A stretch of DNA of 64,000 bases, filler included, from Globobulimina sp. (GCA_003354225.1; 9 parts of 9 records of this genome joined end to end with filler, not necessarily neighbours in it); one strand, 5' to 3'; positions 1 to 64,000 are shown, counted from the first letter of the whole stretch. Made by a program: numbers and translations. The notes: generated by a model not told the origin, from the letters alone.

Positions 1-1856
1 TTTCATCAAATATTTATTCGATATGTCCCGAGAATCAATCATATTCACCACGCTTAGACACGATTTCTTGATCTCAATCAAGGACAAAATCTCCAATATC
101 AAGGCTAAAAACTCATTTTTCGCCGCGGACAATAACGTCTTATTATAAAGCATATCGTAAATCAAATCCAAATCAATTTTGTTGCCTTTCTGGTCATTCA
201 AAATCACGGTACACACTAAATTTGCAATTTTCTCATAATTTTCCGCATCCCGCTTCAAAATATTCCCTTTCTGACTCAATCCACATAAAATCATCCGCTC
301 CGTGTCCCCATTGATCTCAATGTACTTATTCTGAACGAGATGGTCGCGGTTGAATTTGCGAACCAATTTCTTATCTGCTTTCGCGATCAGTTCCTGTTTA
401 CGTTTCTGTTTACTTTGCTTTTTCGTTTCTTTTGTAGGCTCCGTTACTTTCACTTTCTTCTCACTTTTTGCCGCTTTTTTCTTGCCACTTTCCTCAATCA
501 CATTGGTTTTTTTTTTGCCAGGTTTGGATTTGGAGGCTGCGGATGCGGCCTTTTTCTTTTTCTGTGCCTGTTCCTGTGCCAGCAACTCCATTTTATTCCG
601 TTCACTGTTACTCCGAGCAATATCTTTCTTAATTGCCTTATTCAACTCCTCCACGGTCTTTTCCTTGCGCATTCTCTGCGTTTTGGCATTGCGCAAACCG
701 GGAAAGGCAGTCTCCTCCGAAGCAGCCGCCGAGACACTCATTTTGCTGAACCTATTGCCCACACTCTTCGATGGAGCCTGCACAGGAAAAAAACACGCAA
801 TTTCGCACATGTACAGATATACAAATTAAGATTTTGCAAATACAGCAAAAACGAATGTTGATATACCTCGAATCTGACACTGTTTTCAGCCTTGTTCTCC
901 TCCATAATGCCGCTAAATCGATTATTCCTGCTGTATGACAGACGCGTGGTGCCATTGTCGATATTCTTCAACGCGGCGGCACCAAATCCACCGCCTGTAT
1001 TGAACTTGGACCTTACCACACATTACAAACACATTAGAATCGCATATAAGCGCAAGGATGCACATAAACAGACATACGTAGAGCTGCTACCTCCGCCGCC
1101 GCCATATTTGGAGCTAGGGCCGCCGCCAAATTTCGAGGCGCCATAGCGACTGCCATTGCCGCTGTTGCTGTCAGAGAAGGTGTTGTTTGAGCGAGAGCCA
1201 AAGGAAGTGCGTGAGAAGGAATTGGGCGGCGCGACAGCGGCGGTTTGAGACAGTGACTTGGAGCCAAAGGCATTGCGCCCGCTGCCAGAGCCTTGCGTCT
1301 CTGCGCGGCTGTTGCTGTTATTATTGTTGTTGCGCCATGGATTTATATTGGTGGAGGATATGGTGGAATTGAGCGAGATTTTGGGCTGTTCTTTTTTTTT
1401 GCTATTGCGCCAATTGCGGTCGTTCTCGGACGCGTTTAGGTCATCGGGCGTGTCGTTGGAAGGACTGCGAGTGTTGGCGGAGCGGAAGGAGTTGAATGAA
1501 GAGCCGGCGTTGCGGGGTGGGTTTCGATTGGAAGTGAATGAGTTGGAGTTGGAAGTGGAAGGTTGCGAGGCAGGGCCACGACGCCACGGACCACGGTCTG
1601 ATGCACTCTCTTCCTGTTTATCGCTATTGCCATAACCTCCGCGGTTGGAGCCGAAGCCGCCTCTGTCAAAACCGCCAGCACCGTACGAACGACGTGGGGC
1701 GATGGGGCTGCGTTATTATATTGTATTGGTTGTGTTTTTGTTTGTGTGTGTTTTGAGAGTGTAACGTAACGCTGCAATGGTTGGAAGCATTAAATCATCC
1801 TCTTTCCAGGTGACAGCTACTTTGTTGAATTTCGTCTTTTTGGATTTCTTACTCAT
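1..1856 (-). CDS. Multi-exon low-complexity (G/S/N/R-rich, then K-rich/helical) protein of unknown function, 3' end outside window
   Basis: ATG at 1856 (MSKKSKKTKFNKVAVTWKEDDLMLPT). GC-richer exons read GFDRGGFGSNRGGYG...SRYGASKFGGGPSSKYGGGGG, and a stop-free minus frame runs from ~780 to position 1. Exons are separated by short AT-rich introns; boundaries are approximate. Confidence 0.6.
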
Positions 1857-2063
1857 GTTTTTGTGTTTTGTGTTGTGTTGCTGTGAGGATTCGGTGGAGG
1901 GTTTTTGCTTCCTTTTTTTTTGGAGGGATATATGCTGATGAGTGAGGAGGTTTTTTTTTGATATTCCAAAAGATAACCCCCCTGGTCGTAAAATCCTAAA
2001 TAACACCAAAGCTCATGAAGGTCTCCACTTTTAACGTTAACACAATCAAAAACTGAAGTTGTG

Positions 2064-3245
2064 ATGTTTAATTCAGAGAAACTAGAAAATAAAGCATACA
2101 TTGCAGACAATACCAGCATTGATTTATCAACTGACGCATTTTTAGATGATGACTTTGATACAGATTTATATGGTGTATCGTTTACTGAATTGTTATGCAG
2201 TATTTCGCACACTGAGGAAGACACAATCATACATAAGAATGGATATAAAATACTACATCAACTGTACCAAATATCTAATATTGATACAGTCCATACTCAG
2301 TTATTTGAAGCAAAAGTGACAAAATTATCATTCAAACACGTTATACCTGGATCTTACGTTATAATCAAGAAAATAGACAAAGCTCTATTTCAGCAATATA
2401 TTGACGGCGATGCGGACTGTTGGAAAATTTCTGCGGAACAACATCTAATTAAACAGACGTTAACGTTAAAATATTTGACTGTGGATAATGAAATAAGTGG
2501 TGATTATATTGTGAAATTTGTAGATTATTTTCAGACAAATTGTCATTTTTATTTGGTTATACAGCATATTGAAAACACTTTGAGTTTAACACAATTTGTA
2601 GAAACTGCCCATAAATTAATCCATGGCAATAAGTTATCGCTAAAACGGTACATAAAATGCATTAAATGTATAATGTGGCAGTTGATTGGCACTATATATT
2701 GGATACACAATATGACGCATTGTATGTAATTTATCTGTAATATAATTCTCATATAAATTTATTACCATATTTTTTTTTGTACATTGTTTAATTTTAATAA
2801 TTCAGATTGTGCTTTGGATTTATGTTTAGATTATATTATGATTGAAAATGCAGATTTTATTCAAGAAAAGAATGGTTTATACCAAATCAATAGTGATGTA
2901 TCGATTAAGTTGAGTGAGTTAAATGTTATGCAATGTATTAAAAATAAAGTCGGTGGATTATCATCGCAGAAATCATCATTTAAAGCACAAGATATATGGT
3001 CATATGGAGTTACTTTCTTTTTCTGTCTGACTGGTAAGCCATTATTTAAAATACAAAACGCATATCAAGCATTAGTGAATAATACATTTTATCAATGTTT
3101 AGCAACAAATAATGTATTAAAATATCTTAAAAAAGGTGATTTATTCTCATTATTAAATAATTTATTAATTATTAATGAAGATAAACGATTCACTGCAACT
3201 CAAGTTATGCAGCACGAATCATTTAAATCATATTATAAGAATTAA
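2064..3245 (+). CDS. Divergent protein kinase-fold protein, probable pseudokinase (2 exons)
   Basis: VIIKKIDK, YIVKFVDYF, IMWQLIGTIYWIH, AQDIWSYGV..LTGKPLF, DKRFTATQVMQH. Intron 2722-2805 joins the two ORFs. HRD and DFG motifs are degenerate. Confidence 0.75.
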
Positions 3246-3515
3246 ATTTTTTATTTTTACTTAATTAAATTATACTCCATTTCGCATTTCATATATTATT
3301 TTAAATTGTTGTTTTTTGTTCTCGTCTGGTTGAAATATCACAAAAACAGAGTTAATTTTATCACAGAAACGGAGTTCACAACGACATGGATTTTTGTATT
3401 CTTGAAATGACAGCTCAACGTACTTCACTCCACTACATGTCAACACACTTTGTGATAAATTAATTAATTTCGATTTTGCAATTATATTTGGCACATTTGA
3501 CTTCAACAAATCATC

Positions 3516-3803
3516 ATGGCCTCAGGTACCGTCAATCTATATACCATATGTTATATACAACACTATATATACAAAGGCGTAATGTGTTTGGTCAATGCAA
3601 TTTATTGGTTAATATGTTTTATTTTATGTGTAATTTTTTTATATCCGTTGGCATGTTTCTTATATCTCATTTGCTCGATATTGGCAGTTTGTATTGATGG
3701 TTGTTCATCCATTGCAAATATAGCAAAGAAATGGTTAGATGCACCAGCAACATGTATGAAGAATTGTTGCAACGGAAGCAATATTTCATGTGATTGCCTA
3801 TAA
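3516..3803 (+). CDS. Small Cys-rich hydrophobic membrane protein
   Basis: ATG-initiated ORF with long hydrophobic stretch (AIYWLICFILCVIFLYPLACFLYLICSILAVC) and Cys-rich tail; may contain a short in-frame intron near the start. Confidence 0.55.
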   Translation: MASGTVNLYTICYIQHYIYKGVMCLVNAIYWLICFILCVIFLYPLACFLYLICSILAVCIDGCSSIANIAKKWLDAPATCMKNCCNGSNISCDCL

Positions 3804-4084
3804 CTTAACAACACTATTGTTGTAATTGTCGTAATTTTAATAATTTTTAATTATATTTATAGTTTTATCTTCTTCTTTTTTTTCAATTTTCTTCCTATCC
3901 TTGCACAGAAAAAACTGTTTTTTCTTTTTTTAGAAATAAACACAAACCATCAACAATCGTAATCATACATAGAAAAAAGAAAAATTAAAAATAATAGACA
4001 GCACAAAATGATTATTAGGTCATTAGGGATGAAAAAACAAAAAAACAAACACGAAAAAACAAAACTAAAAATTTCTCCAATTTT

Positions 4085-5243
4085 CTATGTCGGATATATG
4101 CTAACACAAAGTCTTTGGTCTTCAAATATCTGTTCAGGAAATATTGATTTTCCAGTACATTTAATATATATTTTCTTGACTGGGTTTTGTGATAAATATG
4201 TACATAATGCGCTGAGGGCATCATCATTAATTTTCGTACAAAATTCAATATCAATGGACCATAAGGGATGCTTATTATTTCTGGTTAGGAAATGAATGAG
4301 TAATTCGACGGATTGGTTGGAGATATCCGTTCTCCATAAATGCAAATGTGTTAAGGACGGACATTTCTTCTCAATCACATCCATTAACATCTTAAAACAT
4401 TCATCATTGAAATACTTATATGAATCAATACGTATTTCCTCCAAATATTGATATGTGACATCGTAGTTTAACATTTTCAAAAAGGAATTTTGTAATAAAA
4501 AATGAAACTTATTAAATGCAAGCAAATTCTTACAATTTGAGATGCACAATTTATGTAAATTATTATTTGTCGATATTATTAGACATAGCCATTGAATGTC
4601 ATTTAGATTTAAACCAAAATGGCTATCATTTTGTATAGTGATTGTATATTTATTATAGAAATCATCCCTTTCTTCCAATATTATGTCATGAATTATATAC
4701 TTTGTTGATATGGAGAGTGATTTCCAGTCATTCTTCTTTAAATATAGGTGATATTCATGCTTGTGTTGGGATAATATTTTGGGTTCTTGGTGTTCCAAAC
4801 ACCATCTCTTATGTAGCAATAATTAATATGGAGATATTTGTTAATTGTTACGCAAATTCGCAGGAATTAGTAACATAGCAACATACCAACAATGGATCGA
4901 GATAATTGCGCAGCAATGGTACGATATCCATTGGAAGTGTTTTGAATATCTGATGATGATAAATTCGTAGATATCCTTTAATTAACAGATCACAGCATGT
5001 TGTCCTTGAGATTGGATAAGCGTTTTGCATATTTAATATCATTGAAGAACCAACTTTAATATGATTTTTGTTTGATTTTGTGATTGTTGTATCATTTTTT
5101 GTCGTTACTTGATTATTGGCTTCCTTTTTTATTGTATCTGAGTGACTTCGCGTACGGGGCGATTTCTGATCGTGTTCAATATCCAATTGAATTGGTGATA
5201 TGGTATAAGTCATATTAGCAAAAGGCATTACCACTACGGACAT
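4085..5243 (-). CDS. RNI-like leucine-rich-repeat protein with N-terminal F-box/BC-box-like motif (2 exons)
   Basis: LHKLCISNC, LEEIRID, CPSLTHLHLWRTDISNQSV, LWSIDIEFCTKINDDAL. Intron 4808-4886 joins PLL to RWCLEH in frame. Confidence 0.7.
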
Positions 5244-5386
5244 ACGAGAGCTATCTTCACCAAAAACCTTCAACTTCAGATAATTGGCTATCGGCTTTTT
5301 CTTTTTTTTCAACTCAACGTAAACGTAATAAGAAATCCAAGCAAAAAGGAAAAAAAAACATATACACTACACATAAAAATCATGGC

Positions 5387-6839
5387 TCATTCTTTCTTCA
5401 TATCATCTTCATCATTAACATCGATATTATCCTGTTCCTCGGCAAAATAATCCTGCTTAAAATTATATTTATCCTGCATTTTAATCATATCATCCACCAT
5501 TTCATCGATATCATTCCTAGCTTTTCTTATCTTATTCTCCAAATCATGCAGCAACGCATTACACTCCGCTAACTGTTTCTGTTTTTTTTCCAATCTTTTT
5601 TTCAAAATTTTAATCTCTTTCATCATTGGCCGGACAATATCCAACAACTCGGAATATTTTATTTGACTCTTGACCCATTTCACCAATGGACCCGCCACTT
5701 TACTCGCTTTATTTGCTCGCTCTTCATTGAAATCTTGATGTTGTACGCATTTGTAACACTCCATTCTTCTCTTTTTCGTTAATTTCATAGTATCAAATTC
5801 CAATATGCTTGACACAAATTTAGGATTTGACAGTAACTGTTTCTTAATATCCCTCCAATCACTTACTTTTTTACCCAATATTAACGCAACTGCGGTCATT
5901 ACCAATTCAATTACACGCGGCGGCTTCTTCAATACCCGGATCTCGCTCAATTGTCCTGTCAATGGCAACAATTTACACAATATTTATGCAAAATAATTGT
6001 TACATGTGGTCTCGTGTAGTTTTTATGTGGTCATTCAGACAAAAAAATATCTGTATACTGGTATTACAACATAAGTGTGTACCTTTTGTGATGCCCAAAA
6101 CTAATTTTTTCGCGGCCTCCAATAAAGGTCTAGCTTCATTTAATTTGTCTTCACATTCTGTTGTTCGAATTTTAATTCTTCCAATTTCATTTTCGCATTC
6201 CTTGTTTAAACGAATTGAGTCTTCTCTTTTCTTCTTACAGTCACGTTCAAAGATTGTGATTTCTTTTAATGTTTCAACGCACACAAATTGTTGCCGTGAC
6301 AATTCGCGCCGTTTCTTCTCGAACTCAATCATTCGTTGTTCCTCTTTGTTATCGGAGGAAGCGCCCTCAATCCAACCCGCTGTCGCTAATGTTCGCACAA
6401 TGTGTTGTTTATCAATTTTTAAGCTGAGATTGGGATCACAGGCTAACGCATTGTCGGAAGTATCGTCGTCACTCTCTTGGATATGTTCCAATTGTGTTTG
6501 TAATAAACGGCTTTTTTTATCCATAGTCGTGTCAACATCATGCAATAATTTCGCTTCTCTTTCATTTAATTTGTTTCTGAAAACATTGAATATGGATTGA
6601 ATCTCGTTTTTGGTGGCGTTGCCATCGAGCGATAACTTTTCGTTTGCTTCGTTTATTAACGTTTCCAAGTCTTTCTCCTCAATTTTAGGCACTTCTGGTG
6701 GTGTAATTGTATTTTGATTCGACTGAATGGACTCTTTGGATTTGCTTTTTTTCCTTTTGGGATTTTTTTTTTTGGATTTTTTGTCTGATGTTGGTGTGGT
6801 TACCTTTTTGGACGATCCTGATTTTGCTTTTTTATTCAT
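5387..6839 (-). CDS. Stand-alone dynein heavy-chain stalk / microtubule-binding-domain protein (2 exons, ~440 aa)
   Basis: CEDKLNEARPLLEAAKKLVLGITK-GQLSEIRVLKKPPRVIELVMTAVALILG..DWRDIKK..ANKASKVAGPLVKWVKSQIKYSELLDIVRP matches the dynein CC1-MTBD-CC2 pattern. Intron 5956-6082; own ATG (6839) and stop (5387). Confidence 0.85.
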
Positions 6840-7125
6840 TGAATATCGTTTGGTTTGGGATGGAATGGCAAGCCTACTGATAAGAATCCAAAATATTTTT
6901 TTTTTGGGGGGGTACAATCAAAATTTTGTTTTAAACAGAACTGATTTTGTTTTTTACACCGCGTCTAAAAAAAAACCTACTTTGAAAAGTCGAGTCTACG
7001 CAAGTTATAATGGCTGAAGAAGAAAAATACGTTCGTCCAAACCAAATTGAGTTAACGACTGGACAATATAAACGAACTCCAATTCACAGCAGACGATCGA
7101 AAGAAAAACAATCGAATCCTATATA

Positions 7126-7225
7126 NNNNNNNNNNNNNNNNNNNNNNNNNNNNNNNNNNNNNNNNNNNNTTAATTAATTAANNNNNNNNNNNNNNNNNNN
7201 NNNNNNNNNNNNNNNNNNNNNNNNN
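7126..7225. other. Artificial contig linker (N44-TTAATTAATTAA-N44)
   Basis: Identical 100-nt linker recurs at 14344-14443, 21559-21658, 28773-28872, 35983-36082, 43183-43282, 50377-50476 and 57564-57663. Its core places stops in all six frames. Confidence 0.98.
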
Positions 7226-7411
7226 GGATGATGATGACAGAGAGAATGTCGACATTTCAAAATAAAGAATCAGCCTACGAAACAATAGCTTTCTGATGAA
7301 CGGAGAGTTACTGAGTTAGTGAAAAAAACTTTTTAAGTATTTTAAATCCATGTCTTGTGTATAAATATTTAAGCTATAACAAGAGTTTTGCCCGACGGCT
7401 GTCTACGCGTA

Positions 7412-8586
7412 ATGTGTCTAAAGTACATTAATAAACGCAATGCATTATTTGTTGCAGTGGCTGGATTTATTTTATCTTCGCTTTATTATTATAATGTGTA
7501 CACGTGCCCAACCTCTCTGTCTGTGGAATTAATTGAGAATAATGAGGCTGCGACACCCGCAATTATCTGCAATATCTTATTTCCAGATAGAGTTTGTTAT
7601 TTCCCTCATCACAAAACAGGCGTTATAGTAACCAGAGTGATATTTATGAGGACCATATTTGGTTCGTATTGTAAATATCACTCTACCCAATCAATAAAAT
7701 ATTTACGCTGCGTGGATAATAAAAAATCAATTGATATAGAAACGTCTCCATCGGAGATGAGAAAACTATCAATGTTGAATGTAACAAATAAGAATACGGC
7801 ATTGCTTTTCCATATGACGAGAGACCCTGTTTCCACAGTAATATCTGGCTATTATTATCATTTAACGGCCTCTGAAAGGTTCCTTAATGGCGACTATTCA
7901 AAGAAAAATATCAATCAAATGTACTCATTTTTTGGTGGACGCTATAAGAATACAACACAAATAAAGAATACTTTGCATTTTTTTATTTGGCAATACCAAT
8001 AATTTTCAGCTACACTGTTACTGATTGGAGCAATATAAATTTCTATGGCTTTACAGATTTTATTAAAAACAATATTATCATTAATGAATGCGAAACAAAG
8101 ATATTGCGTAAAACGGAAAAGGACAATGCATTGAAATGTGGTTTATATTTGGAAATGATGCGATATTTATTTGTTACTTTTATTGAACAATATGAATATT
8201 ACAATTTGTTAAATATCAAAAACAAAAAAACACTGCAAAAGTATGAACTCAAAATGGAAGATTTTATTACAAATTTTGATTTTAATGCTAACCAAATATT
8301 GTATGGTTTAAATATGATTGATTCCATCCAAAATAGACACAAATTAGCAAAATATTCAACAGCTATTAATATTAGTTTTGAGAGACAGAGTTTGTTTCGG
8401 CAAATTAAAAGGAGCGGAGATCCACATTCTGCTCAGAATGCAAAATCTCATCATATTCACATAGGAAGAAATAATTCAATCGCCATTGATGTATTACTAA
8501 CAGCAAATAATGCTTCCATTTGCCGTTTATTCAAATATATAACGCCTTTAATTGGTTATGTATGGAAATATACACAATATTGTTAA
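7412..8586 (+). pseudogene. Sulfotransferase-like type II membrane protein split by a frameshift near 7980-8000
   Basis: N-terminal TM anchor; FPHHKTG (5'-PSB-like) and TRDPVSTVISGYYYH (3'-PB-like). Continues in another frame (LKMEDF...) after a T-run. Confidence 0.55.
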
Positions 8587-8703
8587 CTTAAACCACGTGA
8601 CTTAAACTACTTAATTCTTGCGATGCTTAAGTTTTCCATTTGTGTGCCTTAGTTAGTACTGAAGTATAAAAACCTCAAAACATACACAATTCAGCACATA
8701 CAC

Positions 8704-10932
8704 ATGGAGTCTTCATATTATTCGTTATATAAGCTCAATAACAAACATTTGAACCAGAAGATTCAAAAAAAATTCAAAAATTCTCATAAAAAGAAAAAGA
8801 AATCTCAGTGGCAGTCTGCAAATAAAAGCAAATCATCCAATAAACAACAAGTACAGCAACAATGCATCAAATTAAAATACAAATCATCAGACATATTGGC
8901 CCTGAATGAATATATAAAACCAAACCCAAATTATGAACCGCCGCATATTACAACACACGCAAATTATTATCATCTCAAACAACTGTTGAAATATACAAAA
9001 AAGAAGAAAAGAAACAGAATTAATAAAAAAACATCTAAAAATAACACAAAACACAGTAATGACTGTAATGAATATAAATTATACAATGAAACATATTTAT
9101 TATCAAACAATAACTGTAAATGGATGAAATTCGCAAATGGCAAATTTTTCAACTCATCATTTTATATTTTTAACCGTGATGATGATATCCATTCCATTGA
9201 AATTATAAAAAGAGAACAACATCAAAATGTACGTTGCATCACATTTTTTTTGCAAAATCTGGTGGAAGAAATATACTCAGCTTCACATATTATTTTATCC
9301 CAAGATATTGCCTTTGTTATCGGCGAATTTTGCCGCGGATATTTAACAGAGAAATGTTATAATATAAAATGCAATAAATATGTAAACTTTTTCTACGAAG
9401 ATAGATACAATGAAAGCAATACATATTTTTCTTTATCGCATAACTTTGAAGAAAATAATATTGTTTATTGTTCAAATTGCTTTTCTGATGAAAACATTTG
9501 TGTTTTGAATAAATGTGAATGCGGTAAAACTGATTTTAATCATCAATTCAACAAATATCTGTGTTATAACTATACGGAGAATACATCCGAGACTATGATA
9601 ATTATCGACGAGTTTAAATGTGAATGTAATGGGCATAAATTACGATGTGGCCGACATTTAAAATGTAAACAATGCGGTTTAAGTCCGTGTAATGAGTGTG
9701 AGCTCTTTGGGTGGAATATTAACGAAAACGGTTTATGTTTAAAATGTGATGGGAAGCATGCATTGATTGAATGTGAGGGATGTTTTCATATTTTCGACGA
9801 AAAGAAAATGAATCGATGCATTTTATGCCAAACACGTTATTGTAATGGTGTAAAATGGAAAGAATTAAATCTAAACAAAGAAAAATTAAGTATTAAATAT
9901 GATGGATATTTGCGTGAATATGAATGTGAATGCAATGGATGGAAAGAAAAATATTTTGATGGTGCACATAATTTATGGCATCCATTATATGCGAAATGGA
10001 AAAGAAGAATGGAATTGAAAGCAATTAATAAATGTATTATTGATAAAAAGTTAAAATGTATCGAATGTAATGAGTTATTTGCAGTTTGTAATGAATGTGA
10101 TGTTTTTGATGAAGATAAGTTTATTATTTGTAATAAATGTTGGATACATAATAAAAAAGAATGTAATTTGTGTAATACAGAGCTTATTCAGTGCTATGAC
10201 GTCGATATAGATGATATTATTTGTGATGGATATAAAAAAAAGAAATTGGATAATATGATACAAAGAGAATGTATTGAATGTGATAAATGTTATGATATTT
10301 GTTCTGAATGTTATGATGGAAATTATGGGGACTTTTTTGGTTTGTTTTTATGTTCAAAATGCAAAGAAAATAATAAACGGAATTGTGTGTATTGTAATGA
10401 TGATTATTTTAATCATATTTTATGGGATAAAATAATGGGAAATAAAGGGGATAAATTTGCGCATTTTATGGATGATATAAAATGTAAAAATAAAAAATGT
10501 AAACGTTATGTCAATGATATTTGTAATAAGTGTTACGATTTAAATAAAGGAGAATGTGTTAAATGTGTAAATGATGGAATTTGCATTCAATGCAATGATA
10601 AAATAATGAATTATCATAAAAATAATGGATATCAATCATTATGTTATTTATGCTTTAATCAATTGCAACATTCATTTTTATTGAAACGAAATAGTTGTTT
10701 TAAGAGCAATGTAATTGATAAAAAATGGAAAAACAGTCGTTCTCAAAAGAAAAGAAAGGGTAATTTTATTAAAAAGAAACAAAGAAAAAGCAGATTAAAT
10801 AAAGATGGTAAATTTGTATATCACATTGAATATAATGGGAAAAATAAATATGAATTTGGAGCAATTACTGTTTCCTCAAAATGGAAAAAATATAAAAAAT
10901 CAAGCAATAAACGAAGATTTTTAACAAAATAA
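8704..10932 (+). CDS. Cys-rich protein with many CxxC pairs and Lys-rich termini
   Basis: 742-aa intronless ORF with about twenty CxxC motifs (CSNC, CKQC, CNEC, CLKC, CEGC, CILC, CIEC, CNKC...). Confidence 0.75.
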   Translation: MESSYYSLYKLNNKHLNQKIQKKFKNSHKKKKKSQWQSANKSKSSNKQQVQQQCIKLKYKSSDILALNEYIKPNPNYEPPHITTHANYYHLKQLLKYTKKKKRNRINKKTSKNNTKHSNDCNEYKLYNETYLLSNNNCKWMKFANGKFFNSSFYIFNRDDDIHSIEIIKREQHQNVRCITFFLQNLVEEIYSASHIILSQDIAFVIGEFCRGYLTEKCYNIKCNKYVNFFYEDRYNESNTYFSLSHNFEENNIVYCSNCFSDENICVLNKCECGKTDFNHQFNKYLCYNYTENTSETMIIIDEFKCECNGHKLRCGRHLKCKQCGLSPCNECELFGWNINENGLCLKCDGKHALIECEGCFHIFDEKKMNRCILCQTRYCNGVKWKELNLNKEKLSIKYDGYLREYECECNGWKEKYFDGAHNLWHPLYAKWKRRMELKAINKCIIDKKLKCIECNELFAVCNECDVFDEDKFIICNKCWIHNKKECNLCNTELIQCYDVDIDDIICDGYKKKKLDNMIQRECIECDKCYDICSECYDGNYGDFFGLFLCSKCKENNKRNCVYCNDDYFNHILWDKIMGNKGDKFAHFMDDIKCKNKKCKRYVNDICNKCYDLNKGECVKCVNDGICIQCNDKIMNYHKNNGYQSLCYLCFNQLQHSFLLKRNSCFKSNVIDKKWKNSRSQKKRKGNFIKKKQRKSRLNKDGKFVYHIEYNGKNKYEFGAITVSSKWKKYKKSSNKRRFLTK

Positions 10933-11053
10933 ATATTTTTCAATACAAACTTTTGTTTTGATGCGGTGTACGTTTATTTCTGCATTGTATTAAAAAAAAT
11001 AAATAAATTGAATTGATTTAATTTCGACAGATGTAATAATACAACGATTGTGG

Positions 11054-11166
11054 TGTGGTATATTGATCATATTGTACCCCCAAGACTAGCCCCCTACTAC
11101 TACTAATTCCTAATTTAGCTAAGCTACCTACTTCATCCCTTAGTCACAGATTCAAGGAATACCATA
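11054..11166 (+). repeat. Putative 5' LTR (113 bp)
   Basis: Begins TGTGGTAT and ends ATACCATA (7/8 terminal inverted match), 2 nt upstream of a TGG primer-binding site. No second LTR is visible to confirm. Confidence 0.55.
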
Positions 11167-11168
11167 AT

Positions 11169-11182
11169 TGGTGCGTCGACCG
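11169..11182 (+). other. Putative tRNA primer-binding site (tRNA-Gly-like)
   Basis: TGGTGCGTCGACCG directly follows the LTR end and resembles the complement of the 3' end of eukaryotic tRNA-Gly (TGGTGCGTnnnCCG). Confidence 0.55.
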
Positions 11183-14100
11183 TTCCTAATTGATCGAACG
11201 GAGAGAAAGAACCATAATATTAGCTATGAGTGAAAAGAATAAAAACAATAATTGGAATAAGGACTTCAAAAAGAAATTAACTGTATGTCATAAAATATTT
11301 ATGGCTCTATCTCAAATTCTGCACCGAGCTCACGCTCACCCAAATGAACTATCGACTGCATGACATTTCTGACTGGCCAAGTGCTCTCATAGCATGTTAG
11401 AGGTGTCTATGCCCCTTTTTTGAACAACACACGCGTAACGAAAACGTTATACGTATGAAGCTGTTGACGCGCTCAAAGTAGCACTTTTCTAAACAACACG
11501 CGCTCAAAGTAGCACAATTATTTCTATGCTCTAAATAGCATAAATTACATACGCGCTCAAAGAAGCAAGGGTACCCTCACGGCTATAAACCGTTTTTAAA
11601 ATAAAAATTTCACGCGTTAATGCATGAATTTGAACGTTCAAATATATTAAATTTAAAAATAAATATGAATAGAATTTGGTGGAACAAAATAAAGAATTAA
11701 TATTAGAAAATCAAAGGCACACCAAATTGCTTAGTGATGCCTTATTACAAAATCATAATAATCCATCAAAAACACCCGATTATACGCAATATATATATGA
11801 AAAAAGCATATTGGATCGGTTTGCGGTGAAATTCCCGGCGGATAATGCCGATGTCTTCGAGTATTTCACTCGCATCGACCTCTATACAGTGAAAAATCAG
11901 AATGTGATGCATCGACTCCTGTTCGGTAATGTGATTAAATCCTTACCACGATCTCGATTGGAGGAATGGCTCATTTATCGTAATGCGCAGCTCCATGATA
12001 AGATTGAAGAGGATCATAACTTTGGCATATTGTCGGTGGCGGAACAGGCTGCCATTCGTACGGAATATTTGGGCACCATAAACACCTTCGATGTGTATAA
12101 AAATTGGATATTATCCATGTTTACCATGATCGCTGATCATACGACATTTGATTCGTTGTTCCAATGCATTAATATCCGATATCATGAGAACCCGACGGCT
12201 TTGCTACGACGCCTTCAACAATATTTCATACAAAAAGGAGGAAATTCCACGTTATGACCTGAAAACCGCTGTGAATGCATCGAAATCATTGGCAGAGCTC
12301 CAAAAATATCGCAGTGGTAATAAACTCTCTGATTCGCAGAATGCCAAATTATTCGCGGTGATTCAGGATATCACCAGGCAGCGTCCCCGAAAGGATAAGA
12401 AGTGGTGGCGACGACATAAGGACCAAGGTACACAATAAAACCAATCCACATACAACCGATATAGACATTGATGATCCTGAATATATTCGCTTCATTAATG
12501 ATATATACTCCGATGTACCTGACGCCAACCACTTGCTCCTACAACCCTCGAATTATAGTTATCATTCCAATGACGACGTTCTGTCTGATGGTGACGCCGT
12601 TGATATGGACATAGACGAGGATGATGATGGAAAATCACCCTCCAATGTAAGTATCGATGTGCATGTATTTTTAGATAGCGATTTTGTCCAATCTGACGAT
12701 GATGACTACCATATTAATATGATGGATACTATTATTCCCGAACCATATGACCTCACTCCTTCGGTGTCAAATATATTTATGACACATCCTGCGTTCAATA
12801 CCAATAATAAATTATACCAAGAAGCCTTGGATTATCATTTTGATCGAAGTCCGATGGATAGGCTCTTATTAATTGATGACGCAGAGGTTACGAATGTGGA
12901 TCTAATCCATTTACCAATCCGCGAGGTCGAAATCGATGTAATAACACATGATATTGGCAAAATAGCTGCCTTCGCTGATACCGGGTCCTGAATCCAAGCC
13001 ATTGGGCCTAACATTGCCAAAAAGTATGCCCCACAAATCCAACGTTCTCGAAAAGGAAAGACACTGCACACTGGCAACGGTATCATCGTTACGCATAAAT
13101 ATTTGCCTTTGATTATCAAAGCAAAGAAGAAAAACATTGAAAATAAATCAAAATATAAAAAGAAGAATAAAGTAAAGTACTTATATTCCAAATTCTGGGT
13201 CGTGGAGGAATTGCCAAAACAGCATGATTGGTTGGTTGGTGATGCGATGATTCACGAACTCAGATACGAATTAAACCATAAATATGAAACATATGAGCAT
13301 AAGCCCCAACCCATCGACATATTATCCGAGGAACTCGACGATATGGCTTGTATGCGGTATCCAAACGTATTCAAACCGCATATGATCGACTTGGATAAGG
13401 TAAAAATATTGAATAAAGGCTTAGAATCGTATATAAAGCATAAATTAACAGAATACCAAGATGCGATCGCCAAACATGAATGGGATAGTGGCTCGATACC
13501 AGGCACAGAGTTTCCGATGATCCACGGAAAGACGGATTTGTCTGCACTGAATATCCGATGCGCGGCACATTGCGGACTGAGGCCAAACGACAAATCCAAG
13601 GCATGCTCGATCATAAAATCATATCCCGTGGTACGTCCAAATATGTCTCGCCCGTATTCATCGTACCGAAGAAGACTGGCGATGTACGCATCGTATTTGA
13701 TTACCGAATCCTTAATATGATCACCGAGAAGTTGTATCATCCAATACCTCGCCAGGATCGACTGCTACATCGGTTTAAAGGTAAAAAGTATATCACATCG
13801 CTGGATATGAAGGGAGGTTATTGGCACATACCGATCAATCCAGAGCATAGAGAGCGTATCGCATTCATTTTTGATGGAAATGTGTACCTATGGAGTGTCA
13901 TGCCTTTTGGGCCTAAAAATGCGCCCATGTACTTCCAACAAACTATGCAGGAAATATTTGATGGACTTTATTATGTGTTGGTGTATATTGACGATATCTC
14001 CATCGTATCCGAGACCCTCGATGACCATAAAAAGCATCTCGACGAAGTATTTGAGCGGATCCAGAAACATGGCATCAAACTACGTATTGATAAATGTATT

Positions 14101-14443
14101 TGGGGTGCATCTGAAACTGAATATTTAGGGTTTTAACTGTACCTCAACCAACCAATAAAAAGGAGCTCCAACGGTTCCTTGGTTTCGTACAGTTCCTTGG
14201 GAGCTTCATACCACATTTAGGCGCCCATACCTCCGAAGATTGCAGCGACACATTCGTATTTAACCACCGCCAACGTACAATATTCGCTGAATTAAAATCA
14301 AAAATCCAAAACATTGATTATTTGCAGCACCCAGACCCCAAAANNNNNNNNNNNNNNNNNNNNNNNNNNNNNNNNNNNNNNNNNNNNTTAATTAATTAAN
14401 NNNNNNNNNNNNNNNNNNNNNNNNNNNNNNNNNNNNNNNNNNN

Positions 14444-15288
14444 ATAAATTGTATTCGTTTAATAGCTGAAATATTTTGTAAATTATTCAAATCAAATCCA
14501 TCATAATCAATATTTTTTTCATTTTCACGGATTTCATTATTTAAATTGAACCATTTCAATGACACAATATTTAATTTATTTAATAAGAATTTATCCAAAA
14601 TTTCTGTCTTATTTTCATAATTTACATCAATATCTTCTTCATTCAACTCAATCTCTGTTAAATCGATTTGTTTCACAATTAATGACAAATTATTAACATA
14701 AAAATTATTAAATGCATTCAATACATTTGATTCCATCATATCTTCGGATAATACTGTTGTTAATTTAGTACATTTTTATATAATTAGTATTAAAATAACT
14801 ATAAATGCAATAAAAACATACATTTTTTTATCCATAGTTGATAGAAATAATAATATACATTATAAATATATGTTTTTCGTTGTTGATTATCTTTGATTTT
14901 CTTAATCTGTTTCTCTGTGTAATATATTCGTATAATGTTGATTTAAATAATTGATTATAAAAACATTGTTAATTTAACTTATAATATTTAAATTTGCATA
15001 AATCTTATTTGAAATAAAAGATTTATTATCATTTAAATCTGAATATTTATTCTCTTCATCCAATGAATTAACACATTCTGAGCAAACCATGTAAGGGTTA
15101 CTTGATATGGTACGGTATTTGCATTGTTTTCTTGCAGCACAGAAATAAAATTCTGTTTCATCTTTTTGATATTGTTTAAAACAGCATACACACATTGTCC
15201 ATGGATATGGATACTTTACATTTAATGGTTTACCACAATAACAAATGGAATTGATATTACTGAATTGTTCATGTTGTTTATTCTCCAT
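14444..15288 (-). CDS. Partial multi-exon protein with N-terminal Cys-rich (zinc-finger-like) domain
   Basis: CYCGKPL..CVCC..FYFCAARKQC..VCSEC followed by further AT-rich exons running into the contig end. Confidence 0.5.
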
Positions 15289-15466
15289 ATTTTCGACTGT
15301 TATTGCTGCGAACTTCTACTTATCGGTTTTATTTGGCTCAACTTGCCCTATTTATTTCCAATATTTCGGGCTTGTTCTTGTTTTCTGATGGTTCGAAGTG
15401 CAAGTCAGTGAAGTCACAGTTTTGGAAATTAATGTTCAGATGCGCTTTAAGCTGCATTTACTCTGA

Positions 15467-16595
15467 ATGGGTTATCTCGAAGGCTTTCTAGCAGCCTTGA
15501 CAGCCGCAGTAGGCTTCGGCTCAAATTACGTCCCATGCAAGCAATATGATATGGGCGACGGGATGTACTTTCAATTTGTAATGGCTGTTGGCATTTGGTT
15601 GTTAGGCGTAAACTATTTCATACAGCAAGAACCAGAGACTGGCTATTTCCATCCCTTTGCTTTATTAGGCGGTTTTATATGGAGTGTTGGCAATGTATTA
15701 ACTGTCCCAATCATCAAAATGATTGGTATGGCTTTAGGATTATCCATATGGTCGGGTACAAATTTATTGGTTGGGTGGATACTCGGTAAATATGGCTGGT
15801 TAGGTTACGAAAAGGATGATTCTGTTAAGTCCCACCCACAAATATCATACACAACATCCTCCGCACCACTTTATAATAAAACAGGTGAAAATAGCATGGC
15901 TAAACTATTTGGGAGTTGTGCTCCAATTATGTTCATTATCCTTATTTTGTTTTGTCAAACCAAACGATGATGGTGACGCCGTGCCGGATGCTGAGAAATA
16001 TGGACAGTTAATACTGGCGAATGAGGCTCATATTAATGTGCAACAAGAAGTAGTTGAGTCTGATGCCAATTGGGTGGATAAATTGTCATCGAAACAGAAA
16101 CAAATATGTGGTGTATGTATGGCAGTATTTGCTGGTTTATGTTATGGAACATGTTTCTCGCCGATACAATATTTAATAAATACAAAGCATGCACAGAATC
16201 CGAGTGATTATCCATATGGCAACATGGAAGAATATGCATTCTGTCATTATTGTGGAATCTTAATATCTGCGATTCTATATTTTGTAATCTATTGTATTTA
16301 TACGAGGAATAGGCCGCAGATTAACAATGCAGCGACTATATGTTCCATGTTTTCTGGCTGTATTTGGGCTGTTGCATTTACCGGATTTTTCATAGCATTG
16401 GATTCGCAAAACTTAGGCCCCGACACTACTTTTCCAATCGTGTGTGGTACGCCGCAAATTGTTGCTTCTATTTGGGGCGTCTTATTTTTCAAAGAAGTTA
16501 AACCTGGCAAAAATATGCTTGTTTTACTGGCTGCCATATTGATTGGAGTAACTGCGGTGGCGTGTATAGCGTCTTCCAAATTGTTCGATGCGTAA
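15467..16595 (+). CDS. TMEM144: TMEM144-like drug/metabolite-transporter-fold membrane protein (2 exons)
   Basis: GFGSNYVPCKQYDMGDGMYFQF, PFALLGGFIWSVGN, IGMALGLSIW, WGVLFFKE. Intron 15824-15884 joins KDDS to VKIAWLNYLG. Confidence 0.85.
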
Positions 16596-16738
16596 ATGAT
16601 TTATGTCAATAATTATAATTGTTTATAGACTTGCTAAGTATTATTGGATTGTCGTCTTTTTTTCCGCTCTGTGCGGTGCACGATCGAGCTAAATAACCGT
16701 CACTAATTTTCTAAGCCAGACAGTTTCAGAATAACACC

Positions 16739-17358
16739 ATGCAAAACATTAAATGTGTCACAGGTAGGTTGCATTAATAGAATATGTTTAATTGTATAAT
16801 AATATTATAAACCCAGTTGGTGATGGTGCAGTTGGCAAAACTTGCATGCTTATTTCCTACACCACCAATACATTTCGAGATGATGAGTATATTCCAACTG
16901 TATTCGATAACTATCAAGCAAATGTATTAGTAGATGGTGCGTTAATTAGCTTAGGTTTATGGGATACCGCAGGACAAACAGATTATGATCGATTGCGACC
17001 GTTATCCTATCCAGCAACAGATGTATTTTTAGCATGTTTTAGTACAATATCGCAATCATCATTTCATAATGTTAAACAAAAATGGGCAACGGAAATTGTT
17101 CATAATTGTCCCAATACTCCCATCATATTAGTAGGTACAAAGATTGATTTACGAGAAACACAACAATTTAAATATGATTCGGTTTCAACGGAACAAGGTA
17201 ATAAATTATGTAAAGAAATTGATGCTGTGCAATATTGTGAATGTTCAGCATTAACACAGGATGGATTGAAAGAGGTATTTGATGCAGCGATACGAGCTGC
17301 GTTAAATCAAAAACAAAAAGGAGGGAAAAACAGCAGGAAACAATGTCAAATATTATAA
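16739..17358 (+). CDS. RAC: Rac-type Rho GTPase (2 exons)
   Basis: [17 protein letters not shown] (intron 16764-16816), [30 protein letters not shown], CaaX CQIL. Confidence 0.95.
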
Positions 17359-17931
17359 AAACAGTATACGTACAAACATTAATAAATAGTAACTACATAA
17401 ATAACACAAATATTGTTTGGTGGAATAAATGCAAAATATATTTGGTAGCGTATAATTATGTGTTGTATACTTCACAATGTGTTATTGTTAGTTAACGTGT
17501 GTTGTGAAAACAATTATATGTTCTCAGTGATTTGCATTTTTTTTGCAGATGTAACATGGTTATTATCCAACCAAACAAAAAAGGACATAATATATTTGTT
17601 GTTCTTGTGTTTCCCATTTTTTTGACGTTTCAATTGTGCATTTTAAAGTTCTTATTGTTCTCATTCTTATTTTTTCAACTTGTTTTTTGTTGAACCATGA
17701 AACCAGAGTGCAAGGACTGCTTCAAACTAAACGATGAGTGTTGATACATCTTTTTCACTTTGCAAATGTACAGTTTGTATTCACTTTGCAAACCCAATGC
17801 AAAGAAACAAAATATCGACCAGAGGGGGACTAGCACAGTATTCAGTAGTTCCCCACTGCTTAAAAAAGAAAAAAAAAAGAGTTGAGTACTCTGGTTTGAA
17901 CGATATTAAGGAACAATATTAATTGTATCCT

Positions 17932-19416
17932 ATGAAGAGAGTATATCCATTTCGATCAATATCCAATATTAACCAATCTATTAACAGTGATCATGAACCG
18001 CTAAAGAAACGTCAAAGATTACAAACATTAATGGCAAATATATATCGTTTACCAAAAGTAACGACCTATAATATACGCAAAAATAAAGACATTTCGGATA
18101 AAAACATAAATCCATTGATAAACATACATAAAACACTTTGTGTTCAGAAAGTAATCGAAGAATTACGTTTATATTCAAAAATAAAGAAATTTTGCATTGG
18201 CACAGAAAGCAAAAATTCAAAAAAAATATATATTACATCGCAATCGCCAACGACTGGTTTATGCAGCACACATATTGACGAAGTATGTATTTATCTGTAT
18301 ATTGCGAAATGTTATGTTCTTAAAAAACATTTTAAAAAAAAACGTTCTTTTTGCAATTGCAATTTAAGGGAATATTATCAAAAACTAAACACTGTCAATT
18401 ACCCGCACTTTCATTTTGTTTAATGAATTATCAATGTGATTGTAATCATACTCGACATATTCCCAACGGCATAAATGAAGGGTTTACAATTCCTGATCAA
18501 TGGAAAGCATATGTATTAAATTCAAATTTCCCATCAACTATGATTTCTGTCGAAATAAATAATGAAATTATTGGATATTTTTTTATTAAAACAGCAGCTC
18601 CCTCGAATCTAAAAAGAATGGCTCAGCCGTCTACATTTTCAGTTACGTCCATGTACATTTGCTTAATTTGTGAATTATATTTGATACCGTCTCTGTTGTC
18701 GATTATTGCATAGCAATTTAGAATGAGTATATCTCAATGCATTAAATTAAAAAGTAAAACTAATAAATATGGAAATGTAGAAATATTTGTTGATTCAATA
18801 ACAAATAATAAAGAATTTGCAGTTGGAGTTGGTTATTATTTTAATGGACGTGGTAAGGATATATTAGATGTAATTTGTTGTATTACAAATGTAAATGATA
18901 CGCGGTTTCGAATCTCTGTGGATGAGACTGGTATGTACATTATGTATATTGTATACAATGCATTTATGCACAATACATATATAAAAACAATTTCCCGCAG
19001 AGGCAGTAGAAAGTATACGATTTAAAATGTATATGGAGCAATCTACGAAAGAGATGATATTATTTGAATATGCTGATTGTGCGAAGAACATTAATGCAAA
19101 TATTAATAGGACACAATTACAGTTAAATAATAATATAAAAACACCAATAATAAAACCGGTCCACGCAGCTGCCTATCAACATATTGCTCGTCCTTTAATA
19201 CCAACACAATATATTTCTGTTCAATGTCTTCCAATTAATCCGCAAATGTTTTATTTTCCACATGTTCAACCTGCGAATGTTATATATTCATCAAACGCAC
19301 ATAATGGACAAATGCGAAACCAGCAAATACGACTACAACCAAACAATTTATTTAATTTAATTTTCAGTAATTCACCAAACAGCATATATAATTACAGCAC
19401 CATTTATAGAATGTGA
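17932..19416 (+). CDS. Hypothetical multi-exon protein with NLS-like KKRQR and P/Q/N-rich C-terminus
   Basis: Four consecutive plus-strand ORFs separated by GTATGT...AG-type short introns; no recognisable family. Confidence 0.5.
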
Positions 19417-20097
19417 TAATTGTAAAAAAATGTCTATCTGTATTCTAATTTTTATATTCAATTTTGCAAAAAAATCAATAATGTTTTAGTAAAAAAGGAA
19501 TGCTAAAATACTAGTACTACTATATCTATTTTTATTATTCATATTTCATATTATTTTGTATATATTTGTGCCCGCAAAAAAACACTGTACCAATTCATGA
19601 TGATTTGAATCACATTTACATACAAATTCAGTATTTCTGGATGATTTCTTAATAATTATTTATAAATCATCTATGCACTGTTTGAATTTATATAATTCTT
19701 TGTTTTTATGCTTTAATTGTTTTTTATTGGGTTTGTATTGATACGATATTTATTTTTGTGTTTTGTTTTTTGTTTATTCCTTTGATGACTGGATCTCAAA
19801 AAATGTTTTGAATCTACGCTCTAGAATTTGTATGTTTGTTTAAAATCTGCGATCTAGTCATCCTTTTATTTATTTTGTACACTTACTCAATATCGCGGTT
19901 CTGACAAATATGATAATTTTGTTTAGGCGCACAACAATATATATGTAAACCAGACGCGCGGGTAACCCCTAATATGATTTAAAATTATACATCTGATCTG
20001 AATATGTGTATATTTATAATAAAATAACTCCGAGATATATTAAAAGCTTCATACTTGTAGGTCATGGTGATTTTTTTAAAAAAGTTTCTACACAAAA

Positions 20098-20631
20098 ATG
20101 TCGATAAAAACATGGCTTATAAAACGTCAATTGAGAAAAAAGGTAGGGTTGATATGCGCATTCATTTGGGGGTTTATCGCAGTGATGTTAACAAGTATTG
20201 CATTATTATTGGATGCATTGACAGATTTATCCGGATCAGACTGTGGATGGGAAAAGATTGGTGATGTTAAGTATAATGATTTATGTGCCGCAGATGACAG
20301 TGCATGTTCGACAGAAAATGCTGGTAAATTATGGTTGTCATTTGAGATTTTAAGCATTGCATTGGCCATCGGAGCTTGTGTATTGATTGCGGTAAAAAAG
20401 CAATTTGTTAAATACTTATTTCTTTTATGCGGTATATTATGTTTATGCGGTACCATTTCATGGGTGTCAAATAATCCAATTTGTTATTCCAAGTCTTTAC
20501 CGAACAGATCATTGGGATCATCACCAATTATTGCAATTTGTTGTGGATTCGTATATTTTATTGCTGCGATATGCTCATCTGTAAGACGAGAAAAAGGGGG
20601 TTATACTGTACTTCCATCTGCCTCAAAATAA
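20098..20631 (+). CDS. Four-TM claudin/PMP22-like membrane protein
   Basis: Four hydrophobic helices; first loop contains CGW..C..C; YxxL-type motif (YTVL) in the tail. Confidence 0.6.
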   Translation: MSIKTWLIKRQLRKKVGLICAFIWGFIAVMLTSIALLLDALTDLSGSDCGWEKIGDVKYNDLCAADDSACSTENAGKLWLSFEILSIALAIGACVLIAVKKQFVKYLFLLCGILCLCGTISWVSNNPICYSKSLPNRSLGSSPIIAICCGFVYFIAAICSSVRREKGGYTVLPSASK

Positions 20632-20742
20632 ATAAAAACTAATATACTGTACAAAGTGTACTTCCATAAATTTACTCTTAATATAGTTGGACTGAGACTT
20701 AAGTTCACTAACAAAAACTTTCCACCCTCGACATACAAGCGA

Positions 20743-21558
20743 ATGACAGTGGTACTTATGTTAAAGCAATCAATGAAATCATTGACAGAGGGGAAAATAT
20801 TATCAGAAGAGGAAGATATTGCGTTAAAATCGGATTATTATTTTAACACTGACAATGATAACAAAGAGTACAATCAGATTGATGATGATGACACTGACAC
20901 TGACACTGACACTGATTCATCAATGGCAAATTCGATTGATACAACAGGAACATTTACAACAACAACCACAGTAACTACAACTACAAAAACACGAAATGTG
21001 AAACAAAAATTTCAACGTTTGCGTGGAAGATCAAACAGCAAAAAATCGAGATTTAATATGAACGAAATTGAAACTACAGAAATGACAGAAATGACATCAG
21101 CCACAACGCAGCAAATTCACATTCGCGAAATATCAGAAATAACAGCAACAGAAATGAGGGATATGACACATACGGATATTACAAAAATAAGACAATATGC
21201 AGAAGATAACTCAGATAATATACAAAATGGAGATATTAAACATTCTCCAATTGAAATAACAACAGCCGATGAAATAAAATGTTGCAAAACAATTGATATT
21301 TATACTGGTTTATATATAATATTTGCATACAATATATTTATTGCCATATTATTAATTATTATCATAATTTGGGCCCTTGGATTGACACAATATCCGTCAT
21401 ATTTTGTTGCAATTTGGGGCATATTGTTCTTATTAATACGAATTTGTATCTCTATTTTCGGATTTTTATTTATACCGAAAATGGTTGGTTTGCATGGAAA
21501 CGAATTAATTTATTTGAAAGAAAGATACATAAAATTAATAAATGTTTGGTCGATATTG
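20743..21558 (+). CDS. Partial membrane protein with T/D-rich N-terminus
   Basis: Open frame to the contig end; DTDTDTD and T-rich region followed by at least two TM helices. Confidence 0.55.
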
Positions 21559-21658
21559 NNNNNNNNNNNNNNNNNNNNNNNNNNNNNNNNNNNNNNNNNN
21601 NNTTAATTAATTAANNNNNNNNNNNNNNNNNNNNNNNNNNNNNNNNNNNNNNNNNNNN

Positions 21659-23904
21659 ATAAACATTTTATTTCAAGGTTTGCACAGTATTTATTTAAAA
21701 AGATTGTTGCAAATAAGTACGTTATATATGCGGGAGGGTTCACCCTCATATCCTCCCACAATAAACACAACTGATATATTGGTATTATTATCTCAGCACA
21801 GAATCATTGCTGAAAAGATAGTAAATGATGCTGAAATCATTAGCAATCTGCTGATTGGCATGAGATCGAGAGGGCGAGTTTGCGAGTATAACTATAGGGA
21901 AATAACTGTAATTTTATATTTTATTATTGTGGAACACAAATTGCTGCCAGAAATATATTATAATGATGTAATATTATGCTTTGTAGATATTATTGAAGAA
22001 GAATGGAAAAATTTCAGTTTATCAAATCTCACTCCGTTGCCTGTTCTGTCTACGATGATCATTAAAATATTAAAGTATGTGTTTAATATTTCTGAATATA
22101 GTCTGAAAGATGGAGCTGATTATTTATGTGTAATCTGTCAAAATGTGTATGATTATCCACATACAATCCCGTGTGGACATTCCATGTGTTATTATTGCTT
22201 GACACAATTAATTGAAATGCAGTCAACGTGGTGGGAAAAACATGTGTTACAAAAACAGCAAACCCACCAATGTCCACTGTGTAGAAAACAATTTTTTGGT
22301 CGGTTTAATAGAATGGATAAGTTATCTGCGTTTTTGTTGGATTATGAATTATTTAATAAAATGAATACATCGCACATTGTATTTGAATGCAAAACTGAAA
22401 ATAAATCTGACTTTGAAGGAACGGAGCATGAATATTGGAAATACTTGAAAGAGGATAACAAGTTAAAAAACGATAAAGCTCGCAAAATATGGTTAGCTTT
22501 TAATGAATTTTGTGACTTTATGATACATAAAACGATGATATATTCGGTTGGTAAGGTTAAGAAAGAATGGATAAACAATATATTGTTAGCAAAGGATGTG
22601 AAACAAAATGCAAATAAATTGTTTAAAGAAAAACAATATTTTGCTGCGATAAAAAAATATAAACAATGTTTAAAGATTTGTCCACTTTGGAATGCAGACA
22701 GAGCTGTTTATTACAGCAACATTGGTATTTGCTATTTGAGGTTAAAAAATTATCGAAAAGCATATAAAGCTGCGTTGAAAGGATTGTCTTTGGATCCAAT
22801 AAATGTAAAATTAAGTAATAATGCATTGACTTCGCTGCATAAAATGTTATCATTTGAAAAGAATGAAAATTTATTGAATGAATATTTTCATGCGGATGCC
22901 ATTGGATTGTGCTCGAATTCAAATAATAGGAATTGTTTAAATAAAAGAATTTACGATATATTGTTGCATCAATTATTATGGGACTGCCAATATTGGTACA
23001 TTCAGAAAAAAAGTACAATTGAACAACATGCACAAACTAGCGATGTAGTAAAAAGTGTGCAAGAAACACAACAAATGCAAGATACGGATAAGTTTTTAAT
23101 TCGAGTAAGAAACATGTCATATGACATTGACTCGTTTGACGAAATGAATTACGATGAATATCAGTATGAAGAATATGTGGCTACGCAAAGTAAAGTGCAT
23201 TTAAAGAAGCATATCCATGATTTTATGGTCGAGCAACTGTTACGTTTGGATGTTCAAAGTATATCAATGGAAAAAATGATAGTTTTATTGAACGAAGAAT
23301 ATGAGGAAGAAGATGTAATTAATTGTGACAGTTTGTCATTTATAGGTATGTCGGTACAGTACCAGTTTTGTAATACATTTGATAAATATCGTTTTTCCGA
23401 TTTGATTATAATTACATAACAGCACAACAATCAAGAATTGTAGCCGTGATTGAGAGCAATGATAAACAGGGATGTTTTATAAAATTGCAGACAAATAATA
23501 AAGAGGCAATTGATGTGTATCATGAATTGAATGATAGAGCGAAAATATGTGATGATGAATTATTTAGAGAGAGATTATTAAAATTTTATAATGTTTATAA
23601 TCCTGATTTTTTAAAGAAGGGAATTGATGTTAATCGGGTTGTGAGTGAGAATGAAGGGAAAGCAGCGGAAGTATTTAAACATTTGGAGGAAAAATATATC
23701 TTGGAACCGTTAAACGAATGGAATGCTCACAATTATAATATATTACATATTCCTTTGTATTGTTGGGAACAGAAAGCACATCATTGCAATAAGGATGAGC
23801 ATAAGCAAAATGAGGATGGAAATGACAATAATCAATACGATAATGATGTAAATACTGAGTTTGATGATCCTTTAGGAACAAGCTTTGCTTTATTGAAATA
23901 TTAA
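21659..23904 (+). CDS. C3HC4 RING + TPR protein (5'-truncated, 2 visible exons)
   Basis: CVICQ..PCGHSMCYYC..CPLCR; TPRs KQNANKLFKEKQYFAAIKKY and AVYYSNIGICYLRLKNY. Intron 23346-23443 joins to AVIES. Confidence 0.8.
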
Positions 23905-23995
23905 CTTGCTTTATAACTGACTTTCCACGCAGTTCATCCATTGAATCATCAATTTTTCTGCGCGTACGAACTACGAATAATAAACATGAGTCAAC

Positions 23996-25381
23996 ATGAC
24001 TGAAAATACAAAAACATGCAAACAGAGCGTTGAGCTGGAAATACAAAACCAGACACAATCCAGTACGCAAAGTAATTTTCAACAATTACAAGATGATAAT
24101 AACATTAAGACAAAAGTACTTTGCATGTACTGTTTAATGGCAGTATGTCTAGGTTGTATTGAGCCTCTTGGCGCAGCATTATATGTTGAATTGCAAACTC
24201 AATTAAACGTACCAGAAGAAGCTATTGCATTTATCTTTACAACAAGATCCATAGCTTCTGTAATATCGGCAATTATTTCAGGAAAAGTGGTTGATTATTT
24301 TATCGAATCGCATCGTTATGTTGCTGTTATGACAATATTATTTATTGCATCTATCAGTTGTCTCCCATTTACGCAAAATATCCATATGTTACATGTCGAA
24401 TTTGCAGTCATAGGGTATGTATACAATGGCTATTTTGTTGTTATTTTTTTATATGTATTGAGATTATATTCCGACACAAAACGAGAAGTTGCTGGTCATC
24501 AATTGTATAAAATTTTGGTAACATATGGAATTGCAAAAACTATCTATCCATTATGTATTCAATTATCATTGCAATATACTAACAAATATACCTACCCGTT
24601 ATATTCAATGCTGATCATATTTGTAATATTATTTGTTTTATTATTGATATTTCATACCCCAAAGCATGACAAATTAAGAACTATTAAAGCTGAATTACAA
24701 AATACAAAACAGACTAGTTCTGATTGTCAAGATGTTACAGCTGCAGCTGAAAATATTTTGAAAACACTTAATTCTGACACTGGGATTCGTGCATATGAAA
24801 CAACAGTAATATTGATATTAAGTATCGTAGAATTTTGTTATTCTGCAATGCAAGAATATTACATCACTTTTGTTACTGTTTACTGTAAAAATTCTGGCAT
24901 TGGAGAACAATATGGGAGATATTTGATATCATGTTATTTTGCAGGACAATTGTTATATCGCATTGTGAATGCATTGTTTGAACAATGCGAAAAGATTGCG
25001 CCAAAATACCAAATGCTAATTTCATTAATTTTGGCGTCAAGCTTATCTTTTGTATTCTTGTTTGTTTATGATAATGTTATATGGATGTTGGTGGTTTGGT
25101 TTTGTTCAGGCTTTTTTGCTGCAGCTCTTCAGCCGGAAATTCAAATTTGGACAGAATTAATAAGGCCAGTCACTGGAACCGTAGAGATCTTATACTGTTT
25201 AACAAATTCTGCAGGTGAGGTAGTTGCTGCAGTTGGATTTGGTTTGTTGCTTCAACAATATTCAGTAGCAATACTACGATATTTTATATTTGCATTCTCT
25301 GTGAGCGGATTAGTATTTTTGGTAATTAATATTGCAATTTATTCATTGTACTTAAAATACAAAGAGAGACATTTAATTTAA
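23996..25381 (+). CDS. Major facilitator superfamily transporter (MFSD4/FucP-like)
   Basis: About 12 TM helices in two bundles with a central loop; SGKVVD motif-A-like sequence after TM2. Confidence 0.8.
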   Translation: MTENTKTCKQSVELEIQNQTQSSTQSNFQQLQDDNNIKTKVLCMYCLMAVCLGCIEPLGAALYVELQTQLNVPEEAIAFIFTTRSIASVISAIISGKVVDYFIESHRYVAVMTILFIASISCLPFTQNIHMLHVEFAVIGYVYNGYFVVIFLYVLRLYSDTKREVAGHQLYKILVTYGIAKTIYPLCIQLSLQYTNKYTYPLYSMLIIFVILFVLLLIFHTPKHDKLRTIKAELQNTKQTSSDCQDVTAAAENILKTLNSDTGIRAYETTVILILSIVEFCYSAMQEYYITFVTVYCKNSGIGEQYGRYLISCYFAGQLLYRIVNALFEQCEKIAPKYQMLISLILASSLSFVFLFVYDNVIWMLVVWFCSGFFAAALQPEIQIWTELIRPVTGTVEILYCLTNSAGEVVAAVGFGLLLQQYSVAILRYFIFAFSVSGLVFLVINIAIYSLYLKYKERHLI

Positions 25382-25665
25382 AGCTGCAAAAGATGATTGG
25401 TACTTTTTTTCCAAAGTTGTCAACCATCGCAGCGTGTTATTATATTAAGTGTTATTTCACTTCTTATGTGTATGTTGTATGTTGTATATTGTATACTCTT
25501 TTTTTTTACCATCATCAATCCCAAAAACATCTTTTAAGTGAACTAGTAATCCTTAGTTTTTTTGTAATGCGTTGTTCAAAGCATGCTGTTACGACTCTAG
25601 CAAACCACTCATCAAATAGATTCTCAACTGTTCAATTAAAGCAAAAACTTAAATCAACCGATATA

Positions 25666-27402
25666 ATGTCACAACACATCTCAAACACAAAAACACTGAA
25701 ATTTAAAATCCCAGCAAATGGTTTATTAGACTTTTCCGTCACATCCTCCCCCATTCAATTCAAAGTTAATCATATTCTCCTCAACAAACAACTTTATTAT
25801 ATCACAAAATGTCCCCATGCAGATGACACAGGGCAAAGACGCCGAAATCCACGGCTATCCATTGAAAAAACATAAAAACTACACCATCAATGAAGGAGGA
25901 GTTGGGATTTATTCCTGGAAAGGCTGCAAACTTGAAGTTTCTGGATTTTTCACTAAAAACACACAGCCGATTCTCATCAAAGACGATGATAAACAGACCC
26001 CGATTAAACATTATCTTATGGCACACTCAAAATTATACAAACTCCGTGCAAAATTATCCAAAATAAAAACAGATTTCAAATGTCTAAACTATAACGACTT
26101 AATCCAGGGCACTTGGTCTGATTTCGATATCCACCGTACATTCCTTGCGAACCTGGATATAATGGGTCCGCGTATGCTAATTTTAGGTCCAGTCAACACT
26201 GGAAAGTCGACCTTATGCAAATCCCTTATAAACTGGGCACAGCGCTTAAATGACGAACCCATTTATATCGACCTGGACTGTGGACAAAATTCTTTGTCCA
26301 TACCCGGTATGTACGTGGCAAGTGTCTCTGTTACGGACTTTTTCATACTTTTATATCTATAAAAAAAATAATTATAGGCACCATTGCTGGAGACATAGTG
26401 AATGATTATCATATTCCATGGAAATGTTACGAGAACAATGAATGTGTTGGCAATCCGTTTATTTATTATTTTGGTAACATATCGCCAACACATTACGAGG
26501 TATTATATAAACACTATGTCGCTGTGATAGCTATGACTATGAAAAAGAAAATGTTATCATTTGACAAACAACGCAGCAGCGGCTGCATTATTAATACCTG
26601 CGGTTTTATTGATGGTCCATTGGCATTGTCTGTGATTAAACACATTATCAAACATTTTTGTGTGAATTATATCATTGTTATGGAACATGCGGAGAAGGAT
26701 AAATTGTTAACGTTTTTGCATGGCGTTAACAAAGAGGTAAAACATAATATCCATATTTGTGATTTACCGGTTGCTAAATCCGTGAAACTCAGAGCGCAAA
26801 ATGAGAGATATATGGACAGGCAAAAAATGTGTAAGCAGTATTTTTTCGGAGATAAAATATTGAAAAACACTTGTTTTTCGGAGAATGAGGTGGATGGAGA
26901 TGATGAAAAAAAGCATGTGATGAATATGCATGAGTTTATAGACGAATATCAACCGTTTGAAAGGACATATTTGTTCAATGAGTTGACTGTGTATGAAGTG
27001 TTACGGATATTCAACCACGAGGACAGTTGTAGCAGTTCGTCATATTCGTCATCATCGGATAAGGAGAGTAATGAGAGAGGCAAAAAAAGCAAAATGAACA
27101 AAAAACGTGGTGGGAATAAGGCACATAAAGTCCTGGATGTTGCGTATAAATATTGTGATGGTTTAGGTGGAAATAATTTTAAAATTAAAAGTAAACGATT
27201 TGAGGAGAGTATGGCAGGGAATATTATTGCGGTGACTCATGCACAAAGTATTAAGGAGTTGTTGGTGAGTAATGTGGCTGGATTTATTTATATAAAAGAC
27301 ATTGATAAAGAAAAAAAAGAATTAACGGTGTTACAGTCGTGTGTTGGTCCATTACCTGGACTGTGTTTGTTTGGGAGAGTGAAATGGGATACAAATTGTT
27401 AA
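25666..27402 (+). CDS. CLP1: Clp1 polynucleotide 5'-kinase / pre-mRNA cleavage factor (3 exons)
   Basis: AEIHG, GIYSWKGCKLEVSG, GPVNTGKSTLCKSLINWA, DLDCGQNSLSIPGTI, SGCIINTCGFI, SNVAGFIYI. Introns 25765-25822 and 26307-26377. Confidence 0.9.
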
Positions 27403-27549
27403 ATGCTACACATATTTGTGTGTGTTGTAGTAAGTAAGGTTTTTTTTTAGTGTTTTCATCAGAATTTAAACTCACTTTTTTTCGACAATTCCACAATTTC
27501 GCCGTCAGCTTTCTGTACGCGGCTGATTTGTGATTTCGCATTTTAAAAA

Positions 27550-28772
27550 ATGAAATCGAATTTAAAACCTCATCCAATTCAATTATATCGAGATTCAGTT
27601 TTAGTAAAACAACAACAAACATTAAATGAATTAGATTTGCAATACGATGCGTACGTGAAAAGAATCAGAAATCAACAAAAAGAAATCAAGAAACAAATGA
27701 AGCTATTATTTTACAGAGAAATTACAGGCATTGACAGTGATATTGCAAATTTTAATATAAACATAAATAATAACAATCATACGATTGGGACGCACAATAA
27801 AAGCATTAAAATGGATATTTATGCAATTTCAAACAATATAAACAACCGCAAGCACCACACCAATAATAATCGCAATATACCTATTTTAGGCGCAGACAAC
27901 GCCCAAAATAAAAATAAAAACACAACAACGCCATCATCCAATACAAAACATAATAAAAATCCATGTTATCCATCATCAAAAAATAATTTAATGCATTCAG
28001 AAAATGCTCAGAATAATACTTTTAATATAAATCAGATAAACAGTATCAACAAACCCTTTTGCAATGGCATCATCCCTCCATTACCTTCACTGCCTCCCTT
28101 ACCACCCTTACCTCCCATATCTACCCTAAATAGCATCAAATCTCTACCGTCCATTCCCTCTCAGTTTTTAACGCAGAGTACAAACGGCCACAACGCGCAC
28201 CATCCGCAGCCACATTCCACTATGAACAAAATCATTAATTTACTGCTGAAATCCCAACAATCCCAACACCTACAAACGAATTCGCATAACAGCCCTAAAA
28301 ACACCACCGAATTAGACTCTATTTTAACTTTATTGGCCTTCAACAATATGCACCAAAATATGCAATCGCAAACTACTATGAATATGAATATGAATACTCC
28401 ACCAAATCCAAATGGAGCCACCGCAAACTCAAACGCCGCAAATTTAAATTTAAGCAGTTTGAATAAATCCATCTCAATGACGCCCATCACCACGCCGTCC
28501 ACCATCAGCATAAATAACCCCATTGGCCCTCACACGCAAAGCAACGGCAATAATTCCACCAATTCGTCGGATAACAACACCTCCGTCCCACCATTAATAG
28601 AAGTGGTAAATATGGAAAATGACAATCTTATTAAAAATGCAATAACGCAGGAACTGCACCAAACCGAGCAATACAAGCTGGAATGCGACAATATGCCCAT
28701 CATAATGAGCCACATCAATATCCCGCCCTTGCCCTCCATCAACGCCATGCATACGGCCAATAGCGTCGATGT
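27550..28772 (+). CDS. Partial N/P/S-rich low-complexity protein with N-terminal coiled coil
   Basis: Open frame to the contig end; PPLPSLPPLPPLPP and Asn-rich tracts. Confidence 0.6.
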
Positions 28773-28873
28773 NNNNNNNNNNNNNNNNNNNNNNNNNNNN
28801 NNNNNNNNNNNNNNNNTTAATTAATTAANNNNNNNNNNNNNNNNNNNNNNNNNNNNNNNNNNNNNNNNNNNNT

Positions 28874-31087
28874 CGAGCATGCAACATTGCACCTAACCCA
28901 TTAAAACGAAGATATGTTAGATCTGCGATCTTTGACAGTGATATGGAGCGCAATAAAACCACCAAATTGTATTGGATCCGAAACCCAGGCGATAGGAGAC
29001 CATTAGCGTACGTCCAAGGCATTGATACAGTCCCCGTCTCTGCAGCCACCATCAATATTAAATGCACCTCGGTCGTGGTCCCGGACACTGTCACGTCATT
29101 TCGTGATTTTGATGATATGAAATTTGATTTTAATCAAAAGCAATTAGATTCGAAGCCGCATCGCGCTGTCACCAAAACCAAGGCATACGTTGAGGACACG
29201 AGAACTGATCGTATGATCCAGAAATATTATCATAACCAGAATGTCCGGACCGATAAGAGGATGGCGAACGCCCTCGTACATCATCAGAACATCAATGCAG
29301 TATATAATGTTCGTATAGCATTTGGCAGAGTGTTCCTGAACGACCGTATTGCAGACCGTTTGGAGATCTATAAAGCAGACGATTTTGTCGCGTCATTAAG
29401 AGAAGCAGAGACCATTAAATCCAGAGATGAGACATTGCCATCGGTTTCGCCGCTCACAGTGATGCTTAAATCCTCCTCGTACTCGTATTATTATGCAGAT
29501 AAATCTTTTTATAACTCCTTGGACAGAATCGATGGTGACACACAAGGTATACTCACATACGTTAGCGAGCTACACGGCAATGTATCGAAAACGGGCGCTG
29601 GCTTCAATTACGTGGCGAAGGACCGACAGCTATTAGAATACATTGATAATGTCATCAATGAGCCGCTACCCATTTCCTACGATGTCAGATTTAATAACTA
29701 TCCGCTGAATATTACCATTGCTGATAATGTTGCCGTATACGGTGACGCTGACTATTACGCGCATGCTCCGGGCTGTAATTCATTTGCTTTCCCTGTGAAG
29801 AAAACTGGTGTCTTTTATGGATGCCGTAACAAAATCAAACGCATATTTAACATGACCGTGTTAGATAACATGGACACAGTGAATAGATATCAAGCACGCA
29901 CCATTGATTTAACATATATGTGGGATGTATTAGGGTACCATGTCACCGATCCGCTATGCCTAAAATTAACATTAATGAAATGCGATCCGATGAAGATAAA
30001 AGCTTGGTATTGCTCGACGAAACACTCGCTTTTACGTGGAAACGCATTGGATTTACATCACTTATCGCCGTATTTAAATCGTAAAGAAGTGGAACATATC
30101 CTGAAGAATGTGGCGCCGATCGAGACCGATATACATGTAATAAATTACGCGCATCCTCACCAAATGCATTCGTACCATGACACCTTCAAATTCCAGTTCA
30201 AAAACACTCCGCGTTATCTCCTGACTGGTGTTCCCAAAGCGGACTTAAATAATGAATCACATTTTTATGCCAATATTGCGTTGGGGTCCAATTCATTTGT
30301 TGTAGGAGGCACAGTGGTGCATATCACTGAGACCTGCAAAAAAGACATCATCGCGTTATCAACAATGCATACCCAGTTGGCGAAGAAATGTGTATTTTGC
30401 CCATCCTTTTTCTGCCTGAAACCAAACCAATGCGACTCGTATGTGACCAAAGTGGCTGAATTAAAGACGAAGATTGAAATGGACATGACCCGCGATGGTA
30501 AGAGCAATGATGCGATCACAGCGTCCCTCAATAAGATACATAGCGTCTCCATCCTGTCCAAATGTGGACACTTAACCTCGAAATGCAAAGGATGTGCCAC
30601 CGTAAGACCCCAATTAGAGGATGGATTTAAAGGCATTCCCGGCTTAGGAAATGCACCGAGCGAACACACATTAATCACATATTACCATTCCTTCGCGCTA
30701 TCTCGTATTAAGGACCTTACTGTCAACGGAATCCCCGTCGTCTGGGACGAAATGAGCACAATGAACCAATTGGGACTTACATTTAACAGAGAGATCGCTG
30801 ACAAATTCCACCATAACGATGTTGGCAATCTCATGTTCCACAAAGTATTGACCATATCCAACGGCGACTTGTTAATAAATGAGAATGCGTTGGAAGCCCT
30901 TATCATGAAACAAAAAGAAGGAGTCACCATACGTACACGCACCAAAGTGGTGAAAAAATATGCCATTACATCGGACAATGAGTCGCTTAATGACAACGAC
31001 GATGACGCACAATCTGTCACCACCAACAACAGCAACACAAATAACAAAAACAATCACGATGACTATGATTTTATTGCCGAGATCTGA
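28874..31087 (+). CDS. Retrotransposon ORF1-like protein (5'-open; RRM-like segment and degenerate zinc knuckles)
   Basis: Frame is open from the contig edge. ALDLHHLSPYLNRKEVEHILKNV (RRM-like), CVFCPSFFCLKPNQC and SKCGHLTSKC lie upstream of APE-RT. Confidence 0.65.
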   Translation, partial: RACNIAPNPLKRRYVRSAIFDSDMERNKTTKLYWIRNPGDRRPLAYVQGIDTVPVSAATINIKCTSVVVPDTVTSFRDFDDMKFDFNQKQLDSKPHRAVTKTKAYVEDTRTDRMIQKYYHNQNVRTDKRMANALVHHQNINAVYNVRIAFGRVFLNDRIADRLEIYKADDFVASLREAETIKSRDETLPSVSPLTVMLKSSSYSYYYADKSFYNSLDRIDGDTQGILTYVSELHGNVSKTGAGFNYVAKDRQLLEYIDNVINEPLPISYDVRFNNYPLNITIADNVAVYGDADYYAHAPGCNSFAFPVKKTGVFYGCRNKIKRIFNMTVLDNMDTVNRYQARTIDLTYMWDVLGYHVTDPLCLKLTLMKCDPMKIKAWYCSTKHSLLRGNALDLHHLSPYLNRKEVEHILKNVAPIETDIHVINYAHPHQMHSYHDTFKFQFKNTPRYLLTGVPKADLNNESHFYANIALGSNSFVVGGTVVHITETCKKDIIALSTMHTQLAKKCVFCPSFFCLKPNQCDSYVTKVAELKTKIEMDMTRDGKSNDAITASLNKIHSVSILSKCGHLTSKCKGCATVRPQLEDGFKGIPGLGNAPSEHTLITYYHSFALSRIKDLTVNGIPVVWDEMSTMNQLGLTFNREIADKFHHNDVGNLMFHKVLTISNGDLLINENALEALIMKQKEGVTIRTRTKVVKKYAITSDNESLNDNDDDAQSVTTNNSNTNNKNNHDDYDFIAEI

Positions 31088-31092
31088 TCGCC

Positions 31093-34000
31093 GTGTTCGC
31101 TCCGACTAATAATGGCTGTGTCAGCCCAATCGTCATAAAACTGCCTAAAATCTCTCCGCACCCACTATCTACCTTTGTTTTTTCACCTGATTTATCCGTA
31201 TTGCTTGCAAATAAAACCATTCCTCACCAACTTAGCTCTCTTTTTTCTATATTATTTTTATTAAATTCTCCTTATTTTTTCTCAAAACACTTACCTTTAT
31301 TCCTCTTTTTTTGTTTTCATTTTGTTATAAATGCGCTCATCGAACTGTACAATGAAACCAATTTTGAGTTTGTCCAAATTGCTGCCATTGATACACTGAG
31401 CGATTCGCCTTATTTTAAATTAAAAACAGCACCAAATCTTGCTATCATTTCTCGTAAAATTGATTATATACAAATATGCTATACACAAATGCGATTTTGC
31501 TCGGTCTTTGAAATAATGCACGATGACGTAAAAATGAGTCACCGCGTTGACCCAAATTTACACACAAATACTTTGCCATTGAAACACAAACAAATCAGTC
31601 ATAATCATATGCGATTTCGCTCCAAACACGATATGATGCAAAATAACCGATATTACATCGGAAATAAAACTAATTACTCCGTGCATAATTACTTCAATCA
31701 TTATAGAAATATCATTAAAACGGAATGCGTGACGGGTTATATGATTAGCACCAAAAAACATAAACATACGCGACGGCTCTATAAATTCATTGAGCGGTAT
31801 CAACATAGACTACGCAAATTATACCGCTATATCAAGATCATAATGGATAAATCCCTGCGTTGGGTGACTTTACGTATGCCACAACATCGATATCATCCCA
31901 TTAAATCCTTCATCATTCGGAAATTCCCATCGTATATTCACATTCGGTTTAAAAAGGTACCGTACAATAAGGAGACTATGGAGCAAACTGTTTACAAACA
32001 GCTCCATGCTTTCAACAAGAGTGCTGCGAAAATACTGACTTTATATGACTTTGTAGTGAAAAACAGTTATGTTGAAAATGATCCAGTTCTACAACAGTCT
32101 GCCACCAACAACAAATATCACATAAAATGGTTTGTCCCCACAGACAAAAAGGTCCATGAAATAAAAAATCACTGGCAATCAACGCATAATAGTCTAAACT
32201 TAAATATTCACTCCCTACACCGAGATAATTGGATAAATAACCAAAAAAACAACGCTATAATTTCACTCAACCAAATTTACAAAAAAGCCGTACACAACTC
32301 CCGCACCAAAAACACACAACTAAGAGAATATAAAAACTATATGGTCAGCAAAGTTATCCAAGAACACTTGAACAATGAGCAACATTCAGATGCAGATCTG
32401 CCTGAAATAATCCGTAAATATCCATTCATGCAGATATATGCCCCAGACATTGAACCAATATCCTCCACGCAAATCAAACTAAAAAACCTAAAAATTGGCT
32501 TTCTAAATATCAACGGCAGTGCCAAAACCAAAATAAACCAAATGCACCCTTATATGCAGCAATTGGTTATGCATCATAAACTAGACATCATCCTTTTGAT
32601 TGACACTCGCAGCGTCCACAGACCTTCATGGAAACTGCCTGGTTATAAGTTATTGGTCCACAAAGCACCAATCACCACCAATAACCCACGGAACGTTGGC
32701 GGTATCCTCATCTATTACAAATATACCATGACAAATAAGATGAAACTAATCCAAAAAACGAGAGGCCACAATACTGCCTGGATCTCGGTACATGTCGCCA
32801 ACCAAAATAAACCTTCATACATTGCCATAAACTATGCCCGAACGTATAAACCAAAATTAAGCCTTCGTAGCCACCAGTTCTACACCTCCCTGACGGAGGA
32901 TATCAATAAATTCAAGAAAGAATGCCACAGTATGTACGTGATCGGGGACTTCAACGCCAGAATGGGACCAATGACCATGGACCATAACACAAACAGCCAC
33001 TATAGATACATGAAAATGATGCTCGATCAAACCAACCTTAAAATTGCCAATCCCCAGTTTGCACCCAAGTTCCTAACCTGCTTAGCCAAAGGAAACAATA
33101 ACAATGGTGGCTCCATAATCGATTATGTAATCACTGACAAATTGAACACCATCAACTCAATGGCTGTGGACACCCACCCTGTCTTTATGGACCATCGGCC
33201 GGTGGTCTTTACCCTAAATAACATCAAATGTGAGACTGCAGCCATAGATAAACACTTAGTTCTACGTGCATATAAGCCCAACGATGAACTAATAAAAATA
33301 CGCGAAAAAATCCTGAATAATGCCACAAAACACCTCCGCAAATTCTCAAAATCCGTGGAACAGTTCACCACGAAAAAAGAGCACAAATATATTTCGCATA
33401 TCACCTCACTCACTGCTGCATACATCCTGCACCTGAGCACCATAAAAGCATTTGGTTTGTCTGATTATAATGCAGCCAACAGGTGGTCCAACATAACACG
33501 AAAACAAGTAACACTAAATATCAAACAGAGAATGCTATTAAACACAGATAACAACACAGATGAAGGGAAACAACTGATACAGCATGCCAATGAAGAATAC
33601 ATACTGAACAAACAAAACATACTGACACAAAATACCATAAAATTCAACAACTTGGATCATTCTGGCAAGCTAAAAGCATTTAAAACGCACAACAAAAACA
33701 AAGAATTCATACTGGATGAGCCATATCTCCATTATAATGGCAGGATAGTGGACAAAAATGTGGCGCTCTCCCAATTCTTCTGCGAAATAAACGGGCCGAT
33801 AAATGACCCCATAAATAACCCCAAAATAGCAGCCATTAATGATTTCAAAGATAAACTGTGTGAACATGGGCCGAATGACCTCACTTTCATTCCAAACAAA
33901 CCAAATGATGATGTACAGGATACCGCGGCACATAGCACGCCTTTGCACAGCAACTCGCCCAAAATAAGCTATGTAATGGAAGATGACAATGACCCCATTC

Positions 34001-35982
34001 CATACTATGACCCGAATTATGTGCCACCAACCCAACCCATAATGGATGAACTTTACCAACTTGAACATGGACGGCACCATGATGTAACTGACAGTGATAA
34101 TGACGTCATTGATGATATGAAGCTGCAAACACCTGGAATGCTTCCGGCACGCTCCCTAATAGATGCTGAGGAGGAGAAGCAAGGCAGTGAGCAAACATTG
34201 AGACCACTAGACACTGCCAAAAAGTCCAAATATAAATCCATTGAACTAAGCATCTCCTATGCGAACCAAAACAGCGCTCCCGGATATGATGGAATAAAGG
34301 CAATCCATCTCAAAACAAATGCCTCCCAAATAAATGAATTAATTTGCATTCTGTTCAACGTTTGGAATAAGACATTCCATATACCATATTACTGGCGGCT
34401 CGGCTCCATAATTCCCATTCTCAAAACAAAAACAGGTAACACACCGAACCAGTATAGACCCATAACTCTCCTGCCAATAATTTTCAAAGCGTACGAACGT
34501 TTGATACTGTGGGAGATGAGCATTGCGCATAAGTTTCGAAATAATCTGCATATCCTACAAGGTGGCAACCGCTCACGCCGAGGTGTTCCGGAGCAAATAG
34601 GTGCCATTAACTTGATCGCGGAGACAGCCAAAATGAGAGAGATACCACTGTATTGCGCCCTACTTGACATACGAAAAGCGTTCGACACTGTATGGCGTAA
34701 AGGACTGCTTTATAAGTTGCACAAACAATTCAATATACCACTTAACATTTGCAAAACCATTAAAGCGATATATGACAATTCCCATTCAGCCATCCGTGAC
34801 CTCCCATTCATTTCCAACAAATTCCTTCTCCATAACGGTGTTCTGCAGGGCTCGGTACTATCACCAGTACTGTATGCTGCATTTCTTAATGACGTTATAA
34901 CCGAACTGCAACAATCAAACTGTGGAGCCGCATCGCCAGATCCTGACAACCCCATTGCCTGTACCATGTATGCCGATGACATCATTTTAACAGCCAATAA
35001 AATATCACACCTAAATGTGCTACTAAAAATCTGCCAGAACCATAGTAATAAATGGAAATATAAATTCAACCATAATAAATGCAAAACGATAATATATAAT
35101 GATAATTCCATAAACAAAAACAACATAAACACATATAACACAGATGATATCCTGCTAATTGAGCACGAATACCATAACGATGCGGATATAAACAATAATA
35201 AGCCTGCCCCAATGATATTGATACAAAAACCGATAAACAAACATATAATGGCAATTAATATACATAACAAAACACAGCGATATCACATAGATGAAATTCC
35301 TAAAAAGCACTTGAAACGCTTTCAGGATCACAGCGAATTCCATGGCGACATCACCAATAAGCCCTATCCAATAATGTGGGAAAACATAAGATATGACAGA
35401 CACTATGCGCCATCAGTAATGCATTTAAAGCTAAGTTTGTACGGAAAGCGGTTACACTGCACAACATTTATTAGATATCTTGGTGCAATGCTGTGCAGCT
35501 ACGATAACACAAATCTGGTGTCGACTGTATCCACGAACGCTGTCTTTCTCAAAAAACTTGATACTAAAGCTCACGTTTTATCTACCTTGGATTTTAATCA
35601 CGTTTTTGTCTCTCTGGCAGACAAGTTCCGGATCCTGAAAACGTTCTATTTAGTTTATACCGAGATATTTGCGCAAATCCTTGACTGTGATCAAATCAAT
35701 CTACAAGCAGCGACAGACAAACAATTACAAACAATACGAACGCAAACGAGGATAAAAACGTTCGTTCCCGAACAATTGTACCTATGGGCCGGTATCCCTA
35801 CACCTTACGAAAGATGGATTTCCCTCAAACTCGCATTCTACTGGAAACTCCTGAAAGGTGATGAGATTTCGTTAATGCATAAATGGGCCAGATTGCCTCA
35901 CATCCACCACCATAAATTATATAAACAGTACATTGCTCTGAAAGATGAATGGCTCCCGAAAGAGCAACAAACAACTAACAAT
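31093..35982 (+). CDS. Retrotransposon ORF2: N-terminal extension + APE endonuclease + reverse transcriptase (3'-truncated)
   Basis: APE: IGFLNING, GGILIY, GDFNA, SIIDYVI, MDHRPV (~32488-33210). RT: APGYDG, YRPITLL, DIRKAFDTV, GVLQGSVLSP, YADD (34969-34980), RYLG. First in-frame ATG at 31489. Confidence 0.92.
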
Positions 35983-36082
35983 NNNNNNNNNNNNNNNNNN
36001 NNNNNNNNNNNNNNNNNNNNNNNNNNTTAATTAATTAANNNNNNNNNNNNNNNNNNNNNNNNNNNNNNNNNNNNNNNNNNNN

Positions 36083-37223
36083 ATAACTTTGGATAAATAT
36101 TTGTAACATTTTATAATGATGAATAGCAAAATAAATGACAGCAATATTAAACAAAACATCCGGGATCAATAAAAATAGAAACAAATCAATATATGGGTTT
36201 ACCACAAATAATACGCATTCAATATACATCACCGCATAGAATACAATCATATAACTGGCTGGGAATAACGCATATATTTTAAAAAGGGGTTTTAAGCGCA
36301 ACAATGCCTTTGTAACAGCTACATTATTCACAATCAATTTCAGTTCATCACATAAATTACAATTAAATAAACAATTTGAATATTTGTCATATAACTCTTG
36401 AAATATCAATATTTGCTCATTATTCTGTTTGTATATATTAATATTGTTTATGCGATCAATGAGACTCATATTTAATATGCGATGTGATACATTTAATATT
36501 AATTGCTGATTCTTATCGACATCATTTGATGGATTTAATGACTTGAATCTATCTAAAATAAAGTATGAAATGTCAGCTTAATTCCATCTGATTTGAATTA
36601 CAATTACCAATTAATTTATTAATTGTATTGCTGCTTCGATTGACCATATATATTAATCCTAAAATTAAAAGGATTGGATATAAAATAGATAATAGAAAAA
36701 AACCACAAACGCGTACTAGTATTCCTGCCACGGTATTCCTGCCACGGTTAAGCATACAAAAATAAAATGCTGCACATAATGTAATAAAACCGTTTAAAAT
36801 AAGTATGTAATAAAACACCATTTTATAATATATTAATATTGAAAGAAAAAAAGACCACCAAATTACGAGCAAAAAAAATATAAGTAACCAATACCACATT
36901 TTTCTGCGTTTTGATGTCCTTGATTTCCATAAGCGAAATGCTTTTAGCATATCAGAAAAATTTATATAATTACATTGTAACATTAATATATTACCAGTTA
37001 CAGTAGTTGTTACATTATTATTTGTAGTTTTGGTTATTGTAATATGTGTTGAAGATGGTATAAATATTCGATTTAAATACATCCTTTTTATTTCTGCCTT
37101 TTCACAACGACCCAAAATGGTGTTAAATTTCCATGGACCATATGATTTAGGCGTTGGATATCCATATGAAAAGTACATCGCATGTGAAGACATGATTACT
37201 GTCACTTTTATTTTCTGTGGCAT
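36083..37223 (-). CDS. Multi-TM hypothetical membrane protein (2 visible exons, 3'-truncated)
   Basis: Three TM helices in the first ORF; a short GT-AG intron near 36555-36607 joins NKLI to DRFKSLN..MSLIDR, followed by more TM helices. Confidence 0.55.
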
Positions 37224-37278
37224 AAAAACTGTGTCCAAAATGAAACCTGGGTTCAGTTTGTCATAATTTGCATTGATA

Positions 37279-38178
37279 ATGGCAGATGCAAAAGACGAAG
37301 AAGAACATAAAAGACTGGATAGGGAACAATTAGCCGGATTAGTTCTTTCTGCTGAAGCTTTTACTAAATTAATATGCGAATCAATACAAGTCATTGATAT
37401 AATAATTGAAGTATCAGACGATGGGACTGAGAAATCAAAAGAAATAAAATGTGATTTACCATTTATAATCGGCGCAATTATTGTGGACTATTTTCGTATT
37501 CAGAATAGAACCGCATATAAAGTCGGCGACGAATTGTGGGTTCGAATGGAAACAGAAAAATTTCGTTCCATTGTTGGTTATTTGCGAGCATCATATCCGT
37601 GGACCAGCAAAGGCAGAAAATTACAAAAAGACAGCGATGCTTATTTAGAAGGACTGGAATTATGGGAGCGATACAGACAAAAATATAAATTGATCGATGA
37701 TATCGATTATGGCGCGGCGTTACACAACGACAAATTACAAATATTTAAGAAAATTGTCGCCGCATTGCCAAATAGGGCAAAAAAGCATGCATCGTCTGAT
37801 CTAATTACATTATATGGCACATATCATTTATTTTCATCATTTGGAGTGGCCACACGTGACATTATTGGTTGCGGTGCCATCGGAAGGGATGATTTTGAAT
37901 TTCATTGGGAATTATATGGTGATAACATTGAAAATTTAGCAAACCATTTGACTACACAGGACATCAATGAATGGAGACCTTCAATTAATAAAATAAATCA
38001 TTTCAAAAGTCAGCTCTATGCAGAACTAATCAATGCATTGTTTCCCTTCGATAGACCAAAGGCCAAAATCAGAAAAATCCATTTATCCACGGACATGTTC
38101 AGAGATAGAACAAAATATATTTATGACCTCTATATCGGGAAAGATGCGGTTCTATTTCAACGAGTACACTCTGACTAA
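37279..38178 (+). CDS. Hypothetical protein
   Basis: 299-codon ATG-initiated ORF with globular composition; LPFIIGAIIVDY motif near the N-terminus. Confidence 0.7.
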   Translation: MADAKDEEEHKRLDREQLAGLVLSAEAFTKLICESIQVIDIIIEVSDDGTEKSKEIKCDLPFIIGAIIVDYFRIQNRTAYKVGDELWVRMETEKFRSIVGYLRASYPWTSKGRKLQKDSDAYLEGLELWERYRQKYKLIDDIDYGAALHNDKLQIFKKIVAALPNRAKKHASSDLITLYGTYHLFSSFGVATRDIIGCGAIGRDDFEFHWELYGDNIENLANHLTTQDINEWRPSINKINHFKSQLYAELINALFPFDRPKAKIRKIHLSTDMFRDRTKYIYDLYIGKDAVLFQRVHSD

Positions 38179-38195
38179 TTATATATATAATTGCA

Positions 38196-39507
38196 TCAAT
38201 GCAACACTTGAGCAGCAGCTTGCTCATCAAAGGTGACATTGTGTAAATTTGCGTATTGCTTTGCCTGTTCAAGAAGAACTTTTGCTTGCTTGCGAGAGCC
38301 AGTCTCTCTTATTTTCCTCGCTTCATTTATCATATGAGACACATGATGTTGATGTGCCCGAGATAGCACTTGTTCCAATTTCTCGGTTTCCACAAAACTT
38401 CCATTCAATTTATGTTGAATATTGCGGATTTCTGAGATGTGTTTCTGACACAAAGACACATCTCCTTTGTTGCTAAATGTCTGTGCATCGGCCAATAATT
38501 TGCTACAATGTGTCCCGTATGCTTTCACTTTCACTCTCTCCAACTCTGCATATTCATTCATAGTAAATATTACACTCAGAATTTTATAGAAATTTATTAA
38601 AATGCAAAGTGCAAACCTTTTTCATCCAATATTCCACCTTCAATCGTATACGTTTGCAACTGATTTAAAACCTGTTCAAATTTCACAATCTCGCCACTTT
38701 CCGCCCAAAATTCAGCTCTATCCAATGACACACGAATGGCATTAGAATAGCCTTTCTCGCGTATCTCATCCACACGTTTTTGTATTCCATCCATTTTATC
38801 CGCTTGTGTGGCACTCATAGCTTCGCCTAAATATTTCTCCATTGCAGTCAATCTGGTTTTCATTGAGTCGTTTGCTGAGCGAGAGTCCCACATTGCATTC
38901 CATTGCGGACTGGCTTGGCCGTCCGCTAACTCCAACTTGGCCTCACTTACTCCGATCACATAGTTTATATACAAGGGATTGCGCAAACGAGTCAAATATA
39001 ATATGATGAACAGAGCTGATCCGCCGGCGATTCTCGCTCCGTACCCCAAGGCTGAGGCTGCTGCACTGCTCTCTGACTCTGCAGTGGCTGTTAGCAACCT
39101 ATATTTGTTTATTTATATGTAAATCAAATCAGAAACACTTGTTTTTATAAAATAAATGAAATGAAATGAACCGAACCATTGTGGTGGCTGTCCCTTCCAT
39201 ATTTGCAGTATGATTCCACCAAGAAAGCTAACGGCGATAACTATTAACGGTCTTAGTAATGGTCGAAGCCAAACTGGTGGAATCCAAATGTGTTTTGCCT
39301 GTCGAGACAACAATTGAGGCGTTTGACGGAGATACAGAGTGTTGTTCTTATAACGGCTGAATTTGTGACTGCAACAAAAAAAATTATAATCAGATCAATG
39401 GTTTTTGCAAAACAATTGCGATTTATATCATTATATCCATACCTTCGTTGGAAATGCATGCATCGATATGAATGATTGGATGCTAAATTCTGTAATCGTA
39501 ATGGCAT
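38196..39507 (-). CDS. Four-exon membrane-anchored helical protein, possibly mitochondrial
   Basis: GT-AG introns join MPLRLQNLAS..QR / SRYKNN..QPPQW / LLTATAES..DEK / ELERVKVK..QVLH in frame. Basic, acid-free N-terminus and two hydrophobic segments. Confidence 0.65.
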
Positions 39508-39842
39508 CGAAAATCGACCAACTACATAAACTATTTATATTTGAAACATCACATGTGTTGGATTTGGAATTGCAACATTTTCTTTTTGCAAACCTGAACG
39601 CGTGCACCAACTCATTGTTTTTGAAGTGTTTTGAGCTATTCCAGAAAACTGCACTAATTTGATTTTAATACATTTTCCGAGAGTTGCATTGTGTGTAGTT
39701 GCAGCTGCTACATTATTTTGGAGGAGAATTGAACAGAACTCATAATTGATCAGAATCAACCATCAATTCTCTATTTTATACATTTCCATCACATCATCAT
39801 CATTTGATTTAACCGGAAGCAAAATACATTAAATTAATCACT

Positions 39843-40572
39843 ATGGCAACCAACAAAACCTATCAATTTAAATTGGTATTACTCGGCGATACTTCAGTAG
39901 GAAAATCAAGCATTGTTATTCGTTTTGTGAAGGGGCAATTTTCTGAATATCAAGAATCAACCATCGGAGCGGCATTCTTAACGCAGACTGTGCCTGTTCA
40001 AGATTGTACAGTCAAGTTCGAGATTTGGGACACGGCCGGACAGGAAAGGTATCATTCGTTGGCACCAATGTATTACAGAGGGGCCGCCGCCGCCATCGTA
40101 GTGTATGACATCACCTCCCAAGTTAAGCATACCTACAATCAAAATCTAAAATAAATACCTAAATGTGTTGCAATTCTAAATAGGAATCATTTCACAGAGC
40201 CAAATCATGGGTAAAGGAGTTGCAAAGACAGGGAAGTCCGGATGTGGTTATTGCGTTGGCGGGGAATAAAATCGACCGCGAGGAAGAGCGCGAAGTGGCC
40301 GCAGCCGACGCCAAACAATACGCCGACGACAATTCTCTATATTTTATTGAAACCTCTGCTAAGACAAACGTCAATGTTCGAGAATTATTCCTTGCGATTG
40401 CTAGACAATTACCAAAGGTATTTATTTTCTTTTCTTTTGTCACTGTTTGTATTTTAGTAATACGCATAATCGCACCTAACAGGAAAACAATAACGATGCC
40501 AATGACAATGGATTTATTTTAGACGAAGATAGTTATCAACCCGACCCAAAAAAGGGAGGATGTTGTAATTGA
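39843..40572 (+). CDS. RAB5: Rab5 GTPase (3 exons)
   Basis: [59 protein letters not shown]-terminal GGCCN. Introns 40122-40183 and 40418-40482. Confidence 0.97.
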
Positions 40573-40956
40573 TAGCAATATTATATTTTCATCGTGTTCG
40601 TATATAATTAATTGACAACTATAGCTTTAGCTGTTTCATTTTGATCATATATTTCCAAGTATTTGCAACGATTATTCACTAATTTACTATGTCTATCAAA
40701 CTGACTTTTCTTTGAATTTCAATGTGTTTATTTATTTATTTTTTTCGTTTTTTCTCTCCTTCAGTACGTCTGTTGATTTTTCTTCTGAAGTTATTTGTTT
40801 TGTACGTTTGTGTTGGGTAAGTAATTAAAACCTGTTTTTTTTTCAATTGTATCGAATCTATTTTTTGTCGTTATCCTTGCACGCCGCACGCTGACATATT
40901 ATATAAACGGAGCAATAGTTCCAATAGAAATTCACGCCACGTTTTCAGCAGTTATC

Positions 40957-41721
40957 ATGGCAGAGAAAGCAGTGAAAGCGGAAGAAAAAAAATACGACGC
41001 CACTGTGTTGTATATTGAATTTAAATGGGACAAAACCAGAATGAAAAATAAAAAAGATTGCGACACAAAGCATATGTTATATTTGTTGCATTTGGCGCTG
41101 GAAAAAGTTTGTCAGCGCACAAACGAAAGAAATGAACAATTTAAAAATTATGGTCGTAATGATAGAATATTGCAACATCCAGATTATAGCCAGATTATTA
41201 CAAATTTTATTGATTGGCATTTGATGGATTCAGACAATAACAAATTTGATGGCGCTTATTTGGAGAAAACGAATAGAATCGATTTTACCAACACATTAAA
41301 AAAGATTGGCTGTATTAAGGAAGGATGGGCTATAAAAATATATAAATATTTGAAAAAAGATATAAATATCAATACAAAATGGAGATTAGTGAAAATACCA
41401 AATTATAAACATACATCGATTGGAAAAACATTAATGACGCTCTCCGTAAAAGATATGGTGTATATTTTGCAAACTTATGTATTTAATGAATGTATAAAAA
41501 AAGCAAAGAACAATGATTGGAAATTAGATAAATATAAAGATGGTATTGTTGATTTTTTCAGTGAAGAAAATTTAAATGGCGCCGCATTTGCAGCATGTAA
41601 AAAAATGGAATTTAAAAACAAATTAAGAATACATCTTGGTAATGATAAAAAATTAAATGGTCCAATTTCCAAAATGTACACTGTAATTCAGAAATGTGAC
41701 ATAAATGAGGTTCTTAAATAA
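40957..41721 (+). CDS. Hypothetical protein with two divergent SAM-like repeats
   Basis: Internal repeat: IITNF..NKFDGAYL..RIDF..GWAIKIYKYL and IVDFFSEENLNGAAF..KMEF..GPISKMYTVI. Confidence 0.55.
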   Translation: MAEKAVKAEEKKYDATVLYIEFKWDKTRMKNKKDCDTKHMLYLLHLALEKVCQRTNERNEQFKNYGRNDRILQHPDYSQIITNFIDWHLMDSDNNKFDGAYLEKTNRIDFTNTLKKIGCIKEGWAIKIYKYLKKDININTKWRLVKIPNYKHTSIGKTLMTLSVKDMVYILQTYVFNECIKKAKNNDWKLDKYKDGIVDFFSEENLNGAAFAACKKMEFKNKLRIHLGNDKKLNGPISKMYTVIQKCDINEVLK

Positions 41722-41841
41722 TTATTGTCTTTTTTTTTATATTTTTGTTTGGTATTAGCATGCCTTGATCGGTGTACTATTATGAGGGTAAAATGTTCGA
41801 TTATTTGAAAACGCGTTAGTGAACTAGCCAGCTCTGTTAAT

Positions 41842-42972
41842 ATGGAACATAATTCTAATTTCGGATTGAGAGAATCAGCCGAACCGAGAGTAGTGGAATG
41901 GTTATCAGCAACAGGAATGTTTATTGGCGTTTCCATTCTTATCTTGGTGAATATTTCTTTATCAAGCCAGATTATTCCCTATTTGAAAAAAGCAAATGTT
42001 TCAAAATTGATTATGATGTTCAGTTTAGCCACAACCATATTATTCTTATTTTCAGCTAGTGCTGTTTTGATATGTACAGTGCTGGTATTAATATCTGATG
42101 ATCATAATCATGAATTAGCTGTCACCGAAGCATTCGCAAAAATCAGTGTTTCTCTTTATTTTATAGCTCAAACAGCCATGATATTTTTATTTGTAATCAA
42201 AACGCATTTAACATTCAAAGGTTCAGACGTTGGATATTCTCCATTCATTACAAAGTGTTTATATTGTTCATCTGTATTTTTTCTCGTATTTTTCGTATTT
42301 TTTGATTTAGCTCTTTTGTATGAACAATGGAATTTATTTGTAATGGTTGCTGGAAGTTGGGTCGTTTTATATTTTGGTCTGTCACTATCACTTTGTCTCA
42401 CATTTATTCGTAAAATTCAAATATTATTGGAAGTGTCGCATAAAAGTGGTGCTTCCATTGATGAAGATATATTATTTGTGGTTATCAAGCATGCGTTGTT
42501 GGTGCCAATTGCCATCTGTTCATCGTTCATTTGTTTTACATCAACGTTGGTTGTGAATTGTTTAACGAATCCAGGTGAATGGATGCCGTCTGCCATGTTT
42601 TGGATTGTCATGGATTGTACAATCAGTTCAATCAGTATTTATTTATTATTTGCATGGAATGATAAAAAATATAAGAAATATTGCTCCAAATTGCATGCTG
42701 CGTTTACAAATTTGAATATTTTGAAAATTCAAAGAAATCATTCAGATTTAAAACGGAAAAGCAAACCGAAAAACGAAACAGCATCAAAAACAACAAGTAC
42801 ATATAAGGAAAGTCCAGCAAATACATGTACAGAAAGTCCAGCAATTTGTTCTCGGACTCTCCCATCAATTGAAGCTATTGAACCATCATTGTTAGCAAAC
42901 GATCCGTTACAACAAAGTAAAATCGATTTAGATCAAACTATTACCATTGGTGACAGCAACGAAACCTTATAA
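41842..42972 (+). CDS. Seven-TM GPCR-like membrane protein
   Basis: Seven hydrophobic segments, DCTISSISIYLLF..KKYKKYC helix-8-like end and an S/T-rich tail. Confidence 0.65.
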   Translation: MEHNSNFGLRESAEPRVVEWLSATGMFIGVSILILVNISLSSQIIPYLKKANVSKLIMMFSLATTILFLFSASAVLICTVLVLISDDHNHELAVTEAFAKISVSLYFIAQTAMIFLFVIKTHLTFKGSDVGYSPFITKCLYCSSVFFLVFFVFFDLALLYEQWNLFVMVAGSWVVLYFGLSLSLCLTFIRKIQILLEVSHKSGASIDEDILFVVIKHALLVPIAICSSFICFTSTLVVNCLTNPGEWMPSAMFWIVMDCTISSISIYLLFAWNDKKYKKYCSKLHAAFTNLNILKIQRNHSDLKRKSKPKNETASKTTSTYKESPANTCTESPAICSRTLPSIEAIEPSLLANDPLQQSKIDLDQTITIGDSNETL

Positions 42973-43282
42973 ATTATAATTAAATTCAAAGTATATTTGT
43001 GTAAACAATATTATTGATTATATTTTCATTATAATTTGCTAATTAAAAAGATGCAAGATATTGAGATAAGAAGTAATAATTTAATTTAATATTTAATTGG
43101 GTCAGTTACAGCAATATAACAAACGGGAAAAGTATATATATTAATATGAAATATTAATATCACAAAAAAGGGAAATAAGATTNNNNNNNNNNNNNNNNNN
43201 NNNNNNNNNNNNNNNNNNNNNNNNNNTTAATTAATTAANNNNNNNNNNNNNNNNNNNNNNNNNNNNNNNNNNNNNNNNNNNN

Positions 43283-46200
43283 ATACAGAAAACAAAGAAG
43301 AAAAAAAGCAAGAACATGAACATTATGAAATGGAAGATATAATAAAAAACGTTTCTATATGTTTAGGTTTTTTATTACATGAAAATAGTCCATTATGGAA
43401 AGAAAAAAACCGACACCATTCAACCATTGAATTGCTGGGTAAAGACTTACAAAAAAAGAAAAAATCAGAATTAAAATTCTCAGATCGATGTAGTATATTC
43501 CAATCACGCTATGTATTGGGTGTAGAGAGAGAGGAAGAAAACGCATCGCCAACAACAGTTAAACCCGCGACGTCAAGGAAAGTATTTTTAAGCGCTATAC
43601 AAAAGGGCGGAAAAGAACGATTGTTTGATAAAATTATCAGCACTTTGGATGAAAACGAATATAAACCCAAATGGGACGAATTTATTAAATATTGGGATTC
43701 ATGGCAGCAAAATAGAAACATTAAAATGGAGGAATTTAATGATATACAACGGTTTGAATGGGATAAATATCAGAATGATATCAATAACGTCTCAGTTAAA
43801 TATATATAATAATATAATATTATAATAATTTATATAAATGTAACAAATATATATAGAAAACTATTGATACATTACTTGAGTCATTAAAGAAATACGACAG
43901 AAATGAGACTGAGAGAGAAACAAAGAAAGATGAGGAGAGACTGGAGGCATTAAACAATGTTTCGAAAAGGGAGGATATGCGATTGTGGTTAAAACAATAT
44001 AAGAAACACTCCGATTCAGAGCGTGATATCGAATTTACATCGACAATAATTGATAGTTCATCCATTTTATATAAGTCCATCACCGGCTTTGATTTAGACG
44101 ACGATATCGATTTAAAATACGACATATCTGTTAATAATTTACCATTTAAGAAATGGAAATGGCAACATGTTGTATTTTGGATAGAAAAGTTGGCGGATCA
44201 TCAATTTTTTGCCTCTGTATTTCGGGAATGGGAAATTAACGGCGCTGAGTTGTTGCAAATGAACGAGAAACAAATTATATGGCTCACGCAATGTTGTTAT
44301 AGCGCAGAAACAGTAAATAAAGAAATTGTGAAAGATTTAATCATTCAGGTCAATAAAACTGTGATTTCCACCATAATTACGTACCAATATGGATTATATT
44401 ACAAACAAATTAAAAAACACCCGGATATATCTGAATTATTGGACTATTTAAATCCGAAAAAAGAACAAGGACCAAAAGCATTATGGTATATAAAAAAAAT
44501 ATGCATTCACTGATTCACATACACCATATAAATATATTAATATACAGGAAATTGGACGCATTTTATTTCAGTAAAATAGATAATATGTTGGCAATGTTAG
44601 TCGCTCCAAAAGGATGTCGTCACTTATTTCGAGAATGGAATCCAAAATTTATATTTGATGACGAAGATACACATACAAGTGATCTCACCAGGCTCGGTAC
44701 CCGGGGAAAGACACAGAAAACCCTCAAAGACCGTACTCAATTGGCTCAACCGCAACAGCTACGTAGTCATAGTGATCATGAGGACATTGTTGCTGATCAT
44801 GAGGACAAAAAACCGCACGTTTTACCGACATCAGTCCGATATATTGATGTGATCGATAAACTTGTAAATATCCCATGTTGTGAACATAGTGCGTGCGGCA
44901 CATATATTCGCAATTTTGATCGCGTGTATTTGAAAGTCATTTGTTTATTTATATGCGTATTAAGTTTTGGTTGTTTGTTTGCTTGGTTGTGGATGTCTGG
45001 CCGTTCTAGAATGGAGGTTGGTATTTCCATGGAATGGGCGGCCCAATCAATTGTTCAACGGGCTACACAATCTATGGAATACGCATTTTTTATCCCCCAA
45101 ATGGTATTAAATATAGCCGTTGGTGGATTGTCGAGTGGTGATATTACTGTTAATCCAAACGATTATATCAATAACACACAATTCGATGAGTTTTTTGTGC
45201 AGTATAAACATTATAAAGCCTCTGAAAATACAATTTATTCATTATGCATGTACGAATCACAAAATAATTCCATGATTTGTTCGCGTAGTAACGGCACTGA
45301 TCTATGGATATATACATATGGTAACCAGTGTGATCGTGGATGGCTATATGACCCTGTCACGAAACAACGTGATATAAATAATATTGTGTGGGACTCATGC
45401 AATGGAGATGATTCGTACGATCCTACCACAAGAGCTTGGTATGCAAAAGCACAGCAACTTGGGGTTGATGATATAGGTTGGACAGAGCCGTATATTTTTG
45501 CTGTCACCAAGCATCTGGGCATAACTTTAGTTCGTAAGGTGGATTATAATGGAATTGAGGTCATATTTTTGGCAGAATTCACAACTTATGAATTAGATAT
45601 AATATTTGATGCGATTGGGAGTGTAACTACGGCTGTTACCTATTTAGCAACCTCTGCTGGATCAGTAATAGCATCGAGTACGCACGAATACGATATCATA
45701 AATTGTACGGATTGTTCCGTCGGTAATAATAAGATATTAACAGATTCAATTAAATTATTACGAGCGAAGGCTAATAGTGAAGGTCAAGGTATATCGGATG
45801 CATATATTAATGGCTCAATGTTGACAGAAACAGATTTTACATTAACATTACATTCATTTAAAACTACCTATTTAAGTGGAAATAATTTTGAATATGCTAC
45901 CATTGCGGTGGTGTATGACGATGAACATTTATTCGCCATACAAACTGCAGAATCAGTCACATTAACGTTATATTTGGTGGCATTGCTGTTGGCTTTATCC
46001 GTTTTATGCGGCATGGCTGCGTATTTACAATATCTGCAACATCGAATGAAATATGATTATGACCCGACAGGCATACAAATTCGACAAGAATCTGTACGGT
46101 TAGATGTTATCGCTGATATGACCGATGCTGATGATGCCAGTCCTGAAGCACAGAGAGATTTGGCCAGAGAGAAAGAGAAAGCTTATCTAAGCACAAAATA

Positions 46201-49200
46201 TGACTCCTATCTAATATCAAGCGACTGTGTGTTCGACCACCGTACGATTACAATTTGCTCGTTTTGGTACATGTTGGTGGTATTTTTACTCACATTTTTT
46301 ATTTGGCAAAAGAATGTCGATTCCGTTTTAGATGATGTTGAAGAAACCTTCCTTGTTCAGGAATTTATGATTATTGAAGATAAGGTGGTAAACATTGTCG
46401 CCGTGGCTGAATCCATTGCAGATATTGTGTTGGACAGATTCGATCGCGGCGATATGGCTTTAAAAGCTGTGCAAAATATACCAACCGAATTAGATGTATT
46501 TTTTGCGAATATAATGCAGAATTTTAAATTGCCAAACGGCGACTTCTATGCTCATATGGTGTATATTGGTACGCCGGATGGGAAGCTTATTGGTTGTCGC
46601 AGAGAAACAGAGGATGCCAACATAGCAAAATATGGAAATGCGTTGCGAATTACTGTTCGAGATAATTCTACAGATTGGAAATATTTGCATTTCGCTGCTA
46701 ATTCAGATACGTTACAAAGAGAAAGTGTGTCCTCTCCAATAACGAACACAGATTCATACGATCCGCGCTGCCGACCTTGGTACAGCTCCACTGTGAGTTA
46801 TATGGTTGATGATGACATATGGAACGCGTTTGGTGGAGATAACAATTTTATTAACTTTTATTCCGATGACAGCAATTTGTTATCTCCAGCACGAGAGTCG
46901 CAAAATTGCATCGATGCATTGATATATTATCAGGATATATGGAATGTAACACAAGAAGAGTTAGATGCTATTATCTATAATAATTTAACGAGTGATATTT
47001 CGTCAGTGTCATTAAAACCAAATGAAATTTATGCAGACAAAGTGGAAGCAAACGGTATAAGTTATGATATGGTATGGTCGCAATACTTGTTTGCCTCTGG
47101 CCAATTAGGTCTGACTGCGACCAAACCAATTATTGAGAAATCCACAGGCGAATTACTAGCGGTCATGGCAATTGATTTCACTTTAGAAGGTTTGTCAGAT
47201 TATTTGAATACGACAAACAATGTGATTGAAGGTGAAGACTCATGGTTTTCGTGGATTTTTGCAGGCGATGAAGAGAGTGGAGGCAAACATGAAATGATCG
47301 CATCTTCGGATCATCAGATTACGATCCCACTCGATGAGATTGACGGATGTCTGTTAGCGGCTGGTACATCCAGTTCGGATGTGATACAATACTCAGCCAT
47401 AGAGCATCCGAATAAAACCATTCAGATCATATCGAAGGAAATTGTACAATTTTATTTGGCTGACGATGGTTTACCAATTAATGCCACCACAGCCCCTCAA
47501 CATATTAAGTTACCCATAGATTTGCCAGAAGCACTAAGTGGGCGATTTTTAACTTACCCATATTCGAATGAATCGAGGCAAGTGTCGTTAAATTGGATTC
47601 TAACGAAATCAATATCTATTCGTAACTTTGAAACAAAAGAAAACGATGACGTTAAAATAGTATCATTTACTTTGTTTTGTCTGATATTTTCAGTTTATGT
47701 GATTCAAAGCAATTTAGCCATAAGCACAGTGAAAGCAGACGATCATAAAAAATCTGCAATTGACGAACAGCAAGAGATAATATCACAAGATGCATCGTCC
47801 GTAAATATAAATAAAAATACAATAAATGTAAATGTAAAAGAAGAACAAAAACGGGCAAACGATAAATATGCAGAATTGCTCACTGAAATGTGTAACATTG
47901 TGGAAGGATCGTCAGCAGAAATATGGCATTTATTTTTAGAGACTTTTAAAGCCAAAATTGGGGTATTTCCCATGTCGACATCAATTGTGCGGGATTTTAT
48001 GGCCAAAGAATCCAATAAACATATTGCAACCGACGAAGATGAGAATAATATGTTGATTTTATGTGCTCTGCAAGTCGAAAACAAATGGTTTTTATTTAAA
48101 ACATTAAAATTTATAAAATCGTACAGTTGGAACACATTTGTTACGATTCTAATATTTTTCCATTTATCTTTCAGTATTTATTTACCAGAAACACCTTCGA
48201 AATTAAGAGAGTTAGGTTTCCAGCAAACAGGGGCACAACTTTCAATTGGCTTGACTTTATTGGCAATTCTTATAGAAATTATTGATGTTATTCTGCACGG
48301 AGTATCTCGGTACATCGTATTCGGTAAAGTGAAACGTGAGTCCTTGTTATCTTTAATTAAATTGAAACATGGATTTGAGCATCATTATGTTGGACAAATT
48401 AAAAATAAATCAGCATTATGGCTGACATTTTTTGGCACAGCACATTGGCGATTATTTCTAATTCATATTGCTTTGGTTACACTCATTTTTGTGAATATAA
48501 TAACAATGATTTCAATTAAAACAGCTATATTTGAATATTATTTACCTTTGGTACCAATTCTGTTAGTTGTTCGATCCGAAGATGTGCGTACATTTTCCTA
48601 TCAATTGTTCTATGCGGTCTATTTAGCCAAAGACGTATTGTTCAGTTATTTCATATTAGTATTAATTGTAGCAATATTTGCCTTGTCAACATTTAGTGAA
48701 ATATTAAATCCAAATCAATCGACAGATACATATAATTCCAGTGTACGAGCGTTAATAACTACATTCGTGTTTGTGTCAACCGGCGAGAATTACAATGACG
48801 TGGTATACTCAGCAATTGGTAATGATAATGAGTCTGAGCTATGGTTTGTGGACATGGCAGGCACGTTGGCAATGATTAACTTATTATTTTTTGTGAGTGT
48901 CAGTATTATTGGTCTATATTTTTTCATTCCTGTTATGATTCACAAATTCGAATTAGCTTTTTCTCAGTCAAAGGCTGCCATATCTGACAAAAATCTGAAA
49001 ACAAAAATAAATAGCATTATTGCCGCGTTTATCATGCTCGACATGAATGACGATGGCGATATATCTATTGACGAATTTCAACATTTAATTCATTCGTCAA
49101 TTATATCACGTGATGTATTATTTGATGCATTTGCCAATGCGTCGGGCGACGAGGATAATAAAATATCATTATATGAATTTACGTCAACATTAACAAATAG

Positions 49201-49819
49201 AAATGCATTTGCCGCCGCAATCAATGGTATCAAGTGTCAAGTCAATAAAATCCAATCTATGTTAGAATGTAATTGGTACAGAAGACGCAAAAATAGATAT
49301 TATGTGTTGGTGTATGTATTGATACCATCTGTATGTGTTGCATTATTGCGTGGTTTATCTGGACTGGATGTCACATTTCTAAATGGTTTGGTTCACTTGT
49401 TTTTTGTTTTAAACTTCTTAGATATAAATCTGCGATGGTATGCATACGGTAGAAAGAGATATTTATCACTTATAAAATATGAGAACCCGCCATTTATACA
49501 ACAAGCAATTTTCAATTGGCGAGTAAATCGCGATATGACTGATTACATTGATGATAATATAATAGATTTAAGCAATAAGTCGAGAAAATGGTGCAATTAT
49601 TATTTACGTCCAGTAAAACCTCTGTCATCGTGGGATAAAATGACGCTTGGCACCATGCACAGATTTGAATTATATGTTATATGGAGCGGTACGTTGGGAT
49701 TTATAGCAACGTTTATATTCCCATCATCACTCAAAGGTTATTATTATTTGTTTATACAATGTTATTTATTTCGATTATTTACTCTCATTGACACTTGGAC
49801 CTTGTTTGAAATTTTGTGA
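43283..49819 (+). CDS. SAM + 2x (TM-dCache_1-TM) + TPC-like channel domain + EF-hands + partial second channel domain (5'-truncated, 3 visible exons)
   Basis: Introns 43795-43856 and 44486-44547 join the ORFs in frame. SAM-like WKWQHVVFWIEKL..FREWEINGAELL; YDPTTRAWY (45416-45442) and YDPRCRPWY (46757-46783); pore ALITTFVFVSTGENYNDVVY (~48750-48808); EF loop DMNDDGDISIDE (49040-49075). Confidence 0.85.
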
Positions 49820-50476
49820 AATAGGAATGGTTAATCGATAAATAATAAAATTGGAATATCTGCTGTAATATTGATTTTCATGTCAAATCGCTTTCACCAC
49901 CAATCTTAGAATATTTTTTTGTATCTTTGTATATATTTTTTTTTTGTGAGGGACCAAACCTGTGAGATTTAAAATCTTACTCAATCTTACTCAATTTCAC
50001 AGATTTTCTTTAACAAAATAACCTATATTTTGCTTCAGATTTTGCTTTTGCTTCAACTTTTGAGAGCTTCGACAAGAGATATTGCTTTAATAACCTCTTA
50101 GCGACGTTAATCTTGCTATTCCATTGACGTTTGTTCCCACTGACTGCCATTTGTTGACTTTTAGGCTCTCTTGGCCTTAAATTATACTTGACATTAGTGA
50201 GTAAGATTGAGTAAGAATTCAAATTTAAATTTACGTACTGAGTACATTTAACAATGGCAAACAAAAAAAAAAAGGTACGTAGTAATAGCCTATGATATTA
50301 TTCGATCATGTACCAAATATAAAGTTGATAACGCAAGGTTATGGTATAGCTGAAATTATTGAGAAATTAACCAATCNNNNNNNNNNNNNNNNNNNNNNNN
50401 NNNNNNNNNNNNNNNNNNNNTTAATTAATTAANNNNNNNNNNNNNNNNNNNNNNNNNNNNNNNNNNNNNNNNNNNN

Positions 50477-53400
50477 TGCGTAGAATTTATAAATATTGGT
50501 TCAATGAATCGAAAATTATTATAATTATCATAATATAACTTACAAATATAATTGGATGAATTATAGAAATTAAAACCTTGAATGTACATTAAAGACACAT
50601 ATTGCGATGGTGCGGCAAATATAATCGAAGGAATGGTTTGAATTAAAGTAATTTCTGGAACAATATCTATGAATAATTGAGTATTATAATATTGTTGATC
50701 ATTAAATCCAACTTGAATTAAATGTGTTGTTCCTGAGGCTAAATCTGTTGAAAAACCCAGATTATTCAATAAAAATTCAAACACAATTAAATCTTCCCAT
50801 ATTTCAATTGGAGACATAATAATATTATCTCCAATTTTGATTTTGGTTAAATAATCAATAAATCTTTCTCCCTCCAAATGTAATGTAACTGCACTCAAAT
50901 TATAATATGTCGGCTCAATATCTTGAATTGTATTGGGTAAAATCGTTGAAAATATTGGTGTTGGATAATACCAAAATGGAATATACACTCCGCTATAAAA
51001 TGCATGTCCTGTCGTAGTTTCGCGGATCCATAATTGGGCGACTTCATCATTAATATATTCATTACCGGTTAAGCTAACATACAAAGGCGGTGATAAACAT
51101 TGTACACTCACACTGCTGTTATATGCATGCAATGTACTTTCATAAATACCTTTACTTGTATTAAATACACATTTATCTGTATCTTCAAATCCTGTTCCAT
51201 TCACAGTAATTACTGTATTGCCTTCTAATGGTCCCATACTTGGATGAATACTATTAATATTTGGTACTGCATCATTATGAAATGACAGCGTAAACTCTGA
51301 TTCGTTGAATGTGGTATGCCCAGCAATCCAAATGGTTATTTTTAATGGAGAAATAAAGGACACATTGTCAGCAGGATATATGAGTGGAATATGAACATGA
51401 AGCAATGTAGAATTTACATATTCTAGTTCTAATATCACCTCAGAACGTGAGCTCACTGATTGTGCAACATCTGATGTTTTATGAATAACAAACCAATTTT
51501 GAGAAAATAACGACATGCAATCAAAGTTAGCACCAATCACAGCAATTGTCACATTTTGTTGTGGATAAATTGTATCCGGTGATATGGAGGTAATGGATGG
51601 CGTGGATATGTATTTAAACTGTAAATTGGTATCATAAAAAATAACACCTCCATCAAATGAAATTTCAATGGTAATATTTCTATATAATTCATTGGTTTGT
51701 GCTGGTATTAGACATCGAATAACTCCATATTTAAAACCAGCATTGCCATCAGATTCTAATAATACTTGTCCGGTTTCTTTCAGTCTGCATAGATAATCAC
51801 CCCAATCTTCAAATATACCATCTAATTCTATCCATGTGGACATTGTATCAAATCCAAATGATGGATTTATTGATGTTACCACAATGTCTGAATAATATCT
51901 GTATTCAAATGCAGCACCGATGCAATAGCCAGAATATAAGTGATCGTTAAATGTGTTTGAACTTAAACATAAAGTCACACTTTTTACCGAATCAGTGGTT
52001 AAAATTAATGGGTTATACCGAGGAATAGTACATGAAATATTTGTATTTGGTATCACTGAAATATCATTAATTACACATAATGTATCGGCTAAGTCAATAT
52101 AAATTCCAGTAAAATATACAATATTATTACCTGACACAGGACCCATCAGATTGGAGGTAAAATTCAGTATCTTTGGAGGGAATTTGTATTTGAATACATC
52201 ATCAATGAATAAAATTCGATTTGAATCATCAATAAACGACAGCTGTAATGTAAAATTCATTGCATAATCAGTGTCATTATAGTCTGGTACGAGACATGTT
52301 AAATGTGATGAATTTATCACATGATAAACTGCAGAGATATATTGCACCGAATTATTATTCGCATTTGAAAACCAACATTTTGAAGAAACATCAACTCCGC
52401 GATCATACGGGAAATTACTACCAATCACAGTGATATTATATCGATAACCAATAATTCCAAAATTTGGTACAATGGATGTTATCATTACTGATGGTGTTAC
52501 ATCAAATGAGTATGATGGAGAATATTGTTGATTGTTTAATGAAATTGAAATTTGGATTGTCATTGATTCAAAAGTTGCAGGAAGCGTTATTGTTACATGT
52601 GATGTATCGATGTACGTAATTGTTAAAACATTTGCATCCATTCCATTATATCGTGCAGATAACAACGATGAATTAACGAAATGAGTCCCAGTCACAGTGA
52701 TCACAGTGCCTGGAGGACCAAATGGTGGCCATATCGAGGAAATGTTGACAATGTCATGATAATAAAAATAAAATGGTATTTCACTGTGATAGCCCAAACT
52801 ATCTAATATCTCAACGGAAGATATTCTTGCTTCAACCAAAGCATTTGTTATACATATCACTACATTTGCATTGATATAGGTTGTTGTCACTGGATATCCA
52901 TCAATATTACAGACAGAAGCATTTGTAAAATATGACCCATTGACTATTATCTTTGTATTGCCAGTGCGTGGGCCGAGTGTCGGAAATATACTTGAAATCC
53001 TAGGAAATTGGTTTGTAAATAATAAGATATGATTCATTTCAATCGAATTGTCATTATAATAAATACCATTTACTGTGACGCGAAGCAATAATATTGATAT
53101 GGCAGACATAGACCAATTTGATGGTGTATTACAAGTTAACGTTGCCGAATCAATATAGGTGGCAAATGTTGTTGTTTCAATCAATGTGTTTGTTGTATAA
53201 TTTGTGTAATAACATGCCAATGTCGAGATATTTGCAAAACCAGAACCAGAAACTGTGAGTAATGCATCAGTGTATAACGGGAGAACTGCAACTGGTGATA
53301 TTTCATAAATTTTTAGTTCGGGCAAATATATTAAATCTATTAAATATTCATTGTCATTCCAGTTAGAACCATCATCCAATGACACAGATATTTGCAGTGT

Positions 53401-56400
53401 ATCCGGTGTGTGAGCTATGGGAATAAATACAATCTCTGTGTTGGATATCATTGTGACATTGGATATTATTGTATAATCACTGGGATCCATAGCTGATGTT
53501 AATTTTATTAATAATGAAGGATATGTACCAAAACAACAGCCACGTAATGTCACGGTATCTCCATTATCCGCATGGATATATGTCGGAAATACGGAATATA
53601 AGCGAGGTAATGTATAAAAATGAAATCGAAATCGTTCATGCTGGCTATATTCATTACAATTTGGCGATACTTCAACAGCTACCACTTTATTCCAATATTT
53701 TGGTGTTGTACATTGAATATACGAATCATTCAAAACAGTATAAACTGTATCAGTTCCGGATGAAGCGTCAAACCGACAACAACCTCCAATTTGATTTAAA
53801 TTCTGCCCATAAATTGTAATTATTGTACCACCTTCAACTGGGCCATGAATAGGATACATTCTTTCAATCAACGGATAGGGCACATATATAAACTTTGAAT
53901 CACACAAATAAAAATCCCAACTATTGACTGTGATTTCAACTAATGATTCACCATAAAATTCATCAGAAAATGGAACAACACATTGAATTGCTGATGTATT
54001 TATTACTGTTGCCTCAACCCAGGAAAACCCAAAAAATCTGCAATAAATTGTATTGTTAAATGTTGTAATAAAATTCGAACCAAATACAGTAATTTTAGTG
54101 CCACCAAAATAATAACCAGAGGTTGGTTCAATGGCAGAACAACTGGGTTGGGCATAATATGTGAATGATAAACTTCTAATCGCTTCCCAATCTTCCCCAT
54201 TATTTGAAATTGATAAATCAACAGCAACAGAACTATTGAATGCAGCCTTAATTGATGTAACTGTGTGATTCCATATTGATGGCATATATATAATTAATGT
54301 TTCATTATCTGCAAATATTGCATGTATGTCCATTATATAATGAATTCTCACAGTTAAAAATGCCGTTGGTATAAAATTTGTGCCCTTGATTATAACTCTG
54401 GTATTTCCTAATTCTGCGCCATTTGCTGGATATAATTCTGTCATTGTTACATCATCCACATAATAGAAATAGTGTTGAAATGCACGATAATTTTGCCCAT
54501 TATTAGAACATTCAATGTGTATATTGTTGCTACTGCTGTTATTTGATAATAATAATGATGACCAAGTTGGAGTGGTAAATGTTAATAAATATCGCGAAAC
54601 AAATATAGGTTCAAATATATGCGTTGAAATATTGTTAATAAAACACGAAATTGAATCTTGTATAAAATTATCACCATACATACTGATTTTAGTACCACCT
54701 GCCTTTGGACCAAAGTTTGGATAAATATCATTTATAATCAGTTCGTCATAATATTCAAATGTTACTAAACCATCAAAATGCATAACAATGTCCCGATAAT
54801 GAATGTAAACATAAACTGTTCGTTTTGTATCTGAGAGTGGCGAAATACATTGAATTGTTGTATCTGTTTTGGAAATTACGGAAACACGCCGAAAATCCCC
54901 AATTTTACAAAATATATAATCTATATTCAACCCATTAAAGTTGCTGCCATAAATTGTTATCAATGTGCCACCTTGTTTTGGTCCAATTGTTGGTATAAGT
55001 TTTGTAAATGTTGGATTAGGTAAAATTGTATAATTCAATGAGTTTGAAACAGGATCGGTATAATCCACAGTGTTGAAGGATATTTGGAGACGGAATACTG
55101 TATTAATATTCCATGGCGAATACGTAAATGATGAGGAAATAGAATTTATATTCATGGTTGAAATCGGTGGAGGAGGACAATACAACAAATCAGCTCTATA
55201 CACAGTACCAAGCAATGGATCAAATTGATAATTATCAGTTGCTGCAATATTTGCAAATGTCACATTTAATGCGGTCCATAAACAATGAGTATCAACGGAA
55301 GGAACAAAATCTGTGCCATGAACACGGATGGATTCGTTGCTTGATTCGATGCCATAATCGGGTAATAAATAGGAGAGATAAGGAGTATGATGATAGAAAT
55401 ACACCATACCAAAGTCTGTATAATCATATCCGTTGTGTGTCACTTCGAATCGTACCATTCCAATCGATGTTACTTGCGGCGATTCAAATATTATCTCATT
55501 ATCTGTGATGGAAAAAGGAGTAACAACCAAAGATGCATTGATTTTCACTTTGGTAGTGGTTAAATTGAGGAAATTTTCACCGTCAATATGCATTAACGAA
55601 CCACCCAATGTCGGGACATATGTCGGAAATATATTATATAACAAAATATTTTCTGTGTAACTAAATTTAATTTGTTCACCAAATATATAGTCCAATCCAT
55701 TTAATGCGATATCCAAATAAACAAAAGGCATTAATTCCAAAGCTTTGCTCAGAATCGAGGGTGTTTTGCAAATAATAATGGAATCATTTATCATTTGGTC
55801 CACGTACGTTTCTTTAATGATGTTCCCGTACTGATCCACAAACTTGTACATCAATGGGACAACATCCATTATATTATTTGCATCATACATTGCAGAAAAA
55901 TTAAAATGTCCATTATTTGCAATTATGTTTAATTCTGTATTACCAGATAATGGACCGTGTGTCGGATAAAATAATAATATATCAATATCTGGATGATAGG
56001 TAAAATTTAAATACGAAGCAGAGTAATCCCAACCATTCCTTGTGACTGTAATACTGACAATTTCTGATGTATTCCATGAAGGAGTATAACATTCAATCAA
56101 TGTAGTTGTGATGTACAGTGCTGAAACAATAACTGAGTTGCCGTTTAATACTGATGTAAATTTACATTTTAAATAATCATAGACAGCGGCAAAACCTGTA
56201 CCTGATATAAATAATTTTGTATTTCCTTGAAGTGGACCAAATGTTGTCGGCATTAGTAATGTTAATGCAATGTCGTCATGATACCACCATTGTTTTATGG
56301 AGTGAGAAAATTCTGCACCACCATCCACAGATATGTCCAATGCCATTGATCTATTGTTGTTTGGTAATTTTGTGGGTGATATACATGTTAACGATACATT

Positions 56401-57563
56401 ATTTTCAGTCAATGTTGCGGTTACAATTTGCGTGCCAAATTTACATTGATGTTGTCCAGGATAAAAACTATTGTTTACAATGTTAATTCCATGCACTGTC
56501 ACTAATGTACCACCTAAAGCAGGCCCAAATGGAGGAACAATGTTTGTTACTAAAGGCAAGGTGTAATACACAAATTCAATGCCAACATCAAACCAATCCA
56601 TAGCATTGGATGAAATGTATAACGTTACAGTTTGAGCATAAAATACAGGCGGATTAATACAATAAATCTCGCTCGAACTAATTACTGTTGCTATGGATAA
56701 CATATCGTCAAATTTACAATACATTGTATTGATTGACACAGTGGATGATGCATTCAGATTGGAACCAATAATTGATATATTTTGTCCGCCGCGAGAAGAT
56801 GTTGTAGGTGGCATTAACACGGATACATTGAATATTAAATGATAATTAAATTTAATTCTTGATGTGGTTGAAAAATGTGCGCCTGAATCAGAGGATACTT
56901 CCACATAAACATATCCATAATCACTTGGTGTCGATGTAACATTTGGTGTGATACATTGCAGTGTTTCATTATTAATCCATTGTGCAAAATAGGGTGACTC
57001 TGTGGAGCCAAATTTGCATTTATACGCATTATATCTGAAGAAGAAATTTGATCCATAAATGATTACTGTTGTTCCACCTGCAATGGACCCAATATTTGGT
57101 TCAACAAAAGTTAAATTAATTCTCTCTCTCCAAGAAAATGTGACATGATCATCCGTATAATGATTGCCATTGATTGCAACATCAATTTTAGCATCGCCGC
57201 AATTATGCACACCATCCGTAGGACAACTAACAGCTGTTTCAGATACATATATACCAGAAACGATTTCTTCCGGGTTATGAAATTTACATTTTATCTGTGA
57301 AGTGTTTTTGAAATTCGTGCCATGAACAATAATGTTTTCAGAGAATCCGATTTCCATATAACTGGGTTCAAAATATTCAATATGAGGCGGTGGGTAAAAA
57401 TTCCAATTTAATGACAAATTATTTGAGTAATAATCCAACATATTCGGTGTAAATTGAAATTTTACATTATGATCTTCGATACGCGATGTCCCTGAAGATA
57501 TACATTCAATTAATGAGGAATTAATAAATGTGGCGGCTCTTTGAGGTCTATCACCAAATAAAC
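50477..57563 (-). CDS. Giant IPT/TIG-repeat cell-surface protein (both ends missing)
   Basis: More than 2300 stop-free codons of ~95-100-aa repeats with consensus I.P..GP..GGT.ITI.G.NF....C.F.....S...I.C.TP......V.VS.NG..Y.....F.Y; many NxS/T sequons. Confidence 0.92.
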
Positions 57564-58499
57564 NNNNNNNNNNNNNNNNNNNNNNNNNNNNNNNNNNNNN
57601 NNNNNNNTTAATTAATTAANNNNNNNNNNNNNNNNNNNNNNNNNNNNNNNNNNNNNNNNNNNNACCACCAGTATCATACTAAGCGCTACTTCTAGAACTA
57701 CTCGAATAAATATAGTATTTAAGGGGTGCCACTAACACTATTACCGTTTGCAGAACAGGGACAGCAAATCAGACGGGTCACCCATGGTACATAACTTTTT
57801 AATTGTAACTTCTGAGAGGATATTTTCGCCAAAACAAATACGATGGCAGTGCATTTATTGCCCAATTCGAAGTCAGTATCCAACCAAATATGGGCAATAA
57901 AGGTTTTGGTTTGCAAATAATGAGAAATGTATGCAGTCAATTTGGTCTCAAATCAGGTCCGTATAGCAAAGCAAAAAGCAATTCAATAATTGGGGAACAA
58001 AATTGCATAAGCAATCGAAACAAAGCAGTAAAAATGGATATGTGTCAACAGTAGCTCAATGTATAAAACAGCAGAATAATGGTGTGATATCATCTGTGAA
58101 TAAACAGAATGACAGCTCTAAAAATGGTAATGATATACCGATATCGAATGCAAAATTGTGGTATTGGCTTTGTGACGGAGGCGGATTGAAATGGCTTTTT
58201 TTTAATTATAATGTATCATATAGTGCATTTGGGTGCCAGATTGTTTCTAAGTCAAAATACGATAGGAAAAACTTTTTAAAGAATTGCAGTTAGTAAATAA
58301 CACGTATTAAAATATATAATAATGATATACTACACGAAATTGAGAAGCAATCTTCGAAGAGAGCGATGTTGGGGATGACCGATTATCCAGCTACTTATTC
58401 ATAATTGACGGTGTGCTTATATTTAGAGTCAATTACAAACATACACAACACTACTTCCCAAAACCACTGCAACCCTCTTAATTCCACCACAAATCTTCG

Positions 58500-59999
58500 A
58501 TGGTCATATCCTTACAATCATTGGTGTTGTTTATACAAAAATTCAAACATTACTTATCTTTCAAATGGCAGAAACTTGCAGCAATTATTATGTTTGCTGA
58601 ATTCATCTTTTATCTTCGATGGAGGCATTTGATCAATTGTGCAAAGGTTAGCCTCAATAAATTCACGACAATACACAACTATTCTAAACTTAAAAAGATA
58701 CGACATTTCGAGTCATTATGTAACAGGCATTGTCACAAACCGTACATGAAATTTATTGACTATACATTCGATAACTGTCCATTGAATCTCATTAAGAAAC
58801 AAAATATGATTGAGGCTCTAACATATCGTTACTTTGGCCAATGTGAACATAAACAAAGCAAACTTGAAATTGAATGGAGAGATAATTTCATATCAAAAAT
58901 ACTGTCACAGACTGAAGAAACTATTAGTTATCGATTCGAAGATGGATATAATGAGGACATAAAACATATATTCAGCCAATTCAAAGTGTCATATCATCCA
59001 TTCATGTTTTATTTTGCATATTTTGGAGCAAAGAAAACGGCAAACTTTGTATTTTCATTTTATTTCAAGTTTAAATTTAAATACATTAACGGACTCAAAG
59101 TCTGGTACAAATTAAATGAGAGTACTCAAAATGAAAGTGACGTAAATTTGGAACCAATTTTGATGTTTGGTGGTATCACAATGGCTAATCCAGCGCAATT
59201 TGGCATATTCATTGATCAAGTGCTCAAAAGATTCAATAATAGCAGGAATATATTGATCATAGAGATACCATGGTGTGAATGCAAAATTGATCACTACATT
59301 CCATTTGCTGCAGGCTATATCAATAACAAAACACCTCTGCCTATCAACGAAATGATGCATATTTTATTCAAACTTGAAGATATGATTTTAACTCAGAACG
59401 AAAAAGCATTAAAGGTATTACGCACGCGCACTGGAGGGGAACACAAAAGATCATTGATATTACAATGGAATTTATTAGGGATAAGCGCAGGTTCTTATGT
59501 CTGTTCATCCATTTACCAAAATGTCAAAGATCACAAAAGAGGCATAATTCCAAGGCTTATATTAATTGATGGGCCTGTTTTATGTTCCTCAGATATGAAA
59601 AGTTTGGCATGTACAACAAACCTAAATAGTGACACCGAACATGAATCACAATTTAAACATTCAATTGTGGGCAAATTATTTAAACATTTCATAAGGGAGG
59701 AACTGATGATTGAAACAACCTCAATGGATGCATGTAATTGGAATAATTGGACTGATAATTGTTTATATCCCTATGAGTTAATTAATGATGGATGTCAAAA
59801 ACCACATGTCATTGTCACTTCAACAGAAGATCATATAGTAGCATCACACGTAATCGATAAAGCAATCCAAGAAGCAAATCAAATGCGCATTGGACATAAT
59901 AATGAGATTAAGCATATAATTCTACAAGACAAATTCCATGCATACTTTTTAATGGACACAAAGACTCAGAATGATGTTATTGACTTCCTTAAACGTTGA
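58500..59999 (+). CDS. Alpha/beta-hydrolase-fold protein with N-terminal membrane segment
   Basis: PILMFGG, nucleophile elbow LLGISAGSYV, LILIDGP, STEDHIV and C-terminal HAYF (S-D-H triad order). Confidence 0.7.
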   Translation: MVISLQSLVLFIQKFKHYLSFKWQKLAAIIMFAEFIFYLRWRHLINCAKVSLNKFTTIHNYSKLKKIRHFESLCNRHCHKPYMKFIDYTFDNCPLNLIKKQNMIEALTYRYFGQCEHKQSKLEIEWRDNFISKILSQTEETISYRFEDGYNEDIKHIFSQFKVSYHPFMFYFAYFGAKKTANFVFSFYFKFKFKYINGLKVWYKLNESTQNESDVNLEPILMFGGITMANPAQFGIFIDQVLKRFNNSRNILIIEIPWCECKIDHYIPFAAGYINNKTPLPINEMMHILFKLEDMILTQNEKALKVLRTRTGGEHKRSLILQWNLLGISAGSYVCSSIYQNVKDHKRGIIPRLILIDGPVLCSSDMKSLACTTNLNSDTEHESQFKHSIVGKLFKHFIREELMIETTSMDACNWNNWTDNCLYPYELINDGCQKPHVIVTSTEDHIVASHVIDKAIQEANQMRIGHNNEIKHIILQDKFHAYFLMDTKTQNDVIDFLKR

Positions 60000-60683
60000 A
60001 TTTTAATACATATATTTCACACGTTGCTCAATATGCAATTCATATATAGCTTGTAAAAACTTCTTGCTAAAAAAACCTCAAAGATTAGATGCGAATTTGA
60101 TGTTCCTTTCGGAGAATATTTTGAAGATGAGTGTAGGTATTATAAACTTATTCCAAAAGTCTTACGAATAGAAACGTCGCATAATTTTCGCCACGCAAAC
60201 TCGAAACAAATTTCCCCTCGCAACAAATATCATTGGGACGTTTAAAATCAATATTAACACATTGAGGAGGAAACAATCACATCATTATCAATAATAGTAC
60301 CTCGAATTTTATCTAAAATTTGTGGTTCAAATGTCACTTTGAATTGTGTTCAAATTGACAACAATGACACTGATACAGACAGCGAATCAGCAAGTACTTC
60401 TGACTCAAATTAATGAAATGTTTTTTTTTAAAGGGTGTTTTTTTTTAATTTTCTTTTTGATGAAAATTTTTAGAGGGTGGTTTTTTTTGAAATTTTTGCA
60501 ATTCGAACAATAGTTAGCATAAGCTATATACCCGATCAATTTTATGCCCCCTAAGACTTTTAGAAAAAGTTACCAATTCCTTTAAAACCTGTGAGCTTCA
60601 GTCAAGGCAGTTGCAGACTTTCGGAATTTGCACAAACTGCACTGTATTCTGCCATGATCTTCTGACATTAGCTTGAACAGACA

Positions 60684-60950
60684 ATGTCAAATCCACGGCA
60701 AAGAACGCTGTTCACAGTGGGTAGACTGGGAGAATCATACATGAAATGTCGAGCGCAAGGCGTTGCCTACGGCAAATGCATGTCCATCGCAGCCAACATA
60801 TCAGTACAAAAAGGCTGTTGTGACAAAGAATTCCAAATATTAAAAAATTGTGTCGCATTATACAAGTTACCATATATCTCATTAATACTAACCCTTACAC
60901 AAATTAATTAATAAATAAATTAGTTACGCAAATCTCGCATCAAGAAATGA
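60684..60950 (+). CDS. NDUFAF8: NDUFAF8-like twin CX9C mitochondrial protein (2 exons)
   Basis: KCRAQGVAYGKC..KGCCDKEFQILKNC; intron 60852-60923 adds LRKSRIKK-stop. Confidence 0.7.
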
Positions 60951-62143
60951 GACATATCCTTGCACACAAAATACAAAACATAAAATGCTTGTCAGTTGTC
61001 AAAACACGCGTGCGACTGTCAATATTGTACAATAATCTATCACTAAATTAACTAATTCACATACCCATAATCTCCATCATGCCAGCTACAGTTTGTGATG
61101 ATAACTCAATGAAGATTTGGGTTAAAATCCCAATCATCACGGTTTTTTTTAGTTTTTTTTTAGTTTTTTTTGTGTTTTTTATGATTTGTATATGTTTCCG
61201 AGAGGGATATTTATGAAACGGAGTGGTTTTTAGAGGGACCATTTATGAAAAGCGTCCCTCTAAAACCAATCTGTTTCATAAATGGTCCATCCAAAAGCAA
61301 TCTGTTTTCAAATCAAATAACTTATAGTATACACTCTATCCCTCCAACGAGGGTCGTTTATCACCAAGGAAAAGAGAGAATATATTTGGTGAAAATATCA
61401 ATCATATTATTGGTTGATTTGCTATGGTATTTTTATTTATCGCCTAACTTTTCAAACCGAAGAATCCAACTTTGCCAAATCGAGAACCTGTTTGATTGAT
61501 ACAATGCACACACACAATACCAAACACACAAAGCTTATCTTGAGTGCCATTAAATGCGTGTAACGTTGAGTTTGACCTTTTCATTCAGTGTCAAACCTAA
61601 AAACTTGTCCAATCGAGCATGGACCTGTCTCATCGTCATACACACAGTCTAATCATTGCCAATCTATTATAATGTTATTAAAGATGCATATGGAGCTTGG
61701 TTACATTCAAGAGATCAGAACAAAAAATTGCGAATTGGTATTTGGATAATATTTATGGAGCATGGACTTTATGTGATGTATGAATTTATTTTGGTATTTG
61801 TAGGAAAGATCGCCAAACTTGGATGGAAAAAATGGATATTTATTTTTGTTTCTCACAAAGGGGAAACGGTGAGAAAGTATCATATGACGGATATTGGTAT
61901 ACGGCGACAGAAACGATGCCGTAATTATGGAATGAATGAGCAATATTCGCTCAAACCAAAGCCAATCACTTCATATGCATATAAAGTGGATATAAAAGAT
62001 ATTAGATTGGAATTTTATGATTTGAAAATTTAAAGGGACATTTTTGTCGCGTTTTCCAAGGGGAAAAAATCGAGTGATGGGATACAAAATAAGTTAACAT
62101 CCAAACAAAGTTACAAGAATTTACTGTTTTCACCTGAAAATCA

Positions 62144-63814
62144 TCAAACTCGTAAGTCAAATTGTTCATCTCTGTCCAAAAAGGCACGAACATATTCCAC
62201 AAAATGTTCTTTCCATTCATTATAACACATTCTGTTATTTACAAATTCAAAAAGTGCATATTTAAAATGTGTTAATATCTGAATGCTTTCTTGGTACTTA
62301 AAAATAGGTTTCATTCTTTTTTCCATCTGTGTCACTTTTGAATAATATTTCATCACATTATACAATAAATACTCAAACATAAATCTCCCATCATTTGCAG
62401 CAACCGTTTCTTTCCACGCTTCCCTTAATATCATATCATTTTTATTTGCCTCAATATACAAGGCGACATTGGCCCAATTTTTAGGCCAAAATGAAATCTG
62501 TTGATCCAAATCTTCATCGCTCTCATCCTCCACCTCAATATCCCACATTTTATCATCGCTTTCAATCAAATATTTGGCATCAACATCAATATCAATTTCA
62601 TAATCAACATTATTACTTTCCGTATTTGCTTCTGGATTGCTGGGAATTTTATAATTTACAATCCATTCCACAAATTTATTGTTAAATAATTCAAATTGTA
62701 GCAATTTTGTCGGGTTAAGCTCAGAAACAAAGTCCTCATCAACTGAAGAAACCTCTGCCTCATTAATACCACTCAAACATTCATCAAATACAAAGCGAGC
62801 CAGTCCATTGATGTGATGATAAGAATCGCGAAAGGATTTGGTCTGCTTCTTTGGATATTTAATATGTAAATATTGCACAGTACAACAATAAAGTAACCAA
62901 TTTAAATTTTTATTTTGTGCCTCGTCATCCAGCCATGTCATCCAGCATTTCAATAGAAAATTATATTTAAAATCTTTGCTCCCCAACATCAGCAATGCGA
63001 AGGGCACCCAATCCCTATCAAAAAAGGACACACTTAGTCCGAGAGAAATATTTGACACTCTTCGAAAAAATTCCATGGGACATTGGATTTCATACTGCTT
63101 CTTTTTATCAAATTGCACTGCAAACGCTGACATTTCAACTTTGGGAATATTGTATTTCAAAATATGTCCTTTCAGAGCAATATTGTTAACGTTGTCAGGT
63201 TCGATGGCTGTGGCCGGAGTATTGGGCACAACATAGATTCGAATGATACCCCAAATATTACACAATAAGCCGGCAGAAAAGACAATGACCACAACAATAA
63301 ACGTTGTGATGGAGTCAAATTTGTTAAAACTAAATAACATCATTGCGATATATATAAAAAACATACAGAATAAGAGAGCGACTCTGCTCATTTGGCGAAC
63401 TATTGAGGTATATTCAACATAATTTATATAGTCTGTAAATAGTCGAGTTTCGTATTTTGAGATTGAAAGTTCCTGAAATTGCGTCTGCAATAAATAATAA
63501 TGTGTGGTCATAATAAATGTGCTGAAACCAGATAATATTACAACCATTGAAATGCAAATAAAAAAAGTTGCATTCAACGCTTCATTGTCTTCAAAATGAG
63601 CTTCCGGTGTTTCAAACCATAATGAAAATGCGAATGCGAAAATAAATGAGCTAATCACTGCCAATGTACTGACTGCATCAATGCCGTGTTCTAACGATGA
63701 TAAAATATGTTTCCTTTCTTCTTCAGCAGATATTACATTTGTGCTCGTTCCTGCTTGTTCTGCGCTTAATTGGTCTCGGAATACTGAAGACTTTGTTCTT
63801 TGAAGCAACGACAT
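62144..63814 (-). CDS. Orai-like four-TM protein with long C-terminal soluble domain
   Basis: TM1 SSFIFAFAFSLWFE, TM2 LNATFFICISMVVILSGFSTFIMTT, TM3 ending FSFNKF, TM4, then ~360 aa helical/acidic tail. Confidence 0.6.
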   Translation of the reverse strand: MSLLQRTKSSVFRDQLSAEQAGTSTNVISAEEERKHILSSLEHGIDAVSTLAVISSFIFAFAFSLWFETPEAHFEDNEALNATFFICISMVVILSGFSTFIMTTHYYLLQTQFQELSISKYETRLFTDYINYVEYTSIVRQMSRVALLFCMFFIYIAMMLFSFNKFDSITTFIVVVIVFSAGLLCNIWGIIRIYVVPNTPATAIEPDNVNNIALKGHILKYNIPKVEMSAFAVQFDKKKQYEIQCPMEFFRRVSNISLGLSVSFFDRDWVPFALLMLGSKDFKYNFLLKCWMTWLDDEAQNKNLNWLLYCCTVQYLHIKYPKKQTKSFRDSYHHINGLARFVFDECLSGINEAEVSSVDEDFVSELNPTKLLQFELFNNKFVEWIVNYKIPSNPEANTESNNVDYEIDIDVDAKYLIESDDKMWDIEVEDESDEDLDQQISFWPKNWANVALYIEANKNDMILREAWKETVAANDGRFMFEYLLYNVMKYYSKVTQMEKRMKPIFKYQESIQILTHFKYALFEFVNNRMCYNEWKEHFVEYVRAFLDRDEQFDLRV

Positions 63815-64000
63815 GGTTTACCAAGTTTTGTCTACACTTTTTTTTCAACCATGGCAAACATTTTTTTACTGATTTGTTTTTATTGCCTATTGTTCTACAT
63901 TGCCAAACCGCAATCTCCATCAATATATCGATTACCATCAACAATACATCCATTACAATATGATTTGACATTATTTCCTCATTTAAGCGACTTAGCTGCA

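Follow-up and report, generated by a model that had tools for sequence, protein, structure and literature searches.

Does the DNA at 43283-50376 code for a single polypeptide in which bacterial-type sensor domains are joined to a cation channel, and, if so, what kind of channel is it? The window, that is, the whole 64,000-nucleotide stretch of Globobulimina sp. DNA (GCA_003354225.1) analysed here, is a chain of size-sorted contigs of ~7.1 kb each. Since these are joined by N44 + 12-base + N44 linkers, contigs that adjoin in the window do not adjoin in the genome, and everything outside 43283..50376 is unlinked to the gene. The fusion of sensor and channel is real. Our main reading, to which we give a probability of roughly 55%, is that the contig holds most of a protist membrane-protein gene of ~2,100-2,300 residues and ~16 transmembrane (TM) helices, whose product is a sensor-gated two-repeat channel.

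The gene on contig 43283-50376 has three exons. An initial annotation of this DNA had started the region at 43283, which is merely the first base of the contig and not a gene feature, and had described one continuous ORF from 44548. The ORF is present (44483-49819, 1,778 aa) and 44548 is a real exon start, being the acceptor of a 62-nt GT..AG intron; two exons (43330-43794 and 43857-44485) lie upstream of that ORF. No stop interrupts the frame of exon 1 as far as the first base of the contig, for which reason the gene may begin further upstream, and an X2 contig has 255 loose letters ahead of 43295. Exon 2 contains a SAM-like stretch at ~44148-44276, under the Pfam threshold. Hydropathy peaks at ORF residues 152-170, 494-512, 589-607 and 1056-1074, followed by six TM helices at residues 1216-1486 and three to four at 1608-1770, bear out the order read initially, TM-extracellular domain-TM twice and then six TM; the pore-loop string and the EF-hand region were also found in the places given for them. 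The features are as follows:

43283..50376, no strand assigned: assembly contig of 7,094 nt, with an N44-linker-N44 joint at either end
43330..43794, + strand: exon 1, cytosolic N-terminal region (tblastn of P0001/P0005/P0006; joint 43794->43857)
43795..43856, + strand: intron 1, 62 nt, GT..AG, skipped in X2 and X6 contigs
43857..44485, + strand: exon 2 (homologue tblastn and intron-less contigs)
44486..44547, + strand: intron 2, 62 nt, GT..AG, skipped in X2, X6 and X7 contigs, retained in X1 record 3
44548..49791, + strand: exon 3, extent backed by family homology and outside contigs
44936..44992, + strand: TM1 (hydropathy; long helix in model)
44993..45961, + strand: Cache1, complete dCache (double PDC) ectodomain (fold match, motif, model)
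45962..46018, + strand: TM2 (hydropathy; model)
46247..46303, + strand: TM3 (hydropathy; model)
46304..47647, + strand: Cache2, dCache module homologous to Cache1, carrying a helical insert (hhalign, motif, model)
47648..47704, + strand: TM4 (hydropathy; model)
47705..48127, + strand: conserved cytosolic linker from sensor module to channel (consensus of alignment A1; bridged by X2 record 12 and P0013)
48128..48961, + strand: channel repeat I, S1-S6 (hydropathy, model, Foldseek, alignment)
48749-48820, + strand: repeat I pore loop with filter Glu
49016..49195, + strand: EF-hand pair in inter-repeat linker, first loop canonical, second weaker
49304..49791, + strand: channel repeat II, S1-S4 only, S5-pore-S6 being absent from the contig
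49792..50376, no strand assigned: high-copy repeat at contig end (depth; X2 record 14)

Two tandem Cache modules

By model and hydropathy, Cache1 starts with a long N-terminal helix, continues as a double PDC fold and has a TM helix on either side. The AF2 model of the Cache region (pLDDT 83.9, pTM 0.81) gave 99 Foldseek matches in the PDB at E<=0.001; the matches listed are bacterial sensor domains, including the amino-acid binders Tlp3, CtaA, Mlp24, Mlp37 and PctA/B. Furthermore, model residues 28-344 (Cache1) aligned with whole ligand-binding domains by VIA at Z 15.6-19.5, with an rmsd of ~3 A over 195-289 residues. Cache1 took up the list of structural matches, and the fold of Cache2 is predicted from its homology to Cache1 (hhalign probability 97.5%, E 5e-12) together with its secondary structure. 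Cache1 is uninterrupted, Cache2 carries a helical insert of ~95 residues, and the two modules are in tandem, not nested.

The amino-acid signature YxxxxRxWY..Y..D, invoked initially for these sensors, is present in both modules as far as Y-x4-R-x-W-Y, but the last position of Cache1 is Glu, not Asp. Cache1 thus has five of the six positions of the dCache_1AA motif (Y312, R317, W319, Y320 and Y337, with E365; 45416-45577), and Cache2 has all six (Y759, R764, W766, Y767, Y868 and D898; 46757-47176). Conservation, counted in a 34-row family alignment, is high in Cache1 (R in 26 of 27 rows, W in 27/27, and at the last position E in 23/27 and D in 3/27) and in Cache2 (R 22/24, W 25/25, D 23/24). 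Because Cache1 has Glu in place of the published Asp, the ligand is possibly no standard amino acid; amino-acid binding by Cache1 and Cache2 is a prediction from the motif.

The profile checks suggested initially succeeded in part: Cache and Ion_trans matches were obtained in homologues, and the folds agree, but dCache_1, Ion_trans, EF-hand and SAM all fall below threshold on the window protein. On that protein Pfam dCache_1 had no match and MCP-like_PDC_1 reached 21.6 bits against a cut-off of 27. Homologues scored 33.6, 17.5 and 16.9 bits for dCache_1, all under the Pfam cut-off of 45, and P0011 scored 32.2 bits for MCP-like_PDC_1, above its cut-off of 27. When the window's own Cache region was the phmmer query, true dCache_1 proteins were reached at library-wide E values of 1e-5 to 1e-3. 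This search gave 102 representatives at E<=0.001 among 1.84 billion proteins, and their weak-scoring tail consists of real dCache_1 sensors (10 of the 10 scanned exceed the Pfam cut-off); two further dCache_1 sensors, also above the cut-off, match the Cache2 half. Together, fold, profile and transcript evidence support tandem dCache sensors carrying the amino-acid motif.

The signature had been placed initially both in bacterial chemoreceptors and in alpha2delta/CACHD1. The VWA domain inside dCache_1 and the nested double Cache that characterize alpha2delta and CACHD1 are not seen in the family: Pfam matched no VWA domain in the window protein or in four homologues, there is a TM helix on both sides of each Cache module, and nothing is inserted in Cache1. 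The modules are not alpha2delta-like, because they are of the bacterial TM-dCache-TM type and no VWA was detected. According to excerpts of a survey, all the eukaryotic dCache_1 proteins found there bear a VWA insertion (PMC8915833); set against this, the lack of a detectable VWA may point to a separate acquisition of the sensor.

A two-repeat channel with an EF-hand linker

All 12 Foldseek PDB matches of the window channel at E<=0.001 are two-pore channels (TPCs), namely 10 AtTPC1 entries, human TPC2 and mouse TPC1, and the structural alignment runs across the whole channel model, whose pTM is low (0.45). Repeat I aligned with whole NavAb and NavMs chains at a VIA Z of ~13, which is in the range that helical proteins can attain from arrangement alone. 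At the sequence level, Cav channels, and Cav1.2 above all, come nearest to the repeat-II pore (S5-P-S6) found in the homologues. The family profile matches Cav1.2 at E 1.7e-34, its filter Glu falling on the Cav repeat-II filter, and the best 60 of its 256 PDB sequence matches are Cav, Nav, NALCN and bacterial Nav channels, with no TPC among those 60. The TPC layout proposed initially stands for the best structural matches and for the EF-hand pair in the linker, but by these best 60 matches the pore sequence looks Cav-like rather than TPC-like. The four 6TM repeats that define Cav, Nav and NALCN channels are not found either, since full-length homologues stop after repeat II and a coiled tail.

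The filter Glu is present in 9 of 12 alignment rows in repeat I and in 7 of 9 in repeat II; in some family members it is absent or the EF loops are degenerate. Pfam Ion_trans did not reach threshold on the window protein; among homologues it exceeded the Pfam cut-off in 3/4, 3/4 and 1/7 cases in three scans, and P0004, P0005, P0009, P0015, P0018 and P0025 have two Ion_trans stretches each. The EF-hands of the window score ~21 bits in Pfam, below threshold, the first loop being canonical. Fold, profile and transcript evidence support the fusion of the sensors to a 6TM-EF-EF-6TM channel in one polypeptide, and the EF-hands suggest modulation by Ca2+.

Proposed gating and comparison with known systems

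The protein opens with a cytosolic N-terminal region, possibly SAM-like, followed by the two TM-held dCache_1 ectodomains, the linker and a 2 x 6TM channel, which belongs to the voltage-gated cation channel superfamily and combines the layout of plant TPC1 with a filter glutamate in each repeat, as in Cav. We propose that two chains form one pore, whose filter would then be ringed by four acidic residues and be permeable to Ca2+. Each of the four Cache modules would bind an amino acid or related amine in its pocket distal to the membrane, and binding would shift TM2/TM4 and the linker and open the gate. The EF-hands would give Ca2+ feedback, and voltage would be at most a modifier, since the S4 helices carry few charges. 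The family seems to represent chemically gated channels of a kind not described before. A more ambitious form of the proposal, which we hold tentatively and at less than even odds, is a new class of eukaryotic ionotropic chemoreceptor, in which a bacterial-type amino-acid sensor directly gates a Ca2+-selective two-repeat pore of Cav/TPC lineage and the tandem sensor in one chain mimics a sensor dimer.

The same architecture might work differently. The Cache ectodomains could be a built-in alpha2delta-like module for folding, trafficking or binding of matrix or partners, with the pore opened by voltage, by Ca2+ through the EF-hands or by lipids as in TPCs, an alternative that we consider unlikely. 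Gating of the pore is not a role known for the Cache domains of alpha2delta. All the significant Foldseek matches of the channel are TPCs, with the EF-hand pair placed as in AtTPC1, and the large insert of Cache2 lies at the site of the alpha2delta VWA domain, as far as excerpts of PMC8915833 describe it. However, if no small molecule were bound, it would be difficult to account for a ligand-contacting motif kept in both modules throughout the family, and the scarcity of S4 charges and the TM-dCache-TM topology of bacterial signalling also speak against this alternative. Rather unlikely, too, is residence of the same protein in an endolysosomal or vacuolar membrane, where the Cache modules would face the lumen and couple lumenal amino acids to Ca2+ release: its closest structural relatives, the TPCs, are organellar channels gated by NAADP, PI(3,5)P2 or voltage plus Ca2+, but its pore sequence is nearer to plasma-membrane Cav channels.

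The sensor-gated channel that we favour shares with TPCs (AtTPC1; PDB 5e1j, 5dqq, 7fhn) two 6TM repeats per chain, with a pair of EF-hands in the cytosolic stretch that links the repeats. It differs from them in sequence (13-18% identity only), in having a filter Glu in both repeats, and in an N-terminal extension, ~1,200 residues long, that contains the two Cache ectodomains and their four TM helices; the TPC papers found by literature searches make no mention of an N-terminal Cache extension. In Cav alpha1 + alpha2delta a Cav-type pore is likewise paired with dCache_1 domains bearing the amino-acid motif (excerpts of PMC8915833), but the present family has two repeats instead of four, and sensor and pore are one polypeptide. 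Bacterial dCache_1 receptors (PctA/B/C, Tlp3, CtaA, Mlp24/37, TlpQ, McpU) have the same fold, TM-sensor-TM topology and Y-x4-R-x-W-Y...Y...D/E motif. Unlike them, the family has an ion channel as output, not a kinase-control, cyclase or HAMP module, tandem sensors in one chain with the Cache2 insert, and a eukaryotic host with spliceosomal-type introns in the gene.

A precedent for joining a Cache sensor to an ion channel is given by prokaryotic Cys-loop channels fused to MCP-N/Cache, which excerpts of Tasneem et al. 2005 (PMC549065) propose to act in chemotaxis; these are prokaryotic and their pore is unrelated (pentameric Cys-loop versus tetrameric-type 6TM). Furthermore, a second environmental clade (P0089, P0108-P0110) has dCache_1 and Ion_trans in one protein of ~2,500 aa, but it matches the window distantly (E 7e-5 over ~100 residues), a single Cache region was detected in it along with an EGF-like stretch, and it comes from metagenome contigs only. 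The initial statement that no protein with this architecture had been described agrees with our literature searches, which found no description and had supplements, including Dataset S3 of PMC8915833, outside their scope. It has to be tempered, however, by the JGI automatic name for the second clade, which already lists both domains.

Known ligand-gated members of the 6TM cation-channel superfamily respond to intracellular ligands (cyclic nucleotides, lipids, Ca2+). If our proposal is true, an extracellular small-molecule sensor wired to a 6TM pore would introduce a way of gating that is new to the superfamily, and would let single-celled eukaryotes turn an amino-acid signal into Ca2+ entry by means of one protein (chemotaxis, feeding, nutrient sensing). 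In its more ambitious form the proposal would also give the alpha2delta + alpha1 pair a natural counterpart in a single chain, and would make Cache-to-pore coupling in the superfamily older and more direct than the animal auxiliary-subunit role. The family bears on the original role of the Cache domains of alpha2delta, the target of gabapentinoids, and in practical terms offers a compact candidate chemogenetic Ca2+ actuator or amino-acid biosensor.

The 3' break and the continuity of sensor with channel

The contig runs into the high-copy repeat, so the window copy is without its 3' end, and perhaps without its 5' end too. The stop at 49817-49819 is a false one supplied by the repeat; it is not the natural end because family homology, an independent transcript-like contig (X2 record 14, whose 676 letters past 49791 are unlike the window) and depth, with a 5-to-70-fold jump (in X1 ~5 across the gene, but 54-106 in the final three bins), all break at ~49791. 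Relatives extend ~215 residues further, with S5-pore-S6 and a tail. Three to four TM helices do occupy the place of the 'four more' of the initial annotation, but the protein does not end there. Inside the end repeat there is a 27-nt internal inverted repeat (49967-49993 / 50198-50224).

We regard it as improbable that a repeat or transposon inserted at ~49791 really disrupts the gene, which would then be a truncated allele or pseudogene. Gene and repeat are indeed joined in the window contig itself, X1 depth climbs at the repeat, and none of the X1 loose ends listed is at 49791/2, although thirteen loose ends and 235 contig pieces exist beyond those listed. On the other hand, the ORF is intact across 5.3 kb up to the break, and the near-identical X2 contig runs on for a length about enough for the missing ~215 codons.

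Sensor and pore in one polypeptide, as initially claimed, is confirmed by intron-less contigs from other runs that bridge the junction and by long homologues with the same layout; transcript-like sequence across it gave no sign of a chimera. Contigs lacking both introns occur in X2, from a different study, and in X6/X7, and X2 record 12 covers 46547-48561, across the Cache-channel junction. That two neighbouring genes were fused artificially, in the assembly or by the gene call, is scarcely credible, since, although the assembly is fragmented and of low depth, the frame is single and uninterrupted, contigs from three studies cover it, and the same layout recurs in long Ion_trans-bearing homologues and in metagenome protein P0013, which runs from Cache2 to repeat I. 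Ten homologues of 1,028-2,883 aa, all from EukProt, ENA or JGI, were found at E<=0.001 among 6,872 candidates, and the sensor-channel layout is common to about a dozen long homologues in protist and metagenome data.

Sensor and channel in one polypeptide

The gene on the plus strand of contig 43283-50376 encodes two TM-dCache-TM units (Cache1 and Cache2), a six-helix repeat I, an EF-hand pair and the S1-S4 helices of a repeat II. The initial annotation had placed sensor and pore in one polypeptide, and this holds: the frame is unbroken across sensor and channel in the window, and the junction is crossed both by a contig of the public sequencing run X2 (record 12; 2,015 nt, 15 differences), which covers 46547-48561, starting in Cache2 and reaching repeat I across TM4 and the linker, and by the metagenome protein P0013. 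Furthermore, among the 15 homologues scanned, every one with a detected C-terminal output domain carries a channel, and no other output domain was found.

The same annotation had taken the architecture to be undescribed, and our search of the literature (open-access PMC and bioRxiv) agrees, since no description of dCache_1 with Ion_trans, or of a dCache-cation channel, was found there. Among the nearest precedents are, for the fusion of sensor and channel, prokaryotic Cys-loop channels fused to Cache (PMC549065) and, for Cache domains tied to channels, α2δ (PMC8915833). A further one is a second, environmental Cache-channel clade, distant from this family and known from metagenome contigs alone. 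Its proteins (P0089 and its relatives P0108-P0110, about 2,500 aa) combine dCache_1 with a strong Ion_trans match over two repeats and an EGF-like stretch, and its automatic JGI name already gives both dCache_1 and Ion_trans. The parts are known, and their combination appears to be undescribed.

Some family members differ in layout. Homologues P0033 and P0036 carry a DEP domain upstream of Cache1 (49.6 bits in P0033) in the place of the SAM-like stretch of the window protein, so that the cytosolic N-terminal module is variable in the family. One further protein, P0076 (1,437 aa), has four dCache_1 repeats.

Homology and structure of the two halves

In the sensor half, hydropathy places TM helices at ORF residues 152-170, 494-512, 589-607 and 1056-1074. 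Pfam matches on the window protein were all sub-threshold (MCP-like_PDC_1, 21.6 bits), and a single-sequence PDB search with the Cache part gave dCache matches that were all weak (E 0.02-0.8). A HMMER search of 1.84 billion representatives with the 936-residue sensor region recovered 102 proteins at E≤0.001. The strong matches are family members, many of them fragmentary, and the weak tail consists of dCache_1 histidine kinases, diguanylate cyclases and receptors, all ten of those scanned being above the Pfam cut-off. Nine further proteins were scanned; three exceeded the dCache_1 cut-off, two of them matching the Cache2 half.

The AF2 model of the two-module sensor region (pLDDT 83.9, pTM 0.81) gave 99 Foldseek matches in the PDB at E≤0.001, the matches listed being bacterial sensor domains. 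In VIA structural alignments, Cache1 (residues 28-344 of the model) covered dCache ligand-binding domains over their full length, with Z scores of 15.6-19.5 and an rmsd of about 3 Å, and in the ESM Atlas all the neighbours listed were bacterial Cache-type clusters, at a score of 0.79 that lies under the 0.9 lead level. Profile-profile comparison aligned Cache2 with Cache1 (97.5%, E 5e-12, 175 columns), supporting Cache2 as a probable dCache homologue of Cache1 whose fold is assigned through that alignment. In Cache2, about 95 residues that are predicted to be helical are inserted after the R-x-W-Y helix and ahead of the next tyrosine of the motif; in α2δ, according to PMC8915833, the VWA insertion likewise follows the motif's N-terminal half. 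The dCache amino-acid motif itself stood in part: its six positions are conserved over 34 aligned sequences, but the last position of Cache1 is Glu and not Asp.

In the channel half, Ion_trans was above the Pfam threshold in 7 of 15 homologues, mostly as two stretches, and also in the distant P0089; long members lacking such a match are cut short or low-scoring (P0001, 17.6 bits; P0011, no match). A single-sequence PDB search with the channel part of the window protein returned EF-hand matches only, all weak (E 0.25 or worse). With a family profile, the best PDB matches listed were Cav1.2/1.1/1.3, Cav3, Cav2, Nav and NALCN, with E values from 1.7e-34; all four aligned stretches are the repeat-II pore, and the selectivity-filter Glu of the family falls on the filter Glu of Cav repeat II. 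Structure gave a different neighbour. For the channel model (584 aa, pLDDT 75.2, pTM 0.45), Foldseek found only two-pore channels (TPCs) at E≤0.001, namely ten AtTPC1 entries, human TPC2 and mouse TPC1, with Cav, Nav and NALCN appearing from E 7e-3. In VIA, repeat I aligned on whole NavAb, NavMs and NaVEh chains with Z scores of 12-13.4, the rows with TPCs and with these channels being tied, and both halves were spanned by TPC chains only. The earlier description of a TPC-like channel is therefore retained for the layout, on the Foldseek and VIA matches, but the pore sequence is Cav-like, as the profile alignment to the repeat-II pore indicates.

Repeat I has the filter Glu in 9 of 12 aligned rows, and repeat II in 7 of 9. 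The S4 helices have two basic residues in repeat I and one to three in repeat II. Of the two EF loops in the window protein, the first is canonical and the second weaker; both are variable in the family.

Gene structure and the 3' end

When four homologues were compared with the window by tblastn, they defined three coding blocks on contig 43283-50376, collinear and each in a frame of its own. Contigs of X2 (another study, near-identical) and of two further public runs, X6 and X7 (about 94% identical), skip 43795-43856 and 44486-44547, both stretches of 62 nt with GT..AG ends. The second of these introns is retained in the low-depth run X1, which is probably the source run (record 3, 44281-44620). 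No RNA run is listed for the stretch; the intron-less contigs of X2, X6 and X7 would most simply be transcript-derived. The skip of 44486-44547 fixes the beginning of exon 3 at 44548, where the initial annotation had placed it. The start codon is placed at 43330 provisionally, because the exon 1 frame is open back to the first contig bases and an X2 contig has 255 further letters upstream. Within exon 1, at 43556-43596, X6 is without 33 nt and X7 without 36 nt, with no GT..AG ends. Contigs of both runs also have 12 nt inserted at 43310 and 3 nt at 47003. All these length differences are in-frame variation between relatives and not splicing.

Homologues go on past the last conserved residues of the window protein with S5, pore loop, S6 and a charged tail; P0114, a homologue 68% identical to it, has about 215 more residues on its C-terminal side. 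Similarity to four of seven homologue C-termini ends at 49795 by tblastn, and a search with all seven over the whole window found nothing past 49882. An X2 contig (record 14) matches 48992-49791 and then continues for 676 letters unlike the window, and X1 depth, about 5 over the gene, reaches 54-106 in the last three bins. The contig ends in the following feature:

49792-50376: high-copy repeat with a 27-nt internal inverted repeat and a jump in X1 depth

The flanks of this tail are not the same in its other copies, as the loose ends at 49846 and 50352 show. Since homology, the X2 contig and X1 depth all break at the same point, and since the flanks of other copies differ, the stop at 49817 is part of the repeat and not of the gene. 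The 3' end in the window is either an artefact, the assembler having walked into the repeat, or a true insertion of the repeat in the organism. In a search for a third intron after the stop, a same-frame stretch, faintly S5/pore-like, had at least three stops and no GT..AG solution, and it was dropped once the repeat tail was shown.

At these two loose ends the flanks of the other copies are each other's reverse complement, which suggests a small mobile element lying inside a larger one. On the minus strand the tail contains a 95-codon stop-to-stop open frame (50010-50297), with an 84-aa TTG-started ORF at 50010-50264.

Proposed working and the remaining contigs

In bacteria, dCache sensors act as dimers and pass on their signal by displacing the TM helix C-terminal to the sensor; TPCs too are dimeric, and Ca2+ feedback has been reported for the EF-hands of AtTPC1. 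A dimer of the Cache-channel protein would bring together four Cache modules and make the acidic filter four-fold, and the two modules of one chain might be packed together like a sensor dimer, a packing that the high pTM (0.81) of the two-module model would fit. From sequence, we favour ligand gating over voltage gating as the probable mode, because the ligand-contact residues are conserved and the S4 helices are charge-poor. The Glu of Cache1 may tune that module to a different amine-bearing ligand, and the EF-hands could provide Ca2+ feedback, as in AtTPC1.

The window is made of contigs of falling length, from 7,125 down to 7,087 nt, with joints every ~7.1 kb, each consisting of 44 N, a 12-base all-frame stop linker and 44 N:

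7126-7225, 14344-14443, 21559-21658, 28773-28872, 35983-36082, 43183-43282, 50377-50476 and 57564-57663: linkers

As the contigs are size-sorted and linker-joined, adjacency within the window is without genomic meaning; the Cache-channel gene lies on a single contig. The organism is an AT-rich protist; Rfam gave no match anywhere in the window, and hence no rRNA to place it. On the contig preceding that of the gene, a 376-aa ORF (41842-42972) has several hydrophobic helices and matches nothing in Pfam. Contig 28873-35982 (40% G+C) carries a LINE-like non-LTR retrotransposon, ORF 31093-36030, of 1,645 aa with endonuclease/exonuclease/phosphatase and reverse transcriptase domains. Contig 50477-57563 is filled, on the minus strand, by an ORF of more than 2,300 aa which, being open at both ends and having at least 14 IPT/TIG repeats (408 bits), is a piece of a giant surface protein.
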